Assembly (NCBI GenBank): GCA_965214095.1
Contig: OZ243938.1
Span: forward strand, 3,360,001-3,424,000
Length of the DNA stretch: 64,000 nt
DNA from: Candidatus Poribacteria bacterium
GTDB lineage: Bacteria > Poribacteria > WGA-4E > WGA-3G
Direction of reading: 5' to 3'
Under the pieces are notes generated by a model, which was given only the letters and a program-made list of their open reading frames with translations, did not search any database and was not told the origin of the DNA. This document shows, piece after piece, positions 1-64,000 of this stretch. The translations under genes and the position numbers were made by a program. Position 1 is the stretch's first letter. Each line of letters begins with the position of its first letter.

Positions 1-2086
1 ATTAGTCCGCCTGATATTGATATAGATTTTGCTGATCGCATTCGGGACGATGTTATTAATTATCTTGTCAAAAAATATGGTCATGACTCTGTGGGTAAAG
101 TTGCGACCTTTTCAACGATGGGTGCAAAGGTTGCTATCACGGATGTCGGGAAAGTTTTAGATATACCGATAGAAAACCTGAAAAAGTTGACAAGATTGGT
201 GAATCACCTGCCTGAACTTACCGTTCAGAATATTGTAAGACATGCCCCCAGTTTTAAGAAGTTAGTGAAATGTCCTGAATATAAAGAATTAATAGCCGTC
301 AGTAGAGAACTTGTGGGATTGAAAAGGCATGTATCGTCACACGCTTCTGCCATCGTTGTTTCAAATGGGTCGCTTAGCAATTATATGCCACTCTTTACAG
401 ATAAACATGGTCAAGTTGTGACACAGTTTGAAGGTAAAACTGTTGAAGATGTTGGCATCGTCAAATTTGATTCACTCGGTTTGAGAAGCCTGACAAAGAC
501 CGATGATTGTGTGAAAATGGTTAAATCCAACAGAGGTAAGGCAATAAAATTAGAAGATATTCCTTTTGATGATGCACAGACCTATCAACTCGTTGGTAAA
601 GGTTTAATCTCCGGTTTGTTCCAACTGGAAACTTCCGATGGTATGCGGCGGCTTGTAACAGAACTGAAAGCAGAGACCTTTCAGGATTTCTGTGCAATTG
701 CTGCAATTTACCGTCCCGGCCCGCTGCTCAGCGGTACAACGCAGCGATTTATCAACCGTAAAAATGGAAGGGAACAGGTTAAATCTGTACACCCGCTGCT
801 TAAGGAAACACTAAAAGACACGTACGGATTGTGTATTTACCAAGAACATGTGATGCAGATTGCCCGTGATATTGCGGGGTACACGCTCGGTGAAGCGGAT
901 GTTCTACGATATGCCATGGGACGCGTGAATAAACAACTTTTGAAAGATCAACGACAGAAGTTTCTTTCAGGTGCAATAAAGAACGGCATTTCCGATAAAG
1001 AGGCTGAAACTATCTTTGACATGATAGAACCCTTTGGTGGATACGCCTTCAATAAATCACACTCTGTTGCTTATGCTATAGTTACTTATAGGATGGCATA
1101 TCTAAAGGCGCATTACCCGCACGAATTTATGGCGGCGATTATGACAAGTGAGGCTGATTATACTCCCAGACTTATCGGCTATCGTGACGAATGTAGACAT
1201 TTGGCAAGGCATTTGGGTGTAGATATTAATTTACTTCCGCCAGACATCAATGTCAGTGATAAGTATTTTACGGTAAATGGCAATGCTATAAACTTCGGAC
1301 TCATTGTTATCAAAAATGTTGGTGGAAAAGCGATAGATGCGATCATAGCAGAACGAGAGGCAGGAGGCGTGTTCAGATCGCTACAAGATTTTTGCGAACG
1401 CGTGGATACGAGAGTTGTTAATATACGTGTAATTGAGAGTCTTATCTTATGTGGAGCTTTTGATCGCATTGATGCACATAGAGCAAAACTGGTCGCTAAC
1501 TTAGAAAAGATCATCAAAGTTTCCAGAGCAGTGAGAGCGTCACTGGCACGCGGGCAGCTAAGCCTCTTTCAGATAGACATTCCGCTTACGGATACGCCTG
1601 AATATGAACCGTTGGAACGATTCAAATATGAAAAGGATCTTCTCGGTTTTTATGTATCAGGTCACCCACTGACTGAATATGAGGACATTATCAAATACTT
1701 TACAACTGCCAATTCTCAAACGGTTCACGAACATAAACTTGATTCTATAGTGTCTATAGTTGGGATGGTAAAGAGCGGGAGAGTGAAGCACACAAAATCA
1801 AGTGGCACAACACTTCAACTTAAGATAGAAGACCTTGAAGGGTATGTAGAGGTATTTGCGCGTCAAGAGGTATTAGAAAAAGGGATGTCGGTTGAGAAGG
1901 GACAATTTGTTTGGATTGAGGGCAAAATCAGAAATATGCCGCGTGGTAGTAAGGGCAAAACAACAACAGAAAAACGGATATACGCAAGTAGGATTATGGA
2001 TATCACTGCTGTTACCGAGAATTTGACATCTGCGGTAGAGGTGAAAATAGCGGAGTCTGACATCAACAACCTGCAGAAACTGAAGG
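1..2086 (+). CDS. dnaE: DNA polymerase III alpha subunit, 5' part (partial at window edge, interrupted by IS607)
   Basis: Frame open from base 1 (ISPPDIDIDF catalytic motif), then FQLE, YRPGP, YQEHVM, YAFNKSH, LPPDIN, an internal QLSLF clamp motif and an OB fold. The stop at 2092-2094 lies inside the IS end. Confidence 0.93.
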
Positions 2087-2153
2087 TTGAGTAACAGTAT
2101 CTAAATATCTATATTTTTCTTGATATTTCTCTGGATTTATAGTATACTATTAT

Positions 2154-2741
2154 ATGGCTTATGTATCAGCACGTAAAGCAAGTGAACTGCTGGATTATAC
2201 CCCCGACCATTTAAGGAAGTTGGCAAATGAAGGAAAGATTGAATATATCCGCACAGGAGGCGGACACAGACGCTATGATGTTGAAGGATACATCAAAAGC
2301 AAATCCCAATCAATTGCAACTGTTTGCTACTGCAGAGTATCCAGCACGAAGCAAAGAGATGATCTTGAACGACAAGTTGAATATATGCGAAGCATCTACC
2401 CCTCAGCAGAAGTTATCAGAGACATCGGAAGTGGTATCAACTTCAAAAGGAAAGGGCTTAGAACCTTATTGGAACGGCTTATGCAAGGTGATAAGCTCCA
2501 AGTTGTTATTGCCCATCGGGATAGGCTCGCCCGATTCGGTATCGACCTTATACAATACCTCATTGAACAAAACGGTGGCGAACTCGTGGTTCTCGATCAA
2601 ACAGAACACAGTCCGCAAGAAGAACTCACTGCGGATCTTCTCGCAATCCTGCATGTCTTCAGTAGCCGGATGCACGGGCTCCGAAGTTACCGTGACAAAA
2701 TCAAAGAAGATAAGAGTTTATCCGACAACAGAACAACGTGA
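2154..2741 (+). CDS. tnpA: IS607 serine-recombinase transposase
   Basis: N-terminal MerR-like HTH (RTGGGHRRY), YCRVSS catalytic Ser motif, DIGSG and HRDRLARFG. Confidence 0.95.
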   Translation: MAYVSARKASELLDYTPDHLRKLANEGKIEYIRTGGGHRRYDVEGYIKSKSQSIATVCYCRVSSTKQRDDLERQVEYMRSIYPSAEVIRDIGSGINFKRKGLRTLLERLMQGDKLQVVIAHRDRLARFGIDLIQYLIEQNGGELVVLDQTEHSPQEELTADLLAILHVFSSRMHGLRSYRDKIKEDKSLSDNRTT

Positions 2742-3809
2742 AACACTGCGTCAGTGGTTTGGCACAGCACGTTTTACCTACAACAAAACGGTTGTTTTGT
2801 TGAACGAAACAGACACAAAGGCACATTGGAAAGCGATAAAAACAGGCATTCTTCACGATCTACCTGATTGGAGCAAAGAAACGCCGTATCAGATAAAGTC
2901 TATTGCTATCCGTGATGCTTGTATTGCTGTTAGAGAAGCGAAGCAAAAATGTCAAAAAACAGGTAAGTTTCAATCTGTGTCTTTCAAATCTAAACGGCAT
3001 CCCTCAGATAGTATTTTCATGCCAAAATCTGCTATAAAACCACGCGGTGTCTATCACACCTTACTTGGTGATCTAAAGATGTCAGAAATGTTGCCTGATA
3101 ATATCTCTGACTCCCGACTTGTGAAAAAGAATGACAAATACTATTTATGTGTATCTTATACTGTGACAACTCCGAAGCGAAAGCCAAACGGACGTGTTGT
3201 TGCTTTAGACCCTGGCGTGAGAACATTCCTCACATATTTTCATGAGCGTGGTTTCGGATGGCTTGGACACCATGCTATTAATCGGATTCAAAGACTTTGT
3301 TCATATCTCGATGACCTATTATCTCGTGCAGCTAAAGCAGGTAGACAATCACGCAAGAATATGAGACGTGCTGCAAACAGAATACGCACACGTATAAAAA
3401 ATCTTGTAGATGAATTGCATCATAAAGTCGCACGATACCTTGTGGATACCTTTGATATTATCTTACTCCCAACGTTTGAGACTTCAGATATGGTAATGCG
3501 TGGAAAACGAAAACTACGAAAGAGGTCTGTCCGACAAATGTTGACACTCTCTCACTACAGATTCAAACAGTTCCTAAAACATAAAGCGAAAGAAACTGGA
3601 TCTATCGTCGTTGATGTCTGTGAAGCATACACATCAAAACAGTTTCTTGGAATGGTGAGATGAGAAAATCACTCGGCGGACGCAAGATAATCAAAGATAG
3701 CATAGGACGCAAGATGAACAGAGACTTGAATGGCGCACGTGGGATATTCCTGCGTGCTTTGGTAGATGAACCCTGGTTACTCTCTATGAGTAACTTGCAA
3801 ACCGTATAA
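2227..3809 (+). pseudogene. tnpB: IS607 TnpB RNA-guided nuclease, frameshifted near 3636-3640
   Basis: KIRVYPT, ALDPGVRTF and CEAYTSK motifs. It has one A fewer than copy 2 (TCAAAACAG vs TCAAAAACAG), which moves DRDLNGARGI out of frame. Start codon uncertain. Confidence 0.85.
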
Positions 3810-3859
3810 GATGTGAAATACATAGTATCGCACGGATATATACAGGTTAATATCATCGG
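3790..3859 (+). ncRNA. 3' part of putative omegaRNA scaffold, copy 1
   Basis: Right-end stems (AACC-GTATA/TATAC-A-GGTT; ATAC/GTAT) conserved with copy 2. The 5' boundary is unknown. Confidence 0.55.
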
Positions 3860-4068
3860 CTTTACAGGATATTGCACTTACTAACAGTGGGGACCTCCAT
3901 TTAATCCTGCGACTCGCGAGTCCGCGTTATGGTGATGTGATTGTACGGTGTGGTATGGCATATAAGATCGCTAATGATGATACTGTTTTTAAACAGGTGA
4001 ACAAACTGTTTGGAGAGAATAGCATTAAACGTAGCAATCGCACGCAACGTTTTAGGCGGAATCCGTAG
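3860..4068 (+). CDS. dnaE: dnaE 3' remainder (C-terminal ~69 aa) separated by IS607
   Basis: Joining 2086 to 3860 gives ...LQKLK-ALQDIALTNSGDLHLILRL...KLFGENSI...NP*, which resembles a DnaE C-terminal domain. Confidence 0.8.
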
Positions 4069-4186
4069 GTGTTGTCTGAACCAGGATTTTCAGGATTAGA
4101 GTTTGGTTCTGTGAAGTCCCTATCTAAAACTCGACCACTATCTTTTGAATGACATTTATAATACCATTATAACCCTGCTCTATCCA

Positions 4187-4378
4187 CAGGGTTATTTAGT
4201 TTTAATAATTTTCAATCGATGAACGTTACTAAGAGTTTATATCGTAGGTCGGGTAGAGCGTTAGCGAAACCCGACACGTTCAATGCTTGTCGGGTTTCGC
4301 TAACGCTCTACCCGACCTACAGGTGTTATATTGAAATGTGAAAAATATAGCAGAAAAACTTAAAACTACATAACACTG
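4187..4378. mobile_element. 192-bp MITE (CAGGG TIRs) carrying an inverted REP pair
   Basis: TIR CAGGGTTATTTAGTTTT, flanking CTCTATCCA duplication, internal GTAGGTCGGGTAGAGCG...CCCGACCTAC (4244-4320). Near-identical copy at 62788-62979. Confidence 0.85.
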
Positions 4379-4486
4379 TCTCTATCCAGAATCTCTTTCT
4401 ATACAAGTTTGAATTGTGATATAATAGTTTTAGAATATAGACAATCTATTGATGATACCTTGTAAAAGCAATGAAGGAGCATTCGG

Positions 4487-4954
4487 ATGTCAAATGAAGG
4501 AAGACGTTCTTTTTTACAAATCGCATCGGCTTTCATCGGTGGGTTAATTGGCTTAGCTGCCGGTATTCCACTGATCGGATTTGCAATCTCACCTGCGTGG
4601 AAAAAAGAAGAATCGCAGTGGGTTGACCTCGGTTTGGTAGACCGTCTAAAAAACAGCCGCTTCAAAAAAGTAAATTATACTTTCACAGCAAAAGATGGTT
4701 GGGTGAAAGCAACGAAAAAACGTTCTGTCTATGTGACGGATGTTGGTAATGGGGAGTGGGATGTCTTTTCACGGACGTGTTCACATCTCGGTTGCCTTGT
4801 CCGATGGAACGAGAGCCAAGAAGCCTTCCTCTGCCCGTGTCACGGTGCGGTGTTTGATAAGGACGGAGCTGTTGTTGCAGGTCCACCACCAAAACCTTTG
4901 CAAAAACTTGAGGTCAAAGTAGAAGCCGGCGTTTTATATGTAAAGGAGGCGTAA
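4487..4954 (+). CDS. Rieske iron-sulfur subunit of a cytochrome bc complex
   Basis: Tat-like RRSFL plus TM, CSHLGC and CPCHG motifs. Confidence 0.93.
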   Translation: MSNEGRRSFLQIASAFIGGLIGLAAGIPLIGFAISPAWKKEESQWVDLGLVDRLKNSRFKKVNYTFTAKDGWVKATKKRSVYVTDVGNGEWDVFSRTCSHLGCLVRWNESQEAFLCPCHGAVFDKDGAVVAGPPPKPLQKLEVKVEAGVLYVKEA

Positions 4955-6154
4955 GTGAAGCAATTTCTAAATGATCGTCTCCCGTTAGATGGGATGATGG
5001 CACATCTGCGAAAACCGCTGCCGAAACATATCAATCTGCTTTTCTCACTAGGCAGCTTAGCCGTGTTCCTGCTACTGCTACAAGCAGTGACAGGTGCATT
5101 CTTAGCCATGTCCTATTCTCCTTCACCAGACCATGCCCACAATGCTGTGACATATATCAGCGAAGAGATGCCTTTCGGTAGTTTTGTGCGCGGATTACAT
5201 CATTGGGGTGCCAGTGCGATGGTCATCATCGTCTTTCTCCATATACTCCGGGTCGTGCTATATGGGTCATATAAGGCACCGCGCGAACTTACGTGGGTTG
5301 TCGGTGTGCTTCTGTTTCTGGTAACGCTCGGTTTCGGATTTACAGGCTATTTACTGCCGTGGGATGAAAAGGCGTATTGGGCAACAGTTGTCGGTGTAGA
5401 AATTGCAGGCACCGCACCTGTGTTGGGTGAAGTGGTTGCGAAAGTGATGCGCGGTGGTGCTGAAATTGGTGCGGTAACACTATCACGATTTTACGCACTG
5501 CATACGATATGGCTGCCCTGGATTGCATTCGGTTTAGTCGGTGTACACCTTTTCCTTGTCCGATATTACGGATCATCAGGATTACCGAAAAATACATCAG
5601 AGGAGATGAGAACCGGCAAACCTTTCTTTCCGGATCAGGTATTTGAAGATGTTGTCGGTATGTTCATTCTGTTTGTCGTGCTTGCTTGTGCTGCGTTGTT
5701 CGCTGAAGTCCCGCTTGAGAAAGTTGCAGACCCAACAAACGCAAATTACGATCCGCGTCCCGAATGGTATTTCCTATTCCTCTTTCAACTGCTGAAATAC
5801 TTCCAGGGTCCATTTGAAATCCTTGGCACGTTTGTGATCCCGACAGTCGGCATGTTGCTACTGCTATTCCTCCCGTTCTTAGACAGGAGTGAACGTAAAG
5901 TTCTTTGGAAACGTCCGATTGCACTCACAGTAACAACAGTGTCTGTCGTTGCGATTGTTGGGTTGACGATACTCGGTGCAACTGCTCCGAAACTTGATAT
6001 GCAGGAAGAAACACCTCCCACAGAAGAAGTGCAACAAGTCACTCCACCTGATACACAAATGCCAGATTCAGATGAAGAGGAAGATGTGTTTGAATTCAAT
6101 TTGACTGAGGAGGAAATTGATGCGGCACAAGAGGTGGAAGGAGAATCGGAATAA
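4955..6154 (+). CDS. Cytochrome b (fused b6 + subunit IV type) with acidic tail
   Basis: RGLHHWGAS, GYLLPWD and PEWYF motifs. Directly follows the Rieske gene. Confidence 0.93.
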   Translation: MKQFLNDRLPLDGMMAHLRKPLPKHINLLFSLGSLAVFLLLLQAVTGAFLAMSYSPSPDHAHNAVTYISEEMPFGSFVRGLHHWGASAMVIIVFLHILRVVLYGSYKAPRELTWVVGVLLFLVTLGFGFTGYLLPWDEKAYWATVVGVEIAGTAPVLGEVVAKVMRGGAEIGAVTLSRFYALHTIWLPWIAFGLVGVHLFLVRYYGSSGLPKNTSEEMRTGKPFFPDQVFEDVVGMFILFVVLACAALFAEVPLEKVADPTNANYDPRPEWYFLFLFQLLKYFQGPFEILGTFVIPTVGMLLLLFLPFLDRSERKVLWKRPIALTVTTVSVVAIVGLTILGATAPKLDMQEETPPTEEVQQVTPPDTQMPDSDEEEDVFEFNLTEEEIDAAQEVEGESE

Positions 6155-6174
6155 CTTATCTGAAAAGTCACAAT

Positions 6175-7467
6175 ATGGAAGAACAACTCACACTTTTTCC
6201 CATAGATACCGAGTTTGAAGTCACAAAAGGGAGGATGACATCTGACAAGGTAGAATTTGTCTCCTTCCGCGAGTTAGTTCCAGAAATCACCGATACCGGC
6301 TACCTAACACATGCCATCGTATCTTATCCCGCAAAATTCATTCCGCAAGTTGTCAGATATGCAATCAATACCTACACGAAAGAAGATGACTGGATCATTG
6401 ATCCATTCGCAGGTTCTGGCACTGTAGGCGTAGAAGCGTATCTCTGCAAACGCAATGCACTTCTCTATGACCTGAACCTACTCCTAAATCACATCATGCC
6501 TTTGAAAGTCTATCGTGGAGAAGCACGGTTAAGTAAAGAAAATCTCTGTAAATTACTGGACGACATGCAGAACAGTAAGACACATCAGTTCACACCTGCC
6601 TGGTCCAATGTTGAATACTGGTACGCACCTGAAATTTTGGCACTGCTCTCACAATATTGGGGATATATACACAGCATAGATCAAGATGTCTATACAGGTA
6701 TAATCAAATCAGCACTGCTAAAGGTTAGCAAACGGTTCTCTTTCACTGAGCATAGAACACCAAAGTTAGCGAGATCTAAACGAAAATTAGCAGCAATAGA
6801 TGAATTGCTTCAGGAAAATTGGGAGGCGCAGCTGAATCAGATGGTTCATGACCACTCCTTGAAAACACTTACAGCCATCAACAACTTTATGATGCATACA
6901 CGGAATCGTCAGAATCATGTTGAATTTCAGGGAGGCGTGGATTCCTCCTATATTGAAGTGCCACGCGAATGTGACGCATTGATAACATCACCACCCTATC
7001 TACAAGCACAGGAATATATCCGCTCTACAAAGTTGTATCTCTTTTGGTTAGGGCACACTGAGGAAGAGGTTCGCGAGTTATCCCGTCTTGAAATTCCGTA
7101 TCGAAAGGCAGATAGGATAATCCATACCGAGACATTGGATACAGTCAGAGAGCAGTTGACTCGAAAAGATCTGATTAACCGTCTTGACTCATACTTTTGC
7201 CACACGATAAATGCACTTGAAAATGCTATGAGCAGCTTGAAACCTAACGCAGCCGCATGCATTTTCGTCGGTAATCCCCGTATTGATGGAATAACCGTTG
7301 AGTTGTGGAGAATCCTGTCGGAATACTTCACAGAACGAGGGTTTTCGCACGAAAAAGTTTATGAAGATAGGATAAAAACACGGCAGCTGTTCGGTGTGCG
7401 GAAGAATAAGAACCCTGATGGAATGAAGTCAGAATACTTGCTAATCCTGAAAAAAGCAAATGTTTGA
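6175..7467 (+). CDS. Amino-DNA methyltransferase (N4-C/N6-A type), no adjacent endonuclease
   Basis: YPAKFIP, DPFAGSGT (motif I) and ITSPPY (motif IV). Confidence 0.85.
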   Translation: MEEQLTLFPIDTEFEVTKGRMTSDKVEFVSFRELVPEITDTGYLTHAIVSYPAKFIPQVVRYAINTYTKEDDWIIDPFAGSGTVGVEAYLCKRNALLYDLNLLLNHIMPLKVYRGEARLSKENLCKLLDDMQNSKTHQFTPAWSNVEYWYAPEILALLSQYWGYIHSIDQDVYTGIIKSALLKVSKRFSFTEHRTPKLARSKRKLAAIDELLQENWEAQLNQMVHDHSLKTLTAINNFMMHTRNRQNHVEFQGGVDSSYIEVPRECDALITSPPYLQAQEYIRSTKLYLFWLGHTEEEVRELSRLEIPYRKADRIIHTETLDTVREQLTRKDLINRLDSYFCHTINALENAMSSLKPNAAACIFVGNPRIDGITVELWRILSEYFTERGFSHEKVYEDRIKTRQLFGVRKNKNPDGMKSEYLLILKKANV

Positions 7468-7500
7468 AACATTTCAAAAAATCAAGTGGGGAGACAGTCA

Positions 7501-9768
7501 ATGAGAACCTTAGTTGGCACATTCTTATCAATTTTGATATTGATCTCATCCAACGGGTACACACAAGAGTATACAACATGGGGACTACCAGAAGGAGCTA
7601 AAGCGCGCCTTGGTAAAGGGGAGGTAACTACAATCGCATTCTCTCCAGACGGTTCAAAACTCGCAGCGGCGAGTTCTGTTGGGATTTGGATTTATGATGT
7701 CCATACTGGTAAAGAACTCGCGCTCCTTCCATCACATAGTGGAGTGATATCCAGTCCAAAACAGATTTATTCTACCGCAACAAGTAAGAGTGTAATTCCA
7801 ACTATTAATACTGTTGTATTTTCTCCGAACGGTCAATTACTGGCAAGCGCAAGTTTAGACAGGACTATTAGTGTATACGATCTCTCAACTTATCGACTAC
7901 GCCACACGTTCAACAAAAACGAAAAAAGCAAACTTTATTTATCAGCAAGAAAACCACTCGTTGTGTTGGCTTTTTCTGCTGATGGACAGACCCTTACAAG
8001 TCTACATAAAACTGATCAACGTAGGATGAAAGTGTGGGATATCAACTCAGGGAAAATGATTTCTGAGGTATCTGGTCGTATCGGTGATAGAACTAAACAA
8101 GACGATAATCCCTTGCAGGTGTTGGCACTCTCACCTGGTGGATCTACCTTCGCTGCAACAAAATCAAGAATTACACATGTTAATGATATACCTGAAACAG
8201 AGATAGCGTTTGGTAATGTTCGCACTGGAGAACTGGAACTCCCACAGATTAGAGTTAGGTTAATTCCACCTGATCCACTAAAAAATATGAATACGGAATC
8301 GGTACATCCGATTAGCGATCTGATATTCTCTCCAGACGGAACAATGCTGGCAGGAATAGAAACCAGAACGAGTAGAGCAGGGAATCGGGCAACAATCCAA
8401 AATAATAGGATTACTAAACACACCTCTGTCCGATTCTGGTATGTGAACACAGGACGCGAAGCCTCCTCCATAATTCCACAGCAAGCAGATAGTTACCGAA
8501 AGGTATTATTCACTGCGTTTTCACCCAATGGTCTAAGGTTTGCCACCGTTAATCAAGGAACTAACATAGCACAAATCTGGGATGTTGAAACAGGCAAGTT
8601 ACTATCAACTATCACCGTTCAAACGCCTGAGTTTGCATCACCTTGGCATAAGAGTAGTATAAACACATTTGCTTTTCACCCTACGGAAAATACACTTGCT
8701 GTTGCAGCACATGAAAGAACGAATGGAGTAAACACTACCCTCCAATTGTGGAACATAAACACGGGTATACATATTTCAACTCTCTCAGTACATCCAATGC
8801 TATACCCTTATGTGATACATGAAGATTCTATGTTATGTATTAATGGTTTTAATTTCCAAGTCCGAGATGTCAACACTGGTAGGGAGTTGCAAGATTTAAA
8901 TCAGATATGGGAAAATCTCTTTGAACATTTCAAGAAAGTTGATAAGGTTCAGATATATATTGCTTTATCGGATTACAAAACCTATGCTTTCGCTGCTGAA
9001 AATGGTTCTTTGGAATTGTGGAACATGCAGACAAAAGAACGACTCCACAAACTTAGAGGTCATAAGTCGAAAATAAATACATTGGCTATTTCCAAAGATG
9101 GCACTATCCTTGCCAGTGGTAGCCAAGATAAAACTATACGGTTGTGGGATACTCGCACTGGCACACAAATCCGAATTCTTACGAAACATGTAAAATCAGG
9201 TAAAAGTCAGGTGTTGTCAAACGGATATAAACGGTCAAGTGCTGAATTGGTCAATAATTTAGAATTTTCAATGGACGGTAAAATACTTGCCGCTGCAAGT
9301 GAGCATGGTACAATCTGGTTGTATGAACTCAGCACTGGTAAATTGCTAACGACATTTACCGCACAGGAAGCAGCAGCCGATGGACTCATGACTGGAACAG
9401 GTTTATCAAAAATCGGGCTAACATTCTCTCCAGATTCAAAACGTTTTGCAAGTGGAGGCATAGATGGACAGGTAATAGTATCTGAAGTTAGTAGTGATCC
9501 AACGCCTCTATTTCAATATGAACATGATTGGTCGGCACAGACACTCGCATTCTCTTCTGATGGTAAACTTCTTGCCAGTGGCAGTAGAGATACAACCATA
9601 CGTATATGGAATACCGAAACTAAGACTGAATTAGGAGTTCTCAGAGGACATGTAGGTGCAATTCTTACATTGGGATTTTCCAAGGACGCATCAACACTTG
9701 TCAGTGGTAGTTCCGATGGCACAATCCTTCTATGGGATTGTGAAAGAATTGCTGATATGGATCAGTAA
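7501..9768 (+). CDS. Secreted WD40-repeat protein
   Basis: Signal peptide and repeated FSPDG..LAS..D.TI.LWD units. Confidence 0.9.
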   Translation: MRTLVGTFLSILILISSNGYTQEYTTWGLPEGAKARLGKGEVTTIAFSPDGSKLAAASSVGIWIYDVHTGKELALLPSHSGVISSPKQIYSTATSKSVIPTINTVVFSPNGQLLASASLDRTISVYDLSTYRLRHTFNKNEKSKLYLSARKPLVVLAFSADGQTLTSLHKTDQRRMKVWDINSGKMISEVSGRIGDRTKQDDNPLQVLALSPGGSTFAATKSRITHVNDIPETEIAFGNVRTGELELPQIRVRLIPPDPLKNMNTESVHPISDLIFSPDGTMLAGIETRTSRAGNRATIQNNRITKHTSVRFWYVNTGREASSIIPQQADSYRKVLFTAFSPNGLRFATVNQGTNIAQIWDVETGKLLSTITVQTPEFASPWHKSSINTFAFHPTENTLAVAAHERTNGVNTTLQLWNINTGIHISTLSVHPMLYPYVIHEDSMLCINGFNFQVRDVNTGRELQDLNQIWENLFEHFKKVDKVQIYIALSDYKTYAFAAENGSLELWNMQTKERLHKLRGHKSKINTLAISKDGTILASGSQDKTIRLWDTRTGTQIRILTKHVKSGKSQVLSNGYKRSSAELVNNLEFSMDGKILAAASEHGTIWLYELSTGKLLTTFTAQEAAADGLMTGTGLSKIGLTFSPDSKRFASGGIDGQVIVSEVSSDPTPLFQYEHDWSAQTLAFSSDGKLLASGSRDTTIRIWNTETKTELGVLRGHVGAILTLGFSKDASTLVSGSSDGTILLWDCERIADMDQ

Positions 9769-9806
9769 CCCAGACGATCCTCAATTCAGACCAACCCCAT
9801 TTTTCA

Positions 9807-9835
9807 TTGACACTTCCCCCTGTATGTTGTAAAAT
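9807..9835 (+). promoter_or_regulatory. Sigma70-type promoter for sppA
   Basis: TTGACA-17 nt-TAAAAT. Confidence 0.55.
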
Positions 9836-9887
9836 AGAACAAAAATAATAGCGACGATCCTATCATCATCGTCAGCAAGGAGACATC

Positions 9888-11708
9888 ATGAAACCTAAAC
9901 ACATCTTATATCAAACAGCAACAGCACTGATTATCACACTCCTTTTTGTGTTACCACTGTCAGCAGACGATCATCAAGAAGAGGCGACAGCATCCCTAAA
10001 AAAATACGTTGAATTCACACTAAGCGGCACCTATTCTGATACCAAAGAGATGAGTATCTTTGGCACCGCTACAACGAAAACACTACGCGGACTATTTAAG
10101 AAACTGGACGTTCTCAAAAATGACCGTAAAGTTGCCGGAATCGTATTCAAAATCGGCAACCTCGGGATAGGATGGGCGAACCTACAAGAAATTAGAGAAA
10201 AACTCAGCGAATTACGTGATGCTGATAAAGAGATGATCGCCTATCTTGAAGGTGGTAGCAATGCAGCTTATCTACTTGCAACGGCAATGGATCGGATTGT
10301 GTTAATGCCTACTGGCAGTCTCAATCTAATCGGTCTCCGTTCCGAAATCATCTTTTTAAAAGGGTTATTGGAAAAACTTGATATTGAAGCGGATATGCTT
10401 GCAATGGGTAAATTCAAATCCGGCGTTGAGCCTTATACCCGTGACAGCATGTCGGATGAGTTCCGTGAATCAATGACAGTTCTACTTGACGATCTATATA
10501 ATCAAATGTTGGAAAAGATCGCTGACGGTAGAGACGAAATTACGCCTGAAAACGCAGCAGACTTGATTGATAGCGGTCCTTTCACGGCACAAGAGGCACA
10601 TCTCGCCAAACTCGTTGATGAACTAAAATATTACGATGAACTCCTTGAGGCAATAGATGAAGAAAAAGAGGGTGAAGCACAAGTCGTTAAAGAGGCTGAT
10701 ACAAAAAAACGAAAGGTGCCGGATATGAATAGTTTTGCTGGCATGATGCAGCTGTTTAGTATGTTCAGTCCGCCACAGCGTGCAAAGGCACGTCCCGCAG
10801 ACAAGCAGATCGCTCTCATATATGCCAGCGGTCCCATTTTACCTGATATCAACTCACCATTTACTACCACGTCAATGATTACCCCTAAAACGTTGAAAAA
10901 AGCGTTTAAGAAAGCACGTGACGACGATGCTGTTCAGGCGGTTGTGTTGCGTGTGGACAGTCCCGGTGGTTCTGCGCTTGCATCTGACCTGATATGGCGA
11001 GAGGTAATGCTAACGCAACGCGAAAAACCTGTTATTGTATCAATGGCAAATATGGCTGCCTCTGGTGGGTATTATATCTCAATGGCTGCACAAAAAATCG
11101 TAGCACAACCCGGCACGCTTACCGGTTCAATCGGGGTCTACGGTGGCAAACTTAATCTTAAAGGTCTCTATAACAAAGTCGGTTTGAATAAAGAAATCAT
11201 CGCACATGGAAACAACGCAACAATCTATTCGGATTACGGAAACTTTACGGAGTCAGAACGCGAACGCGTTGAAAAGATGATGGAAACCGTCTATGAACAA
11301 TTTGTGAACAAAGCAGCTGCCGGTAGACAAACCACCTTTGACGAAATCGATGCAGTCGCACAGGGACGAGTCTGGACTGGAAAACAGGCAAAAGAACTCG
11401 GACTCGTGGATGAACTCGGTGGTCTTGACACTGCGCTCGCTATCGCTAAGAAAGAAGTGGGAATTACAGATAAAGATAAAGTGGACATCGTTGTGCTACC
11501 AGAGCAGAAAACCTTCTTTGAACAGGTTATGGAAAGCATGCTTGATGAAGAGATGAGCATCTCAGAAACATTGTCTTTACAGTTGGCACAAAACCATCCG
11601 CTATTTCCGATACTAAAATCGCAATGGCATCGGATAATGACATGGTTAACGCTATTTGAAAATGAACGGGTAGTTACTGCATTACCTTATGATATTATAA
11701 TTCGGTGA
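9888..11708 (+). CDS. sppA: Signal peptide peptidase SppA (long form, S49)
   Basis: RVDSPGGS, MAASGGYY, TGSIGV and QGRVWTG motifs, tandem S49 domains. Confidence 0.93.
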   Translation: MKPKHILYQTATALIITLLFVLPLSADDHQEEATASLKKYVEFTLSGTYSDTKEMSIFGTATTKTLRGLFKKLDVLKNDRKVAGIVFKIGNLGIGWANLQEIREKLSELRDADKEMIAYLEGGSNAAYLLATAMDRIVLMPTGSLNLIGLRSEIIFLKGLLEKLDIEADMLAMGKFKSGVEPYTRDSMSDEFRESMTVLLDDLYNQMLEKIADGRDEITPENAADLIDSGPFTAQEAHLAKLVDELKYYDELLEAIDEEKEGEAQVVKEADTKKRKVPDMNSFAGMMQLFSMFSPPQRAKARPADKQIALIYASGPILPDINSPFTTTSMITPKTLKKAFKKARDDDAVQAVVLRVDSPGGSALASDLIWREVMLTQREKPVIVSMANMAASGGYYISMAAQKIVAQPGTLTGSIGVYGGKLNLKGLYNKVGLNKEIIAHGNNATIYSDYGNFTESERERVEKMMETVYEQFVNKAAAGRQTTFDEIDAVAQGRVWTGKQAKELGLVDELGGLDTALAIAKKEVGITDKDKVDIVVLPEQKTFFEQVMESMLDEEMSISETLSLQLAQNHPLFPILKSQWHRIMTWLTLFENERVVTALPYDIIIR

Positions 11709-11720
11709 TTAGGTGTAAAT

Positions 11721-12524
11721 ATGAATAACAAAGACTTTCAAGTTGATGTAACTGACGAACAGGTTGCCTTTTTCCAAGAAAACGGATATCTGAGCATTCC
11801 ACGCATCACAACGGATGAAGAGATTGAATGGCTAAAAGGTATCTACGATAAACTCTTCAATGATCGCACAGGTGAGGAACAGGGACGTTATTTTGATTTA
11901 GCAGGTCCCCGTGCACATACTGGGAAAGAGACGTTACCACAAGTCTTAGGTCCAGAGGGACAATTTCCCGAACTCCGAGAATCTATCTATTTCCATAACG
12001 CACGCAGGCTCGCAGCAAAACTGCTCAGTGTTGAAATGGAGAAGGTGGGTGGTGGTGGACACATGATATTGAAACCCGCACACTATGGAAACGAAACGCC
12101 TTGGCATCAGGACGAAGCATATTGGAATCCAGAAGTCTTACCCCATAGTTTGAGCGTATGGCTGCCGTTGGACAAAGCCACGCTTGAAAGTGGATGTCTC
12201 CAATTTATCCCAAAATCCAATAAAGGTGATGTGCGTTGGCATCGGCACATTAACGATGACCCGCTTGTGCATGGCTTGGTGACAGATGATGTTGACCCAT
12301 CCGAAGCAGTCGCATGTCCTATACCTGCAGGCGGTGCAACGTTCCATCACTGCAGAACTTTACACTATTCCGCACCAAACAGCACAGACCAAGAACGTAG
12401 GGCATATATCCTTGTCTTCAGTGGTCCACATCAGAAATTAGAAAAACCAGCAGAACGTCCGTGGATAAAAGAAGAACAGGAGGCATTGGCGAAGTTAAAG
12501 TCGTTAGCGGTGGATAGGGAATAG
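11721..12524 (+). CDS. Phytanoyl-CoA dioxygenase (PhyH) family protein
   Basis: PWHQD, GCLQFIP and TLHYSAPN motifs. Confidence 0.9.
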   Translation: MNNKDFQVDVTDEQVAFFQENGYLSIPRITTDEEIEWLKGIYDKLFNDRTGEEQGRYFDLAGPRAHTGKETLPQVLGPEGQFPELRESIYFHNARRLAAKLLSVEMEKVGGGGHMILKPAHYGNETPWHQDEAYWNPEVLPHSLSVWLPLDKATLESGCLQFIPKSNKGDVRWHRHINDDPLVHGLVTDDVDPSEAVACPIPAGGATFHHCRTLHYSAPNSTDQERRAYILVFSGPHQKLEKPAERPWIKEEQEALAKLKSLAVDRE

Positions 12525-12592
12525 AAATTTAAAATAGTAGGCACACTAAATTAATCAACAATGCGTGATGTACAACCACAAGAAATACATTT

Positions 12593-12973
12593 GTGAGAAA
12601 AATGGGAATATGGCGCGAGTACCTTATTGAAAAACTTGCTGACAGGGAAAGCGCAATTAACTATCTCCAAGCTATCCTTGAAGACTATCAAATCTTTGAG
12701 GATTCGACAGTAGTTCTAAGAGCTCTCCATACCGTTGTTGAAGCACAGGGAGGTATTTCTGAACTAGCAAAGCAGACAGATATTGCACCACAAGTGCTTT
12801 CAAAAGCACTTTCTAATGAAGATACACCTTTGATTGGTGTTTTAACAGTTGTCCTTAAAGCACTTGGTCATCAACTTTCGATCCAACCCATAGACTCTGA
12901 AAACCTAAACCTTGAAGCGTATACTGATGTATTAGAAACACAAAACACATCGACACAGATAGCAGAAAATTAG
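12593..12973 (+). CDS. Addiction-module antidote-like HTH protein
   Basis: YLQAILED...AL..VVEAQGGISELA...LSKALS pattern. Confidence 0.7.
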   Translation: MRKMGIWREYLIEKLADRESAINYLQAILEDYQIFEDSTVVLRALHTVVEAQGGISELAKQTDIAPQVLSKALSNEDTPLIGVLTVVLKALGHQLSIQPIDSENLNLEAYTDVLETQNTSTQIAEN

Positions 12974-13036
12974 TTACAGGCAAAGGAACATGAGAAAGTG
13001 AAACTAAAATCAATAGTAGTAGATAGAAAATAACAA

Positions 13037-13156
13037 CTACATAAATGCAGCCTCATCTTCAGCGACAGCTGCATCCTCTGTTTGTTGTTCGTAGTGTGTA
13101 ATGACACTTTGTACGCGCGCTTCATCCCACCCAGGCGGAAACTTATTCTGCGTCAT
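13037..13156 (-). CDS. Small protein (39 aa, MTQNKFPPGWDEARVQ...), possibly a truncated antitoxin-like gene
   Basis: Hand translation, AAGGAG RBS upstream. Family assignment from memory only. Confidence 0.45.
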   Translation of the reverse strand: MTQNKFPPGWDEARVQSVITHYEQQTEDAAVAEDEAAFM

Positions 13157-13356
13157 TTGTTTCTCCTTCGTCAGTATACCATTTTCTGGATTATGATAAA
13201 AACGAATGTCCACTATATTCCTGAATCAATTATAGTGGACAGCAAGTCCAAATCGCAAATCGTTTTTTAATTTACAAATCCCTTGAATTCACATAGCAAT
13301 CGTGTTATACTTCATAGTGTATGTAGAGTTTCAGAATAAGTAAAGGGTACGAAACC

Positions 13357-14388
13357 ATGAACATCTTCTGCACAGGTATCAGTTGCTCAGGACGTAAAGA
13401 ACTCATCAAAGACTTTGAAGCACTCTGCGTCCAACGACAACTCAACATCGGCTTCTTCAACATTGGCGACTACATGCACCGAGTCGCAGCAGAAGCACGT
13501 GTTCACTTCACAGAAAAAGTCCTAGACTCCGACCCAGCAGTTCTATCCTTAGCGCGCCATAATGCCTTCTACGAAATCGCACGAGATGCACAAGCATATC
13601 AGCATGCGATCATCGGGTTGCACGCCTGTTTCCGATGGAGAGGTAGTCTACAAGAAGGATTTACATTCAAAGACATTGAAATCCTACCACCCGATATGTT
13701 CATCAACGTAGTAGACAACATTGCCGACATCTACGGACGGATGGAAAAAAACACCCAATGGGCAGGCCTACAAAAGACAGCACTCAATGTCTGGTTAGAC
13801 GAGGAAGAATTCCTCACCAGACACCTCGCGCATCTTACAGAAAAACCGTATTACACCGTGGCACGGCAGCACGATCTCGCAAACTTCTATGAACTCCTAT
13901 TTACAGACAAACCCAAATTCTATCTCAGTTATCCGATAACACTCCTAAGAGACACACCAGAAGAAATAAAGAAAATCCGTGAGTTAGGTAATAGGTTATC
14001 CCGATCATACATCTGCTTCGATCCGCTTGCAATCAAGGACATGGCACTCGTCACCTTCTCAAAAGCAGAAAATGACGACCTAGATTTAGATGTCCCAGAA
14101 ACGATGAGCGAATTAGATGATCAGGTAATAGAGCAGATAAAAACCCGAACCATCTCGCGCGATTATCAATTTGTCCATCAGAGTGATTTCGTCGTAGTCA
14201 TCTATCCGACAGACAAATTATCTCCCGGTGTTCTCAGTGAGATGAATTATGCCACACGACATAACAAACCGGTGTATGCTGTCTACAACGAAACCCGCAG
14301 CATCTTCTTTGAAAACCTATGTGACAAGATCTTTGACACTTATGAGGAGTTAGACGACTTTTTGAAACAAACATACCCAGTTGGATAA
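13357..14388 (+). CDS. Nucleotide-kinase-like P-loop domain fused to a nucleoside 2-deoxyribosyltransferase-like domain
   Basis: TGISCSGRKE at the N-terminus. C-terminal YLSYP...RDYQFVHQSDFVV...SPGVLSEMNYA...KPVY. Confidence 0.65.
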   Translation: MNIFCTGISCSGRKELIKDFEALCVQRQLNIGFFNIGDYMHRVAAEARVHFTEKVLDSDPAVLSLARHNAFYEIARDAQAYQHAIIGLHACFRWRGSLQEGFTFKDIEILPPDMFINVVDNIADIYGRMEKNTQWAGLQKTALNVWLDEEEFLTRHLAHLTEKPYYTVARQHDLANFYELLFTDKPKFYLSYPITLLRDTPEEIKKIRELGNRLSRSYICFDPLAIKDMALVTFSKAENDDLDLDVPETMSELDDQVIEQIKTRTISRDYQFVHQSDFVVVIYPTDKLSPGVLSEMNYATRHNKPVYAVYNETRSIFFENLCDKIFDTYEELDDFLKQTYPVG

Positions 14389-14416
14389 AAAATAGATAAA
14401 TTAAAATCTACTGTAA

Positions 14417-15568
14417 TTGAACATATACAAGGAAGTATTATTGCTAAATAAAAAGAGAATCCAAAAAGCACAAGATAGAATGAAGCAGCAAGGAATTGAT
14501 GCATATCTCATTCTCACACATGATGATTATATCTATTTTTTTGGCGAAGATCGGTATCAACCCAGGGCGGTAATCCCTGCTGAAGGTCCACCCATAATTG
14601 TCACATTTTCTGGAGAGGAAGCTGAAGTAAGAGAATCAATCGGAGCAAGTGATGTACGAATCTTCGGTTCAGTGGGGCAACAGATCAAAGATGTCGTCCA
14701 AGTGATGCGCGGTATGATAGGCAACAAGGACAAACTTAAAGTAGGTGTTCAGATGTGGTTCGGCACTCCTGCGTTCCTATTGAACATGTTCCAGAAAGCA
14801 AATCCGAGCGTTGATGTAGTGAATATTGCATCAGTTATGGATGAACTGCGAATGGTGAAGGACGCATCTGAGATAGCACTCATGCAACATGCAGCAGCAA
14901 TTGCTGAGATAGGTATGGAAGCAGCTGTCAATACGCTAAGACCGGGTATAACAGAAAATGAAGTTGCTGCAGAAGTAGAATACGCCATGCGGAAAGCAGG
15001 AGGACACGGAGTCGCAACACCTGTATACGTCAACTCGGGGATACGTTCAGGATGGTTGCATGGCACCGCCTCTGACAAAATAATTGAAAATGGAGACCTT
15101 GTTGTTCTTGACTTGGTTCCCAAGTATAAAGGTTACTGTGCAAATCTATGCAGAACGTTTGTAATTGGGAAACCTAACGCCGAACAGGAGGAATTGTTCA
15201 TAACCTACAAGAACGCACAATCTGCTGCTATAGATGCGTTAATACCGGGAGCGAAGATCCGTGATGTTGATGCTGCAGCAAAGAAAGTTGTCACTGAAGC
15301 TGGCTACGGAGAATATTATGTTGCTGGCATTAGTCATAGCATAGGATTGAGTTTTGAAGAGACCCCTGCGCCTACAATACATCCTGGAGATTCCGGCATT
15401 CAAATTCGTGAAGGGATGACAGTAACCGCTGGTCATCCTGTGCTTTCTGTTCCTGGAATAGGTGGGGTTAGGTTGGAAGACACATTTCACATTTCATCAG
15501 GAGTAGCAAAACCTTTAACAGACTTCCCTTCAGAATTAGAGTTGGAAAAATATGAGATAGAAATTTGA
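14417..15568 (+). CDS. Xaa-Pro peptidase (M24) family
   Basis: RMVKDASEI, GDLVVLD, HSIGL and GGVRLED motifs. Confidence 0.9.
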   Translation: MNIYKEVLLLNKKRIQKAQDRMKQQGIDAYLILTHDDYIYFFGEDRYQPRAVIPAEGPPIIVTFSGEEAEVRESIGASDVRIFGSVGQQIKDVVQVMRGMIGNKDKLKVGVQMWFGTPAFLLNMFQKANPSVDVVNIASVMDELRMVKDASEIALMQHAAAIAEIGMEAAVNTLRPGITENEVAAEVEYAMRKAGGHGVATPVYVNSGIRSGWLHGTASDKIIENGDLVVLDLVPKYKGYCANLCRTFVIGKPNAEQEELFITYKNAQSAAIDALIPGAKIRDVDAAAKKVVTEAGYGEYYVAGISHSIGLSFEETPAPTIHPGDSGIQIREGMTVTAGHPVLSVPGIGGVRLEDTFHISSGVAKPLTDFPSELELEKYEIEI

Positions 15569-15569
15569 T

Positions 15570-15706
15570 TATAGTAAAATCTGAAATTAACAATACACTT
15601 TACATTTAGAAAAACGCGTTTATAGTCGCGCAATTCATTGCGCCTCTTACATTGTATGAATATGCAATTGGGACAATATGTTTCATTAATTGTCCGTTTT
15701 ACTATA
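15570..15706. mobile_element. 137-bp MITE (TATAGT...ACTATA) with REP-like core
   Basis: Copies at 24117-24253 and 31434-31570. Core TAGTCGCGCAATTCATTGCGC. Confidence 0.8.
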
Positions 15707-15748
15707 GTATCCATTGAGAAGTCCTTATTCAGATAAAAAGAAAACATC

Positions 15749-16654
15749 TTGACTATGAAAATAGCCATCCTTTCCCGTGGACCCCAAAATCACTCAACTC
15801 GCAGCCTTGTTGAAGCTGCCCAAAAAGCAGGACACACAGCCAACGTCTGCGACCCATTCGGATTCTACTTACAAATCGGTGGAACCGGACACCGAATTAT
15901 TTATGAAGGTGTGCCAGCAGAAAATTATGATGTCGTTATTCCAAGGCTCTCAGGCGCGACGGCACGATACGGAGGAGAAGTCGTCTCACACTATGAATGG
16001 GCAGGCATTCCTGTTGTGAATTCTGCAAGCGCAATCGCTGAAGCACGTCACAAGTTCAAATCACTACGTATTCTTGCACAACACGGCTTACCAATTCGAC
16101 CCAGTCTCACCGTCGGTTCAGCAACCTATTTAGAAGATAAATCGCAGGAAATAGGAGACTATCCCTATATCATCAAACCGTTCTACGGCACACACGGAAT
16201 CGGGGTTATGCTATTAGACACCCCTACCTCTCTCACCTCAACGGTAGAAGCGATGTGTGACCTACATCGAGATTACATCATTCAATCCTTTATTGCAGAA
16301 GCTGCAGGCGTAGATATCCGCGTTCTCGTTATTGGTGGAGATATAATCGCAGCGATGGAAAGATCTGCAGTCCCTGGAGAATTCCGATCAAACATCCACC
16401 AAGGAGCTCATGGAAAGCAGATCACACTCACAGACGAAAACAAGCGAATTGCAATTGATGCCGCATCCGCATTGAATTTAGACATTGCTGGCGTGGACAT
16501 AATGAAAACAAAAAACGGACCTGTCATTCTTGAAGTCAACCCGTCTCCTGGATTTGAAGAGTTGGAATCTGTATCGGGAATAGATATTGCAAAATCAATG
16601 ATTGACTTTGCAATCTATCTCGCTGAAAATGCACCTAAAGGATCAAGAAATTAA
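15749..16654 (+). CDS. rimK: RimK-family ATP-grasp alpha-L-glutamate ligase
   Basis: MKIAILSR, DIRVLVIG, FRSNIHQG and LEVNPSPG motifs. Confidence 0.85.
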   Translation: MTMKIAILSRGPQNHSTRSLVEAAQKAGHTANVCDPFGFYLQIGGTGHRIIYEGVPAENYDVVIPRLSGATARYGGEVVSHYEWAGIPVVNSASAIAEARHKFKSLRILAQHGLPIRPSLTVGSATYLEDKSQEIGDYPYIIKPFYGTHGIGVMLLDTPTSLTSTVEAMCDLHRDYIIQSFIAEAAGVDIRVLVIGGDIIAAMERSAVPGEFRSNIHQGAHGKQITLTDENKRIAIDAASALNLDIAGVDIMKTKNGPVILEVNPSPGFEELESVSGIDIAKSMIDFAIYLAENAPKGSRN

Positions 16655-16767
16655 TACAATTGCCGTGTTCGTAGTCGCGCAATTCATTGCGCCTCTTACA
16701 TTCCAATTCAAATAAGAAAGTCCATTTATAGAATTGGTATCGCTTCCCAAAAGGTTGGGTTAATTAA

Positions 16768-17949
16768 TTGACTTCCCATCAACGAAAAATCCTGATGTTC
16801 AATCACGAATTCCCGCCTATAGGCGGTGGTGGAGGTTGGGTTAGTTATTATTTAGGCAAACATTACGCAAATGCTGGACACGATGTACATCTCATCACAT
16901 CACAATTCAGTGACTGCAAAAGCATGGAGGAAGTAGATGGAATCCATATACATCGCGTACCTGCCTTACGCAAAAATCCGAATGTGTGTGCTGTCCACGA
17001 GATGTTCACTTACGCAATAAGTTCCAGCATCTACGGATTGAAATTTGCAAAGCAGTTCAAACCCGATATCGTCCAAGTCTTTTTCGGTATACCCGCCGGA
17101 GGTGGTGCTTTTCTACTAAAGAAATTCAGAAATGTTCCTTATGTTGTCTTTTTAGGTGGGAGAGATGTGCCACGTCACGACCCCGATCCACCTTACTACC
17201 GATGGTTATACATGCTCCTAAAACCGATTATCCGTGCAATATGGAGGAATGCTGCAGCGGTCGTTTCCTGTAGTGAAGGACTGCGAGACCTTGCACAAGC
17301 AACCGACAGAGGTGTTAACATAGACATCATACCGGACGGTTTAGACCCCGACAGTTTTGAACCGACACAGCGCGAGGCACATCCAAAGGTAGTTAGATGT
17401 TTATCCATCGGCAGGCTTATTCCACGCAAAGGATTTCAATTTCTCATTCAGGCACTACCACAGATACTTGACAAAGTGAAGCATAAATTTGAGATTGAGA
17501 TTGTCGGTGACGGACCTCATGAGGAAGAACTTATAAAGATAGCAAAACGTCTTAACGTGAATTCTTATATTCATCTTACAGGTGCGGTGGAATATTCAGA
17601 ATTACCACAGAAATACCGCGACGCAGACATTTTCATTCTACCTTCACTTGCTGAAGGCATGCCCCTTGTCGTATTAGAAGCGATGGGGACAGGACTACCG
17701 ATTATCGCAAGTCGTGTTCAAGGGATTGACGAACTTGTCGCAGATGATGTCAACGGTGCACTGTTTGCCCCAGGTGATGTTGATGGTCTGGCAGAATGTA
17801 TTATCAAACTCATAGACGCAGGACAAACACGCCTTGAAATGGGAAACGCAAGTATAGAAATGCTAAAACAGAACGAACGATACAATTGGAAAAACATCGC
17901 TGAGGAATATCTCACACTCTATGACAACATTCTAACAAAAGACCCGTAA
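16768..17949 (+). CDS. Glycosyltransferase family 4
   Basis: EFPPIGGG, GRLIPRKG and EGMPLVVLEAMG motifs. Confidence 0.9.
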   Translation: MTSHQRKILMFNHEFPPIGGGGGWVSYYLGKHYANAGHDVHLITSQFSDCKSMEEVDGIHIHRVPALRKNPNVCAVHEMFTYAISSSIYGLKFAKQFKPDIVQVFFGIPAGGGAFLLKKFRNVPYVVFLGGRDVPRHDPDPPYYRWLYMLLKPIIRAIWRNAAAVVSCSEGLRDLAQATDRGVNIDIIPDGLDPDSFEPTQREAHPKVVRCLSIGRLIPRKGFQFLIQALPQILDKVKHKFEIEIVGDGPHEEELIKIAKRLNVNSYIHLTGAVEYSELPQKYRDADIFILPSLAEGMPLVVLEAMGTGLPIIASRVQGIDELVADDVNGALFAPGDVDGLAECIIKLIDAGQTRLEMGNASIEMLKQNERYNWKNIAEEYLTLYDNILTKDP

Positions 17950-17950
17950 G

Positions 17951-18220
17951 AGCGTCCTGCCAGGACCGGTAGGTTCGGTTTCCTAACCGAACCGGCTTTG
18001 TGCCAAATACCTTCATAGAGGTTCTCGTGTAGGATCCGGTTTGGTTAGGAAACCGAACCATAGGTGTCAATTTAGCGTCCTTCCAAGTGCCGGTAGGTTC
18101 GGTTTCCTAACCGAACCGGGTTTGCGCCAAAATCTTTGATAGACGGTTCTCGTGTAGGATCCGGTTTGGTTAGGAAACCGAACCTGCCGCGTGTGCAAAT
18201 AATTACGGATTTTACTATAA
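17951..18220. repeat. Tandem REP-pair units (GGTAGGTTCGGTTTCCTAACCGAACC family)
   Basis: Two ~110-bp units joined by a CATAGGTGTCAATTTA end. Related copies at ~25845-25955, ~47136-47200, 56994-57135 and 60384-60555. Confidence 0.8.
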
Positions 18221-18242
18221 TGAAAGGAGTACAAACAAACAC

Positions 18243-19697
18243 ATGCTTCCAATCAAAATACTTGCCATCGGTGCAGGCGGTCTACAACGTGCTTTAACTC
18301 ATCAATTTGTCCACATCCTCAACCAAGGGAATCTATATAACGGTGGTATCTATGTCGGACAACCCAGAGGTACAGAGAAAGCAGACGCATTTAACAGACA
18401 AAATGGTGTATATCATGTCGTCACATTTGACCTTAACGGCATCCACGACATCCAACAGATTTCAAGTGTAGTCGGTGCGACAACGCTTGCTACTGAGACG
18501 GGACGCGAACAATTTTACGCACAAACCGATAATCCATTAGACCTGATCCTCATCGGGGTAACCGAAGCAGGTATTGCAAAAGGTGAACTTGCAATGGATG
18601 TGTTAAATGAAACCCTCTATCGCTATTATTGTAAACACGGTGAAGATTCCACGCTATGTGTTGTCAATACTGATAACCTACGAAATAATGGAGACGTTAT
18701 CCGAGATATTCTATGCAATGAATATCCAAAGCGAACTGATGGGTATGCGGATTGGCTCGATACCAAAGTTGGATTTCTGAATGAGATGGGGGATCGACTT
18801 GTCCCACAAGTCTACGCAGTTCCCGATGAAATAAAGGAAGCAGCACAAGCACAGATTAAAGAGACAGATGAGTTGATTACTTATGCAGAACAGATGCCTG
18901 CCACATCGCTTATTCTTGAAGACTTGGACAATATACTTCGCGTCCCCTTTGCTAAACTTGACGACTATGGGGTTGTTGTCAAACAGGAGAGCATTGAACC
19001 CTTCCACGATTGGAAACTGCTACTCGTGAATTCTGTGCATGTACCCGGGATTACGCACAAAGGTTTTCTTGCGGGGTTTGAATATGTAAACGAGGCTGCG
19101 ACACATCCACTGTTCGCACCACATCTGGAAAGGTTGATGAAAGGCTACGCTGAAATCGTTGAAGCGGATATTCCCATCACAGGCAAGAGTGCTGAAGCAT
19201 ATTCACTGGAATTCGTTGACAGAATTCGTCGCGTCAAAGACGACAATGCTCGTATAAATATCATTGAAACAGTGAAACTCCGGGAACGTGCGGCGGACAT
19301 CGTCCGTTCACCGAACTACAATAAGAGTACTGAACTGTTCAAATCAGACTTCGCTTATTCCTTCGCTACAGTTCTCCGCTTTCTGACACCACACACTATC
19401 GCAGGTGATGACGATTACCGTGGTATTACCGATACAGGTACAGAATATGAAATCCGAGATCCTGACCGAACAATACAGAGTATTCTAAAAGATGCATTCG
19501 GTGCGGATATATCTGACGTGGCAAACCGTCTTGATGAGGTTTTCTCTAATGCTGTCTTGTGGTCTCCGCAGAATGCTACTCCTGATATGGCATTGAGTCA
19601 GAACCGAGACTTTACTAAGCGCGTTGTGCAGTACTATCATCAATTAGTTAATGGCAAATCATGCCTGGAGGTATTAGAAAGCATCAATTCTGGGTAG
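18243..19697 (+). CDS. Mannitol dehydrogenase-family / altronate oxidoreductase-like protein
   Basis: IGAGGLQRA, TEAGI, DNLRNNG, MGDRLVP and KLLLVNSVH resemble divergent UxaB/MtlD motifs. Confidence 0.65.
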   Translation: MLPIKILAIGAGGLQRALTHQFVHILNQGNLYNGGIYVGQPRGTEKADAFNRQNGVYHVVTFDLNGIHDIQQISSVVGATTLATETGREQFYAQTDNPLDLILIGVTEAGIAKGELAMDVLNETLYRYYCKHGEDSTLCVVNTDNLRNNGDVIRDILCNEYPKRTDGYADWLDTKVGFLNEMGDRLVPQVYAVPDEIKEAAQAQIKETDELITYAEQMPATSLILEDLDNILRVPFAKLDDYGVVVKQESIEPFHDWKLLLVNSVHVPGITHKGFLAGFEYVNEAATHPLFAPHLERLMKGYAEIVEADIPITGKSAEAYSLEFVDRIRRVKDDNARINIIETVKLRERAADIVRSPNYNKSTELFKSDFAYSFATVLRFLTPHTIAGDDDYRGITDTGTEYEIRDPDRTIQSILKDAFGADISDVANRLDEVFSNAVLWSPQNATPDMALSQNRDFTKRVVQYYHQLVNGKSCLEVLESINSG

Positions 19698-19762
19698 GTT
19701 TAAAGGAAATGGCGAGGTGCAGTGACCTCGCCTAACAAATGTATTACGGGTTAGCTCAAATA

Positions 19763-20716
19763 TTAGTCAGCAAGTGAGATAACACCTTTTTTCTGTTGTA
19801 GAACGGCATCATAAAACCGCATCGTTCCGACACAGTCTTGAATGCTGGAAATCGGTTCTCGGTTTTCACGGATTGAATTCGCAAACTCTGTAAGACTAAT
19901 ACCGTCCCCAGTCAACTCACCATTCCGCTGATCAGAGAAGTTAGAGGAGAATGTATTCCCGTTCCCAGTATAGTGTTCAAAACCCCATAGTCCTTCTAAA
20001 ACTACATACTCATGCTGTCCTGTAATTTCAATATGGTCATAGTTGCGTCCCCACAGACGTTGACTACTCAGCTGCAAAGTTCCTACTGCTCCATTTGCAT
20101 ATTCAACAGCAACAGCGAATGAACCTTGATTATCAACTACGTTGTGGAAATAGCAAAGTTCGTTGACATCAGCACCAGCAATGTGTCGCGCCAAATCAAA
20201 GTGATGAATGGCAAAATCAAGTAAATAATGCTTGACTGATCCATAAGGTCCACTACAAAACGAACAGAAAAGTTGCGTCAGTTGACCGAAGGATTCGGTC
20301 TGCATAATTCTCCGTGCTTCTCGCACTCCAAGACTAAACCGACGTTGGAAGTTTATCATCAATGTCTTGCCATGTTTTTCGGATGCTTCTGCCAAGGCAA
20401 GTGATTCTTCAAGTGAGGGTGCCGGGGGTTTCGGCACAAAGACGTGGTATCCTGCCGCAAGGGTTTCCAATACCAAAGGTTGCCTCGGATCCGGTCCCAT
20501 ACAGATTATTACCGCTTCCAAGTCTTCCTTCTCAAACATCTCGTGTCGATCCAAGTAATATCTACCTGTGCCAAATTTTCCAGCAACGGATTTTGCTCTG
20601 TTTTCATCTACATCACAGACTGCTTGTAATGCAACTGGTGCTAAATGCAACGCGGGATAGATTGTACCTCTCGCGAAGCCACCACCACCGATAAATCCAA
20701 TTCGAAGAGGGTCCAT
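19763..20716 (-). CDS. Gfo/Idh/MocA oxidoreductase
   Basis: RIGFIGGG, HVFVPKP, NFQRRF and IHHFD motifs. Confidence 0.88.
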   Translation of the reverse strand: MDPLRIGFIGGGGFARGTIYPALHLAPVALQAVCDVDENRAKSVAGKFGTGRYYLDRHEMFEKEDLEAVIICMGPDPRQPLVLETLAAGYHVFVPKPPAPSLEESLALAEASEKHGKTLMINFQRRFSLGVREARRIMQTESFGQLTQLFCSFCSGPYGSVKHYLLDFAIHHFDLARHIAGADVNELCYFHNVVDNQGSFAVAVEYANGAVGTLQLSSQRLWGRNYDHIEITGQHEYVVLEGLWGFEHYTGNGNTFSSNFSDQRNGELTGDGISLTEFANSIRENREPISSIQDCVGTMRFYDAVLQQKKGVISLAD

Positions 20717-20802
20717 ATTTTTTCCTTTTTGTGTTTCAATGATAAATGTATCTCAAATTTATCACAAATATAATTCTCTGTAAAGAAAAATAAGAATTAG
20801 AA

Positions 20803-20838
20803 AAACACCGAATGCAGTTTTGGCATTCGGTGTTATTT
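20803..20838. terminator. Hairpin downstream of leuA, probable terminator
   Basis: AACACCGAATGC/GCATTCGGTGTT stem flanked by A/T runs. Confidence 0.5.
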
Positions 20839-20891
20839 TGGGAGGGCGAGGTCACCTCGCCCCTACGATCATATTACCCGTTTCGAACATT

Positions 20892-20973
20892 GTAGGTCGG
20901 GTAGAGGCACGAAACCCGACTTTATTGATGATAAATGGCTGCATGTCGGGTTTCGTTCCTCTACCCGACCTAC
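20892..20973. repeat. Inverted REP pair (REPIN-like)
   Basis: GTAGGTCGGGTAGAGG..GAAACCCGAC / GTCGGGTTTCG..TCTACCCGACCTAC. Related copy at 46617-46745. Confidence 0.8.
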
Positions 20974-21003
20974 AAGATTAGTGTAGAAATTGAGTGATGC
21001 GTA

Positions 21004-22572
21004 TTACCCCTCTGTGCGGAGATGAATCAGTTTATTGACAGCGTGGATATATGCTTTCGCACTCGCTTCAATGATGTCAGTGCTGGCACCATTGCCGGTG
21101 ATAATGTGTCCGTTATCCTGCACCTTTAAGGTAACCTCACCGATAGCGTCTTCACCTTCCGTTACAGAACGGATTTGGTAATCTATCAGGTTGAGTTTGA
21201 TTTTGACAATCTGATTGATAGCCTTGAAAGCCGCGTCAACAGGACCATCGCCAGTTGAGGCATTTTCAACCAAACCTTCCTCAGTGTGAATACCAACAGT
21301 CGTTGTTGGAGATATTTTCGTCCCACTGACAACTTGAATGTAATCCAGTTCATAGGTAGAGGGTATCGTCCGAATTTCATCACTCATGATCGCCTCAAGA
21401 TCGGCATCATGAATTTCTTTTTTCTTATCCGCTACCCGTAGGAATCTTTCGTAGACCTTTTCTAACTGCTCTTGATCCAGTTCATATCCGAGTTCGCTTA
21501 GACGGTGTCTCAAGGCGTTTCGTCCTGAACGTGGACTGAGAATAAGTTGACTTTCTTTCCATCCGATCTCTTTCGGATCAATGATCTCAAAAGTTACTCG
21601 TGACTTTATAATGCCATCTTGATGAATACCTGAACTGTGGGCAAATGCGTTTTCACCAACGATTGCCTTGTTCGGTTGAACAGGGATACCCATAGTGCGA
21701 CTGACACGTCTGCTGATGGGGACAATCTCTTTTGCATTTATATCGGTATAATAGGATTTGAAGTAATCACGACGGGTTCGGATTGCCATAACGACTTCTT
21801 CTAACGATGTATTTCCAGCGCGTTCCCCGAGTCCATTGATAGTACACTCCACTTGCCGCGCACCTTGTTCAATCGCAATTAGACTGTTTGCTACTGCCAA
21901 TCCTAAATCGTTATGGCAGTGCACACTGATTACAGCATCGTCTATATTTGGAACATTTTCTTTGATACCTGCGATGAGTCCACCGAATTCGGCGGGGACC
22001 GTCCATCCAACAGTTTCTGGTATATTGACGACGGTTGCACCTGCGGCGATAGTCGCTTCAACAACCTTATACAGATAGTTCAATTCTGTGCGACCTGCGT
22101 CCATCGGAGAAAATTCAACTGTGGCATCTGGATGATCTGCACATAAACTCTTTGCGTAGGCAACAGCGTCCACAGCCATTTCCAATGTTCTCTCTGGTGT
22201 TGTGCGTGTGATACGTTCCATGTGGATATTAGATGTGCCGACAAAGGTATGAATACGTGCACGCGGCGCATCCTGTATTGCTTTCCATGCTGCCGTGATG
22301 TCCTTTTCAACGACACGCGAAAGCGCGCAGATTTCAGGTCCCTTAACTTCGTTAGCTATCTGTTGAACAGCATCAAAATCTCCCGGTGACGAAATTGGAA
22401 ATCCAGCTTCTATGACATCAACATTTAATTTCGCAAGGTGCTTGGCAATCTCCAATTTTTCTTCAATGCCGAGAGCGGCTCCGGGAGTTTGCTCCGCATC
22501 TCGGAGTGTTGTATCAAATATAAGAACCTTTTCTTGGTTAGATTCAAAATCGTCCACGGTTGTGTCCTCCAT
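21004..22572 (-). CDS. leuA: 2-isopropylmalate synthase
   Basis: [31 protein letters not shown] and C-terminal GDGPVDA regulatory domain. Confidence 0.95.
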
Positions 22573-22644
22573 AAGAGTTAACTGTTTATTGTAAGCACAA
22601 ATTGTTTCGTCTTACAACGTAATTTATTATATTTGTTTCTTTAC

Positions 22645-23670
22645 TTATATTTCACGACCAACAGCGATAGCAATCGGTTTTAGTTCTTGCATTAGTGTTT
22701 CAAATTGTTCAGGAAACAGTGACTGTGCTCCATCACCTGTCATTGAATGGTCTGGATCATGGTGAACTTCCAATAATAGTCCATCGGCTCCTGCAGCAAC
22801 GGATGCTTTTGTCATGTCACTCACAAGACTTCTTATCCCAGTGCCGTGACTCGGGTCAACAACGATGGGAAGATGACTCAATTCATGAATGACAGGTACT
22901 GCGTTAAGGTCCAGTGTGTTTCGTGTGTGGGTTTCATAAGTTCGGATACCCCGTTCACAGAGGATTACGTCTGGATTCCCTTCAGAAAGAATATATTCTG
23001 CAGCGAGTAACCATTCTTCAATTGTTGAAGCCATTCCACGTTTCAGAATAACAGGTTTTTGGGAACGTCCCACTTCACGCAATAGATAGAAGTTTGTCAT
23101 ATTCCGCGTGCCGAGTTGAAAGATGTCTGTGTATTCCCCGACGAGCTCAACTTCATGAGGTGTCATGACTTCTGTAACAATGCCTAAACCAGTTTCCTGT
23201 TTTGCTGCGACAAGCATCTTCAGCGCATCAGTGCCAAAACCTTGGAAACTGTATGGACCAGTGCGAGGTTTAAACGCACCCCCTCTAATAAAACCGGCTC
23301 CTGCATTTTTCACGAGTTTTGCAATAGTTACAATCTGTTCGGTACTCTCAACTGCACAAGGACCCGCCATGACTGCTAACTTCCGTCCCCCAATTTTTGT
23401 CCCGTTTGAAGAGATAACAGTCGGTTCTTCCCGAAACTGACGGCTTGCTAATTTATATGGGGCAGTGATCGGCATCGTCCTTTCTACGCCTGACATTGAC
23501 CCTATCGGCATATCACCAAGCAATGTTTTATCTCCTATTACACCGATGACGGTGCGTTGTTCACCAGTTGATACCTGTGCTTTCAACCCAACACTTTCAA
23601 TTCTCTTGACAATCGCGTCAATCTGTTCAGGTGTTGCATCCGTTTTGGTAATAATTACCATGGTTATCAA
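22645..23670 (-). CDS. aroF: DAHP synthase (type I beta, N-terminal regulatory domain)
   Basis: AGPCAVES, RGGAFKPRT, LCERGIRT and DPSHGTG motifs. Confidence 0.95.
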   Translation of the reverse strand: MITMVIITKTDATPEQIDAIVKRIESVGLKAQVSTGEQRTVIGVIGDKTLLGDMPIGSMSGVERTMPITAPYKLASRQFREEPTVISSNGTKIGGRKLAVMAGPCAVESTEQIVTIAKLVKNAGAGFIRGGAFKPRTGPYSFQGFGTDALKMLVAAKQETGLGIVTEVMTPHEVELVGEYTDIFQLGTRNMTNFYLLREVGRSQKPVILKRGMASTIEEWLLAAEYILSEGNPDVILCERGIRTYETHTRNTLDLNAVPVIHELSHLPIVVDPSHGTGIRSLVSDMTKASVAAGADGLLLEVHHDPDHSMTGDGAQSLFPEQFETLMQELKPIAIAVGREI

Positions 23671-23716
23671 TTCCCTCCGACAATAACTCTGTTTCGAGTC
23701 AACGTTGATTACTACT

Positions 23717-23756
23717 AAAAAAATAACCCAACATCGAACTCTTATCGACGTTGGGT
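23717..23756 (-). terminator. Attenuator terminator in the aroF leader
   Basis: Minus strand ACCCAACGTCGA-loop-TCGATGTTGGGT followed by TATTTTTTT. Confidence 0.85.
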
Positions 23757-23806
23757 GGTGATGAATGAAATCGGTTTAGAACATTTTCATAAGTGCATAT
23801 AAACTA

Positions 23807-23956
23807 TCACCACTTACCGCCGTAGTACGTAAACGGGTACAACCCGAGCGTAAAGAGTGCCCAAAGGCTAAAGTAAAAGCCTCGTAATATTATTCGTGTG
23901 GATAGGTTGGCACTTGTTAGTACTGTAGCGATGGTAGTGTGTTCAAACTTTTGCAT
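23807..23956 (-). CDS. Aromatic/Leu-rich leader peptide (49 aa)
   Basis: MQKFEHTTIATVLTSANLSTRIILRGFYFSLWALFTLGLYPFTYYGGKW*, AGGTG RBS, lies upstream of the terminator and aroF. Confidence 0.8.
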   Translation of the reverse strand: MQKFEHTTIATVLTSANLSTRIILRGFYFSLWALFTLGLYPFTYYGGKW

Positions 23957-24116
23957 CACAAAGACACCTAATTGTTCTATTGTTGTAGACCTTTTTCCGT
24001 ATTTGTTATCTTATAATACGTGTTTCTAAGCAAAACGTTTAAAATAAAACTATTTTTAATATTATAACACATTTTGTGGTGTTAAGTCAATTTTTGATTT
24101 TTCACCCAAGGGTATT

Positions 24117-24253
24117 TATAGTAAAATGTGAAATTAACAATACACTTTCCATTTAGAAAAACGCGTTTGTAGTCGCGCAATTCATTGCGCCTCTTACATT
24201 ATATGAATATGCAATTGGGACAATATGTTTCATTAATTGTAAGTTTTACTATA
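24117..24253. mobile_element. 137-bp TATAGT MITE with REP-like core
   Basis: Near-identical to 15570-15706. Confidence 0.8.
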
Positions 24254-24370
24254 AAACTAAAATAATTTAGAAAAAGGGATTCCATATTGATTTTAACTTT
24301 TAGTAGATTTAAGCATCATACATTAACGAAAAACTTGTTTTAACTTGCTGATTTTTTGGTCTGAATTACC

Positions 24371-24853
24371 TGTACTGCCATCGGAAATTTAGACCACTAC
24401 CTAAGATAAGATTGTGATATAATTACAACCTTGTTAGAAGGAGAAATCCGATGGCGAAACGAAGAAGATTCACCCCAGAATTTAAAGCTGAAGTTGTCAT
24501 TGAGGCACTGTGCGGTGAAAGTTCACAAGCGGAACTTTGTCGCAAACATAACCTCAGCGATGTCCAGCTCTCAAAGTGGAAACGTCAACTTCTTGAAAAT
24601 GCGGCATCCTCTTTGAACCTATTGATAAACAGACCCATGCGTCTCAACAGCGGATCACTACCTTGGCTGAAAAACGAGGCGTTGTCCAAACTTTGCGAAC
24701 CGATTATTCGGTGCGACAGATTGAATTTGAGAAAGAACATTCGTCTTAACTTTACGAAATTATGGTCTAAAAAAATCAACACCTATTGAATTTGAGAATG
24801 AATACTTGTCTTAACTTTACGAAATTATGGTCTAAAAAATCGATGGCACTTCA
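24371..24853 (+). mobile_element. Internally deleted IS3-family element
   Basis: TG...CA imperfect TIRs (TGCCATCG..TTTAGACCA), OrfA fragment at 24451 (RRRFTPEFKAEVV...WKRQ), duplicated ~60-bp right-end segment. Confidence 0.75.
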
Positions 24854-24937
24854 GTTCTGGAGAAATGAAACAATTTGTAATTAATCTTTACAACATTTAT
24901 GAAATAATAACTTTATGGGACAAATACCAATTTTTTA

Positions 24938-25705
24938 ATGGAAATTCGGTATTTGTCTCAAAATCGAAGAGGTGATATCATGCTGACTTGGAAACGTATC
25001 TTTCTTGCTTCATCCATTTTGTGTGTTACAGTAATAATTGGATGGACAACATGGTATTTATGCATTGTTCGTCCTCAATTAGTTGAAAAACCAGCAATTA
25101 AAATTAATGCCAAAAACACCAGAACAGTGGATGATACACCAGACGTAACGACTGCAAAAACATCTCAAGGACAGAAATTTTCTCAGGAAGATGATGACAC
25201 CACTGCTGATACACATGTAGAAAGTGAGGAGTCCGTAAACACGTTGCCAGACTCTGTGTCAGAAGCATTAAAACAGCACACACATCATCAGGATGAGTCA
25301 CATGACCATAATCACAAAGAATTAAATGCCAAGGAAATGGAAAAGGAAAGAAAGTATCTTGAGAATGTCAAAAGCGAGTTTAATGAACTCAAAGCCAAGA
25401 TAAATGAACTCAAGAAGCATTCAGAAAAACGAAATACAGAAATTGCAAATTATTTAAACTCTCTTTCTGCTGAAGAGCAGCAAGTTTACTTTGAAAATAT
25501 CCGAAGTGGTAAAGTGCTTGAAGAAATGCCATCTAATTTTTTTGAATCAGCAAGGGCAAATTTGAAATCAGAAAAATATTCAGAGGAAGCAATAGACGAA
25601 GTCCTTGGTTCTTTTAAACAAGAGATACAGAACTTTGCTTCAGAAGCCGGCGCGAAAAAGCATTTAGAGAAGCTTCGGGATCATGGATTTGTACCGAAGT
25701 TCTGA
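24938..25705 (+). CDS. Hypothetical membrane-anchored protein
   Basis: N-terminal TM, His-rich linker, coiled coil. Start may be at 24980. Confidence 0.65.
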   Translation: MEIRYLSQNRRGDIMLTWKRIFLASSILCVTVIIGWTTWYLCIVRPQLVEKPAIKINAKNTRTVDDTPDVTTAKTSQGQKFSQEDDDTTADTHVESEESVNTLPDSVSEALKQHTHHQDESHDHNHKELNAKEMEKERKYLENVKSEFNELKAKINELKKHSEKRNTEIANYLNSLSAEEQQVYFENIRSGKVLEEMPSNFFESARANLKSEKYSEEAIDEVLGSFKQEIQNFASEAGAKKHLEKLRDHGFVPKF

Positions 25706-25989
25706 GAAAATGGAGAACCACTTCTTTAATAATAGAATACAAGCATTAGCAACAATACCAGATTGTATTGCTCAATTCCGAATTTACTGCATTGTTTCGT
25801 GCAAAATATGTTATTGAAAAAATAGATCTCATCACCGCACGGAACCTGTGCGAGAACCTCTATAAAGGTATTTGACACAAAGCCAGTTCGGTTAGGAAAC
25901 CGAACCTACCGTCACGGGGAATAACGTGTAATTCTGCTTAAATTGACGCATAAGGTGCAAGTTTAATAACAATTACAAGTCAGTTGCTA

Positions 25990-27228
25990 TTAGCCCTCAA
26001 GCACAACGCGGTGATAACGTTTCTTACCAGCACGGAGTAGCAGTGCATCTTCATCTAACATGTTGGCATCGACGATAGTATCTATTGTATTATATTGTTT
26101 TTCATTGATATATGCACCGCCTTGCTGAATTAGTCGGCGCGCTTCACTCTTTGAGGTAGCTAATCCGACTTGATGGAAGAGGTCCATAATCGGAATACCA
26201 GTGTTTAGTTGGTCGGCAGGGATAGTAGTGGTTGGCATTGCATCAAGGTCAAGTCCACCGCCACCAAACGCAGCCTGCGATGTTTCTTGTGCCTTGTCTG
26301 CTTCGGCCTTTCCGTGTGCAAGTTTAGTCGCTTGGTATGCGAGGACCGCTTTTGCTTCTCGTATAGCATCATGTTCCAAATTCCCAAGTCGTCGTACTTC
26401 ATCCATTGGTAAGAAGGTAAAATATGCTAAGAACCGCTCAACATCACGGTCATCAATATTAATCCAGTACTGATAAAATTGGTAAGGAGATGTTTTTTCT
26501 GCATCAAGCCACACTGCACCACCAGCAGTTTTTCCCATTTTGGCACCACCTGCTGAAGTGAGCAGAGGGAATGTCAGACCATGCACACGTTCCCCTTCAA
26601 TCCTACGCACCAGGTCCACTCCAGCGAGGATATTACCCCACTGGTCGTCACCACCAAGTTGTAGCACACAATCGTACTTTTGGAATAGACACAGATAGTC
26701 ATAAGCTTGTAGTAGTTGATAATTAAATTCAAGGAAGGAGAGTCCTAATTCACGTTCAAGTCGTTGTCGGTATCCCTCAGCGCGTATCATTTCATTAACA
26801 CGAAAATGTTTGCCAATATCGCGTAGAAATTCAATATAGTTTAGCGATAGTAACCATTCAGCGTTATTCAAAAACAGTCCTGCATTGTTGTCTAAATGCA
26901 GATAACGTTGTAATTGTTTGAGGATACGTGCCCCGTTTTTATCTACTTGCTCAACAGAGATCATAGGTCGCATTTCTGTTTTATCAGTTGGGTCACCAAT
27001 CATTGTTGTGCCACCACCGATAATTGCGATAGGTTTATGTCCAGCGCGTTGTAGATGTGCCATCGCCATTATTGGTACAAGACTTCCAGCATGTAAACTG
27101 TCTGCGGTGGGATCAAAACCGACATAATATGTGATTGGATTGTCAGAGAGGACTTTTGATACGTCTTCTGCGTTCGTACACTGTTGCACGAAACCACGTT
27201 CTTGTAGGGATTCAAAGATATTTGACAT
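25990..27228 (-). CDS. tyrS: Tyrosine--tRNA ligase
   Basis: GFDPTADSLHAG, QLGGDDQWGN, KMGKT and C-terminal S4 domain. Confidence 0.96.
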   Translation of the reverse strand: MSNIFESLQERGFVQQCTNAEDVSKVLSDNPITYYVGFDPTADSLHAGSLVPIMAMAHLQRAGHKPIAIIGGGTTMIGDPTDKTEMRPMISVEQVDKNGARILKQLQRYLHLDNNAGLFLNNAEWLLSLNYIEFLRDIGKHFRVNEMIRAEGYRQRLERELGLSFLEFNYQLLQAYDYLCLFQKYDCVLQLGGDDQWGNILAGVDLVRRIEGERVHGLTFPLLTSAGGAKMGKTAGGAVWLDAEKTSPYQFYQYWINIDDRDVERFLAYFTFLPMDEVRRLGNLEHDAIREAKAVLAYQATKLAHGKAEADKAQETSQAAFGGGGLDLDAMPTTTIPADQLNTGIPIMDLFHQVGLATSKSEARRLIQQGGAYINEKQYNTIDTIVDANMLDEDALLLRAGKKRYHRVVLEG

Positions 27229-27310
27229 GGAAAAGGTTCCTTAATAAAATTATGATACCGATGTTAATGATACCACAGGGGTATTAGATTGTCAAATCAG
27301 ATGTAATGTA

Positions 27311-27413
27311 TATAGTGAATTATAAATATAAGTTGACACTTTCGCTCCACGGTAGGGGAGGTTTCCTAACCTCGCCGATGCAGAGTGTTCGAGTAATTTC
27401 AAAATCTACTATA
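27311..27413. mobile_element. TATAGT-type MITE with GTAGGGGAGGTTTCCTAACCTCGCC core
   Basis: TATAGTGAAT...TCTACTATA ends around a GTAG hairpin. Confidence 0.6.
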
Positions 27414-27419
27414 TTATAG

Positions 27420-27448
27420 TTGACAGATGCAAAATGATTGTGTATACT
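27420..27448 (+). promoter_or_regulatory. Sigma70-type promoter
   Basis: TTGACA-17 nt-TATACT. Confidence 0.55.
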
Positions 27449-27527
27449 TAATAAACATTTTTCAATTTGGTATGTTCCATCTGAGATGTTTTGATATACT
27501 ATATCCTATAAAGTAAAATTATATACC

Positions 27528-28649
27528 ATGGCTAAGAAAAAAAGTAGATCCGCAAATGTTGCGCGGAAACGCGAGAAACGGAATCGCAGTCGAAAATCCA
27601 GATGTAAACAGTTAGCAGCTGAAAAACAAAGAAAACAATCCTATGGAAAGATAGATGAGGAAGGTTTACGTACTTGTTTAATCAAAAGTCGTGACTTGCT
27701 AAATGAACCAGAATTTGAGGAAGTACACTTTGACATAGATTTGATGTATGAAGAGTTGTTTACGTTACTCAGAGACAATAGCGAAACTGAGACACCTACA
27801 TATCAGATAGATGTTGGACCTAAGGTTATAGGCGTTGAAAGTGAAGAACAATATCACTCTAATAATGAGACAGCAGAATTTGAAGAGCTTTGCGAAAAGT
27901 TTCGAACAGTCGTTTTGCGTCGTTTAATTACGCCAAAGTTTATTCGTACGTTGCAATCTGCACTCTCTGCATGCGAAAAACGTTTTAAACAAATTGGAGA
28001 ACGGGACCGGGCAGAGGTGGCTTATGTATCTTATACACTTTTTGAGGTAATGCCACAACATATTATGATTGAACACCCGTTGATAATAGATATAGGTCTG
28101 AAAACGATGCAGTATTTGGTTGATGCACCGTTCTCCATGAAGATGGGTAGTACGGATGTTAGAGAGGTCGTTTCAAGTATGCTGAAAACTGAAACTGCAG
28201 AATATGAAGCAGGTGAAATGTCAAACATCATATCTGATGCTATTGTTCAGAAACCTGCATTTTCAGAGGTTAAAGCTCCACCTGAACCATCTACCACTGT
28301 CTTGACCATAGAAAGCAACGTATCTACACCTGAGTCAAATTCACTACCATCACCCGAAACGTTGCCTGCGAAAGCACTCTACAAAAACTTTGATGGTATG
28401 GCTATTAAGAATGTATTAAAAGAATGGCAAAAGGATTCTCTTGAGAATGAATCCGAAACACAACTTGATCTGTTTAATGAGGATAAGGATCTATATATAA
28501 CAATCACGGAAAACAGAATACAACTTTATGCACAATCTGTAGAAAAATTAGATATAGCGATGGAACTCCTTGAAGAATATTGTCAATCGGGGGTAATGTT
28601 TCTTGCTAAAACTATTGAAGAAGGAGGTAGTGTAGATGCCACGGAGTAA
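27528..28649 (+). CDS. Hypothetical protein with basic N-terminus
   Basis: 373-aa ORF, no family recognised. Confidence 0.7.
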   Translation: MAKKKSRSANVARKREKRNRSRKSRCKQLAAEKQRKQSYGKIDEEGLRTCLIKSRDLLNEPEFEEVHFDIDLMYEELFTLLRDNSETETPTYQIDVGPKVIGVESEEQYHSNNETAEFEELCEKFRTVVLRRLITPKFIRTLQSALSACEKRFKQIGERDRAEVAYVSYTLFEVMPQHIMIEHPLIIDIGLKTMQYLVDAPFSMKMGSTDVREVVSSMLKTETAEYEAGEMSNIISDAIVQKPAFSEVKAPPEPSTTVLTIESNVSTPESNSLPSPETLPAKALYKNFDGMAIKNVLKEWQKDSLENESETQLDLFNEDKDLYITITENRIQLYAQSVEKLDIAMELLEEYCQSGVMFLAKTIEEGGSVDATE

Positions 28650-28749
28650 AAGTGGACTAACGAGACGGCGCACACAAATACGGCAACGTCAAAAACGTCG
28701 TTTGAAAAGGCAAAAAGCAGCTAAAAAAGAAGCGTTGCAGAAGCAATAA
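28636..28749 (+). CDS. Small highly basic protein (37 aa)
   Basis: MPRSKSGLTRRRTQIRQRQKRRLKRQKAAKKEALQKQ*, AAGGAGGT RBS, followed by a GGGACGGG/CCCGTCC hairpin. Confidence 0.65.
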   Translation: MPRSKSGLTRRRTQIRQRQKRRLKRQKAAKKEALQKQ

Positions 28750-28859
28750 TTGATAATTCTGATGGGACGGGTGTGAATCCCGTCCTGCCCGATATTGCAA
28801 TTTTTAAAGATAGATAGTTATGATAATTCAAAATTAATTGTAGAAATCATGTGTTTTTC

Positions 28860-29052
28860 TTGACATTCTTAATAATAATGAGTATAATTATCAGCAATCG
28901 TGTGAGAATAGGCATAACTCACATATATATCTCATTAGTTGTTATTAAACATAACTTAGGATAATGAGATTCGTTATCAAATATTGACATATCCGAAACC
29001 TATTTGGATTTGGGTTCAACTCAAAGATATTATGATATTGAGTCTCAATATC
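28860..29052 (+). promoter_or_regulatory. Consensus promoter and two Fur-like boxes
   Basis: TTGACA-17-TATAAT (28860-28888), GATAATGAGATTCGTTATC (28960-28978, 16/19 to the Fur consensus) and palindromic GATATTGAGTCTCAATATC (29034-29052). Confidence 0.7.
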
Positions 29053-29073
29053 ATAATTGACGGCTTCAACTTT

Positions 29074-30291
29074 ATGAAAAAATTATTTCTATTTATTCTA
29101 TCCGCTGCATTAGGATTGTTTCTTATATTCAGTTTCTGTGCTGTCGCTGATACGAACCCATTTTCGGTTTCTGGTTATGGTATTATCAACTATGCACATT
29201 ATGACTGGGAACTTGACCCGAATAGACGTGCATCCATTGATTTAGAACGTCTTGTGGTTGCACCGAAATACCGAATTAACCGGAATATCCGCCTTGAAGC
29301 GGAAGTGGAGTTTGAACACGGCGGGACCGGTAGCACAATGGAATTTGACAAGTTTGAAGAATTTGGCGAATTCGAGATGGAAATTGAAAAAGGTGGCGAA
29401 GTTATTGTTGAAAAACTTGCTGCTGTCTTTTCTATACATCCTTTACTCAACTTTCGTGTGGGACATATCATCGTGCCAGTCGGACTTTTAGCGAAACGGC
29501 ATAGACCACAACATTACTTTACAACAACCCGATCCGAAGCGGAATCGCACATCATTCCGACTATCTGGCACGAGACTGGCGTTGAACTTTTTGGTTCTCT
29601 GGGACCATTGAAATATCAATCACAAATTATCAACGGACTGGATTCAACAGGATTTAGTTCACGGCACTGGATTGTTCCTGGACATCAACTTCGATTTGAG
29701 ACCGTCAATGCTGAAGCACCCGCGTTTGTCGGACGGCTTGATTTTGAATTTGATGAGAATATTGCTGTCGGTATCTCAGGTTATTTTGGCGATACAGCAG
29801 CGAATCGTCCTAAACCAGATGTTGACTTTGATGCTTATGTTGGCATTGTCAGTTTACACGGATTTTATGAGATGAACGGTGTAAAACTGCGTGGGGTATT
29901 CCTTAGCGGGGCACTTCAAAACGCTGACAGATTGTCAAAAGTCAACCGCACACTTTCCAATAATCTTAATGTCAAGCGAACACCGATTGGCAGTACTGCT
30001 CTCGGCTATTATGTTGAGGTAGGTTACGATGTTCTATCGCTTATCAAAACGGACGCATCTTCACCTGAGTTGGATGTGTTCGCTCGTTTTGATTATTACG
30101 ATACGATGGCAAGTGTTGAAGGAATTATCTTTGATAATCCACGGTGGGAAAGAAGGACCATGACTTTTGGAGTTAACTATCACATACATTCACAACTTGT
30201 TTTCAAGAGTCACTATTCACTAAGACGTTTAGCTGCACAAGAAAAAAATAGAGAAAGGACTTTTGCAGTTGGTCTCGGTTTTCAATATTAA
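29074..30291 (+). CDS. Outer-membrane porin-like beta-barrel protein (iron locus)
   Basis: Signal peptide, EVEFEHGG and IIPTIWHETG motifs, aromatic C-terminal residue. Confidence 0.75.
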   Translation: MKKLFLFILSAALGLFLIFSFCAVADTNPFSVSGYGIINYAHYDWELDPNRRASIDLERLVVAPKYRINRNIRLEAEVEFEHGGTGSTMEFDKFEEFGEFEMEIEKGGEVIVEKLAAVFSIHPLLNFRVGHIIVPVGLLAKRHRPQHYFTTTRSEAESHIIPTIWHETGVELFGSLGPLKYQSQIINGLDSTGFSSRHWIVPGHQLRFETVNAEAPAFVGRLDFEFDENIAVGISGYFGDTAANRPKPDVDFDAYVGIVSLHGFYEMNGVKLRGVFLSGALQNADRLSKVNRTLSNNLNVKRTPIGSTALGYYVEVGYDVLSLIKTDASSPELDVFARFDYYDTMASVEGIIFDNPRWERRTMTFGVNYHIHSQLVFKSHYSLRRLAAQEKNRERTFAVGLGFQY

Positions 30292-30344
30292 AATACATTT
30301 CAGCGGATGGATACCGCTTTTATAAACCAAGGATGGAGGATTCT

Positions 30345-31448
30345 ATGAAATTCTATAAAGTTTGTACACTGTTCTGTTGTTTCTTACTCACGACCGCATT
30401 GCTTATCGGATGTATGGGTTGTAGTGAGGAGGAGGATGATGGCGATGATCAAGTTGAGGCTTATGATGCCGGTACTATGCTCAATGATTTTGCTAACACT
30501 GTTGTCTTGGCAACCTATACCGATTTAGACAATAAAGCTGGAGAGTTATTGACAGCAGTGAAGGCATTAGCAGAGGATACCACACAAGCAAATCTTGAGA
30601 AAGCGCAGCAAGCATGGGTAGCAACACGTAAACCTTGGGAACAGAGCGAAGCGTTCCTGTTTGGTCCTGTTGATACACAGGGACTTGATCCGGCTTTAGA
30701 TAGTTGGCCTGTTGATCGTGTTAGTTTAAAGGCAGTGTTAGAATCTAACGATGAATTAACTGCTGATTTCGTCAAAGATGGATTAGAAGATACGCAGAAA
30801 GGGTTTCATACTATTGAGTTTCTGCTTTTCCGTGAAGGTGATCAACATAAGGCATCAGATATATCTGACCGAGAACTGGAATATCTGGTTGCTTCCACAG
30901 AGTATCTCAAAGAGAGCACTTCTCAACTACGATTGGCGTGGTCACCCGCAGGTGAAAATTTCAGTAATACTGTTGCATCAGCGGGAGAAGACAATGCTGT
31001 CTATCCATCTCAAAGTTCCGCGATTCAAGAAATGGTCAACGGCATGATTACGATTGCCGATGAGGTGGCAAACGGAAAAATATCTGATCCTTATAACCAA
31101 GAAGATACAACTTTGGTTGAATCTCAATTTAGTTTGAATTCTATCTCGGATTTCCAGGACAACATCCGTGGGGTTCAAAATGTCTATATGGGTAAATTCA
31201 CCAATGATGGACAAGGATTGAATGAATTTGTGAACGGTCAAGATGCTGATTTAGATTCACGTTTCCAGTCTGAGATAAAGAATGCGATTGACGCTATTGG
31301 CGCGATACCAGACCCATTCCGAGATTCAATTACTGCAAACAAATCTGCTGTTCAGGCAGCCATTGACGCTGTCAGTACAGTTCATTTGACACTTGAACAA
31401 GATATACTACCGCTTGTTCAGGAAAGTGAGTTTAATAGTGAAATCTGA
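30345..31448 (+). CDS. Imelysin-family (M75-like) iron-regulated lipoprotein
   Basis: Lipobox, WEQSEAFLFGP, LDSWP and GFHTIEFLLF (GxHxxE). Confidence 0.88.
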   Translation: MKFYKVCTLFCCFLLTTALLIGCMGCSEEEDDGDDQVEAYDAGTMLNDFANTVVLATYTDLDNKAGELLTAVKALAEDTTQANLEKAQQAWVATRKPWEQSEAFLFGPVDTQGLDPALDSWPVDRVSLKAVLESNDELTADFVKDGLEDTQKGFHTIEFLLFREGDQHKASDISDRELEYLVASTEYLKESTSQLRLAWSPAGENFSNTVASAGEDNAVYPSQSSAIQEMVNGMITIADEVANGKISDPYNQEDTTLVESQFSLNSISDFQDNIRGVQNVYMGKFTNDGQGLNEFVNGQDADLDSRFQSEIKNAIDAIGAIPDPFRDSITANKSAVQAAIDAVSTVHLTLEQDILPLVQESEFNSEI

Positions 31449-31570
31449 AATTAACAATACACTTTACATTTAGAAAAACGCGTTTGTAGTCGCGCAATTC
31501 ATTGCGCCTCTTACATTATATAAATAAGTAATTGGGATAGTATGTCTCATTAATTGTCCGTTTTACCATA
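31434..31570. mobile_element. 137-bp TATAGT MITE overlapping the imelysin stop codon
   Basis: Near-identical to 15570-15706. Confidence 0.75.
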
Positions 31571-31586
31571 AATAAACTATATTGAT

Positions 31587-32984
31587 ATGAAGAATTTTCT
31601 TATTGGAATAACTCTAATTTCCTTGGTATCTGTTGTTGGATGTAAATCAGAATCACAATCAATAATAGGTATTGGAAAATCGTTTGATTCCACCAGTGAA
31701 CTCTCTGGTGGAGACACGACTATATTTGACGGATCAAGTCATGCGTTCTCAATTCCTGCACCTAATCTTTCTCCAGCAGCCCTTCAAAAGCACCTTGACG
31801 GTGATGTTGAATTTGAGGCAGTATTCGTCACTGCTCCTGCGGAGGTTAACCCTGGTTTAGGACCTATCTACAATAATATATCGTGTGTTAACTGTCATAG
31901 CCGTGATGGACGTGGTCGTCCCCCAAATGTTGATGAAAAACTGGTATCATTGTTATTTAGGCTTAGTCTCCCGAATACCGAAGATGGTGAATCTGGAAAA
32001 CCACCGATTCCTGTACCGGGTTATGGAACCCAGTTGAATAACCGTGCTATTTATGGCACACAAGCCGAAGGTTCAGTCAAAATTGAGTATAATGAGCAAC
32101 CGCTAACAGCCGAAGATGGGACGCGCATACATCTACGTTATCCAAATTATACAATTACGGATACCTACAAACCACTACCCGATGTTGTTGAGGTGTCCCC
32201 GCGTGTTGCTCCTGTTGTTTTTGGACTTGGGTTGCTTGAAGCAATTCCTGAAGAGACGATCCTAACCTTTGCGGATGAGGCAGATGTTGACGAAGATGGT
32301 ATTTCAGGTAAACCCAATTATGTGTGGGATGTAGTTGAAAAGCGTTACGCTCTTGGACGTTTCGGTTGGAAAGCGAACCAGCCTAACCTCCTTCAACAGG
32401 TTGCATCTGCATATCACGATGATATGGGGCTGACGACAGCACTATTCCTACTTGAAAATTCGTTTGGACAACCACAATACACCCAAAACGATACAACCCC
32501 TGAGGTTAGCGATGAAATATTAGATGTGGTAACGTTCTATGTTCAAACGTTGGCGGTTCCTGCACGACGAAACGTGGACGATCCACAGGTTATGCATGGT
32601 GAGCAACTATTTGTCCAAGCACAATGTGCAAGTTGTCATATTCCGACATTAAGAACGGGTGTTTTGCCGGGTGTTCCTTCAGTCAGTAATCAAACGATTC
32701 ATCCGTATACGGATATGTTATTACATGATATGGGACCTGACTTAGCAGACAATCGTCCTGATTTTCATGCGAGTGGTAGCGAATGGCGTACACCACCGTT
32801 GTGGGGTATAGGTTTAGTGCAAACTGTGAACGGTCATACCAACTTTCTCCATGATGGCAGGGCGCGGAATCTAATGGAAGCGATCCTCTGGCACGGAGGA
32901 GAAGCAGAACAATCACGAGAAATCACTTTGCAGATGTCCAAAAATGAACGTGATGCCCTAATCGCGTTTTTGCGGTCATTGTAG
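31587..32984 (+). CDS. Di-heme oxidoreductase family (DUF1111-like) lipoprotein
   Basis: CVNCH and CASCH, GRFGWKA, WRTPPLWG and LHDGRA motifs. Confidence 0.9.
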   Translation: MKNFLIGITLISLVSVVGCKSESQSIIGIGKSFDSTSELSGGDTTIFDGSSHAFSIPAPNLSPAALQKHLDGDVEFEAVFVTAPAEVNPGLGPIYNNISCVNCHSRDGRGRPPNVDEKLVSLLFRLSLPNTEDGESGKPPIPVPGYGTQLNNRAIYGTQAEGSVKIEYNEQPLTAEDGTRIHLRYPNYTITDTYKPLPDVVEVSPRVAPVVFGLGLLEAIPEETILTFADEADVDEDGISGKPNYVWDVVEKRYALGRFGWKANQPNLLQQVASAYHDDMGLTTALFLLENSFGQPQYTQNDTTPEVSDEILDVVTFYVQTLAVPARRNVDDPQVMHGEQLFVQAQCASCHIPTLRTGVLPGVPSVSNQTIHPYTDMLLHDMGPDLADNRPDFHASGSEWRTPPLWGIGLVQTVNGHTNFLHDGRARNLMEAILWHGGEAEQSREITLQMSKNERDALIAFLRSL

Positions 32985-33102
32985 TCGATTGATAGAAATT
33001 GGTATACCCTCCTGTCAGTGTTACTCTTTAGTCCCGTAGGGACGGTATGTTTATAGAAAAAATGTGAACCATCCCACTTGAGTTCCGTAGGAACGGCATA
33101 TA

Positions 33103-33216
33103 ATACCATTTCTATAAATGTTTATCTTTCTAACATTTATTAATAATGGCTTGAAGGACGGCACAAACTGGTAGTTTGTGCTACAAAAATGCGGCGTTTT
33201 CTATTAGAAATGGTAT
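33103..33216. mobile_element. 114-bp MITE (ATACCATTTCTA TIRs) with GTAGCACAAACT..CAGTTTGTGC core
   Basis: Inverted copy at 58507-58620. Confidence 0.75.
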
Positions 33217-33411
33217 AACCTAATGCCGAATTTCGTGGGACGCGTCGGTATCCAAAGGTGTATCCCATACGCAACAGTTCTTCTGTGAGACGCTTATAAC
33301 CATTTCTTGGATAATGGACAGATAACTTTTCATAGATTGCAATTATATCACAATCTTGTTTTAGGTAATGGTCTAAATTTCCGATGGCAGTACAGGGTTT
33401 GTATTCCTATT

Positions 33412-33625
33412 TGTCTGAAACAGGATTTTCAGGATTAGTAGATTTTCAGGATTATGAGTTTGGCTCTCCAAAGTTCCTATTCCCAGTTTGACGTTTATTT
33501 TCTGGATGGCACTTTGATGTTTCAGACTCTTATCCCTGTGAATCATGTCAAATGTGCATTCGGCAAAGGCATTCATACCGTTGATTTGTAAATCCTGAGA
33601 ATCCTGAGAATCCTGGTTCAGACAA
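33412..33625. repeat. Inverted pair of TTGTCTGAA-(GGATTTTCA)n repeats
   Basis: Arms at ~33412-33454 and ~33590-33625, single arm at ~4072-4098. Confidence 0.6.
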
Positions 33626-33695
33626 GAATCAATATATCCAATAAATTCAGTGACTTAACAGTAAGTTAACATCAAGAATTACGAATCCTTAAAAC

Positions 33696-34023
33696 TATAG
33701 TGAACATTGAAAATAATAACACAAAGTCCCTATAGGAGCGATCTCCGAATCGCGACTGAACTCAGTGATAATCGAGAATCGGAGTTCCTTCCTACATCTT
33801 GAAATGTTCCATTAATTCAAAAGTTTACTATAATAGCTCAAGTTGCTACCTATCAAAATCCGAGCAACTTCGTTCTCCTTAAGATATCCAATCTTCCGCT
33901 CCAGCGGAGCGATATGTTTATAGCACGGTTTGTTTCATTCTTCCGCTCCAGCGGAGCGGTATGTGAAAGAACCCTGAACAGGCTGGACGACTCGTTATAT
34001 TGTTTAGGTGGCAACTTGCGTTA
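33696..34023. mobile_element. Two adjacent MITEs (33696-33832 TATAGT type; 33834-34023 CAAGTTGC-ACCTA TIR type) with hairpin cores
   Basis: TIRs read directly. The second holds two CGCTCCAGCGGAGCG hairpins. Confidence 0.65.
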
Positions 34024-34102
34024 ATATAGTGTTATACTTGTATTAGTAATGTCATAAATGTTATGAGAGTTGTTTTTCATATTTCTGCTCGGAGGATATT
34101 AA

Positions 34103-37100
34103 ATGATCGGACGAGAAAAAAGCTTATTTGTGGTTTTTCTGTTTTGTCTTTTTGTTTTAACTCTCTATCTTACTCGAATTACCTTTGCACAAGATGTAAC
34201 GAACGATGAGCAAATCATTGAACGATACAAGTTAATGCTGGTTCGAAAGCCAAAAGAAGGCAGCACATTTGACCGTGTCTACCAGTTTTACCTTGAAAAT
34301 GCTGGGTTAGAAGCACTGGTCAGCGATTATCAAGCGGAATCTCAAGCGACACCAGACGATGCTAATGTTCAATTAATTTTGGGACATATATACAAACGCC
34401 TCGGCAAAGATACTGAAGCACTCACAATATATCAACGCGCTGTTGAACTTGCCCCCAATAAATATTATCCGCATGTTGCATTAGGACAGATGTATGCTAC
34501 GTTACGGCAACACGAGGAAGCAATCCAAGAATTGAATAAAGCTGCATCATTGTCTGAACAAGCACAGAATGTCCCACCTGAAGAGTTAACAGCAATATAT
34601 AAGGCACTTGGAAACGCCTATTTCAGTCGAGATAAAGTTGACGAAGCGATACAAGCTTGGAAGAAGATATCTGAACTTGATCCGGATGACATTTTTGCAC
34701 GCATTGAACTTGCAGACCTATTTCGAGAACAGGAACTATTTGAACAGGCAATTGCTCAACACGAAGCGATCATTCAGCTGAAAAAGGATGAACCTTATCG
34801 TGTATGTTTAAGTCGTAGGGAAATTGGTAATATTCACGAAGCGAAAGGGGACTTTGAGAAAGCGATCCAACATTATGACGAGGCACTTACTCTTACTGCT
34901 CCTGGAAACTGGCTACGTAAAGACCTACAACACCGCATCATCGGTATCTTTGCAGCTGATAGCAATTGGGAAGGATTAATCGAATACTATCAAGCGAAAC
35001 TTGAAACAACCCCAAATGAACCTGAACTTATAGGTCAATTGGCAGCTGCGTATATTGAAAACCAACAACTTGAAGAAGGGATGAAAACTTATCGGCAAGG
35101 GTTAGCACTCGCACCCACCGATGCAGCTCTGCGTCTTAACCTGATTGCTTCTCTCCGCAATGCAGAAAAATATGAGGATGCAGCAGCGGAATACGAGGTA
35201 CTCAGTGAACAAGACCCTGATGATTTCGGAATCTACCGTGAACTCGGTGAGTTATATCTGCAAATTGGAAATCAAGCGAAGGCTAAGTCTGTATATCAAA
35301 AAATGATTGATCGGGATCCGAATAATCCGAGTACACATCTCATCCTTGCCGAGATTTACGCTGGACACGAATGGATTGAGGATGGTATTGAGCAGTATGA
35401 AAAAGCGATAACGCTTGCCCCAAAGAATCTTGATTTCATTGAGTATTTTGGTGATTTCTATTTCCGTCAAGGTGATCGTGAGAAGGCACTTGAAACTTGG
35501 AATAGAATGGTTGCTGGAGAGTTGAATACCGCCGAGAATAATAACCAGTTAGCGGAACTCCTCAATGCCAAGAAGTTCAAGGCTGAAGCAGTTGCTGCAA
35601 CCCGCAAAGCAGTTGAGCTAATGCCAGATGAATATCGTTACCGTGAAGCGTTGGCAAAACAACTCATGGAGAACAATGAGTATGAAGATGCCCTTCAAGA
35701 ATTCACGAAGGCGATGGAACTTGCACCAAATGCATTTTTCGCAGAAAAAATGGATGACAAGAGGATTGAACTCTTTCGAAGACAAGGGACACTTCTTGAA
35801 AAAATAGAAGAACTGGAAACTGAGCTTGAAAAAACAGGATTGGCTGAAGCGGATGTATTCACATATCACAGGCAACTTGCCAAGATGTATTTGAGGTTAG
35901 GCAATGTTACTTATGCACTTGAAGTACTCCTAAAAGCTAAAGAACAAGAACCACATGATATTGGTGTCAACCGTTGGCTTGCAGAAGTGTATCACAGACA
36001 AGGCAGACGGGATGATTCTAATGCTGTCTATATGCATCTTATTGAATTGGACAGCGCAAACGCTCGGGAATATCATGCAAACATTGCTAAATCATACCTA
36101 AATGTGTTGGACTTTGAGGCGGCGGCAACTGCAGCAAAACAAGTTATCGCACACAGTCCTCGTAATCCCGAAGGACACCAATTGCTGGCACAAGTTGCGA
36201 AGCAATCTGGAGAATATGAGACCGCTATTGATAGTTTGAAACAAGCGGTTCGGTTGCGTCCAGAAGCAATTGACATCCGCAGGGAGTTGGCAGCTATTTA
36301 TAAACTCTCAGGAAAACTGCAACAATCCCTCTCGCAGTATTGGCGTTGCTGGGAATTGAGCCATAATATCAACGAGAAACTTACTTTTGTCAAACCACTT
36401 TCTGAAGTCTATTACGATCTTGGTAGACGCGGTGAATTTGAAGAACGACTGAAACAAATGGCGAAATCAAATACTGTTGGCGTAGGGCCAGTTCTTGCTC
36501 TTACCGAACTTTACCGATTAGAGGGTGACCTGCCGAGTGCTCGTTTCCAATTAGCACAAGCATTAAATAAGCAGCGTGAAGATCCAGAACTATTGACCCA
36601 CCTTGTCCAGATTAGCATGGAACTCGGTGACTTGCAGGATGCTCTGTCATATCAACAAAGACTGGTCAAAGTTGATCCGGATTATGCACATCAACGGCAA
36701 TTGGGAGAGTTGTTGTTTGATGCAGGACGTGAACAGGAAGCGATTCAGGCGTGGACAAAACTCCTCCATGCAAAAAACCAGACACTTGAGGCAGAAGTCA
36801 AACTGGCTGCGTTGTTGCTACGGCACGGACGGTCTGAAGAGGCGTTTATTGTGCTTGACCGCGCATCTGAGAAAATCAGTGGCACTGATGCACATCTGCC
36901 TTTATATCGGTTGGGAACGATGTTAGTGAGTATGAATGAACCGGAACGCGCACAGACGTATTTCCACCGAATCCTTGAAATGTCCGAGCCAATTGGGAAT
37001 ACTTCAAATAAGAAGTCAGCACAACCTTCAATCTTTTATTCCTCGTCAGTCCCTGGCATTGAACGCAATAAATTTAGAATCTTACGTAGTAGTGTTGGAA

Positions 37101-40100
37101 CTATTCAAAGCAGACCGAATTTTGCTGGTGCAAGTATGCCTTGGACGCCGAAAGATTTTGAAGAAGCACAATCTGGTGCTCTTGTTCAATTGACGACAAT
37201 CGCGCAGAGCCAGGGAAAACTACCTGAACTTATCAAACATTTTGAAGACAATGCTGAAGTAAATCCTACGGATGTTAAGTCTATTGAAATCTTGGTGAAA
37301 CTATATACTTTGGTTCAATTTGATGACAAAGCTAAGGAAGCTATTGACAGATTAGTTGAAATTTCACCTAATGACTCTGCATACCAGCCGCTAAAATTAC
37401 ATCGCATCATGGAGGAAAATCCAGATTATGAAACCTTGAAAAAATCACTCAAAGAAATGCCCGGGATGGATAACGTATCACAACTTGCTTATATAGCCGA
37501 ATATGCACAGATGCTTTACCATAAGGATAAAAAAGAAGATGCAGCAAAACTATTAAGTGAAATTGAAAATGTAAATGTGACTGACATTAACACAGGTTTT
37601 GAATTAATTGATGCTTTTCATCTAATTGATAAGGTAGATATCGCAGAGAGGTTACTTACTAATTTACCTGTGCCTCCACAAAAACAACAATATCAATACA
37701 TGCGAAAGTTCGAAAGTCTCACAGATGATTATATTAAAAAAGACGAACTAGAGAAGGCAACTGCACTCTTCTGGACTTATTGTGAACGGACAAAACCCAC
37801 AAAGATTAATCCCAGACGGGTGGCTGCACTTGCACAGACATCTTATTATTATGGTGGATATAGACCGATTCAGACCAGTTATCCTGCTCCAACTGCATAT
37901 TTCAATAGTGATCGTCTCGGTTACCTACAATCTATCTTCCGCGATTTTTGGATGAGGGATCAACAGCAGTTGTTATTTACTAAATTCCAAACTGAATTTG
38001 AAACAACAGAAGGTAGAAATAAGATTTTCCCCGCTTTGGCTCTTAGCTACTGCTACTGGTGGGATGAAAATGGAGATGAAGCACAACAGGTGCTAACAGT
38101 CCTGCAACAGGAATTTCCTGATGATCTTACACTGAAACTCAACACTGCTCTTGCTTCTATTCAGACAGGGGAACATAAGGTAGCAACGGAGCTGCTTGAA
38201 AACCTTGTCGCAACTGAACCCCGAAATCGCAAGCAATACCAAGACCTATTGCTACAACTCTTCATTCGGACAGGGGATACCGTTGCTATACGTGAATTGA
38301 TGTCAAAAATGTTGAGTTCTCCAATAGGTGGAACAGAACTTTATCAATTCTCACAGATACTTCAGGATGCAGGTTTCACGCAGTATGCCATCGCTGCAGC
38401 GAAAAAAGCGATGACTTTGGCGATGGTGCAACGCAACCCGAATTTCCTTATACAATTGGGACAACATCTTGGTAACCTTGGTAGAGGACAGGACGCATCG
38501 CTTCTCGCTGAACGTGCACTCCGTTTCGCAAACCGTCCAGACCGTTATGGACGCATGATGTATTCTTGGAATTTTCAGCAAGCCACAAAACTTGTGAACC
38601 AATCAAAGAGTATAAAAGAACGTGAAGATAAATTTATCACGGATGTCGAAAAAAATCCTGAGTCGTTCCAAGCACAACTTAGATTAGCAATGTATTATGA
38701 AGGGACAAATAAGATTAGTAAAGCTGCAGAAACGTTTAAGGCTGCTCTCAAATTACAACCTAAAGACGATATGGTGAGGTTACGGTATGTCCAGATGATG
38801 GAACGGAATGGAAAAGCTAATGATGTGATACCGGAATATCTCACACTTCTTAAAAACGACTCAAGCGCACTCGGATATAATTACAAGACAGCAGTCGATG
38901 CTTTCGTTGCAGCAGAGAAATTTGATGCGTTAATATCGCTCGTAAAAGACATGATTGATCCTGTCGGAAAATACGCTGGCAGCGATTTAACAGCAAGTGT
39001 CGGACGACGGTGTCTCAAGGAAGAAAAGGTTGATGATGCAATTGAGATATTCAAGAAGATTATCAAGGTTCATCCCAGTTGGTACTATATACATCAAGAC
39101 TTAGCTAACGCATACATTGCAGCAGGTGACGTAGAAAAAGCTGTACAATACTTAACCGATATGCATGAACTTGAAAAGACATCATTAACGCAATCGCAGT
39201 TTGTATTAAAAATCGCAGAGTATTATGAGGAAGCCGGTGAACGCGAAAAAGCGATCCAATATATACGTGAACAACTCAGTTCAGATGATTCATCTGATTC
39301 TGATACTTCTTATGTATTGAAATTGGCAGAACTCTATAAAGAAGATGAAAAGTTAGATAGTTTTATTGCGGAATATGATGCTAAACTTGCTGAATTTCCC
39401 GAAGATACTAAGCTGCTATATCTTACTGCAAATTTAAAACTAAGCGCAGAGGATACTGAAGGCGCAAGCAATCATGTCGATCAACTTATTGATACATCAT
39501 TGGGGACTGTTCAAACAAATTGGCTCTATAGCCTTGCTCAAGCATCCGATGATGCCGGAAGTCATAAACTCCAATTTCACATACTGGAAGCAATTGCTGA
39601 AAAACTTGAACGAGAGAATTCTTGGAAACTTGAGGAATGTTACAAGAAACTTGGAGAGGCTTATGCTAAGAGAGATGAGTTAGAAAAAGCTCAAAACGCG
39701 TTTCGTAAGATGGGGACTCTCCAGATAATGAAAGATAATCAAACAAGTATATATGAAAAAAGAAATCTTGGCTCAACCTATATGCAACATAAAATGTGGG
39801 ATGATGCTGAGGCTATCTTTACAGAGATTATCAACGACCTTAAAGCCTCATCGTATGATCGTGAGTATTCACAGGAGCGGGTGATGCGAATTAAGCAACA
39901 GCGAGGTGAATTCAATACGGCGGAACAGATTACTGAAAACTTACAGGATATGAGCGTTGGCATGCGTCGGGCTATGGCAAAAGAGTTAATGCAACGTAAT
40001 CAGATTGACAAAGCAATCGAGGTCTACGAAAAGATTGAGAAAGAGATGCCTGAAGACTTTGAATCACGCACACAACTCGCATCACTATATACTAGAAATA

Positions 40101-43100
40101 ACCGACACGAGAGGGCAATTGAAATATGGAATGGGTTGATTGATGCAGACCCGGAAAATACGAAATTTCAAGATGGATTGGTTGACAGTCTTCAAGATGC
40201 AGGTAAAGAGGAAGAAGCACTTCAGATTACACTGAAATACATTGAAGCCGAACCGGATATCGGTGTTCATCACATCCGACTCGCAAAACTCTATACAAAT
40301 AACAATAGGATAGATGATGCTATCGCTACCTATGAAAAAGCAATTGAACTTGCACCCGGAGATAGACAGATTTACCTACAGATGGCACAACTCTATTTTC
40401 TCAAAGATGATATGGATAATGTTGAGAAGGCATATAGAAACGCAATTCAAACCACACCTTCAGAATATGACCGTCAAAATACCGAACGGCAAATCATAGC
40501 TTTATATCGTCTCCAAGGGAATTTAGAAGAAAAGATGCAAAAGGCTGAAGAAGAAGGCACAATAACTTTTGAAATGCAAAAATTATGGGCGGAAACCCTG
40601 TCTAATAAAGGTGAACTACAGAAATCTATTGACGCTTATAAGAAAGCAAAGAATATGACAGTAAACACCTATGAGCAAAGTGATATCTCTGAGAGAATGA
40701 TCAATCTTCAAGTAAAACTCGGAGATACCGATAAAGTGTTGGAAACCTATGAAAATGAATCGAGTACAGATACATCAGTTAGATCCATCATGCATCGTCC
40801 TGTAGGAGTTTCAGTTGAGTCCGATGCTGATTCCTCACGCGTGACTTTAATAAATGCCTTTAAAGACAAAAACATACTTGACGAACTGAAAACACGCTAT
40901 GAGAGCAAACTTGAGAAGAAACCTGACGATGTTTTAGCACTTTCTGTACTTGCAAATATCTATTGGGATGAAGAAGATTATAAGAAGGCAGGTGAAACCT
41001 ATCAAAAGCTAAGTAAATCACAATCAGATAATATCTTCAACTTTTACTATGCAGCGGTTGCCTTTAAAAAAGACAAACAGGCTGAGTTGTTTAAAGAGAT
41101 AATTAAGAAAGCGGAAAGTGCGATTGAAACAAGCAGCAACAGTCATGATATGTATTATCTTGCTGGACTCGGTACGTTTTGTTATGAAAATAAGTTATAC
41201 GAACCAGCGATTAAACTGACGAAATTAGCAATTGAAGAGAGTCGCAGATACGGTGGCAATTACATGAAAGATAGACTATATCAACTGCTCGCAAAGAACT
41301 ATCAGGCAACGAAACAATATGAAAAGGCTGTGGAAGCATATCGATCAGTTCCAAGTGATAGCAACATAAATGTACAATCCGAAATTCGTAATATCGCAAA
41401 AGAAGGTAAACTCTTTGAAAAATGGATCCCTGAACAACTCAAAAAGGTTGAAAAGGATCCTGAGAATACCAATCTACGTTTGACACTTGCACAAAATTAT
41501 GAATATGTTGAAAAATTTAAAGAAGCTATCGCACAGTATGAAATACTGACATCGCTAAAACCTGACAATTCGGAATGGCACAAAAAATTGGGTGATTTAT
41601 ACGCGAATCTGGCAATAGAAAGAAGGGAAACTGGAGAAGTTGTTGAAGACACTACACTCACGCTGACAGGTGAAAGGAGTTACGTTTCAATAGCTGATAG
41701 CGAAACCCTAAACAACATCACTGAACAACTCACGGTATCTGCCTGGATCAGACCGACCGGATACCCAAATGAATACACGAAGATTATTTTAAAGACTGAT
41801 GAGCGAGGACAAAACCCGCATGTTCGAAGTTTCCACTTACAATTAGTTGAGGGTGGAAAAATTAGAACTACATCTGCTCCTCAAGATAAGAGTTTTGTGT
41901 CCATCAGTTCACCGGCTAATACCATTAAACTTAACAATTGGCATCACATCGCTGCCGTCATTGATGTTAAAAAAGATTCTTTTAAACTATTCATTGATGG
42001 TAATGAAGTTGGCAGAAGCAACTATCGTGGCGCGAAAAGTATACATAAGAGTCAACTACCATTCAGGATTGGATGGCTGCATTGGAATGATCCAAAATTG
42101 AATAAATCTTACGTCGGGCAAATTGATGAGGTGCGTATCTGGAACATACCTCGCACGGAAGAACAAATTCGTACTGATATGAATAAACAACTCAATGGCG
42201 ATGAACCCGGATTGATCGGCTATTGGAAATTTGACGAAGTCAAAGAAGGCATTATTACGGATTCTTCACCTAACAACAATGATGCAAAGTTAGTTGCTGA
42301 TGCTAAACTTGAACCTTATAAACGGCCAGTATTTGAGACAACTGAGAATGAAAATAAAGCAAAGTCAACCGCTGCTTACAACAAAGCTCTTGAACTCAAT
42401 CCTGATTCATATAACTATTATGACCTGTTAGCAAAGTCCTACTTGAAATCTGATAAGAACGCTGATGCTGAAAAGGTATATCGACAGGCATTGGATGCAC
42501 CACTCACACAAAGTAATCACGATTCAGCTGTCCGCGCAATTGCCGGTCTTTACACCGCGGACAATCAAGCTGAAAAACTCGTCGCTATCCTTGAAGAGAT
42601 CAGACCGAGAATGCAAAGTCGTGCCGTAATGCATCGATTTTTAGCCGAGACCTACGAAAAGTTAAAGGATACGGAAAAGTCTCAACTCGCTTATGACCGA
42701 TGGCTGAAGATTCGTGAGAAGGAAATGAACCGTTCAACGAGCAATTATAGCCTCCATAATTTCGCAAAGGAACTCCTTGATAAAGACCTCTATCCGGAAG
42801 TTGCATTAAAATTCGCAAAACGCGCCCTACAAAGTTATACCAACGTTAGTTATACCTATCCTTCAACAGTTGGACGCGCATGCATCGCAAATGAATTATA
42901 TGATGATGCTATAAAGTTTTACAGTTATGCATTTAGTGCTACATCTACCATATCGGCAACGGACAGTATTTGGAGAACCGTTCTTAATGAAGGAGAGAAG
43001 CATAAAGACAACAAACAATACAGGCAGTTGTTAGATAATCTGATAGACTCAATTCCAAAGAAAGAATTTAGCAAATGGGCAAATGGACACCGAATGGTTG

Positions 43101-44287
43101 CCCAATTTTATAGTAATAACGGTATGAAGGAATTAGCAGAAAGTTATGTAATGAAGGGCGGTTTTATACCTGAAGACAAGTGGATTATTCTTGCTCCATT
43201 TGTGAACATAGATTCAAACGGACATATAATAGATTACATTCCTGAGGAGACAATGCAGATTGATCCAACAGCAAAATATTACGGTAGAGATCGACTCATC
43301 AGTTGGGAAGAATCGAAATATAGGTCGTTAGACGGTCATTACAATTTTGCTGAACCGATTGATGAATCTGCTGCTTATTTTTGGGCAATCGCTGTCTCTC
43401 CAGAAGAACGCAATGTTACAATCCGATTTGACAGTGACGATCACGGCACAGTCTGGTTAAACGGCAAACAAGTACATAAGAAAGACGGAAGCAGAGGTCA
43501 GAGAATTGACAGACATTCTTTTCCAGTCACATTAAAACAAGGGGAGAACAAATTCCTCCTCAAGGTTTGCAACTCAACACAGGCATGGGGTTTCTATTTT
43601 CGCATAACAGACGATGTTGGAATGCCGTTTGACGACCTGACATATAAATCTGCAGATGAGTTGCTCAGTGCTACTCCGCCAGAACCAAAATTCCACCTGT
43701 ATACCGTTCTTGGTATGATCGAATACTACAGCAAGAACGACATGCAAGAAAAGGCTATGGAAGAAATGCTCAAGACCGGTCTGATTCATGAAAATCAATG
43801 GTTAGTTCTGGGACCCTTTGACAATACTGAAGGAATTGGATATAACACCGCATATATTCCAGAAGATGCTACAGAGATCAATTTAAATACCGAATATGAT
43901 GGTATTGATGGAAAAGTAATATGGAAAAAATCTACAGATGAGACTTTCAACGGCTATATTGATTTTGATCGGAATGAAAATTGGCGTGTCTCTTACGCAT
44001 GGGTAACTCTCACTTCTCCTGATGAAAGAGACGTGCAATTCCGCATCGGCAGTGACGACCAGAGTAAAATTTGGCTCAACGGCAAAGAGGTGTACGCATT
44101 TCCAAATTATCGTTGGGCAAAAGTTGATAACGATACAATACCGGTTACACTCAAGGCTGGGAAGAACACTATACTTGTCAAAATCTGCAATGAAGAACGG
44201 AGTTGGGGCTTCTACTTCCGCATTACTGATGCTGATGGAAAACCTATGCCAGATCTCAAAATCAATGAAATTCAAAATAATCAGTAA
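34103..44287 (+). CDS. Giant exported TPR-repeat protein with LamG-like and two C-terminal beta-sandwich (PA14/sugar-binding-like) domains
   Basis: 3394 aa, N-terminal signal, many TPRs, TVSAWIRP...WHHIA...GQIDEVRIWN, two W..L.PF.N...SDD...WLNGK repeats. Confidence 0.88.
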   Translation: MIGREKSLFVVFLFCLFVLTLYLTRITFAQDVTNDEQIIERYKLMLVRKPKEGSTFDRVYQFYLENAGLEALVSDYQAESQATPDDANVQLILGHIYKRLGKDTEALTIYQRAVELAPNKYYPHVALGQMYATLRQHEEAIQELNKAASLSEQAQNVPPEELTAIYKALGNAYFSRDKVDEAIQAWKKISELDPDDIFARIELADLFREQELFEQAIAQHEAIIQLKKDEPYRVCLSRREIGNIHEAKGDFEKAIQHYDEALTLTAPGNWLRKDLQHRIIGIFAADSNWEGLIEYYQAKLETTPNEPELIGQLAAAYIENQQLEEGMKTYRQGLALAPTDAALRLNLIASLRNAEKYEDAAAEYEVLSEQDPDDFGIYRELGELYLQIGNQAKAKSVYQKMIDRDPNNPSTHLILAEIYAGHEWIEDGIEQYEKAITLAPKNLDFIEYFGDFYFRQGDREKALETWNRMVAGELNTAENNNQLAELLNAKKFKAEAVAATRKAVELMPDEYRYREALAKQLMENNEYEDALQEFTKAMELAPNAFFAEKMDDKRIELFRRQGTLLEKIEELETELEKTGLAEADVFTYHRQLAKMYLRLGNVTYALEVLLKAKEQEPHDIGVNRWLAEVYHRQGRRDDSNAVYMHLIELDSANAREYHANIAKSYLNVLDFEAAATAAKQVIAHSPRNPEGHQLLAQVAKQSGEYETAIDSLKQAVRLRPEAIDIRRELAAIYKLSGKLQQSLSQYWRCWELSHNINEKLTFVKPLSEVYYDLGRRGEFEERLKQMAKSNTVGVGPVLALTELYRLEGDLPSARFQLAQALNKQREDPELLTHLVQISMELGDLQDALSYQQRLVKVDPDYAHQRQLGELLFDAGREQEAIQAWTKLLHAKNQTLEAEVKLAALLLRHGRSEEAFIVLDRASEKISGTDAHLPLYRLGTMLVSMNEPERAQTYFHRILEMSEPIGNTSNKKSAQPSIFYSSSVPGIERNKFRILRSSVGTIQSRPNFAGASMPWTPKDFEEAQSGALVQLTTIAQSQGKLPELIKHFEDNAEVNPTDVKSIEILVKLYTLVQFDDKAKEAIDRLVEISPNDSAYQPLKLHRIMEENPDYETLKKSLKEMPGMDNVSQLAYIAEYAQMLYHKDKKEDAAKLLSEIENVNVTDINTGFELIDAFHLIDKVDIAERLLTNLPVPPQKQQYQYMRKFESLTDDYIKKDELEKATALFWTYCERTKPTKINPRRVAALAQTSYYYGGYRPIQTSYPAPTAYFNSDRLGYLQSIFRDFWMRDQQQLLFTKFQTEFETTEGRNKIFPALALSYCYWWDENGDEAQQVLTVLQQEFPDDLTLKLNTALASIQTGEHKVATELLENLVATEPRNRKQYQDLLLQLFIRTGDTVAIRELMSKMLSSPIGGTELYQFSQILQDAGFTQYAIAAAKKAMTLAMVQRNPNFLIQLGQHLGNLGRGQDASLLAERALRFANRPDRYGRMMYSWNFQQATKLVNQSKSIKEREDKFITDVEKNPESFQAQLRLAMYYEGTNKISKAAETFKAALKLQPKDDMVRLRYVQMMERNGKANDVIPEYLTLLKNDSSALGYNYKTAVDAFVAAEKFDALISLVKDMIDPVGKYAGSDLTASVGRRCLKEEKVDDAIEIFKKIIKVHPSWYYIHQDLANAYIAAGDVEKAVQYLTDMHELEKTSLTQSQFVLKIAEYYEEAGEREKAIQYIREQLSSDDSSDSDTSYVLKLAELYKEDEKLDSFIAEYDAKLAEFPEDTKLLYLTANLKLSAEDTEGASNHVDQLIDTSLGTVQTNWLYSLAQASDDAGSHKLQFHILEAIAEKLERENSWKLEECYKKLGEAYAKRDELEKAQNAFRKMGTLQIMKDNQTSIYEKRNLGSTYMQHKMWDDAEAIFTEIINDLKASSYDREYSQERVMRIKQQRGEFNTAEQITENLQDMSVGMRRAMAKELMQRNQIDKAIEVYEKIEKEMPEDFESRTQLASLYTRNNRHERAIEIWNGLIDADPENTKFQDGLVDSLQDAGKEEEALQITLKYIEAEPDIGVHHIRLAKLYTNNNRIDDAIATYEKAIELAPGDRQIYLQMAQLYFLKDDMDNVEKAYRNAIQTTPSEYDRQNTERQIIALYRLQGNLEEKMQKAEEEGTITFEMQKLWAETLSNKGELQKSIDAYKKAKNMTVNTYEQSDISERMINLQVKLGDTDKVLETYENESSTDTSVRSIMHRPVGVSVESDADSSRVTLINAFKDKNILDELKTRYESKLEKKPDDVLALSVLANIYWDEEDYKKAGETYQKLSKSQSDNIFNFYYAAVAFKKDKQAELFKEIIKKAESAIETSSNSHDMYYLAGLGTFCYENKLYEPAIKLTKLAIEESRRYGGNYMKDRLYQLLAKNYQATKQYEKAVEAYRSVPSDSNINVQSEIRNIAKEGKLFEKWIPEQLKKVEKDPENTNLRLTLAQNYEYVEKFKEAIAQYEILTSLKPDNSEWHKKLGDLYANLAIERRETGEVVEDTTLTLTGERSYVSIADSETLNNITEQLTVSAWIRPTGYPNEYTKIILKTDERGQNPHVRSFHLQLVEGGKIRTTSAPQDKSFVSISSPANTIKLNNWHHIAAVIDVKKDSFKLFIDGNEVGRSNYRGAKSIHKSQLPFRIGWLHWNDPKLNKSYVGQIDEVRIWNIPRTEEQIRTDMNKQLNGDEPGLIGYWKFDEVKEGIITDSSPNNNDAKLVADAKLEPYKRPVFETTENENKAKSTAAYNKALELNPDSYNYYDLLAKSYLKSDKNADAEKVYRQALDAPLTQSNHDSAVRAIAGLYTADNQAEKLVAILEEIRPRMQSRAVMHRFLAETYEKLKDTEKSQLAYDRWLKIREKEMNRSTSNYSLHNFAKELLDKDLYPEVALKFAKRALQSYTNVSYTYPSTVGRACIANELYDDAIKFYSYAFSATSTISATDSIWRTVLNEGEKHKDNKQYRQLLDNLIDSIPKKEFSKWANGHRMVAQFYSNNGMKELAESYVMKGGFIPEDKWIILAPFVNIDSNGHIIDYIPEETMQIDPTAKYYGRDRLISWEESKYRSLDGHYNFAEPIDESAAYFWAIAVSPEERNVTIRFDSDDHGTVWLNGKQVHKKDGSRGQRIDRHSFPVTLKQGENKFLLKVCNSTQAWGFYFRITDDVGMPFDDLTYKSADELLSATPPEPKFHLYTVLGMIEYYSKNDMQEKAMEEMLKTGLIHENQWLVLGPFDNTEGIGYNTAYIPEDATEINLNTEYDGIDGKVIWKKSTDETFNGYIDFDRNENWRVSYAWVTLTSPDERDVQFRIGSDDQSKIWLNGKEVYAFPNYRWAKVDNDTIPVTLKAGKNTILVKICNEERSWGFYFRITDADGKPMPDLKINEIQNNQ

Positions 44288-44594
44288 GCGGTGTTCTTTT
44301 TGAAGAGAATCAACGCTGAATACGCTTGTGGTATTTAGGCAAATCAACGTCAAATGCACCAAATCAAAGACATTCAGTTCGAAAAGTCCTTCCCTTTCGA
44401 AGGGAATCGAAGCCTGATTGACCTACGTGAGTTGCCACCAACATTAGAAATGCACTAACAACAGCAGCAGCGGCAGCGAAAGCACCAACACATGCAGGAT
44501 TGGTTAAGAACTCAACTATTTTCTCAATCAAAATAACATTATCCCAAGAAGTTTCTTTATCCACCTGTGGTTGTAGACACGTTAATCTATTTTA

Positions 44595-45536
44595 CTATCG
44601 CAAACTAATTCCCCACAGTCCTTTCCTATCAGCTTTCGCACGAGACTCATAATCTGTAAACAACTCTTCATACTTGAATGAGTAACGAAGATCAGCCTTC
44701 GCATACCCCTCACGGATCATCTCAAGATTCACAAAAACACCATCAGAAGAGCGATAAACATACCCGAGTATCCTGTCATATTGATCAAAAATGTGTTCGT
44801 CAAAACGAAGATATATTGTATCATCCAACAGGAATTCTTGTAGGTATCTGAACGCATCATGTCCGTATGGTTCGGGGGGTGTGCGTGGATGTACTATTTC
44901 GGGTGAGTTGACACCAAAAAGTTGAACACTTTTGAGTTTGCCCTTATATTTAATTTCAAAAGTATCGCCATCAATAATTCTTACGACTTTATAGTGAGTC
45001 TCTTTTGGGAGAAGTTGGAAAATATTAAACCCTATTGCAATTACAAGTAGCACTGCTAAAGTATATTTTATGAAATTTGATCTGCGTGTTGATTTATGAT
45101 ATTCCTTTGTTGTTTGTTGAAAGATAACTTGATTCTTTCGGTCTAATGTTGGAAGGTCAGAAACTTGTTGTTCAAATTTAGCTTTCTTTCTTACGCGAAA
45201 TACATTAGAACGTAAATTCTCACAATATATCCATTCATTAGGATTGGCATTGAATGCAAGAATACCAAAACGTGTGTCTGTCGCACTCAGGTAACCTTTG
45301 AGTTGATCGCGTGCTTTTTCCGAATCTCCGTTTTTCTCACCCTTACACTCAACAATAGCAGCCCAGTATCCATCTTTATCCTTTAACACAACATCTGCAA
45401 TGCCATTCATCTTGAATTTACCCGCGCCGATATGGATGTGGCACTCGGTATCTACAGTAAAGTCGTTGAACTTGCTTCCGTCAAAGTATGTTATAACGGC
45501 TTTACAAACTTCTTCTTCAGATAGTAATTTATCCAT
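44595..45536 (-). CDS. HsdR-N-like PD-(D/E)XK nuclease-TM-thermonuclease fusion, copy A
   Basis: ADVVL..IVECK..QLKGY..FGIL, then a hydrophobic helix, then IIDGDT..GVNSPE..DQYDRILGYVY..VNLEMIREGYA..KGLWG. Confidence 0.8.
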   Translation of the reverse strand: MDKLLSEEEVCKAVITYFDGSKFNDFTVDTECHIHIGAGKFKMNGIADVVLKDKDGYWAAIVECKGEKNGDSEKARDQLKGYLSATDTRFGILAFNANPNEWIYCENLRSNVFRVRKKAKFEQQVSDLPTLDRKNQVIFQQTTKEYHKSTRRSNFIKYTLAVLLVIAIGFNIFQLLPKETHYKVVRIIDGDTFEIKYKGKLKSVQLFGVNSPEIVHPRTPPEPYGHDAFRYLQEFLLDDTIYLRFDEHIFDQYDRILGYVYRSSDGVFVNLEMIREGYAKADLRYSFKYEELFTDYESRAKADRKGLWGISLR

Positions 45537-45578
45537 ATTTATCCTAAAATGATTTCAAGGTTGTTGTCAAAGTGACAG

Positions 45579-45965
45579 TTATTCTTTTATGATGATTACA
45601 TCGCTATCGTGATTGTATATAATAGTATCATTCATAACTTCAGCAAGTTTGCGTTTTGCATCCGAAAACTCCCAATTGGCAGCTTTCACACGGGCTTCAC
45701 ATATTTTTACATGTCGAAGTGCTTGCTGGATAGATGAACCCGGCAACCAAGACTGCACTTTAGCAACATCAGAAACGTTATCACTGACGACATTTTTCTC
45801 ACTACCTTTCAAGATACTCACTCGGTGCTTACAATACAACTTACTCTGGCCAGCCTGACATGTGCAAAATGCCGTGAGTTCTTTTCCATTTCTTACGAAT
45901 GTGACTTCGTAAGGTTTTGGTGTTGAACCTTGAACGAGGAACCGTATGCTTGCTGTTGCTTTCAT
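45579..45965 (-). CDS. SWIM zinc-finger protein, copy A
   Basis: VQGS..PYEV...CTC-x8-CKH. Confidence 0.8.
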   Translation of the reverse strand: MKATASIRFLVQGSTPKPYEVTFVRNGKELTAFCTCQAGQSKLYCKHRVSILKGSEKNVVSDNVSDVAKVQSWLPGSSIQQALRHVKICEARVKAANWEFSDAKRKLAEVMNDTIIYNHDSDVIIIKE

Positions 45966-46431
45966 AAATATCCCAACTTTCGTGTGAACTATAGTCCTTT
46001 TTCAATTTGTCTCTCCGCGTGAGCATAAAACCAGTGATCCTATTTCTGAATAAAAGGAATATTCGCTAATATCTGAAAGTCTACGTGTGGACGTACAGGA
46101 CTATCATACCCAAGCGTCAGATAGGTATAAAACTTGTCATTAACAGGCTTATCGCTAACAGCATCGGTTTTGAGATGAAACGTTTTTCTGCCGAAACCGT
46201 GTGCTTCCATCTGGTTAGCATAAAGAGACTGAACTATTTTGATCTATGTGGATATTTTGGTGGGAATGTCATGTTGAATTGTCCTGTCACGGCAGCAGGA
46301 ATCGTAAAAAGCAGCAACAAGCACAAAACACTATTATTTGGCAATCCCTCTCCTAAAGATAGTATGCCAAAGAAATGAATTTATGTCAAGCAGTTTGTCA
46401 TTATCAAAACAGGCGTTCATAGTCGCGCAAT

Positions 46432-46612
46432 TCATTGAGCATCTTGCGTAAGACTGCCACATAAGGATTTGCCTTCTATAGCTACCGCATTCTTATCGTC
46501 TTCCTGTGTAGCTGCGAACACATCCGCTGCCCACGCACTGAGTGTTTTTTCTAAAGCAATAATGTCTAAATCGTTGAAACAATAATGGAGCGTTGAGGCA
46601 CAAGGTGTCTTC
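46432..46612 (-). pseudogene. ISAs1-family transposase fragment
   Basis: TPCASTLHYCFNDLD..LE...W...VAIEGKSLCGS, a decayed IDGKTLRGS motif, bounded by REP elements. Confidence 0.6.
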
Positions 46613-47280
46613 AGACGTAGGTCGGGTAGAGGGCACGAAACCCGACAAGTATGATTGTGGCTATCCTGTCGGTTAGAGTCACGACACCCGACTTTATTGA
46701 CGATAAATGGCTGCATGTCGGGTTTCGTGCCTCTACCCGACCTACAAGATTAGTATAGACAGAACACTATGTTTCCTAACCTCGCCTCAGCAATGTGTAG
46801 AATTAATTCAATAATTTACCAAAATTACCGATATTTACTCAATTTACGTTTAATTGCTAATTGGTAAAAGCTGAATAAATTCAAATCAGTGCCGAATACC
46901 AAATCAACGGTATGAATGTGGTTTGTAGGGGGTTCCAACCCCGATTTTTTCCCAAAACCTTTCGCACTGTTGGTACTTGGTTCCGTATGATATTCTATAC
47001 ACCTTCTTGCACCGCTAATGCTGAAAAGTCTTCTACTACAGCCTCGTAGAGGCGAAAGGTGTATAGTACACGTTGAACCCACTAACAGCAAGCCCAGAGG
47101 GGCGACAGGTGTATTCCATGCACAAACGTAACTCACTAAATTGACGCATAAGGTTCGGTTTCCTAACCGAACCGGATCTTCCGAGAAAACCTTTATGAAC
47201 GCCATTGGCACAAATCCGGTCCTGATGTGGATGGCAAGACAGCTTCAGAGAGTGAACCGAATGACAAGGCTTCTTAGGAA

Positions 47281-47854
47281 GTGAAACCGAGAAATAATCT
47301 AAAAGACCTTTTACAAAATGATACTCCAGAGAAAGAATCTGAACCCGTTGAAGATGCACCTGTTAAGGAGAATAAAAGTCAACGGGCTCCGTCAAGACAG
47401 GGTAAAAAGCTTGTCAGTGGATATTTTGATCCGGATGCACACATGCAATTGAAATTGCTATCTGGAAACGGGGAAACCGATGCAGGGGTTGTTGACAGAT
47501 ACACCATAGGTGTCAATTTAAGGATATTTACCTGTGAAGGATTTTGGAAGTTTATTTTTATCATACACACCTTTCGCACCGCTGGTGCTTGGTTTCTTGT
47601 GGTGGACATTTTCTATACACCTTTCGCACCGCTGGTGCTGATATGTGATTTATAAAAGCCTCGGAGAGGCAGCATGCGCGTGTGGCATGCTGCATGAGGT
47701 GTATAGCGCGTAATATCAACACAGCCCAAGCCCCAGCGGGCCGACAGGTGTAACAAATGCACAAACTTTACTCACTAAATTGACGCCTATGGGTTTGTTG
47801 ACAGATGCACTGAATGTTCTTTTTAAGATGCATGACAAACCGCCAATCGTATAA
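47281..47854 (+). pseudogene. Ribbon-helix-helix protein, frameshifted and MITE-interrupted
   Basis: RAPSRQGKKLVSGYFDP..QLKLL / ETGKPMQGLLTDALNVLF..KPPIV*, resuming after the MITE. Confidence 0.6.
47505..47791. mobile_element. MITE with CATAGGTGTCAATTTA TIRs and 19-bp target duplication
   Basis: Flanks GGGTTGTTGACAGATACAC (47486-47504) and GGTTTGTTGACAGATGCAC (47792-47810). Confidence 0.8.
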
Positions 47855-48095
47855 AGGTGAATATTGTGTCAATATGTGGTGTTCATCAAAAAGAACAATA
47901 TGCGGGATCGGCTGAAATGTGGTTGGATCGGACAATACAACTTACAAATGGCAAAGAGACCTTTTATAGCCACATCGCTAAATATTACTTGAATTTCATC
48001 CTTGACCATGAACGATAGATGCACAGAAATGTTCTTTGATGTTTTCCTGTGGCAATGTTCAAGGTTAACTGTGAGAATGTAATGGGATTGGAAGA

Positions 48096-49268
48096 TCACG
48101 TCTCAATACTGAACTCTTCTGTTTCCTCTGCACTCTTTTCGGTCTCAGTTAGTGTCGGATTATCGTAACTTTGCACAGCTACTTTCAACTGCTCTGCGTA
48201 ATTATAAATATCGTCTACACCCTCAAGTTCGACCCGACTATATTTTTTTGTCCCACCTGAACCTAAGTTGTCACTATCAAGTAATCCCAAGTATTTATTC
48301 TTACTATTAAAATATAGGCGACATATAGGTTTTTTCCTGCTATCATCCAGTATAATACCCATGTAACTTATGGTGTCACGGTGAAATATGCGTTCTGGAT
48401 CAACTACTTCACGGACAATTGACTTGATGATATAATATCCCTCTAACTCTTCTTCGGTTGTTACAATATTGGATTCTTCGTCATCTATTGATTCATCAAT
48501 GTCATCAACTTCAGTTGGTTCTTCCGCTGTGTTCTCTTCTTTGATTGCAGATTGTAGGCGATAATTAAGTTGTTCATTCATGAATTGGTGTAAGGCACGC
48601 CTTACAATTTCTGTGAATTGTTCCACGACACTTTGTGTTCTAATACCACTATAGACAGATGATAGAAAGAATTTTACAAATTCTGGGTGAGGTGTATCCA
48701 ATTGTTCCATGAGGGTCTGCTTAATTTCTTTTGTATACTTCAAGTCGCTGGCAGCAGAAATGGATTCATCCAAATTAAATGCAGATTTAGTAAACCTTTT
48801 TAGTTCATTGACCAAGGTTGGTTGAATATCAAGCATGTCAATTTCAAGGAAAGGCTTGGTGTCCATTATGTTTGTTTCTTCAAGATCTGTGTAAAAGCGG
48901 TATAAAACACCGTCAGTCAAAACAGCGAAACGAGCGTGAACGACTGAAAAGTAACGGTACAACTGTGATGTGTGAACATCAGACAAATCTTCACCATACT
49001 TCTTACATTCAATAAGCATGATAGCATTTTCATCTTTGAATATGGCGTAGTCAACCTTTTCTCCTTGTTTTGTCCCAATATCTGCAGTAAATTCAGGTAC
49101 AACTTCTCTTGGATTAAATACATCGTATCCCAGTAGGTTAATGAAAGGCATGACAAACGCAGTTTTAGTTGCCTCTTCAGTCTGAATAACCTCTTTTTGT
49201 TCTTCTATTCTGGCGGATAATACCCTAAGATTTTCAATAAAATCCATAAAATACCCTTTCTCATACAT
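48096..49268 (-). CDS. Type I restriction HsdR N-terminal-domain endonuclease-like protein
   Basis: TEEATKTAFVMPF..LGYDVFNP.EVVPEF..GEKVDYAI..LIECK..QLYRYF..LTDG. Confidence 0.85.
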   Translation of the reverse strand: MYEKGYFMDFIENLRVLSARIEEQKEVIQTEEATKTAFVMPFINLLGYDVFNPREVVPEFTADIGTKQGEKVDYAIFKDENAIMLIECKKYGEDLSDVHTSQLYRYFSVVHARFAVLTDGVLYRFYTDLEETNIMDTKPFLEIDMLDIQPTLVNELKRFTKSAFNLDESISAASDLKYTKEIKQTLMEQLDTPHPEFVKFFLSSVYSGIRTQSVVEQFTEIVRRALHQFMNEQLNYRLQSAIKEENTAEEPTEVDDIDESIDDEESNIVTTEEELEGYYIIKSIVREVVDPERIFHRDTISYMGIILDDSRKKPICRLYFNSKNKYLGLLDSDNLGSGGTKKYSRVELEGVDDIYNYAEQLKVAVQSYDNPTLTETEKSAEETEEFSIET

Positions 49269-49766
49269 GATGTGTTATACAACCGGTAATTGTTGTCAAT
49301 TGCCGGTCTTTCAAATAACATTAGATTGTTTCTCATTAGGTGTTCCAGTCTCCAGTCTGTTAATATTGGATGGGTGGCAGATATACCGTGCAGTATGCTT
49401 AGCAGTGTCACCCGACTGGTTCATAAAGTATAGCAAAATACGAGAAATATTACAAATACCTTTATGAAATTACAGAGGCATTCAATTGTCAATATTCTCT
49501 ATCGTGGGAGGGGTTTCCAACCCCGATTTAACAACAAAATCAGTCGTCCTCACGCAATTCACGCACCTATTTTATCTCTTGAAAATGTTTTATTTCACTT
49601 TAGGATAAGAAAACTCGACAATTGAATACCTCTGATGAAATTACGAGAATATGGCGGAAATTTCTACATTAGGTGAGAATTATTCTAAAAGCCAATCATA
49701 TAATAGGTTATTTTATCAAAGATGATTAGGTATTTGGCGTTCATGTTTTACTTTTTCTGATATTGT

Positions 49767-51119
49767 TTAGACGAGTTCATTTCCATTTACCGCTTCCAGT
49801 TCAGCGGCAATTATGAGTTGCGTTTCTCTATATTCCTTTGCATCAGGAATACGAATAAACTCAGCATTAACATCATGCGTTTTAACGATGTCTTCAATTT
49901 CCTCAAGACTAACGTTGAAGAATTCTTTACGTGTGTTGATTCTATTGACACTCCGCTTTTCAAGAACACGGTGTATTTCATTCTCAAGTTCAGGTGCGTT
50001 CTCTGAATAGATCATCGCATGAATATCAAAGCGAAACGGAACAGAAGCATCCCCAAGTTCTCTGACCCGATCATTCGGCTCCAATCTGCGAGTCATCCCT
50101 ACCTTATAGACATTTTCGCCAAAAGACCCGATATTAGATATAACATAAACATGTCCCGATTTGGTCATCTGTGCCCTTGACAGTGCGCGTTCCTTGTTCG
50201 CTTGTGCCTCTAACACTAAGTCGTTCAGACGTTCAATTTCAGATTGTAATTTGTTCTGTCTTGCTCCCGTTGCTTCTTCCACTTCTTGACGTGCTTTATC
50301 CAACGCCTTCTGATAACGTTGTTCCTCTTTCTCTGCCTCTTGTTGTGCTTTTTGCACTTCGCGTAGTGCGCGCTCTTCATCGCGTATCTGATCACGAATC
50401 CTGCGTTGTTCTTCCATTTCAATTTGGCGTTTATCCGCATATTCGTGGACAAGTTTGAGTTCATCAAGTTTCAAATTGAGATAGTCTGTCTGAATTGAAC
50501 AGTGGTGCGGTTCTCCGAGCTTGTTAATAGCTTTATATGCTGACATAATTCGTTTTTCTATACTATGAATGTTGTTATAGCGAACCTTCTGAATTATAGA
50601 ATCACATTCACCATTAAAAGCGCGCGCCATCAATTTAATTTGTCTATCAGTTTTTTGTCGCCCTTTAGCCTTGTTACCGTCAACAGTCCACTCAGTAGGA
50701 CAGATAATTGCAGACTTTTCCTTGATCATTAATTTCTGTTCTTTTCGTATTTCATCAAGTTTATCTTTATACTCAGCAGACGTGCCAAAGTCGTATTTAG
50801 GTTCATAAAGTCCGAATGATTGGATTTCCACTGTGTCTTGGACAACAGTAATCTCATCCTTTAGCGTTGACAAGTTTTCTTGAGCATCGGAGATTTCAGA
50901 TTGAATACGACTTTGTTGCGAAGTTAGCGAGTCTAATGCTTCTTTTGCATCCTTTTGTTCTTGTTTAATAGATATCCGGATCCTTTCCTGTTCCGCTTCA
51001 ACATCAAGAATGCTTTTGAATCTCGTTAAGTGTCGTTTCTGCTTGATTACCAGAGTTATGAGATAACCTACAAGAACTAAAAGTAATATCCCTATAATTG
51101 CAATAATTTCAGTTGACAT
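49767..51119 (-). CDS. DUF4041 + T5orf172 (GIY-YIG-like) membrane-anchored protein
   Basis: N-terminal TM, RAFNGECD, GHVYVISNIGSFGENVYKVGMTRRLEP..VPF.FD.HA..RKEFF. Confidence 0.9.
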   Translation of the reverse strand: MSTEIIAIIGILLLVLVGYLITLVIKQKRHLTRFKSILDVEAEQERIRISIKQEQKDAKEALDSLTSQQSRIQSEISDAQENLSTLKDEITVVQDTVEIQSFGLYEPKYDFGTSAEYKDKLDEIRKEQKLMIKEKSAIICPTEWTVDGNKAKGRQKTDRQIKLMARAFNGECDSIIQKVRYNNIHSIEKRIMSAYKAINKLGEPHHCSIQTDYLNLKLDELKLVHEYADKRQIEMEEQRRIRDQIRDEERALREVQKAQQEAEKEEQRYQKALDKARQEVEEATGARQNKLQSEIERLNDLVLEAQANKERALSRAQMTKSGHVYVISNIGSFGENVYKVGMTRRLEPNDRVRELGDASVPFRFDIHAMIYSENAPELENEIHRVLEKRSVNRINTRKEFFNVSLEEIEDIVKTHDVNAEFIRIPDAKEYRETQLIIAAELEAVNGNELV

Positions 51120-51213
51120 AAAATATATCTTGTTCCTCTCTTAATAAATCTCAATAAAAATATGCTTATGAACTTCTCACACATGAGAATATTGTTTATT
51201 TGATGTCCGCTTT

Positions 51214-51558
51214 TTAACGTTGTTGGAATTGTGCTATCCGACTATGTATTCGCCGTTGTGCAGCAGGTATATCGGCTTGTTCAATACCAAAAGCACGTCT
51301 AAGAGCAAATGCCGGAACAGGACTTATAGTCATGTGGCATCGTCCGCAAAGAGTTACCAAGTTTGATAAACGATTAGATCCACCTTGACGGCGGGGCTTG
51401 ATATGGTGTACTTGTGCTTTTTTCGTTTGTCTACCACATCCTTTGCACTGTCCCTTATCGCGTTTAATAACGCGTTCACGGATTGCATGCCAAGGTTCAT
51501 TAGTACGGTATTTTGAACCTCTTTTTTTGTTTGACTGATAATACCTTCTTTTCCGCAA
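51214..51558 (-). CDS. HNH endonuclease
   Basis: RD..CKGCG..VHHIKP..GGSN..NLVTLCGRCH. Confidence 0.88.
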   Translation of the reverse strand: MRKRRYYQSNKKRGSKYRTNEPWHAIRERVIKRDKGQCKGCGRQTKKAQVHHIKPRRQGGSNRLSNLVTLCGRCHMTISPVPAFALRRAFGIEQADIPAAQRRIHSRIAQFQQR

Positions 51559-51616
51559 TTTTATACCTCTTCAATAACGACATTTATTGGACTAAATTAT
51601 TTGTTGTCTGTTATTA

Positions 51617-52555
51617 TCAGTATCCACCCCATAATTCTTTACGATCTGCTTTCGCACGAGACTCATAATCTGTAAACAACTCTTCATACTTGAAAGGATA
51701 ACGCTTGTCAACCTTCGCATACCCCTCACGAATCATCTCAAGATTTACAAAAACACCATCGGAAGAACGATAAACATATCCAAGTATTCTCTCGTGCTTA
51801 TCAAATTTGCTCTGGTCATAATCAAAATATACTGTTTCGTCCAACAAGAATTCCTGTAAATATTTGGTTGCTTCTGCGCTGTATGGTTCTGGTGGTCGAT
51901 TATTAGTCGTATTCGGTTCAGGGGCATTGACACCAATAAGTTGAACACTTGTGGGTTTACCTTTATATTGTATTTCAAATGTGTCGCCATCAATGATTCT
52001 TACGACTTCATAGCGAGTATCAGTATGCATCGGTAGTAAGATTAGAAAATAGACTGATAGACAAGCTGCAATTACAAACAAGGCAGATATAAAGGCAATT
52101 CTTACACGTTTCAGTCTTCGTGTTAATCGCTTGAGAACAACCTGATCAATTCGGTCCCCTATTGGCGGATCAAAAACCTGTTTTTCAAAATCAGATCTAT
52201 CAAGTATTTCTCTAAATTTGTGAGCTCGTTGATTTTCACAATATATCCATTCGTCCGGGTTATCGTTGAATGCAAGAATTCCGAAACGTGTATCCGTTCC
52301 ACTGAGGTAACTCCTGAGTTGACCACGAGCTTCTTCTGTATCTCCTACTTCTTCACTTTTACACTCAATAATTGTTACCCAATGTCCCTTTTCATCACTT
52401 AACACAACATCAGCTCTGCCAAAGTTTCGACCTTTACCCACCCCAAACTGAATATCGCATTCTGTTTTTACAGTAAAGTCTTTGAATCTGCTTTGTCTGA
52501 AATGTCTTATAACGGCATTCCGTACGTCTAGCTCAGACAGTCTGTTGTTATTCAT
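51617..52555 (-). CDS. HsdR-N-like PD-(D/E)XK nuclease-TM-thermonuclease fusion, copy B
   Basis: RADVVL..IIECK..QLRSY..FGIL, TM, then IIDGDT..GVNAPE..ERILGYVY. Confidence 0.8.
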   Translation of the reverse strand: MNNNRLSELDVRNAVIRHFRQSRFKDFTVKTECDIQFGVGKGRNFGRADVVLSDEKGHWVTIIECKSEEVGDTEEARGQLRSYLSGTDTRFGILAFNDNPDEWIYCENQRAHKFREILDRSDFEKQVFDPPIGDRIDQVVLKRLTRRLKRVRIAFISALFVIAACLSVYFLILLPMHTDTRYEVVRIIDGDTFEIQYKGKPTSVQLIGVNAPEPNTTNNRPPEPYSAEATKYLQEFLLDETVYFDYDQSKFDKHERILGYVYRSSDGVFVNLEMIREGYAKVDKRYPFKYEELFTDYESRAKADRKELWGGY

Positions 52556-52596
52556 ATTTATCCTAACATGATTTCAAGGTTCTTGCTAAAGTAGAG

Positions 52597-52983
52597 TTAT
52601 TCTTTGATGATGATTACATCGCTATCGTGATTGTATATAATAGTATCATTCATGGCTTCAGCAAGTTTGCGTTTTGCATCCGAAAACTCCCAATTGGCAG
52701 CTTTCACACGGGCTTCACATATTTTTACATGTCGAAGTGCTTGCTGCATAGAAGAACCCGGCAACCAAGATTGCACTTTGGCGACATCAGAAACATTATC
52801 GCTCACGATGTTCTTTTGACTGCCTTCTAAGATATTCACTCGGTGCTTACAATGCGATCTATTCTGTTCATCCTGACATGTGCAAAATGCCGTCAGTTCT
52901 TTCCCCTTTCTTACGAATGTAACTTCGTAAGGTTCTGGTGCTGAACCTTGAACGAGGAACCGTATGCTTGCAGTTGTATCCAT
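52597..52983 (-). CDS. SWIM zinc-finger protein, copy B
   Basis: CTC-x8-CKH, near-identical to 45579-45965. Confidence 0.8.
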   Translation of the reverse strand: MDTTASIRFLVQGSAPEPYEVTFVRKGKELTAFCTCQDEQNRSHCKHRVNILEGSQKNIVSDNVSDVAKVQSWLPGSSMQQALRHVKICEARVKAANWEFSDAKRKLAEAMNDTIIYNHDSDVIIIKE

Positions 52984-53573
52984 AAATATCCCAACTTTCG
53001 TGTGAACTGTTGTTCCTTTTCAATTCTCAAACCACAACCGTGACCGTACGGAAACAGATTGATAGATACATGTCTATCAAGCCGCGCTTTTGTCTCCTGT
53101 CACATGATGCACAATCACATCACCAGCAGCATCGGTTTCAAGGCGAAACGCCTATCTGCTGAACCCGTGTGCTTCCATCTGGTTAGCATAAAGAGAATGA
53201 ACTATTTTGATCTATGTGGATATTTTGGTGGGAATGTCTTACTGAATTGCGCTGTCGCGGCAGCAGGAATCGTAAAAAGCAGCAACAAGCACAAAACACT
53301 ATTATTTGGCAATCCCTCTCCTATAAGATAGTATGCCAAAGAAATGAATTTATGTCAAGCAGTTTGTAATTTTTTGATCGGAAAAATCCAGTCATGAATA
53401 TAAGAGGCGCAATGAATTGCGCGACTACGAACCCACTATTTCTTTATTGGTATATTCTTTATTAGAAATGGTATAAATTGTGATTACTGTAATAGTGTAT
53501 TTATGCTATGATGTAAATCTGATTTGGCAACAGAATATCAAGTTTAGTATTGGCAAACTGAACAAGGGTATGT

Positions 53574-53979
53574 ATGAGACGTTACCTTTATCCTCTTTTA
53601 TCACTATTCGCATGCGTTATTATATTGGGGTGTCAATCAAAAGCGATTCAGATGCTGATTGAACCGCAGGAATCAGTGAATCTTGCGCTTGAGAAGGGTG
53701 TTACGTGTTCTGCCTCTGAAATGATAGATGGCAACTTGAAAACACTTGGCTACGCGGATGGGAGATGGATTCACTTGAGGTTACCTAAAAAGAAAACTAT
53801 ACACCGGATTGTCATCCGTGGTACGAATATAACAGATGCGATAATTTTTCAAAGATTGGATCATACCGAACTATCACATGCGGTTGCACAAGTGCAGAGT
53901 AACCGTAGTTCAGTGATAGGGATACGGACAACTGTTGTGACAGACACATTAAACATATATGTTGCTGGCACATCGGAGG
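53574..53979 (+). CDS. Lipoprotein, 5' part (interrupted by IS607)
   Basis: ILGC lipobox. Continues in frame at 55755-55876 after removing the element. Confidence 0.7.
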
Positions 53980-54047
53980 TTGAGTAACAGTATCTAAAAC
54001 TCTACATTTTTCTTGACATTCCTTGATATTTATGTGATACTATATAC

Positions 54048-54635
54048 ATGCCTTATGTATCAGCGCGCAAAGCAAGTGAGCTGCTGGATTATACACCTGA
54101 CCATTTACGTAGGTTGGCAAATGAAGGAAAGATTGATATTATCCGCACAGGAGGCGGACACAGACGCTATGATGTTGATGGATACATCAAAAGCAAATCC
54201 CAATCAATTGCAACTGTTTGCTACTGCAGAGTATCCAGCACAAAGCAAAGAGACGACCTTGAACGACAAGTTGAATATATGCGAAGCATCTACCCCGAAG
54301 CAGAAGTTATCCGAGACATCGGAAGCGGGATCAACTTCAAAAGAAAAGGGCTTAGAACCTTATTGGAACGGCTTATGCAAGGTGATAAGCTCCAAGTTGT
54401 TATTGCCCATCGGGATAGGCTCGCCCGCTTCGGTATCGACCTTATACGATACCTCATTGAACAAAACGGTGGCGAACTCGTGGTTTTGGACCAAACAGCA
54501 CACAGTCCGCAAGAAGAACTCACGGCGGATCTTCTCGCAATCCTGCATGTCTTCAGTAGCCGGATGCACGGGCTCAGAAGTTACCGTGACAAAATCAAAG
54601 AAGATAAGAGTTTATCCAACAACAGAACAACGTGA
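54048..54635 (+). CDS. tnpA: IS607 serine-recombinase transposase
   Basis: Same motifs as copy 1. Confidence 0.95.
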   Translation: MPYVSARKASELLDYTPDHLRRLANEGKIDIIRTGGGHRRYDVDGYIKSKSQSIATVCYCRVSSTKQRDDLERQVEYMRSIYPEAEVIRDIGSGINFKRKGLRTLLERLMQGDKLQVVIAHRDRLARFGIDLIRYLIEQNGGELVVLDQTAHSPQEELTADLLAILHVFSSRMHGLRSYRDKIKEDKSLSNNRTT

Positions 54636-55704
54636 AACGCTTCGGCAGTGGTTTGGCACAGCACGTTTTACCTACAACAAAACGGTTGCTTTGTTGAACG
54701 AAACAGACACAAAAGCGAATTGGAAAGCGATAAAAACAGGTATTCTTCACGATCTACCTGATTGGAGCAAAGAAACGCCGTATCAGATAAAGTCTATTAC
54801 TATCCGTGATGCTTGTATTGCTGTTAGAGCAGCAAAGCAAAAATGTCAGAAAACAGGTGTGTTTCAATCTGTGTCTTTCAAATCTAAACGGCACCCCTCA
54901 GCTAGTATTTTCATTCCAAAGTCTTCCATAAAAAAACAAGGTGTTTACCACACCTTGCTGGGACACCTCAAAATGTCAGAGATGTTACCTGATAATATCT
55001 GTGACTCACGCCTCGTGAAAGAGAATGATAAATACTATCTCTGTGTTTCCTATACTGTGACAACTCCGAAGCGAAAGCCAAACGGAAGTGTTGTTGCTTT
55101 AGACCCTGGCGTGAGAACATTCCTCACATATTTTCATGAGCGTGGTTTCGGATGGCTTGGACACCATGCAATCAATCGGATTCAAAGACTTTGTTCATAT
55201 CTCGATGACCTATTATCTCGTGCAGCTAAAGCAAATAGACAATCACGCAAGAATATGAGACGTGCTGCAAACAGAATACGCACACGCATAAAAAATCTTG
55301 TAGATGAATTGCATCATAAAGTCGCACGATACCTTGTGGATACCTTTGATATTATCTTACTCCCAACATTTGAAACTTCAGATATGGTAATGCGTGGAAA
55401 ACGCAAACTACGAAAGAGGTCTGCCCGACAAATGTTGACGCTCTCTCACTACAGATTCAAACAGTTCCTAAAACATAAAGCGAAAGAAACTGGATCTATC
55501 GTCGTTGATGTCTGTGAAGCATACACATCAAAAACAGTTTCTTGGAATGGTGAGATGAGAAAATCACTCGGTGGACGAAAGATAATAAAAGATAGCATGG
55601 GACTCAAGATGGACAGAGACTTGAATGGCGCACGCGGGATATTTCTGCGTGCTTTGGTAGATGAACCCTGGTTGCTTTCTATAAGCAACTTGCAAACCGT
55701 ATAA
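54121..55704 (+). CDS. tnpB: IS607 TnpB (pro-Fanzor-type RuvC), start uncertain
   Basis: ALDPGVRTF, CEAYTSKT and DRDLNGARGI all in frame. Confidence 0.88.
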   Translation: MKERLILSAQEADTDAMMLMDTSKANPNQLQLFATAEYPAQSKETTLNDKLNICEASTPKQKLSETSEAGSTSKEKGLEPYWNGLCKVISSKLLLPIGIGSPASVSTLYDTSLNKTVANSWFWTKQHTVRKKNSRRIFSQSCMSSVAGCTGSEVTVTKSKKIRVYPTTEQRETLRQWFGTARFTYNKTVALLNETDTKANWKAIKTGILHDLPDWSKETPYQIKSITIRDACIAVRAAKQKCQKTGVFQSVSFKSKRHPSASIFIPKSSIKKQGVYHTLLGHLKMSEMLPDNICDSRLVKENDKYYLCVSYTVTTPKRKPNGSVVALDPGVRTFLTYFHERGFGWLGHHAINRIQRLCSYLDDLLSRAAKANRQSRKNMRRAANRIRTRIKNLVDELHHKVARYLVDTFDIILLPTFETSDMVMRGKRKLRKRSARQMLTLSHYRFKQFLKHKAKETGSIVVDVCEAYTSKTVSWNGEMRKSLGGRKIIKDSMGLKMDRDLNGARGIFLRALVDEPWLLSISNLQTV

Positions 55705-55754
55705 GATGTGAAATGCACAGCATTGCACGGAAATATACAGGTTAATATCATCGG
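55685..55754 (+). ncRNA. 3' part of putative omegaRNA scaffold, copy 2
   Basis: Conserved stems with a compensatory change relative to copy 1. Confidence 0.55.
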
Positions 55755-55876
55755 ATAAACGTAAAGCCGCTGAATATTCGCCTCGGTATGGTATTATTGT
55801 GCCAGAAAAGGAATTGGGAAAACCTTTTGCTTATGAAGTTGAGTTATATGGATTTGTATCAAAGGACAAAAAATGA
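55755..55876 (+). CDS. Lipoprotein 3' remainder (~40 aa)
   Basis: ..TSE-DKRKAAEYSPRYG...YEVELYGFVSKDKK*. The stop overlaps the next start (ATGA). Confidence 0.7.
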
Positions 55877-56934
55877 AACGATTGATGATTGAAGATTTAT
55901 ATAGTTGGTCTGTGTTTAGTGAAGTACGTCAGATAGATTTCAACGGACATCTATGGGTTCGTGAGGAAGGGAATATTGCTATTGATCCAGTTGAAATGTG
56001 TGATGCTGATCGCGCACAATTAGAACAACTGGGTGGTGTGAAGTCCATTGTCATTACAAATCGTGACCATGAACGTGAAGCAGCCGCATTTCAGGAATGG
56101 ACAGGTGCGGATGTGATTGTTCCTGAAGCGGATGCTGACGAGATGGACATCAAACCTGCACGAACGATTAGTGATGGTGAGACTATTGTACCCGGATTAC
56201 GTGCAATACATCTTTCGTCCGGAAAAAGTCCTGGTGAAATAGCACTCTATTTTTCTGAGAAGAGTGCTATTCTATTCGGTGATATTGTTGCTGGTGAACC
56301 GATGGGCCAGTTGTCTCTACTTGCGGATGATAAGTTAGCAGATGCGCCGAAAGCAGCGATGGAACTTCGTAAGGTGTTAGGTTTGCGGTTCAACACAGTG
56401 CTCGTTGGAGATGGACACTCGCTTTTTAAGGAAGGACAGCAGGAATTGGTGGATTGCCTACAGGCGCGGGACGATATTTATATCAATCGTATCAATCTTG
56501 ACGAAATGGAATGGAAACAAAGGAAGGAAGTGGGTTCTTACGGTTTTGAGTTTAAGGATATTGATCCTCTGATTGGTGCGAAAAACATTGGCTATCGTGT
56601 TTACCGTTTGCCACCCGGCAAAGCAACATTTCCGATGCACTTGCACCATTTTGGTGAGGAGATGTGTTATGTGATGGAAGGCACTTGCACTCTCAAAACG
56701 CCTCGTGGAGATATTAAGGTGAGAGAAGGTGATTTTATTGCGTTTCCGCCTGGACCCGTTGGCACACATAAGTTTGTCAATGAGGGTGATGCGTCTGTAA
56801 CCTTATTGATACTCGGCACTACTACGCCACACGATGTGAGTGAATATCCGGATTCCAATAAGGTACTGCCTTATGTGCTTCAGAAAATATACCGAAAAGA
56901 ACCGAGTCTTGACTATTTTGATGGTGAGTTGTAG
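55873..56934 (+). CDS. MBL-fold + cupin fusion protein
   Basis: ITNRDH, KSPGE, LFGD, VGDG, then cupin H.H..EE..YV.EG...FPPG..H. Confidence 0.8.
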   Translation: MKRLMIEDLYSWSVFSEVRQIDFNGHLWVREEGNIAIDPVEMCDADRAQLEQLGGVKSIVITNRDHEREAAAFQEWTGADVIVPEADADEMDIKPARTISDGETIVPGLRAIHLSSGKSPGEIALYFSEKSAILFGDIVAGEPMGQLSLLADDKLADAPKAAMELRKVLGLRFNTVLVGDGHSLFKEGQQELVDCLQARDDIYINRINLDEMEWKQRKEVGSYGFEFKDIDPLIGAKNIGYRVYRLPPGKATFPMHLHHFGEEMCYVMEGTCTLKTPRGDIKVREGDFIAFPPGPVGTHKFVNEGDASVTLLILGTTTPHDVSEYPDSNKVLPYVLQKIYRKEPSLDYFDGEL

Positions 56935-56993
56935 ACGTTACATATCTCCCCTTTTTGACCTACGTATTTGTTGGTTTGCTTTTGCCTGTGCAT

Positions 56994-57135
56994 CATAAGC
57001 GTCAATTTAGCGTCCTTCCAAGTACCGGTAGGTTCGGTTTCCTAACCGAACCGGCTTTGTGCCAAATACCTTCATAGAGGTTCTCGCGTAGGATCCGGTT
57101 CGGTTAGGAAACCGAACCTACTGTCCTGGGGAAAA
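56994..57135. mobile_element. CATA-type MITE lacking its right TIR, REP-pair core
   Basis: Near-identical to 60384-60525, flanked by a ~36-bp duplication of the sulfatase 3' end. Confidence 0.7.
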
Positions 57136-57145
57136 CTTCCTCCTT

Positions 57146-58534
57146 TTACCTACGCATCTGTTGGTTTGCTTTTGCCTGTGCATCTACAAGATCAGGATCA
57201 ACAATGGCGTGTAAGGTATCCTCTAATGTGCTACGAATTGAAGCGTATTCGGGATTGAGTGCTAAATCATCATTTTCTAATGGGTCAGTATCTACGTTGA
57301 ATAGTTGCGGATGACTTCCGACGTAATGACATAGTTTGTAATCCCCTTGTTTTAACATATATCCTGCGTTTAGCATGCCTCTGTCGTGGTATTCAGAGAA
57401 AACTGCGCGCGTTGTTTCGTCTTGCTCATGTCTGGCAATTTCCAGTAGATTTCCTCCCGGTAAATCTGATGGTTTTTCTAAGCCTGCTATTTCTAACAAC
57501 GTTGGTAAGACATCAACTAAAGAGACATTTTGTGTTATGCGACCTGACTCACCTGAAGGCAAGCGTAACATCAAAGGCACTTTTACTGCGGATTCGTAGA
57601 AACATTGCTTTTGCCAAATCCCATGACTCCCTGCCATTTCCCCATGATCGCTTGTGTAAATGACGACAGTGTTTTCACGCAGCGGAGAAGTATCAATTGC
57701 TTCTAATATGCGTCCGATTTGTGCATCAAGTGCTGAGACGAGTGCATAGTAGGAAGCTAATGCACAACGGAGAGTTTCCTCTGGTGGCGGGATGTCATTT
57801 CGCCATGCCCAACGGTGATGTTGGATTATTGGGTGTTGAGAGTCCAATGGTTCGTTCCACGTGTCAGGGAGCTCAAGTGTGTTAGGGTCATACCATGCAT
57901 AATACTCAGGTGGTGCGATCAGCGGGAAGTGCGGATGCATGAAGCCACAATAGAGTAGGAAAGGTTGTGTGTTTTGGGAAGCGGCTTTTCCGTTAAGATA
58001 GTCAACTGCTATGTCTGTGACCTGTCGGTCATATCTTGTATGTTCGTGGTCTCCCGGACCGCATTCAGCGACGTGTGAATTAGAACCTCGGCGTGCATCT
58101 GCGGTGCGGTTCGGAGGATTCCCTTTTGTGTTGTGCCACCGTGGCAGATCGTCTAACAGACGTTCAGAAAAGCCGAGAAGTCGGTCTGTGCCATTGAAAT
58201 GTGTGCGTCCACAGAGTGCTGTTTCATAACCCGCGTCAGCTAAATAATCTCCCCATGTTTTGTGTTTCCTATCCAGTATTGCTCCGAGATCCCATGCATC
58301 AATCTGATGTGGATAACGTCCTGTAAGCATGGACAAACGTGAAGGCGTGCATATTGGATAGTTACAATATGCGTTATTGTATGTATAACACTGTTCGGAT
58401 AGTCGGTCAAGATTAGGTGTGCGGACAACTGGGTGTCCGCTATTTCCCATCACAGACCCTGTGTGTTCATCTGAAAATAGAAAGACGATATTCATATTAT
58501 ATAGTAATACCATTTCTAATTGAAAACACCGCAT
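57146..58534 (-). CDS. Sulfatase (choline-sulfatase-like)
   Basis: SDEH, TPNLD, CTPSR (CxPxR), YTSDHG and KQCFYE motifs. Start probably at 58495. Confidence 0.9.
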   Translation of the reverse strand: MRCFQLEMVLLYNMNIVFLFSDEHTGSVMGNSGHPVVRTPNLDRLSEQCYTYNNAYCNYPICTPSRLSMLTGRYPHQIDAWDLGAILDRKHKTWGDYLADAGYETALCGRTHFNGTDRLLGFSERLLDDLPRWHNTKGNPPNRTADARRGSNSHVAECGPGDHEHTRYDRQVTDIAVDYLNGKAASQNTQPFLLYCGFMHPHFPLIAPPEYYAWYDPNTLELPDTWNEPLDSQHPIIQHHRWAWRNDIPPPEETLRCALASYYALVSALDAQIGRILEAIDTSPLRENTVVIYTSDHGEMAGSHGIWQKQCFYESAVKVPLMLRLPSGESGRITQNVSLVDVLPTLLEIAGLEKPSDLPGGNLLEIARHEQDETTRAVFSEYHDRGMLNAGYMLKQGDYKLCHYVGSHPQLFNVDTDPLENDDLALNPEYASIRSTLEDTLHAIVDPDLVDAQAKANQQMRR

Positions 58535-58620
58535 TTTTGTAGCACAAACTGCCAGTTTGTGCAGTCGTTCAAGACATTCTTAACAAATGTTAATGGGATA
58601 AACATTTATAGAAATGGTAT
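58507..58620. mobile_element. 114-bp ATACCATTTCTA MITE
   Basis: Inverted copy of 33103-33216. Confidence 0.75.
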
Positions 58621-58743
58621 AAGAAGACTTCTAAAGATGTTTCCTCTTTTGATTTAGAATGTCCGAGGCGTAATGAATTGCGCGACTACGAGCGGAAGAG
58701 ACGTGAACGTAGACCCGCACTACGATGACATTATTGCTGATGT

Positions 58744-59700
<957 letters not shown>

Positions 59701-59802
59701 ATTTGTCCTTTCTCATGAAGTTTGAAATGGTTGGTAGTATTGTTATTTTTTATATGATGTGAGATTGATAATTCGTTCTAAAATTATCAATCTCACGTTA
59801 GT

Positions 59803-60225
59803 TTAGTTATCCTTTGCTCCTGCATTGATCCAGTCTATAATCAGTTGAATTTGTTCTGCCTCCAAATAGGGACCGTCAGGTGGCATTTTACGTTTGACAA
59901 TTTCTTCAACAAGTTCGCTTTCCTGTGCATTTCCCACATGGAGTAAAGGACCGTGTTCTCCACCTTTTTGAAGGGTGTCATAAGTCCTGAGATCAACATC
60001 ATCCGGTCCATTAGCGACATGGCAACCCGAAAGAGCACAATGATTTGTGAGAATAGGTGATATATCGGTTTTGAAGGATGGAATAGGTCTGTTTGCTACA
60101 TCTGGACTGTCAAATGCGAGACCTAATTCAGTTGCATATTCATCAAACTTTTTGCCACACCCAGTGATGTAAAATATAAGACCAAAAAATGAAAGAAAAA
60201 GTATTGTACGCTTTATTGATAACAT
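59803..60225 (-). CDS. Planctomycete-type cytochrome c lipoprotein
   Basis: TGC lipobox, F..DISPIL..CALSGCH..KMPP..WINAGA. Confidence 0.82.
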   Translation of the reverse strand: MLSIKRTILFLSFFGLIFYITGCGKKFDEYATELGLAFDSPDVANRPIPSFKTDISPILTNHCALSGCHVANGPDDVDLRTYDTLQKGGEHGPLLHVGNAQESELVEEIVKRKMPPDGPYLEAEQIQLIIDWINAGAKDN

Positions 60226-60326
60226 AATAATTACCTCATTTCAAAAATGAAAATAGAAGATAATCAGTCATAGATTTCTCATCTTTGAAGTACACACACA
60301 TATATTGCAATACTTGTGCCAATTCT

Positions 60327-60613
60327 TATAGTAAAAACCATAATTATTTACACACTACGGTAGGTTCGGTTAGGAAACCGCATCATAAGCGTCAATTTAG
60401 CGTCCTTCCAAGTACCGGTAGGTTCGGTTTCCTAACCGAACCGGCTTTGTGCCAAATACCTTCATAGAGGTTCTCGCATAGGATCCGGTTCGGTTAGGAA
60501 ACCGAACCTACCTGCCTGGGGAAAACGCCTAATTTACACTAAATTGACGCCCATGGTTCGGTTAGGAAACCGCATCTACCGGGAGTGTGCATGTATTTTT
60601 TGATTTCACAATA
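60327..60613. mobile_element. Nested MITEs: CATA-type (60384-60555) inside a TATAGT-type shell
   Basis: Perfect 20-bp duplication GTTCGGTTAGGAAACCGCAT at 60364-60383 and 60556-60575. Confidence 0.8.
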
Positions 60614-60748
60614 ATATCAATAGATGTGTGGATCTTGATATGATTATCTTAATTGTTTTGTTCATAAAATGAACAGTGTGTATAGAAAATGGACAGCAAG
60701 CAAGTTCTATGTTCTATAAAATAAGTGATAAATGGATTTTACCATCAG

Positions 60749-61318
60749 CTAAAACTGAAGTAGAATTAATGGTGATGGTTTTATCTCTTGATAGGTTTGT
60801 TCTGTGACATTGTCAGCAAAGAACGGTGCATAGAATATGTCTGCCGTTTCCAAAAATTCAGACAGATTTATACCCATATAGTTCGCGTTTGCATCGCCAC
60901 ATTCAAGAACAACTTGGTGTAATTTATCGCGTCCTGCAGTGGAGAGTGTGCGTAATGGTCGCAGCATACGCATGTGGTATTTGATGAGTGATGCAGATAC
61001 TTGTATTAGTCCTTGAAGGAAGAGTCGGTAAGTATCCTCTGCTTGATGCCACAAACCTTCCCACGCTTCGTGTGCTTCCCACCAATATGAGAAGTTATAG
61101 AGATCAACGCCATATAAATATGCTTCGTTTTGTTGCCACATTTCAGGTGGAAGTGGGTTTTCGTTTTCTTCCTCTTCTATGCCGTAACTGTGTCCGAGTG
61201 GATCTCGAATTGGGTGTGGTGTGACTCCTGGGAGGTGTCGGTAGGGTGGGAATGGTTGTTGGGAACAGTATCTGTTCCAATTTTTGTTGAAGGGTTTGGG
61301 TTGTTTGTGTGTGTGCAT
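60749..61318 (-). CDS. DUF309 domain protein
   Basis: G..LYN..YWWEAHEAWEGLW..LQGLIQ. Confidence 0.85.
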   Translation of the reverse strand: MHTHKQPKPFNKNWNRYCSQQPFPPYRHLPGVTPHPIRDPLGHSYGIEEEENENPLPPEMWQQNEAYLYGVDLYNFSYWWEAHEAWEGLWHQAEDTYRLFLQGLIQVSASLIKYHMRMLRPLRTLSTAGRDKLHQVVLECGDANANYMGINLSEFLETADIFYAPFFADNVTEQTYQEIKPSPLILLQF

Positions 61319-61321
61319 TCG

Positions 61322-62680
61322 TTATCTGCCGACTCCTATGTAATAGAAGCCTGCGTCAGTTGCCTCTTGTGGTGAGAAAACGTTGCGTCCATCAATGAGG
61401 ATTGGTGTTTTCATGTGTTTTGCAAGTTTGCGTAGATCCAGTCTATGATATTGTTCCCATTCAGTGACAAGGAGAAGCGCGTCTGCATTGTGTGAGAGTT
61501 GGTGAACATCTTCAATGTAGTCTATATTGATGTCACTTAGGGTTTGCTTTGTATTTGGTATTGCAATGGGGTCATGTGCGCGGATGTTTGCACCTTCTGC
61601 AACGAGATGGCGGATTATGTCAAGTGCGGGTGCTTCTCGGATGTCGTCTGTATTTGGCTTAAAGGCAAGTCCGAGGATTCCGATAGTTTTGCCGTTAAGT
61701 GTTTTTAGCACGGTTTTCAGTTTTTGGACGATGCGTTTTCGTTGTTCAAAATTGACTGTGCGTGCAGCTTCAGTGATTGGCATTTGGTATCCTGCTTGTG
61801 CGGCGACACGTAATAGGGCTGCAGTATCTTTTGGATAGCAGCTGCCACCCCACCCGAGACCTGCACGGAGGAATCTGGGTCCGATACGGGTGTCAAGACC
61901 GATGCCGCGTGCCACTTCTGTTACATCGGCACCGACTTCTTCACAGAGTCCTGCGATTTCGTTTATGAAGCTGATTTTGAGTGCCAGAAAGGTGTTGGCG
62001 GCATATTTTATCATTTCAGCACTGTTCGGGTCTGTTGTCATCATCGGTGGGAGGTGGTAAGAGGGTGGACGTGACAACATAGTGGGTGGATCGAATGTCT
62101 GCTCCAGAATGGGTTGATAGAGTCTGCGTAATGCGTCTAATGCATCATTGTTGTTTGCTCCGACAACTATTCTATCCGGATAGAATGCTCCTTGAAGTGC
62201 TAAACCTTCCTGTAAAAACTCTGGATTTGAAGCGATAGATATATTCCCTTGGATTTTGCGTTCTGCAAACACATCTTCAACGACTTCTGCGACACGTTTG
62301 TTTGTGCCAATTGGGACGGTGGATTTGATGACAAGTGTATAGTGTCTATTCGGTAGGCATACTTGTGCCACTTCTCTTGCAGCTTGTTCAACGTGTCGTG
62401 TATCTGCTTCTCCATCAATTTTTGGTGGTGTGCCAACAGCGATCATGATCAGTTCTGCATCTGGAACGACTTCAGTAACGGTCGGTGTGAAACGGATGGT
62501 ATGCCCCACTTCGTCAAGAAGCGATTGTATGCCGGGTTCATGGATAGGACTTTTGCCTTCTTGTAAGAGAGTTAACTTTGTGTTGTCTTTGTCCACAGCA
62601 GAAACATTGTGGTTTAGATAGGCAAGCACCACGGCGGTTGTTAGTCCTACGTATCCTGTTCCGATGATTGTTATTTTCAT
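61322..62680 (-). CDS. ugd: UDP-glucose 6-dehydrogenase
   Basis: IIGTGYVG, KSTVP, SNPEFL, GGSCYPKD and FKPNTDD motifs. Confidence 0.92.
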   Translation of the reverse strand: MKITIIGTGYVGLTTAVVLAYLNHNVSAVDKDNTKLTLLQEGKSPIHEPGIQSLLDEVGHTIRFTPTVTEVVPDAELIMIAVGTPPKIDGEADTRHVEQAAREVAQVCLPNRHYTLVIKSTVPIGTNKRVAEVVEDVFAERKIQGNISIASNPEFLQEGLALQGAFYPDRIVVGANNNDALDALRRLYQPILEQTFDPPTMLSRPPSYHLPPMMTTDPNSAEMIKYAANTFLALKISFINEIAGLCEEVGADVTEVARGIGLDTRIGPRFLRAGLGWGGSCYPKDTAALLRVAAQAGYQMPITEAARTVNFEQRKRIVQKLKTVLKTLNGKTIGILGLAFKPNTDDIREAPALDIIRHLVAEGANIRAHDPIAIPNTKQTLSDINIDYIEDVHQLSHNADALLLVTEWEQYHRLDLRKLAKHMKTPILIDGRNVFSPQEATDAGFYYIGVGR

Positions 62681-62787
62681 ATATTCCTCAAGTGAAAATT
62701 TCTCGGTGATGTCGGGGTAATTTATATACGGTTTGAAATTGTATGTCAATTATATCATATAAAGAGTCTTTTTTGAAGTTGCATGTT

Positions 62788-62979
62788 CAGGGTTATTTAG
62801 TTTTAATAATTTTCAATCGATGAACGTTACTAAGAGTTTATATCGTAGGTCGGGTAGAGCGTTAGCGAAACCCGACACGTTCAATGCTTGTTGGGTTTCG
62901 CTAACGCTCTACCCGACCTACAGATGTTATATTGAAATGTGAAAAATATAGCAGAAAAACCGAAAACTAAATAACCCTG
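62788..62979. mobile_element. 192-bp CAGGG MITE with REP pair
   Basis: Perfect 17-bp TIRs, 9-bp duplication TTG(C/T)ATGTT. Confidence 0.85.
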
Positions 62980-63127
62980 TTGTATGTTCTTTTTGATTAA
63001 AGTGATGTTGAATGGATCTTCGTCCGTACAGAGAATCATTTGAAATCTGTGCTGAATTTCTGTATAATTTGATAGACTTAATATACATAATTCATAAATA
63101 TAAACATTGAACTTGGAGGTGTTTATC

Positions 63128-63825
63128 GTGTTATTTGGTTGGATAGACCCGATGTATTTCGTCTATATTGGTCCTGGACTTATCTTATCACTGTATGCGA
63201 CATGGAAGACGAAATCCACATTTTCTAAATATTCAAAAGTCGGTTCACGGAATCGTATGACCGGTGCACAAGCGGCTGCACAGATGCTGCAAAGAAACGG
63301 AATTAGTAATGTCAAAATAGAACATACGGGTGGGTGGTTGAGTGATCATTATGACCCGAGACATAAGGTGCTTCGGTTGTCAACGATGTGTATTCGAGCC
63401 ATTCGTTGTCTGCGATTGGGGTTGCATGTCATGAAGCGGGACATGCGATGCAAGATGCACAGGGGTATGCTATGCTGAACCTCCGTAGTGCGCTTGTCCC
63501 TGCGACTAATATTAGTTCGTATTTATCCTATTTTATTATTATAGGTGGAGTTCTTTTCCAATTTAGACCGTTGATGTTAGTGGGAATAGCGTTGTTCTCT
63601 GTTGGGGTGGTGTTTTCGTTGGTGACGCTACCGGTGGAATGGGATGCGAGTCGACGCGCGAGAGTTGCGATGGACGAAGCGGGTATGCTTTCACCGGATG
63701 AGAGTCGGCATGCGAGTAAAGTGCTGAATGCTGCATTTTTGACGTATATGGCTGCAGCCTTAACAAGTTTACTCACACTTCTTTACTATCTGACGCGTTT
63801 TGGTCTTTTGGGTGGGGATGATTAG
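63128..63825 (+). pseudogene. YugP-like zinc metallopeptidase, frameshifted near 63382 (possibly a sequencing error)
   Basis: LSDHYDP..LRLS in one frame, ACHEAGHAMQ..TLPVEWDAS..AA.LTY in the next. Confidence 0.8.
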
Positions 63826-63872
63826 TATGATGTGTATGGCGCGGATGGGACCGCGCCAATTTGAACTAACGT

Positions 63873-64000
63873 TCAACCTTTGCTTTCTATGTCAACACCA
63901 GGCCATTGATCGTTGCGTTCTGTAATGTCAACGACGATGCCATCTGGGTCTTCAACTTTGAAAGCGATAGATGGCAAGTCCTCGGATTTAGCATCGTAAG
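63873..64000 (-). CDS. VOC/glyoxalase-family protein, C-terminal part (partial)
   Basis: Hand translation ..FKVEDPDGIVVDITE..WPG..*. Confidence 0.6.
   Translation of the reverse strand, partial: YDAKSEDLPSIAFKVEDPDGIVVDITERNDQWPGVDIESKG

Follow-up and report, generated by a model that had tools for sequence, protein, structure and literature searches.

Organization of the locus

The analysed stretch of Candidatus Poribacteria DNA, here called the window, is 64,000 nucleotides long and carries on its minus strand two modules, A and B, listed with their neighbours in Table 1. Each consists of a gene for a 128-aa SWIM-finger protein followed by a 312- or 313-aa nuclease gene, with a spacing of 42 nt in module A. 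The nuclease has the same architecture in both copies: a PD-(D/E)xK domain (HSDR_N_2, Cas4-like), one transmembrane (TM) helix and an SNase domain. ORF calls and Pfam matches agree with an earlier sequence-only reading of this DNA, which had described the SWIM gene and the PD-TM-SNase nuclease as occurring twice.

Table 1. Features of the two modules and of the genes between them
Feature	Position in window	Strand	Basis
Module A	45965-44595	-	ORF list
Nuclease A, whole gene, 313 aa	44595-45536	-	ORF
Nuclease A, residues 181-309: SNase (D191, Q205, N210, E213, R255), predicted periplasmic	44610..44996	-	Pfam, HMMER, Foldseek
Nuclease A, residues about 155-176: single TM helix, after basic stretch HKSTRRSN	45009..45074	-	hydrophobicity, family comparison
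Nuclease A, residues 1-130: PD-(D/E)xK (HSDR_N_2, Cas4/RecB-like), predicted cytoplasmic	45147..45536	-	Pfam, alignment, AF2
SWIM-A, 128 aa, cytoplasmic	45579..45965	-	Pfam PF04434, 27.2 bits
Leader of module A, conserved, non-coding, about 395 nt, promoter-like site to SWIM start	45966..46360	-	conservation
Promoter-like site of module A: TTGACA, 17 nt, CATACT, TG before second hexamer	46361..46389	-	consensus match only
390-aa protein with N-terminal HSDR_N / HSDR_N_2 nuclease domain; neighbour	48096..49268	-	Pfam; phrog_4225 'endonuclease', 8.1e-127
PD-Lambda-1/SNIPE homologue, 450 aa: N-terminal TM, DUF4041, T5orf172/GIY-YIG; neighbour, outside module	49767..51119	-	PADLOC 2.6e-169, Pfam
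Small HNH endonuclease gene (114 aa), immediately downstream of nuclease B	51214..51558	-	Pfam HNH, 6.6e-13
Module B	52983-51617	-	ORF list
Nuclease B, 312 aa: PD 1-131 (52163-52555), TM about 152-173 (52037-52102), SNase 181-310 (51626-52015)	51617..52555	-	Pfam, alignment
SWIM-B, 128 aa, 87% identical to SWIM-A	52597..52983	-	CxCx8CxH intact
Leader of module B, conserved, about 345 nt, deletions relative to A	52984..53329	-	conservation
Promoter-like site of module B, sequence as in A	53330..53358	-	consensus match only

The same reading had called the pair a duplicated module, and this holds only in part. Self-comparison of the window revealed two repeat blocks of about 1.8 kb, about 7.0 kb apart, whose pieces are 91-98% identical; however, nucleases A and B share only 59% identity (dS about 1.0) and fall into different clades, so that the term overstates the case, while the SWIM proteins are 87% identical (dS 0.29). 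The window copies are old and mosaic, and no recent duplication is involved. In the related locus L005, copy 1 has an SNase domain 93% identical to that of nuclease B and a PD domain only 55% identical; the PD and SNase domains thus appear to have different histories, which may be read as the signature of an arms race. In both window copies the PD domain (omega 0.24) and the SNase domain (0.17, the lowest value in the protein) are under purifying selection, and the linker and TM region is near neutral (0.88).

The PD domain and its membrane tether

The two nucleases score 26.7 and 31.6 bits against HSDR_N_2 (cut-off 25 bits), and the motifs D..ExK and QxxxY, previously described as intact, are invariant across 32 aligned sequences (D48, E63-C-K65, Q78xxxY82). 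The AF2 model of nuclease A has two confident globular domains, with block-mean pLDDT of 66-96 in the PD domain, and a long single helix at residues 131-167, predicted with low confidence. The closest solved structures to the PD profile are those of Cas4, 4ic1 (E 1.6e-4) and 4r5q (E 0.04).

An exhaustive search with the PD profile yielded 259 representatives, and the plasmid and phage collections searched contained no match to this domain. A membrane tether is a theme of the subfamily: at least one TM helix is found in 54 of 148 relatives (P0104-P0251, among the 150 matches listed), many of which are tail-anchored and several of which have four TMs. PD domain and TM are joined by a linker of variable length (54-151 residues) in which coiled-coil inserts occur. 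Beyond the TM, the place of the SNase can be taken by an FGE-sulfatase (P0081-84, P0149, P0205), a ComEA-type HHH_3 domain (P0122, P0162, P0164, P0217) or TPR. Some outer domains of the subfamily are DNA binders.

In each window nuclease the single hydrophobic helix is preceded by a K/R-rich stretch. A TM precedes the SNase in 79 of 80 family members, and in 75 of these 79 the 15 residues before the helix hold more K+R than the 15 after it, with fewer in none. By the positive-inside rule the PD domain is predicted to be cytoplasmic and the SNase periplasmic, as the sequence-only reading had proposed in placing the two folds on opposite faces of the membrane. An outward-facing SNase with a type II anchor has been proven for S. 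aureus Nuc2, as reported in PMC3994088.

The SNase domain and its substitutions

The SNase domains are recognized by Pfam with E-values of 8.1e-20 and 2.5e-19, and the model of that of nuclease A superposes on staphylococcal nuclease entries in Foldseek with target TM-scores of 0.82-0.86 and rmsd of 1.6-2.1. HMMER alignment to staphylococcal nuclease chains (D21=D191, R35=Q205, D40=N210, E43=E213, R87=R255) agrees exactly with the substitutions noted earlier: D21, E43 and R87 are retained, while Arg35 is replaced by Gln and Asp40 by Asn. Since Arg35 of the S. aureus nuclease helps to polarise the scissile phosphate, as described in PMC8436206, the outer domain may cut poorly.

The idea of the sequence-only reading that the outer domain could be a weakened sensor does not follow from these residues. 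Asn40 also appears in 3 of 8 outgroup sequences, which are ordinary SNases with R35. Gln35 recurs in many other phyla, in exported SNases with signal peptides or anchors, and is widespread among those that stand alone as proteins of about 180 aa. To judge from this distribution, Gln35 is a mark of a widespread exported SNase subfamily and does not imply decay. As D21, E43 and R87 are (nearly) invariant in the family and purifying selection is strongest on this domain, it would be as likely that the outer domain is active, or at least binds metal and DNA, as that it is a dead sensor.

A dead or weak periplasmic SNase could still sense DNA or a phage part and switch on the cytoplasmic PD domain, for example by clustering. 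Gln35 is family-wide (Gln in 77 of 80 sequences, His in 2), the outer domain is exchangeable with the non-nuclease modules named above, and the coiled-coil linkers could mediate oligomerisation. Conversely, the retained residues, the strong constraint, the stand-alone Gln35 proteins, which argue for independent working, and an intact ORF of TM and SNase alone in L005 all speak against such a dependence, and this explanation is considered unlikely, though not negligible.

Distribution and genomic context

About 80 clusters share the PD-TM-SNase architecture. Among species-representative genomes, full-length relatives occur only in Candidatus Poribacteria, at five loci in four genomes. Context was compared at six loci (the window and L001-L005), two of which are near-identical islands. 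Recognised defence genes are present at five of the six. PD-Lambda-1/SNIPE adjoins the nuclease gene in three (window, L005 and L003), lying in the window between the two module copies; at L004 the adjoining gene is a type II methylase-HNH fusion and at L002 a PglX/type IIG-like methylase, and no defence gene was found among the 7 ORFs scanned at L001. The setting is thus defence-like, in keeping with the candidate anti-phage or anti-foreign-DNA system of the earlier reading. The small HNH gene may belong to the module as a third gene, since HNH follows three of eight nuclease copies and a methylase-HNH fusion a fourth. The L005 island is 95-98% identical to that of the window, and its counterpart of the 390-aa HSDR_N neighbour is 98% identical. 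An ISAs1 fragment and a TnpB gene lie nearby. No CRISPR array or cas gene was identified in the scanned parts of the window.

Members of the PD subfamily are also fused to DprA (P0146, P0154), OB and ComEA-type domains; as a counterpoint to defence, such fusions might indicate a role in taking up or processing DNA.

On this view the protein would be a periplasmic DNA-entry nuclease that scavenges DNA or processes transforming DNA, with the PD domain acting on the imported strand and no role in defence. Besides the fusions just mentioned, SNases that are anchored or secreted occur commonly, and most of them serve other purposes than defence (Nuc2; the annotation 'thermonuclease family protein' stands on at least 5000 plasmid records). 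However, no competence genes were seen near the nuclease genes, the neighbours being PD-Lambda-1, HNH, methylase and transposase genes; one island holds both diverged copies, with domain-level mosaicism, and the handful of loci is unlike a core function. A housekeeping role is therefore regarded as distinctly unlikely.

The SWIM gene, its leader and promoter-like site

SWIM-A, whose score exceeds the PF04434 cut-off of 19.6 bits, has the motif C34-x-C36-x8-C45-x-H47 followed by a C-terminal helix, and its N-terminus has no hydrophobic segment. SWIM-B gives no Pfam match at E<=0.01 despite its intact motif, which is unchanged in all nine SWIM relatives. Copy B and L005 carry exactly the same promoter-like site as module A; it has 10 of 12 consensus matches, a score that nine sites of the scan reach. 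The leader is 91.6% identical between the window copies, and its 249-column core is 90-96% identical among window A, window B and L005, against a 24% difference at SWIM synonymous sites. It has no coding signature in any frame and no Rfam match, and its folding energy is not unusual (z 0.39).

SWIM is an accessory part: its linkage to the nuclease is not general, as the gene lies upstream of only three of the eight nuclease copies examined, and nine SWIM clusters compare with about 80 for the nuclease. These figures also bear on the idea of a toxin-antitoxin or abortive-infection pair, in which SWIM, as antitoxin or trigger-sensor, would restrain a toxic PD nuclease until infection. A small upstream gene in the same operon, close to the nuclease and behind a conserved promoter and leader, would suit such a pair, as would the fusion of SWIM-core relatives to other nucleases (RNase_T-SWIM-BRCT in P0253 and P0254); but the gene is missing upstream of five of eight copies, including L002, whose nuclease belongs to the nuclease B clade, and a second promoter-like site lies inside the SWIM-nuclease spacer, which makes this pairing improbable.

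That nuclease and HNH form a homing or addiction unit that spreads without helping its host, as HNH after several copies, the ISAs1 fragment and TnpB gene nearby and the near-identity of the L005 island might suggest, is very improbable, given that copy A and L001-L003 have no HNH after the nuclease, that the repeat search of the window, apart from the 1.8-kb blocks, found no repeats that would bound a mobile unit, and that the plasmid and phage collections yielded no PD match.

Proposed role

The nuclease is tentatively proposed, as a serious possibility, to be a bitopic inner-membrane enzyme that guards the entry point of foreign DNA. The PD domain would face the cytoplasm, tethered by the TM helix, which would keep it off the chromosome and close to injected, conjugated or taken-up DNA, as in SNIPE. 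The periplasmic SNase would bind and probably cut DNA in a Ca2+-dependent manner, or anchor the protein at the entry site; a transmembrane signal would be unnecessary, as co-localisation would suffice. SWIM, where present, may be a cytoplasmic accessory, either a regulator or a DNA/nuclease adaptor, presumably co-transcribed with the nuclease from the conserved promoter and leader, and the downstream HNH may be a further optional part. Copies A and B, as diverged alleles side by side, would broaden specificity. The PD-TM-SNase protein is thus a candidate for a plausible new guard against incoming DNA.

Comparison with known systems

The NucA/Nin pair of Bacillus subtilis consists of a DNA-entry nuclease and a small inhibitor, and shares with the window modules an outward-facing, membrane-anchored nuclease encoded beside a small partner gene. 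However, the fold of the window nuclease is different, its partner is an upstream, cytoplasmic SWIM-finger protein, and a competence context was not found at its loci.

With Cas4 and the RecB family (HSDR_N_2, PF13588) the PD domain shares D...ExK and QxxxY. Unlike Cas4, it has only one invariant Cys, and therefore no four-Cys cluster, and Cas4 models score 17.9 bits against a cut-off of 65. The logic of Shedu, in which one PD-(D/E)xK core is combined with many accessory domains (as described in bioRxiv 10.1101/2023.08.10.552793), recurs in the PD subfamily, with TPR, OB, Macro, Tubulin_2, FGE-sulfatase, HHH_3 and SNase; unlike in Shedu, no DUF4263 or SduA match was found in Pfam or PADLOC, and membrane tethering is frequent.

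In S. aureus Nuc2 and the plasmid thermonuclease family proteins, too, an SNase that faces outward comes after a TM or signal anchor, which is exactly the form of the truncated TM and SNase copy in L005. Unlike the window nucleases, they have no cytoplasmic domain; at least 80% query coverage was reached by none of at least 5000 plasmid and 36 phage records, and the pCT plasmid thermonuclease keeps Arg35 and Asp40.

PADLOC has no model for the whole protein and matched no named system, in accordance with the initial impression that none was recognisable. The nearest parallel is SNIPE/PD-Lambda-1, described in PMC13190303 as an inner-membrane-anchored nuclease that cuts phage DNA during injection and whose TM prevents self-cleavage. 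With the topology predicted for the window nuclease, both have a single-pass inner-membrane anchor, a non-specific-looking nuclease at the cytoplasmic face and variable tether or adapter regions. Conversely, the window nuclease has PD-(D/E)xK in place of DUF4041 and GIY-YIG, and its orientation is reversed: SNIPE is described in the same source as having only a short periplasmic N-terminus, whereas in the window nuclease the N-terminus would lie in the cytoplasm and the periplasmic part would be a folded domain, namely a second nuclease fold. It would thus be SNIPE-like in logic and not in ancestry.

Domain composition and conserved residues

Both nucleases of the window, A (313 aa) and B (312 aa), combine a PD-(D/E)xK domain of the HSDR_N_2 type (PF13588; 26.7 and 31.6 bits, cut-off 25) with a SNase domain (PF00565; 71.7 and 70.1 bits, cut-off 21). 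None of the PD-domain residues D48, E63, C64, K65, Q78 and Y82 varies among the 32 aligned family members. HMMER alignment to staphylococcal nuclease chains pairs D21 with D191, E43 with E213 and R87 with R255, and places Q205 and N210 at the positions of R35 and D40; in both copies, the full catalytic set of the S. aureus enzyme (D21, R35, D40, E43, R87) is thus incomplete, R35 being replaced by Gln and D40 by Asn. AF2 modelling with the family alignment predicted both domains with confidence (block-mean pLDDT mostly 79-96 in the PD and 73-91 in the SNase domain), connected by a low-confidence helical segment, residues 138-179, which contains the transmembrane (TM) helix. The SNase half of the model superposes on solved staphylococcal nuclease structures with a Foldseek target TM-score of 0.82-0.86; the best 50 Foldseek matches are all staphylococcal nuclease entries and are uninformative on the PD domain. 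Pfam, the invariant PD motifs, residue mapping, model and superposition all agree with the domains and motifs described in the sequence-only reading, including the retained DGDT motif, PE glutamate and distal Arg and the two substitutions. The protein belongs to the SNase fold family, but need not be a full catalytic equivalent of the S. aureus nuclease.

That reading had taken Gln35 and Asn40 as a possible mark of a weakened SNase, a view that the wider comparison makes less compelling. Asn40 is ordinary, since it also occurs in outgroup SNases bearing Arg35: all eight readable outgroup sequences have R at position 35, with N in three and D in five at position 40, and the SNase of plasmid pCT has R and D, respectively. 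Of the 80 family members, 61 have N and 18 have D at position 40, whereas 77 have Q and two have H at position 35, one having no readable motif. The pattern DGDT...Q..G..PE was found in 23 fetched loci outside Poribacteria, a sample biased by one scan pattern that began with Q, so Gln35 is not peculiar to the fusion; its carriers are found in Thiotrichaceae, Thiodiazotropha, Sedimenticola, Acidimicrobiia, Akkermansia, Methanobrevibacter, Pseudonocardia and others, and most of the Gln35 SNases outside Poribacteria are proteins of ~180 aa with signal-peptide-like N-termini. Exported tandem double-SNase proteins, with Arg at position 35 in the first domain and Gln in the second, are encoded by Akkermansia and Verrucomicrobiales MAGs (loci L009, L011, L015 and L050 of the genome search). 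Substitutions of R35 lower the rate by several orders of magnitude. Arg35 of the S. aureus enzyme helps to polarise the phosphate (PMC8436206). The Gln-type domain may be slower, or differently arranged; as read from its sequences, it represents an exported type of enzyme that has been conserved, and no relic.

Membrane topology

A strongly hydrophobic 19-residue window precedes the DGDT motif in 79 of the 80 family members. The 15 residues before it contain on average 4.9 K+R and the 15 after it 2.0; the count is higher before the helix in 75 of 79 proteins, equal in four and lower in none. This bias therefore predicts an N-in, C-out orientation, in agreement with the earlier proposal that the two nuclease folds lie on opposite membrane faces. 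Hydropathy and the positive-inside rule likewise predict inner-membrane anchoring of a cytoplasmic nuclease, an arrangement known from SNIPE (PD-Lambda-1), a membrane-bound GIY-YIG anti-phage nuclease. An experimental precedent for an anchored, outward-facing SNase is S. aureus Nuc2 (PMC3994088); a TM helix or signal peptide followed by a SNase domain is also found in at least 5000 plasmid records, annotated as 'thermonuclease family protein'.

Locus organization

The features of the region are collected in the table. Copy A abuts the 3' end of the convergent gene for a TPR protein, and the TnpB gene is situated beyond copy B; the extra N-terminal residues of the listed TnpB ORF probably derive from an upstream TTG start. 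Immediately beyond each of the two repeated blocks lies a GC-rich hairpin, detected as a pair of inverted repeats; it resembles a terminator, or a REP-type element, at the block boundary. The 390-aa HSDR_N protein could represent a single-gene defence of its own or a phage-derived nuclease. Other genes of the window include planctomycete-type cytochromes and sulfatases, in keeping with a poribacterial origin; no tRNA genes are present within the whole window.

Features of the region encoding the two modules, with counterparts in the related island L005 (window positions unless L005 is named)
Feature	Position	Strand	Remark
Promoter-like site and leader, module B	53358-52984	minus	5'-most element of the region
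SWIM-B	52983-52597	minus	CxCx8CxH motif
Nuclease B	52555-51617	minus	Pfam SNase and HSDR_N_2
Small HNH endonuclease gene	51558-51214	minus	between nuclease B and PD-Lambda-1
PD-Lambda-1	51119-49767	minus	450 aa; PADLOC 2.6e-169
390-aa HSDR_N protein	49268-48096	minus	phrog_4225 'endonuclease' at 8.1e-127
Debris, ~1.7 kb	between 390-aa gene and module A leader		ISAs1 transposase fragment and short repeats; elements within 46432-47800 follow
ISAs1 transposase fragment	46432-46716
RHH antitoxin-like match	47281-47655		fragmentary
68-nt direct repeat	47093/47732
38-nt direct repeat	46927/49509
Promoter-like site and leader, module A	46389-45966	minus
SWIM-A	45965-45579	minus	Pfam PF04434
Nuclease A	45536-44595	minus	Pfam SNase and HSDR_N_2
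Hairpin GCGCAAT..ATTGCGC	46415-46445; 53402-53432		GC-rich
TPR protein	34103-44287	plus	single 3394-aa ORF; TPR repeats and Laminin_G_3 domain; convergent with nuclease A
137-aa ORF	53574-53987	plus	precedes TnpB; no family match
TnpB-family RNA-guided endonuclease gene	54013-55704	plus	listed ORF has ~190 extra N-terminal residues
Promoter-like site and leader, L005	about 2240-2669
Small HNH genes, L005	4333-4677; 8527-8919		directly after nuclease copies
Second nuclease copy, L005	8004-8468		intact 154-aa ORF; TM and SNase alone

Duplication history

A duplicated two-gene module had been proposed; two modules are indeed present, and on sequence comparison their duplication is old and mosaic. 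Nucleases A and B share 59% identity (dS ~1.0), compared with 87% (dS 0.29) for the two SWIM proteins, and copy A, copy B and L005 share 90-96% identity over the leader core. A quick maximum-likelihood analysis of 75 nucleases placed copy A in a clade of nine sequences (support 100) and copy B in a different clade of ten (support 97); moreover, copy B and the first copy of L005 are 93% identical in the SNase domain and only 55% in the PD domain. The closer SWIM and leader sequences, the differing clades and the unequal domain identities therefore indicate that the module head (promoter, leader and SWIM gene) was homogenised or exchanged, and that each nuclease domain has a history of its own. 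Purifying selection acts on every part (omega 0.17-0.28) except the linker/TM region (0.88 for the linker).

The leader, 345-395 nt long and preceded by a promoter-like site, is conserved beyond the level of SWIM synonymous sites. It was rejected as a structured RNA (folding z-score 0.39; no Rfam match at the gathering score or at E<=1) and as coding sequence, the opposite-strand ORFs at 46085-46378 and 53059-53331 having no coding signature.

The family and its PD subfamily

Of 797 candidates from a word-indexed protein search, 94 proteins matched at E<=0.001, and the first 80 of these were taken as the family; PF13588 and PF00565 are both annotated in 74 of the 80, and 75 contain both parts according to a motif scan. 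Species-representative genomes gave 56 matching loci, and the PD domain is covered only in five, L001-L005, all from Candidatus Poribacteria MAGs. The PD-TM-SNase fusion was present in no plasmid or phage record searched, and a tblastn search of plasmids and phages with only the PD domain found nothing.

The PD subfamily is broader. When 1.84 billion representatives were searched with a profile built from seven PD domains, 259 matched at E<=0.001, of which 191 reached E<=1e-10; the nearest solved relatives by profile are Cas4 proteins. According to Pfam, in 119 newly fetched profile matches (77 + 42) within relatives P0104-P0251, the PD core is joined to TPR, OB (tRNA_anti_2), HHH_3, Macro, Tubulin_2, DprA, DnaJ_C, DUF4268, FGE-sulfatase or SNase domains. 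A hydropathy scan found at least one TM helix in 54 of 148 newly fetched PD relatives, many of them tail-anchored, some with four TM helices and some arranged as PD-TM-outer domain; four further relatives, P0081-P0084, are 45% identical to nuclease A across the PD domain and TM helix and then continue into an FGE-sulfatase domain. Thus, the constant part would be a membrane-tethered Cas4-like nuclease, with a variable outer domain. Other members of the subfamily are fused to Tubulin_2 (P0111 and P0145, ~1100 aa) or to a four-TM block and coiled coil (P0115, P0131, P0137 and others, 600-1000 aa), neither type giving a PADLOC system match.

Neighbouring defence genes and the SWIM protein

The setting is defence-like, since recognised defence genes adjoin the nuclease in five of six loci. 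PD-Lambda-1 accompanies it in the window and in L003 and L005, whereas its neighbour is a type II methylase-HNH fusion in L004 and a PglX/type IIG-like methylase in L002; no defence gene was found among the ORFs scanned in L001. L003 does not share the flanking genes of the window, and the pairing of nuclease and PD-Lambda-1 therefore occurs in at least two settings. L005 is a near-identical island, with 96% and 90% identity for its two HNH copies, 95% for PD-Lambda-1 and 98% for the 390-aa protein; its second nuclease copy lacks the PD domain and SWIM gene. The small HNH gene, which has a sub-threshold IscB-like HNH match, lies 3' of three of the eight nuclease copies, and the HNH-methylase fusion of L004 occupies the same position after a fourth; no HNH remnant follows copy A.

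The linkage to SWIM did not prove general: a SWIM gene lies upstream of only three of the eight nuclease copies, and only nine SWIM clusters were found. Four of the eight listed source contigs match nuclease-cluster contigs in size, a proxy and no proof of linkage. The zinc-finger motif itself (CxCxnCxH; PF04434) is invariant in nine of nine sequences; only SWIM-A exceeds the HMM cut-off (27.2 bits), SWIM-B keeping the motif with no Pfam match at E<=0.01. The SWIM core (residues 6-79) recurs within RNase_T-SWIM-BRCT proteins, and look-alikes of the protein in the Atlas are common small SWIM proteins; its AF2 model (mean pLDDT 47.6) was too poor for a fold search.

Proposed mechanism and its significance

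The domains present, their conserved motifs, the selection acting and the gene neighbourhood are observed; we infer the locations of the two domains and an attack on entering DNA. The PD nuclease would be cytoplasmic and tethered to the membrane, the SNase domain would be periplasmic, and the two would jointly attack DNA as it crosses the inner membrane, with SWIM and HNH as optional accessories. The tether would spare the chromosome by analogy with SNIPE, for which such sparing has been demonstrated (PMC13190303). We tentatively prefer this tethered double nuclease, with a probability that falls a little short of even.

The alternatives appear less probable. A sensor-effector variant, in which the outer domain would sense nucleic acid and the inner one act as effector, shares the predicted two-sided topology; the notion of a weakened SNase that accompanied it is made less compelling by the conservation of the Gln-type domain, and we consider the variant unlikely. 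A role in DNA uptake or scavenging is judged somewhat less likely again. A toxin-antitoxin pair is improbable: the SWIM and nuclease genes do form a two-gene module in the window, but such a pair needs obligate pairing, which the nuclease copies without an upstream SWIM gene contradict. Selfish cargo is the least probable explanation, and we give it hardly any weight.

A wider proposal, which we regard as doubtful, builds on the tethered double nuclease. It would represent a new trans-envelope class of immune nucleases, in which a periplasmic DNA-binding or DNA-cutting SNase and a cytoplasmic Cas4-like nuclease hit DNA in transit from both sides; the class would be part of a much larger superfamily, as yet undescribed, of membrane-tethered PD-(D/E)xK nucleases whose outer or inner sensor domains can be exchanged, and would act together with SNIPE, beside which it recurs. 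Cleavage of phage DNA at entry, in which location and not sequence separates self from non-self, has only recently been shown, for SNIPE. If the double nuclease works in the way suggested above, this principle arose two or more times, in nuclease folds that are unrelated, and could reach the periplasmic side too, and the membrane-tethered PD relatives would suggest that nucleases located in the envelope form a broad group that is still unexplored. The double nuclease is a compact single-gene candidate, easy to test in laboratory hosts.

Comparison with known systems

As the sequence-only reading had supposed, the protein corresponds to no named system: PADLOC v2.0.0 gave no full-length match of the nuclease to any system's protein model, its partial matches being to C3a212 'SNc+LTD' in the SNase half, to Cas4 (5.6e-4) and, in part of the SWIM protein, to PDC-S62. 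NCBIfam gave only sub-threshold SNase matches, NucI and EcnA, and the literature found for EcnA consists of plant papers only; no description of the architecture was found in the open-access literature searched.

Type I HsdR contains SF2 helicase/translocase domains, whereas the nuclease described here has only 313 aa and no helicase domain, and neither HsdM nor HsdS was found among the neighbours scanned. With respect to Cas4, the TIGR00372 score is 17.9 bits against a cut-off of 65, and the PD domain has a single invariant Cys, C64, in contrast to the four-Cys Fe-S cluster of Cas4; no CRISPR-like repeat array was detected in 43000-55000, no cas genes among the ORFs scanned and no Rfam match in the whole window. 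Shedu is characterized by a DUF4263 / SduA nuclease domain, to neither of which the nuclease has a Pfam or PADLOC match (E<=0.01). Finally, SNIPE consists of DUF4041 and GIY-YIG (T5orf172) domains, both absent from the 313-aa nuclease; it is the neighbouring 450-aa gene that qualifies as PD-Lambda-1. The double nuclease, a candidate defence protein, resembles such membrane-bound nuclease defence in its logic, which it would realize with different folds and an added, predicted periplasmic domain.
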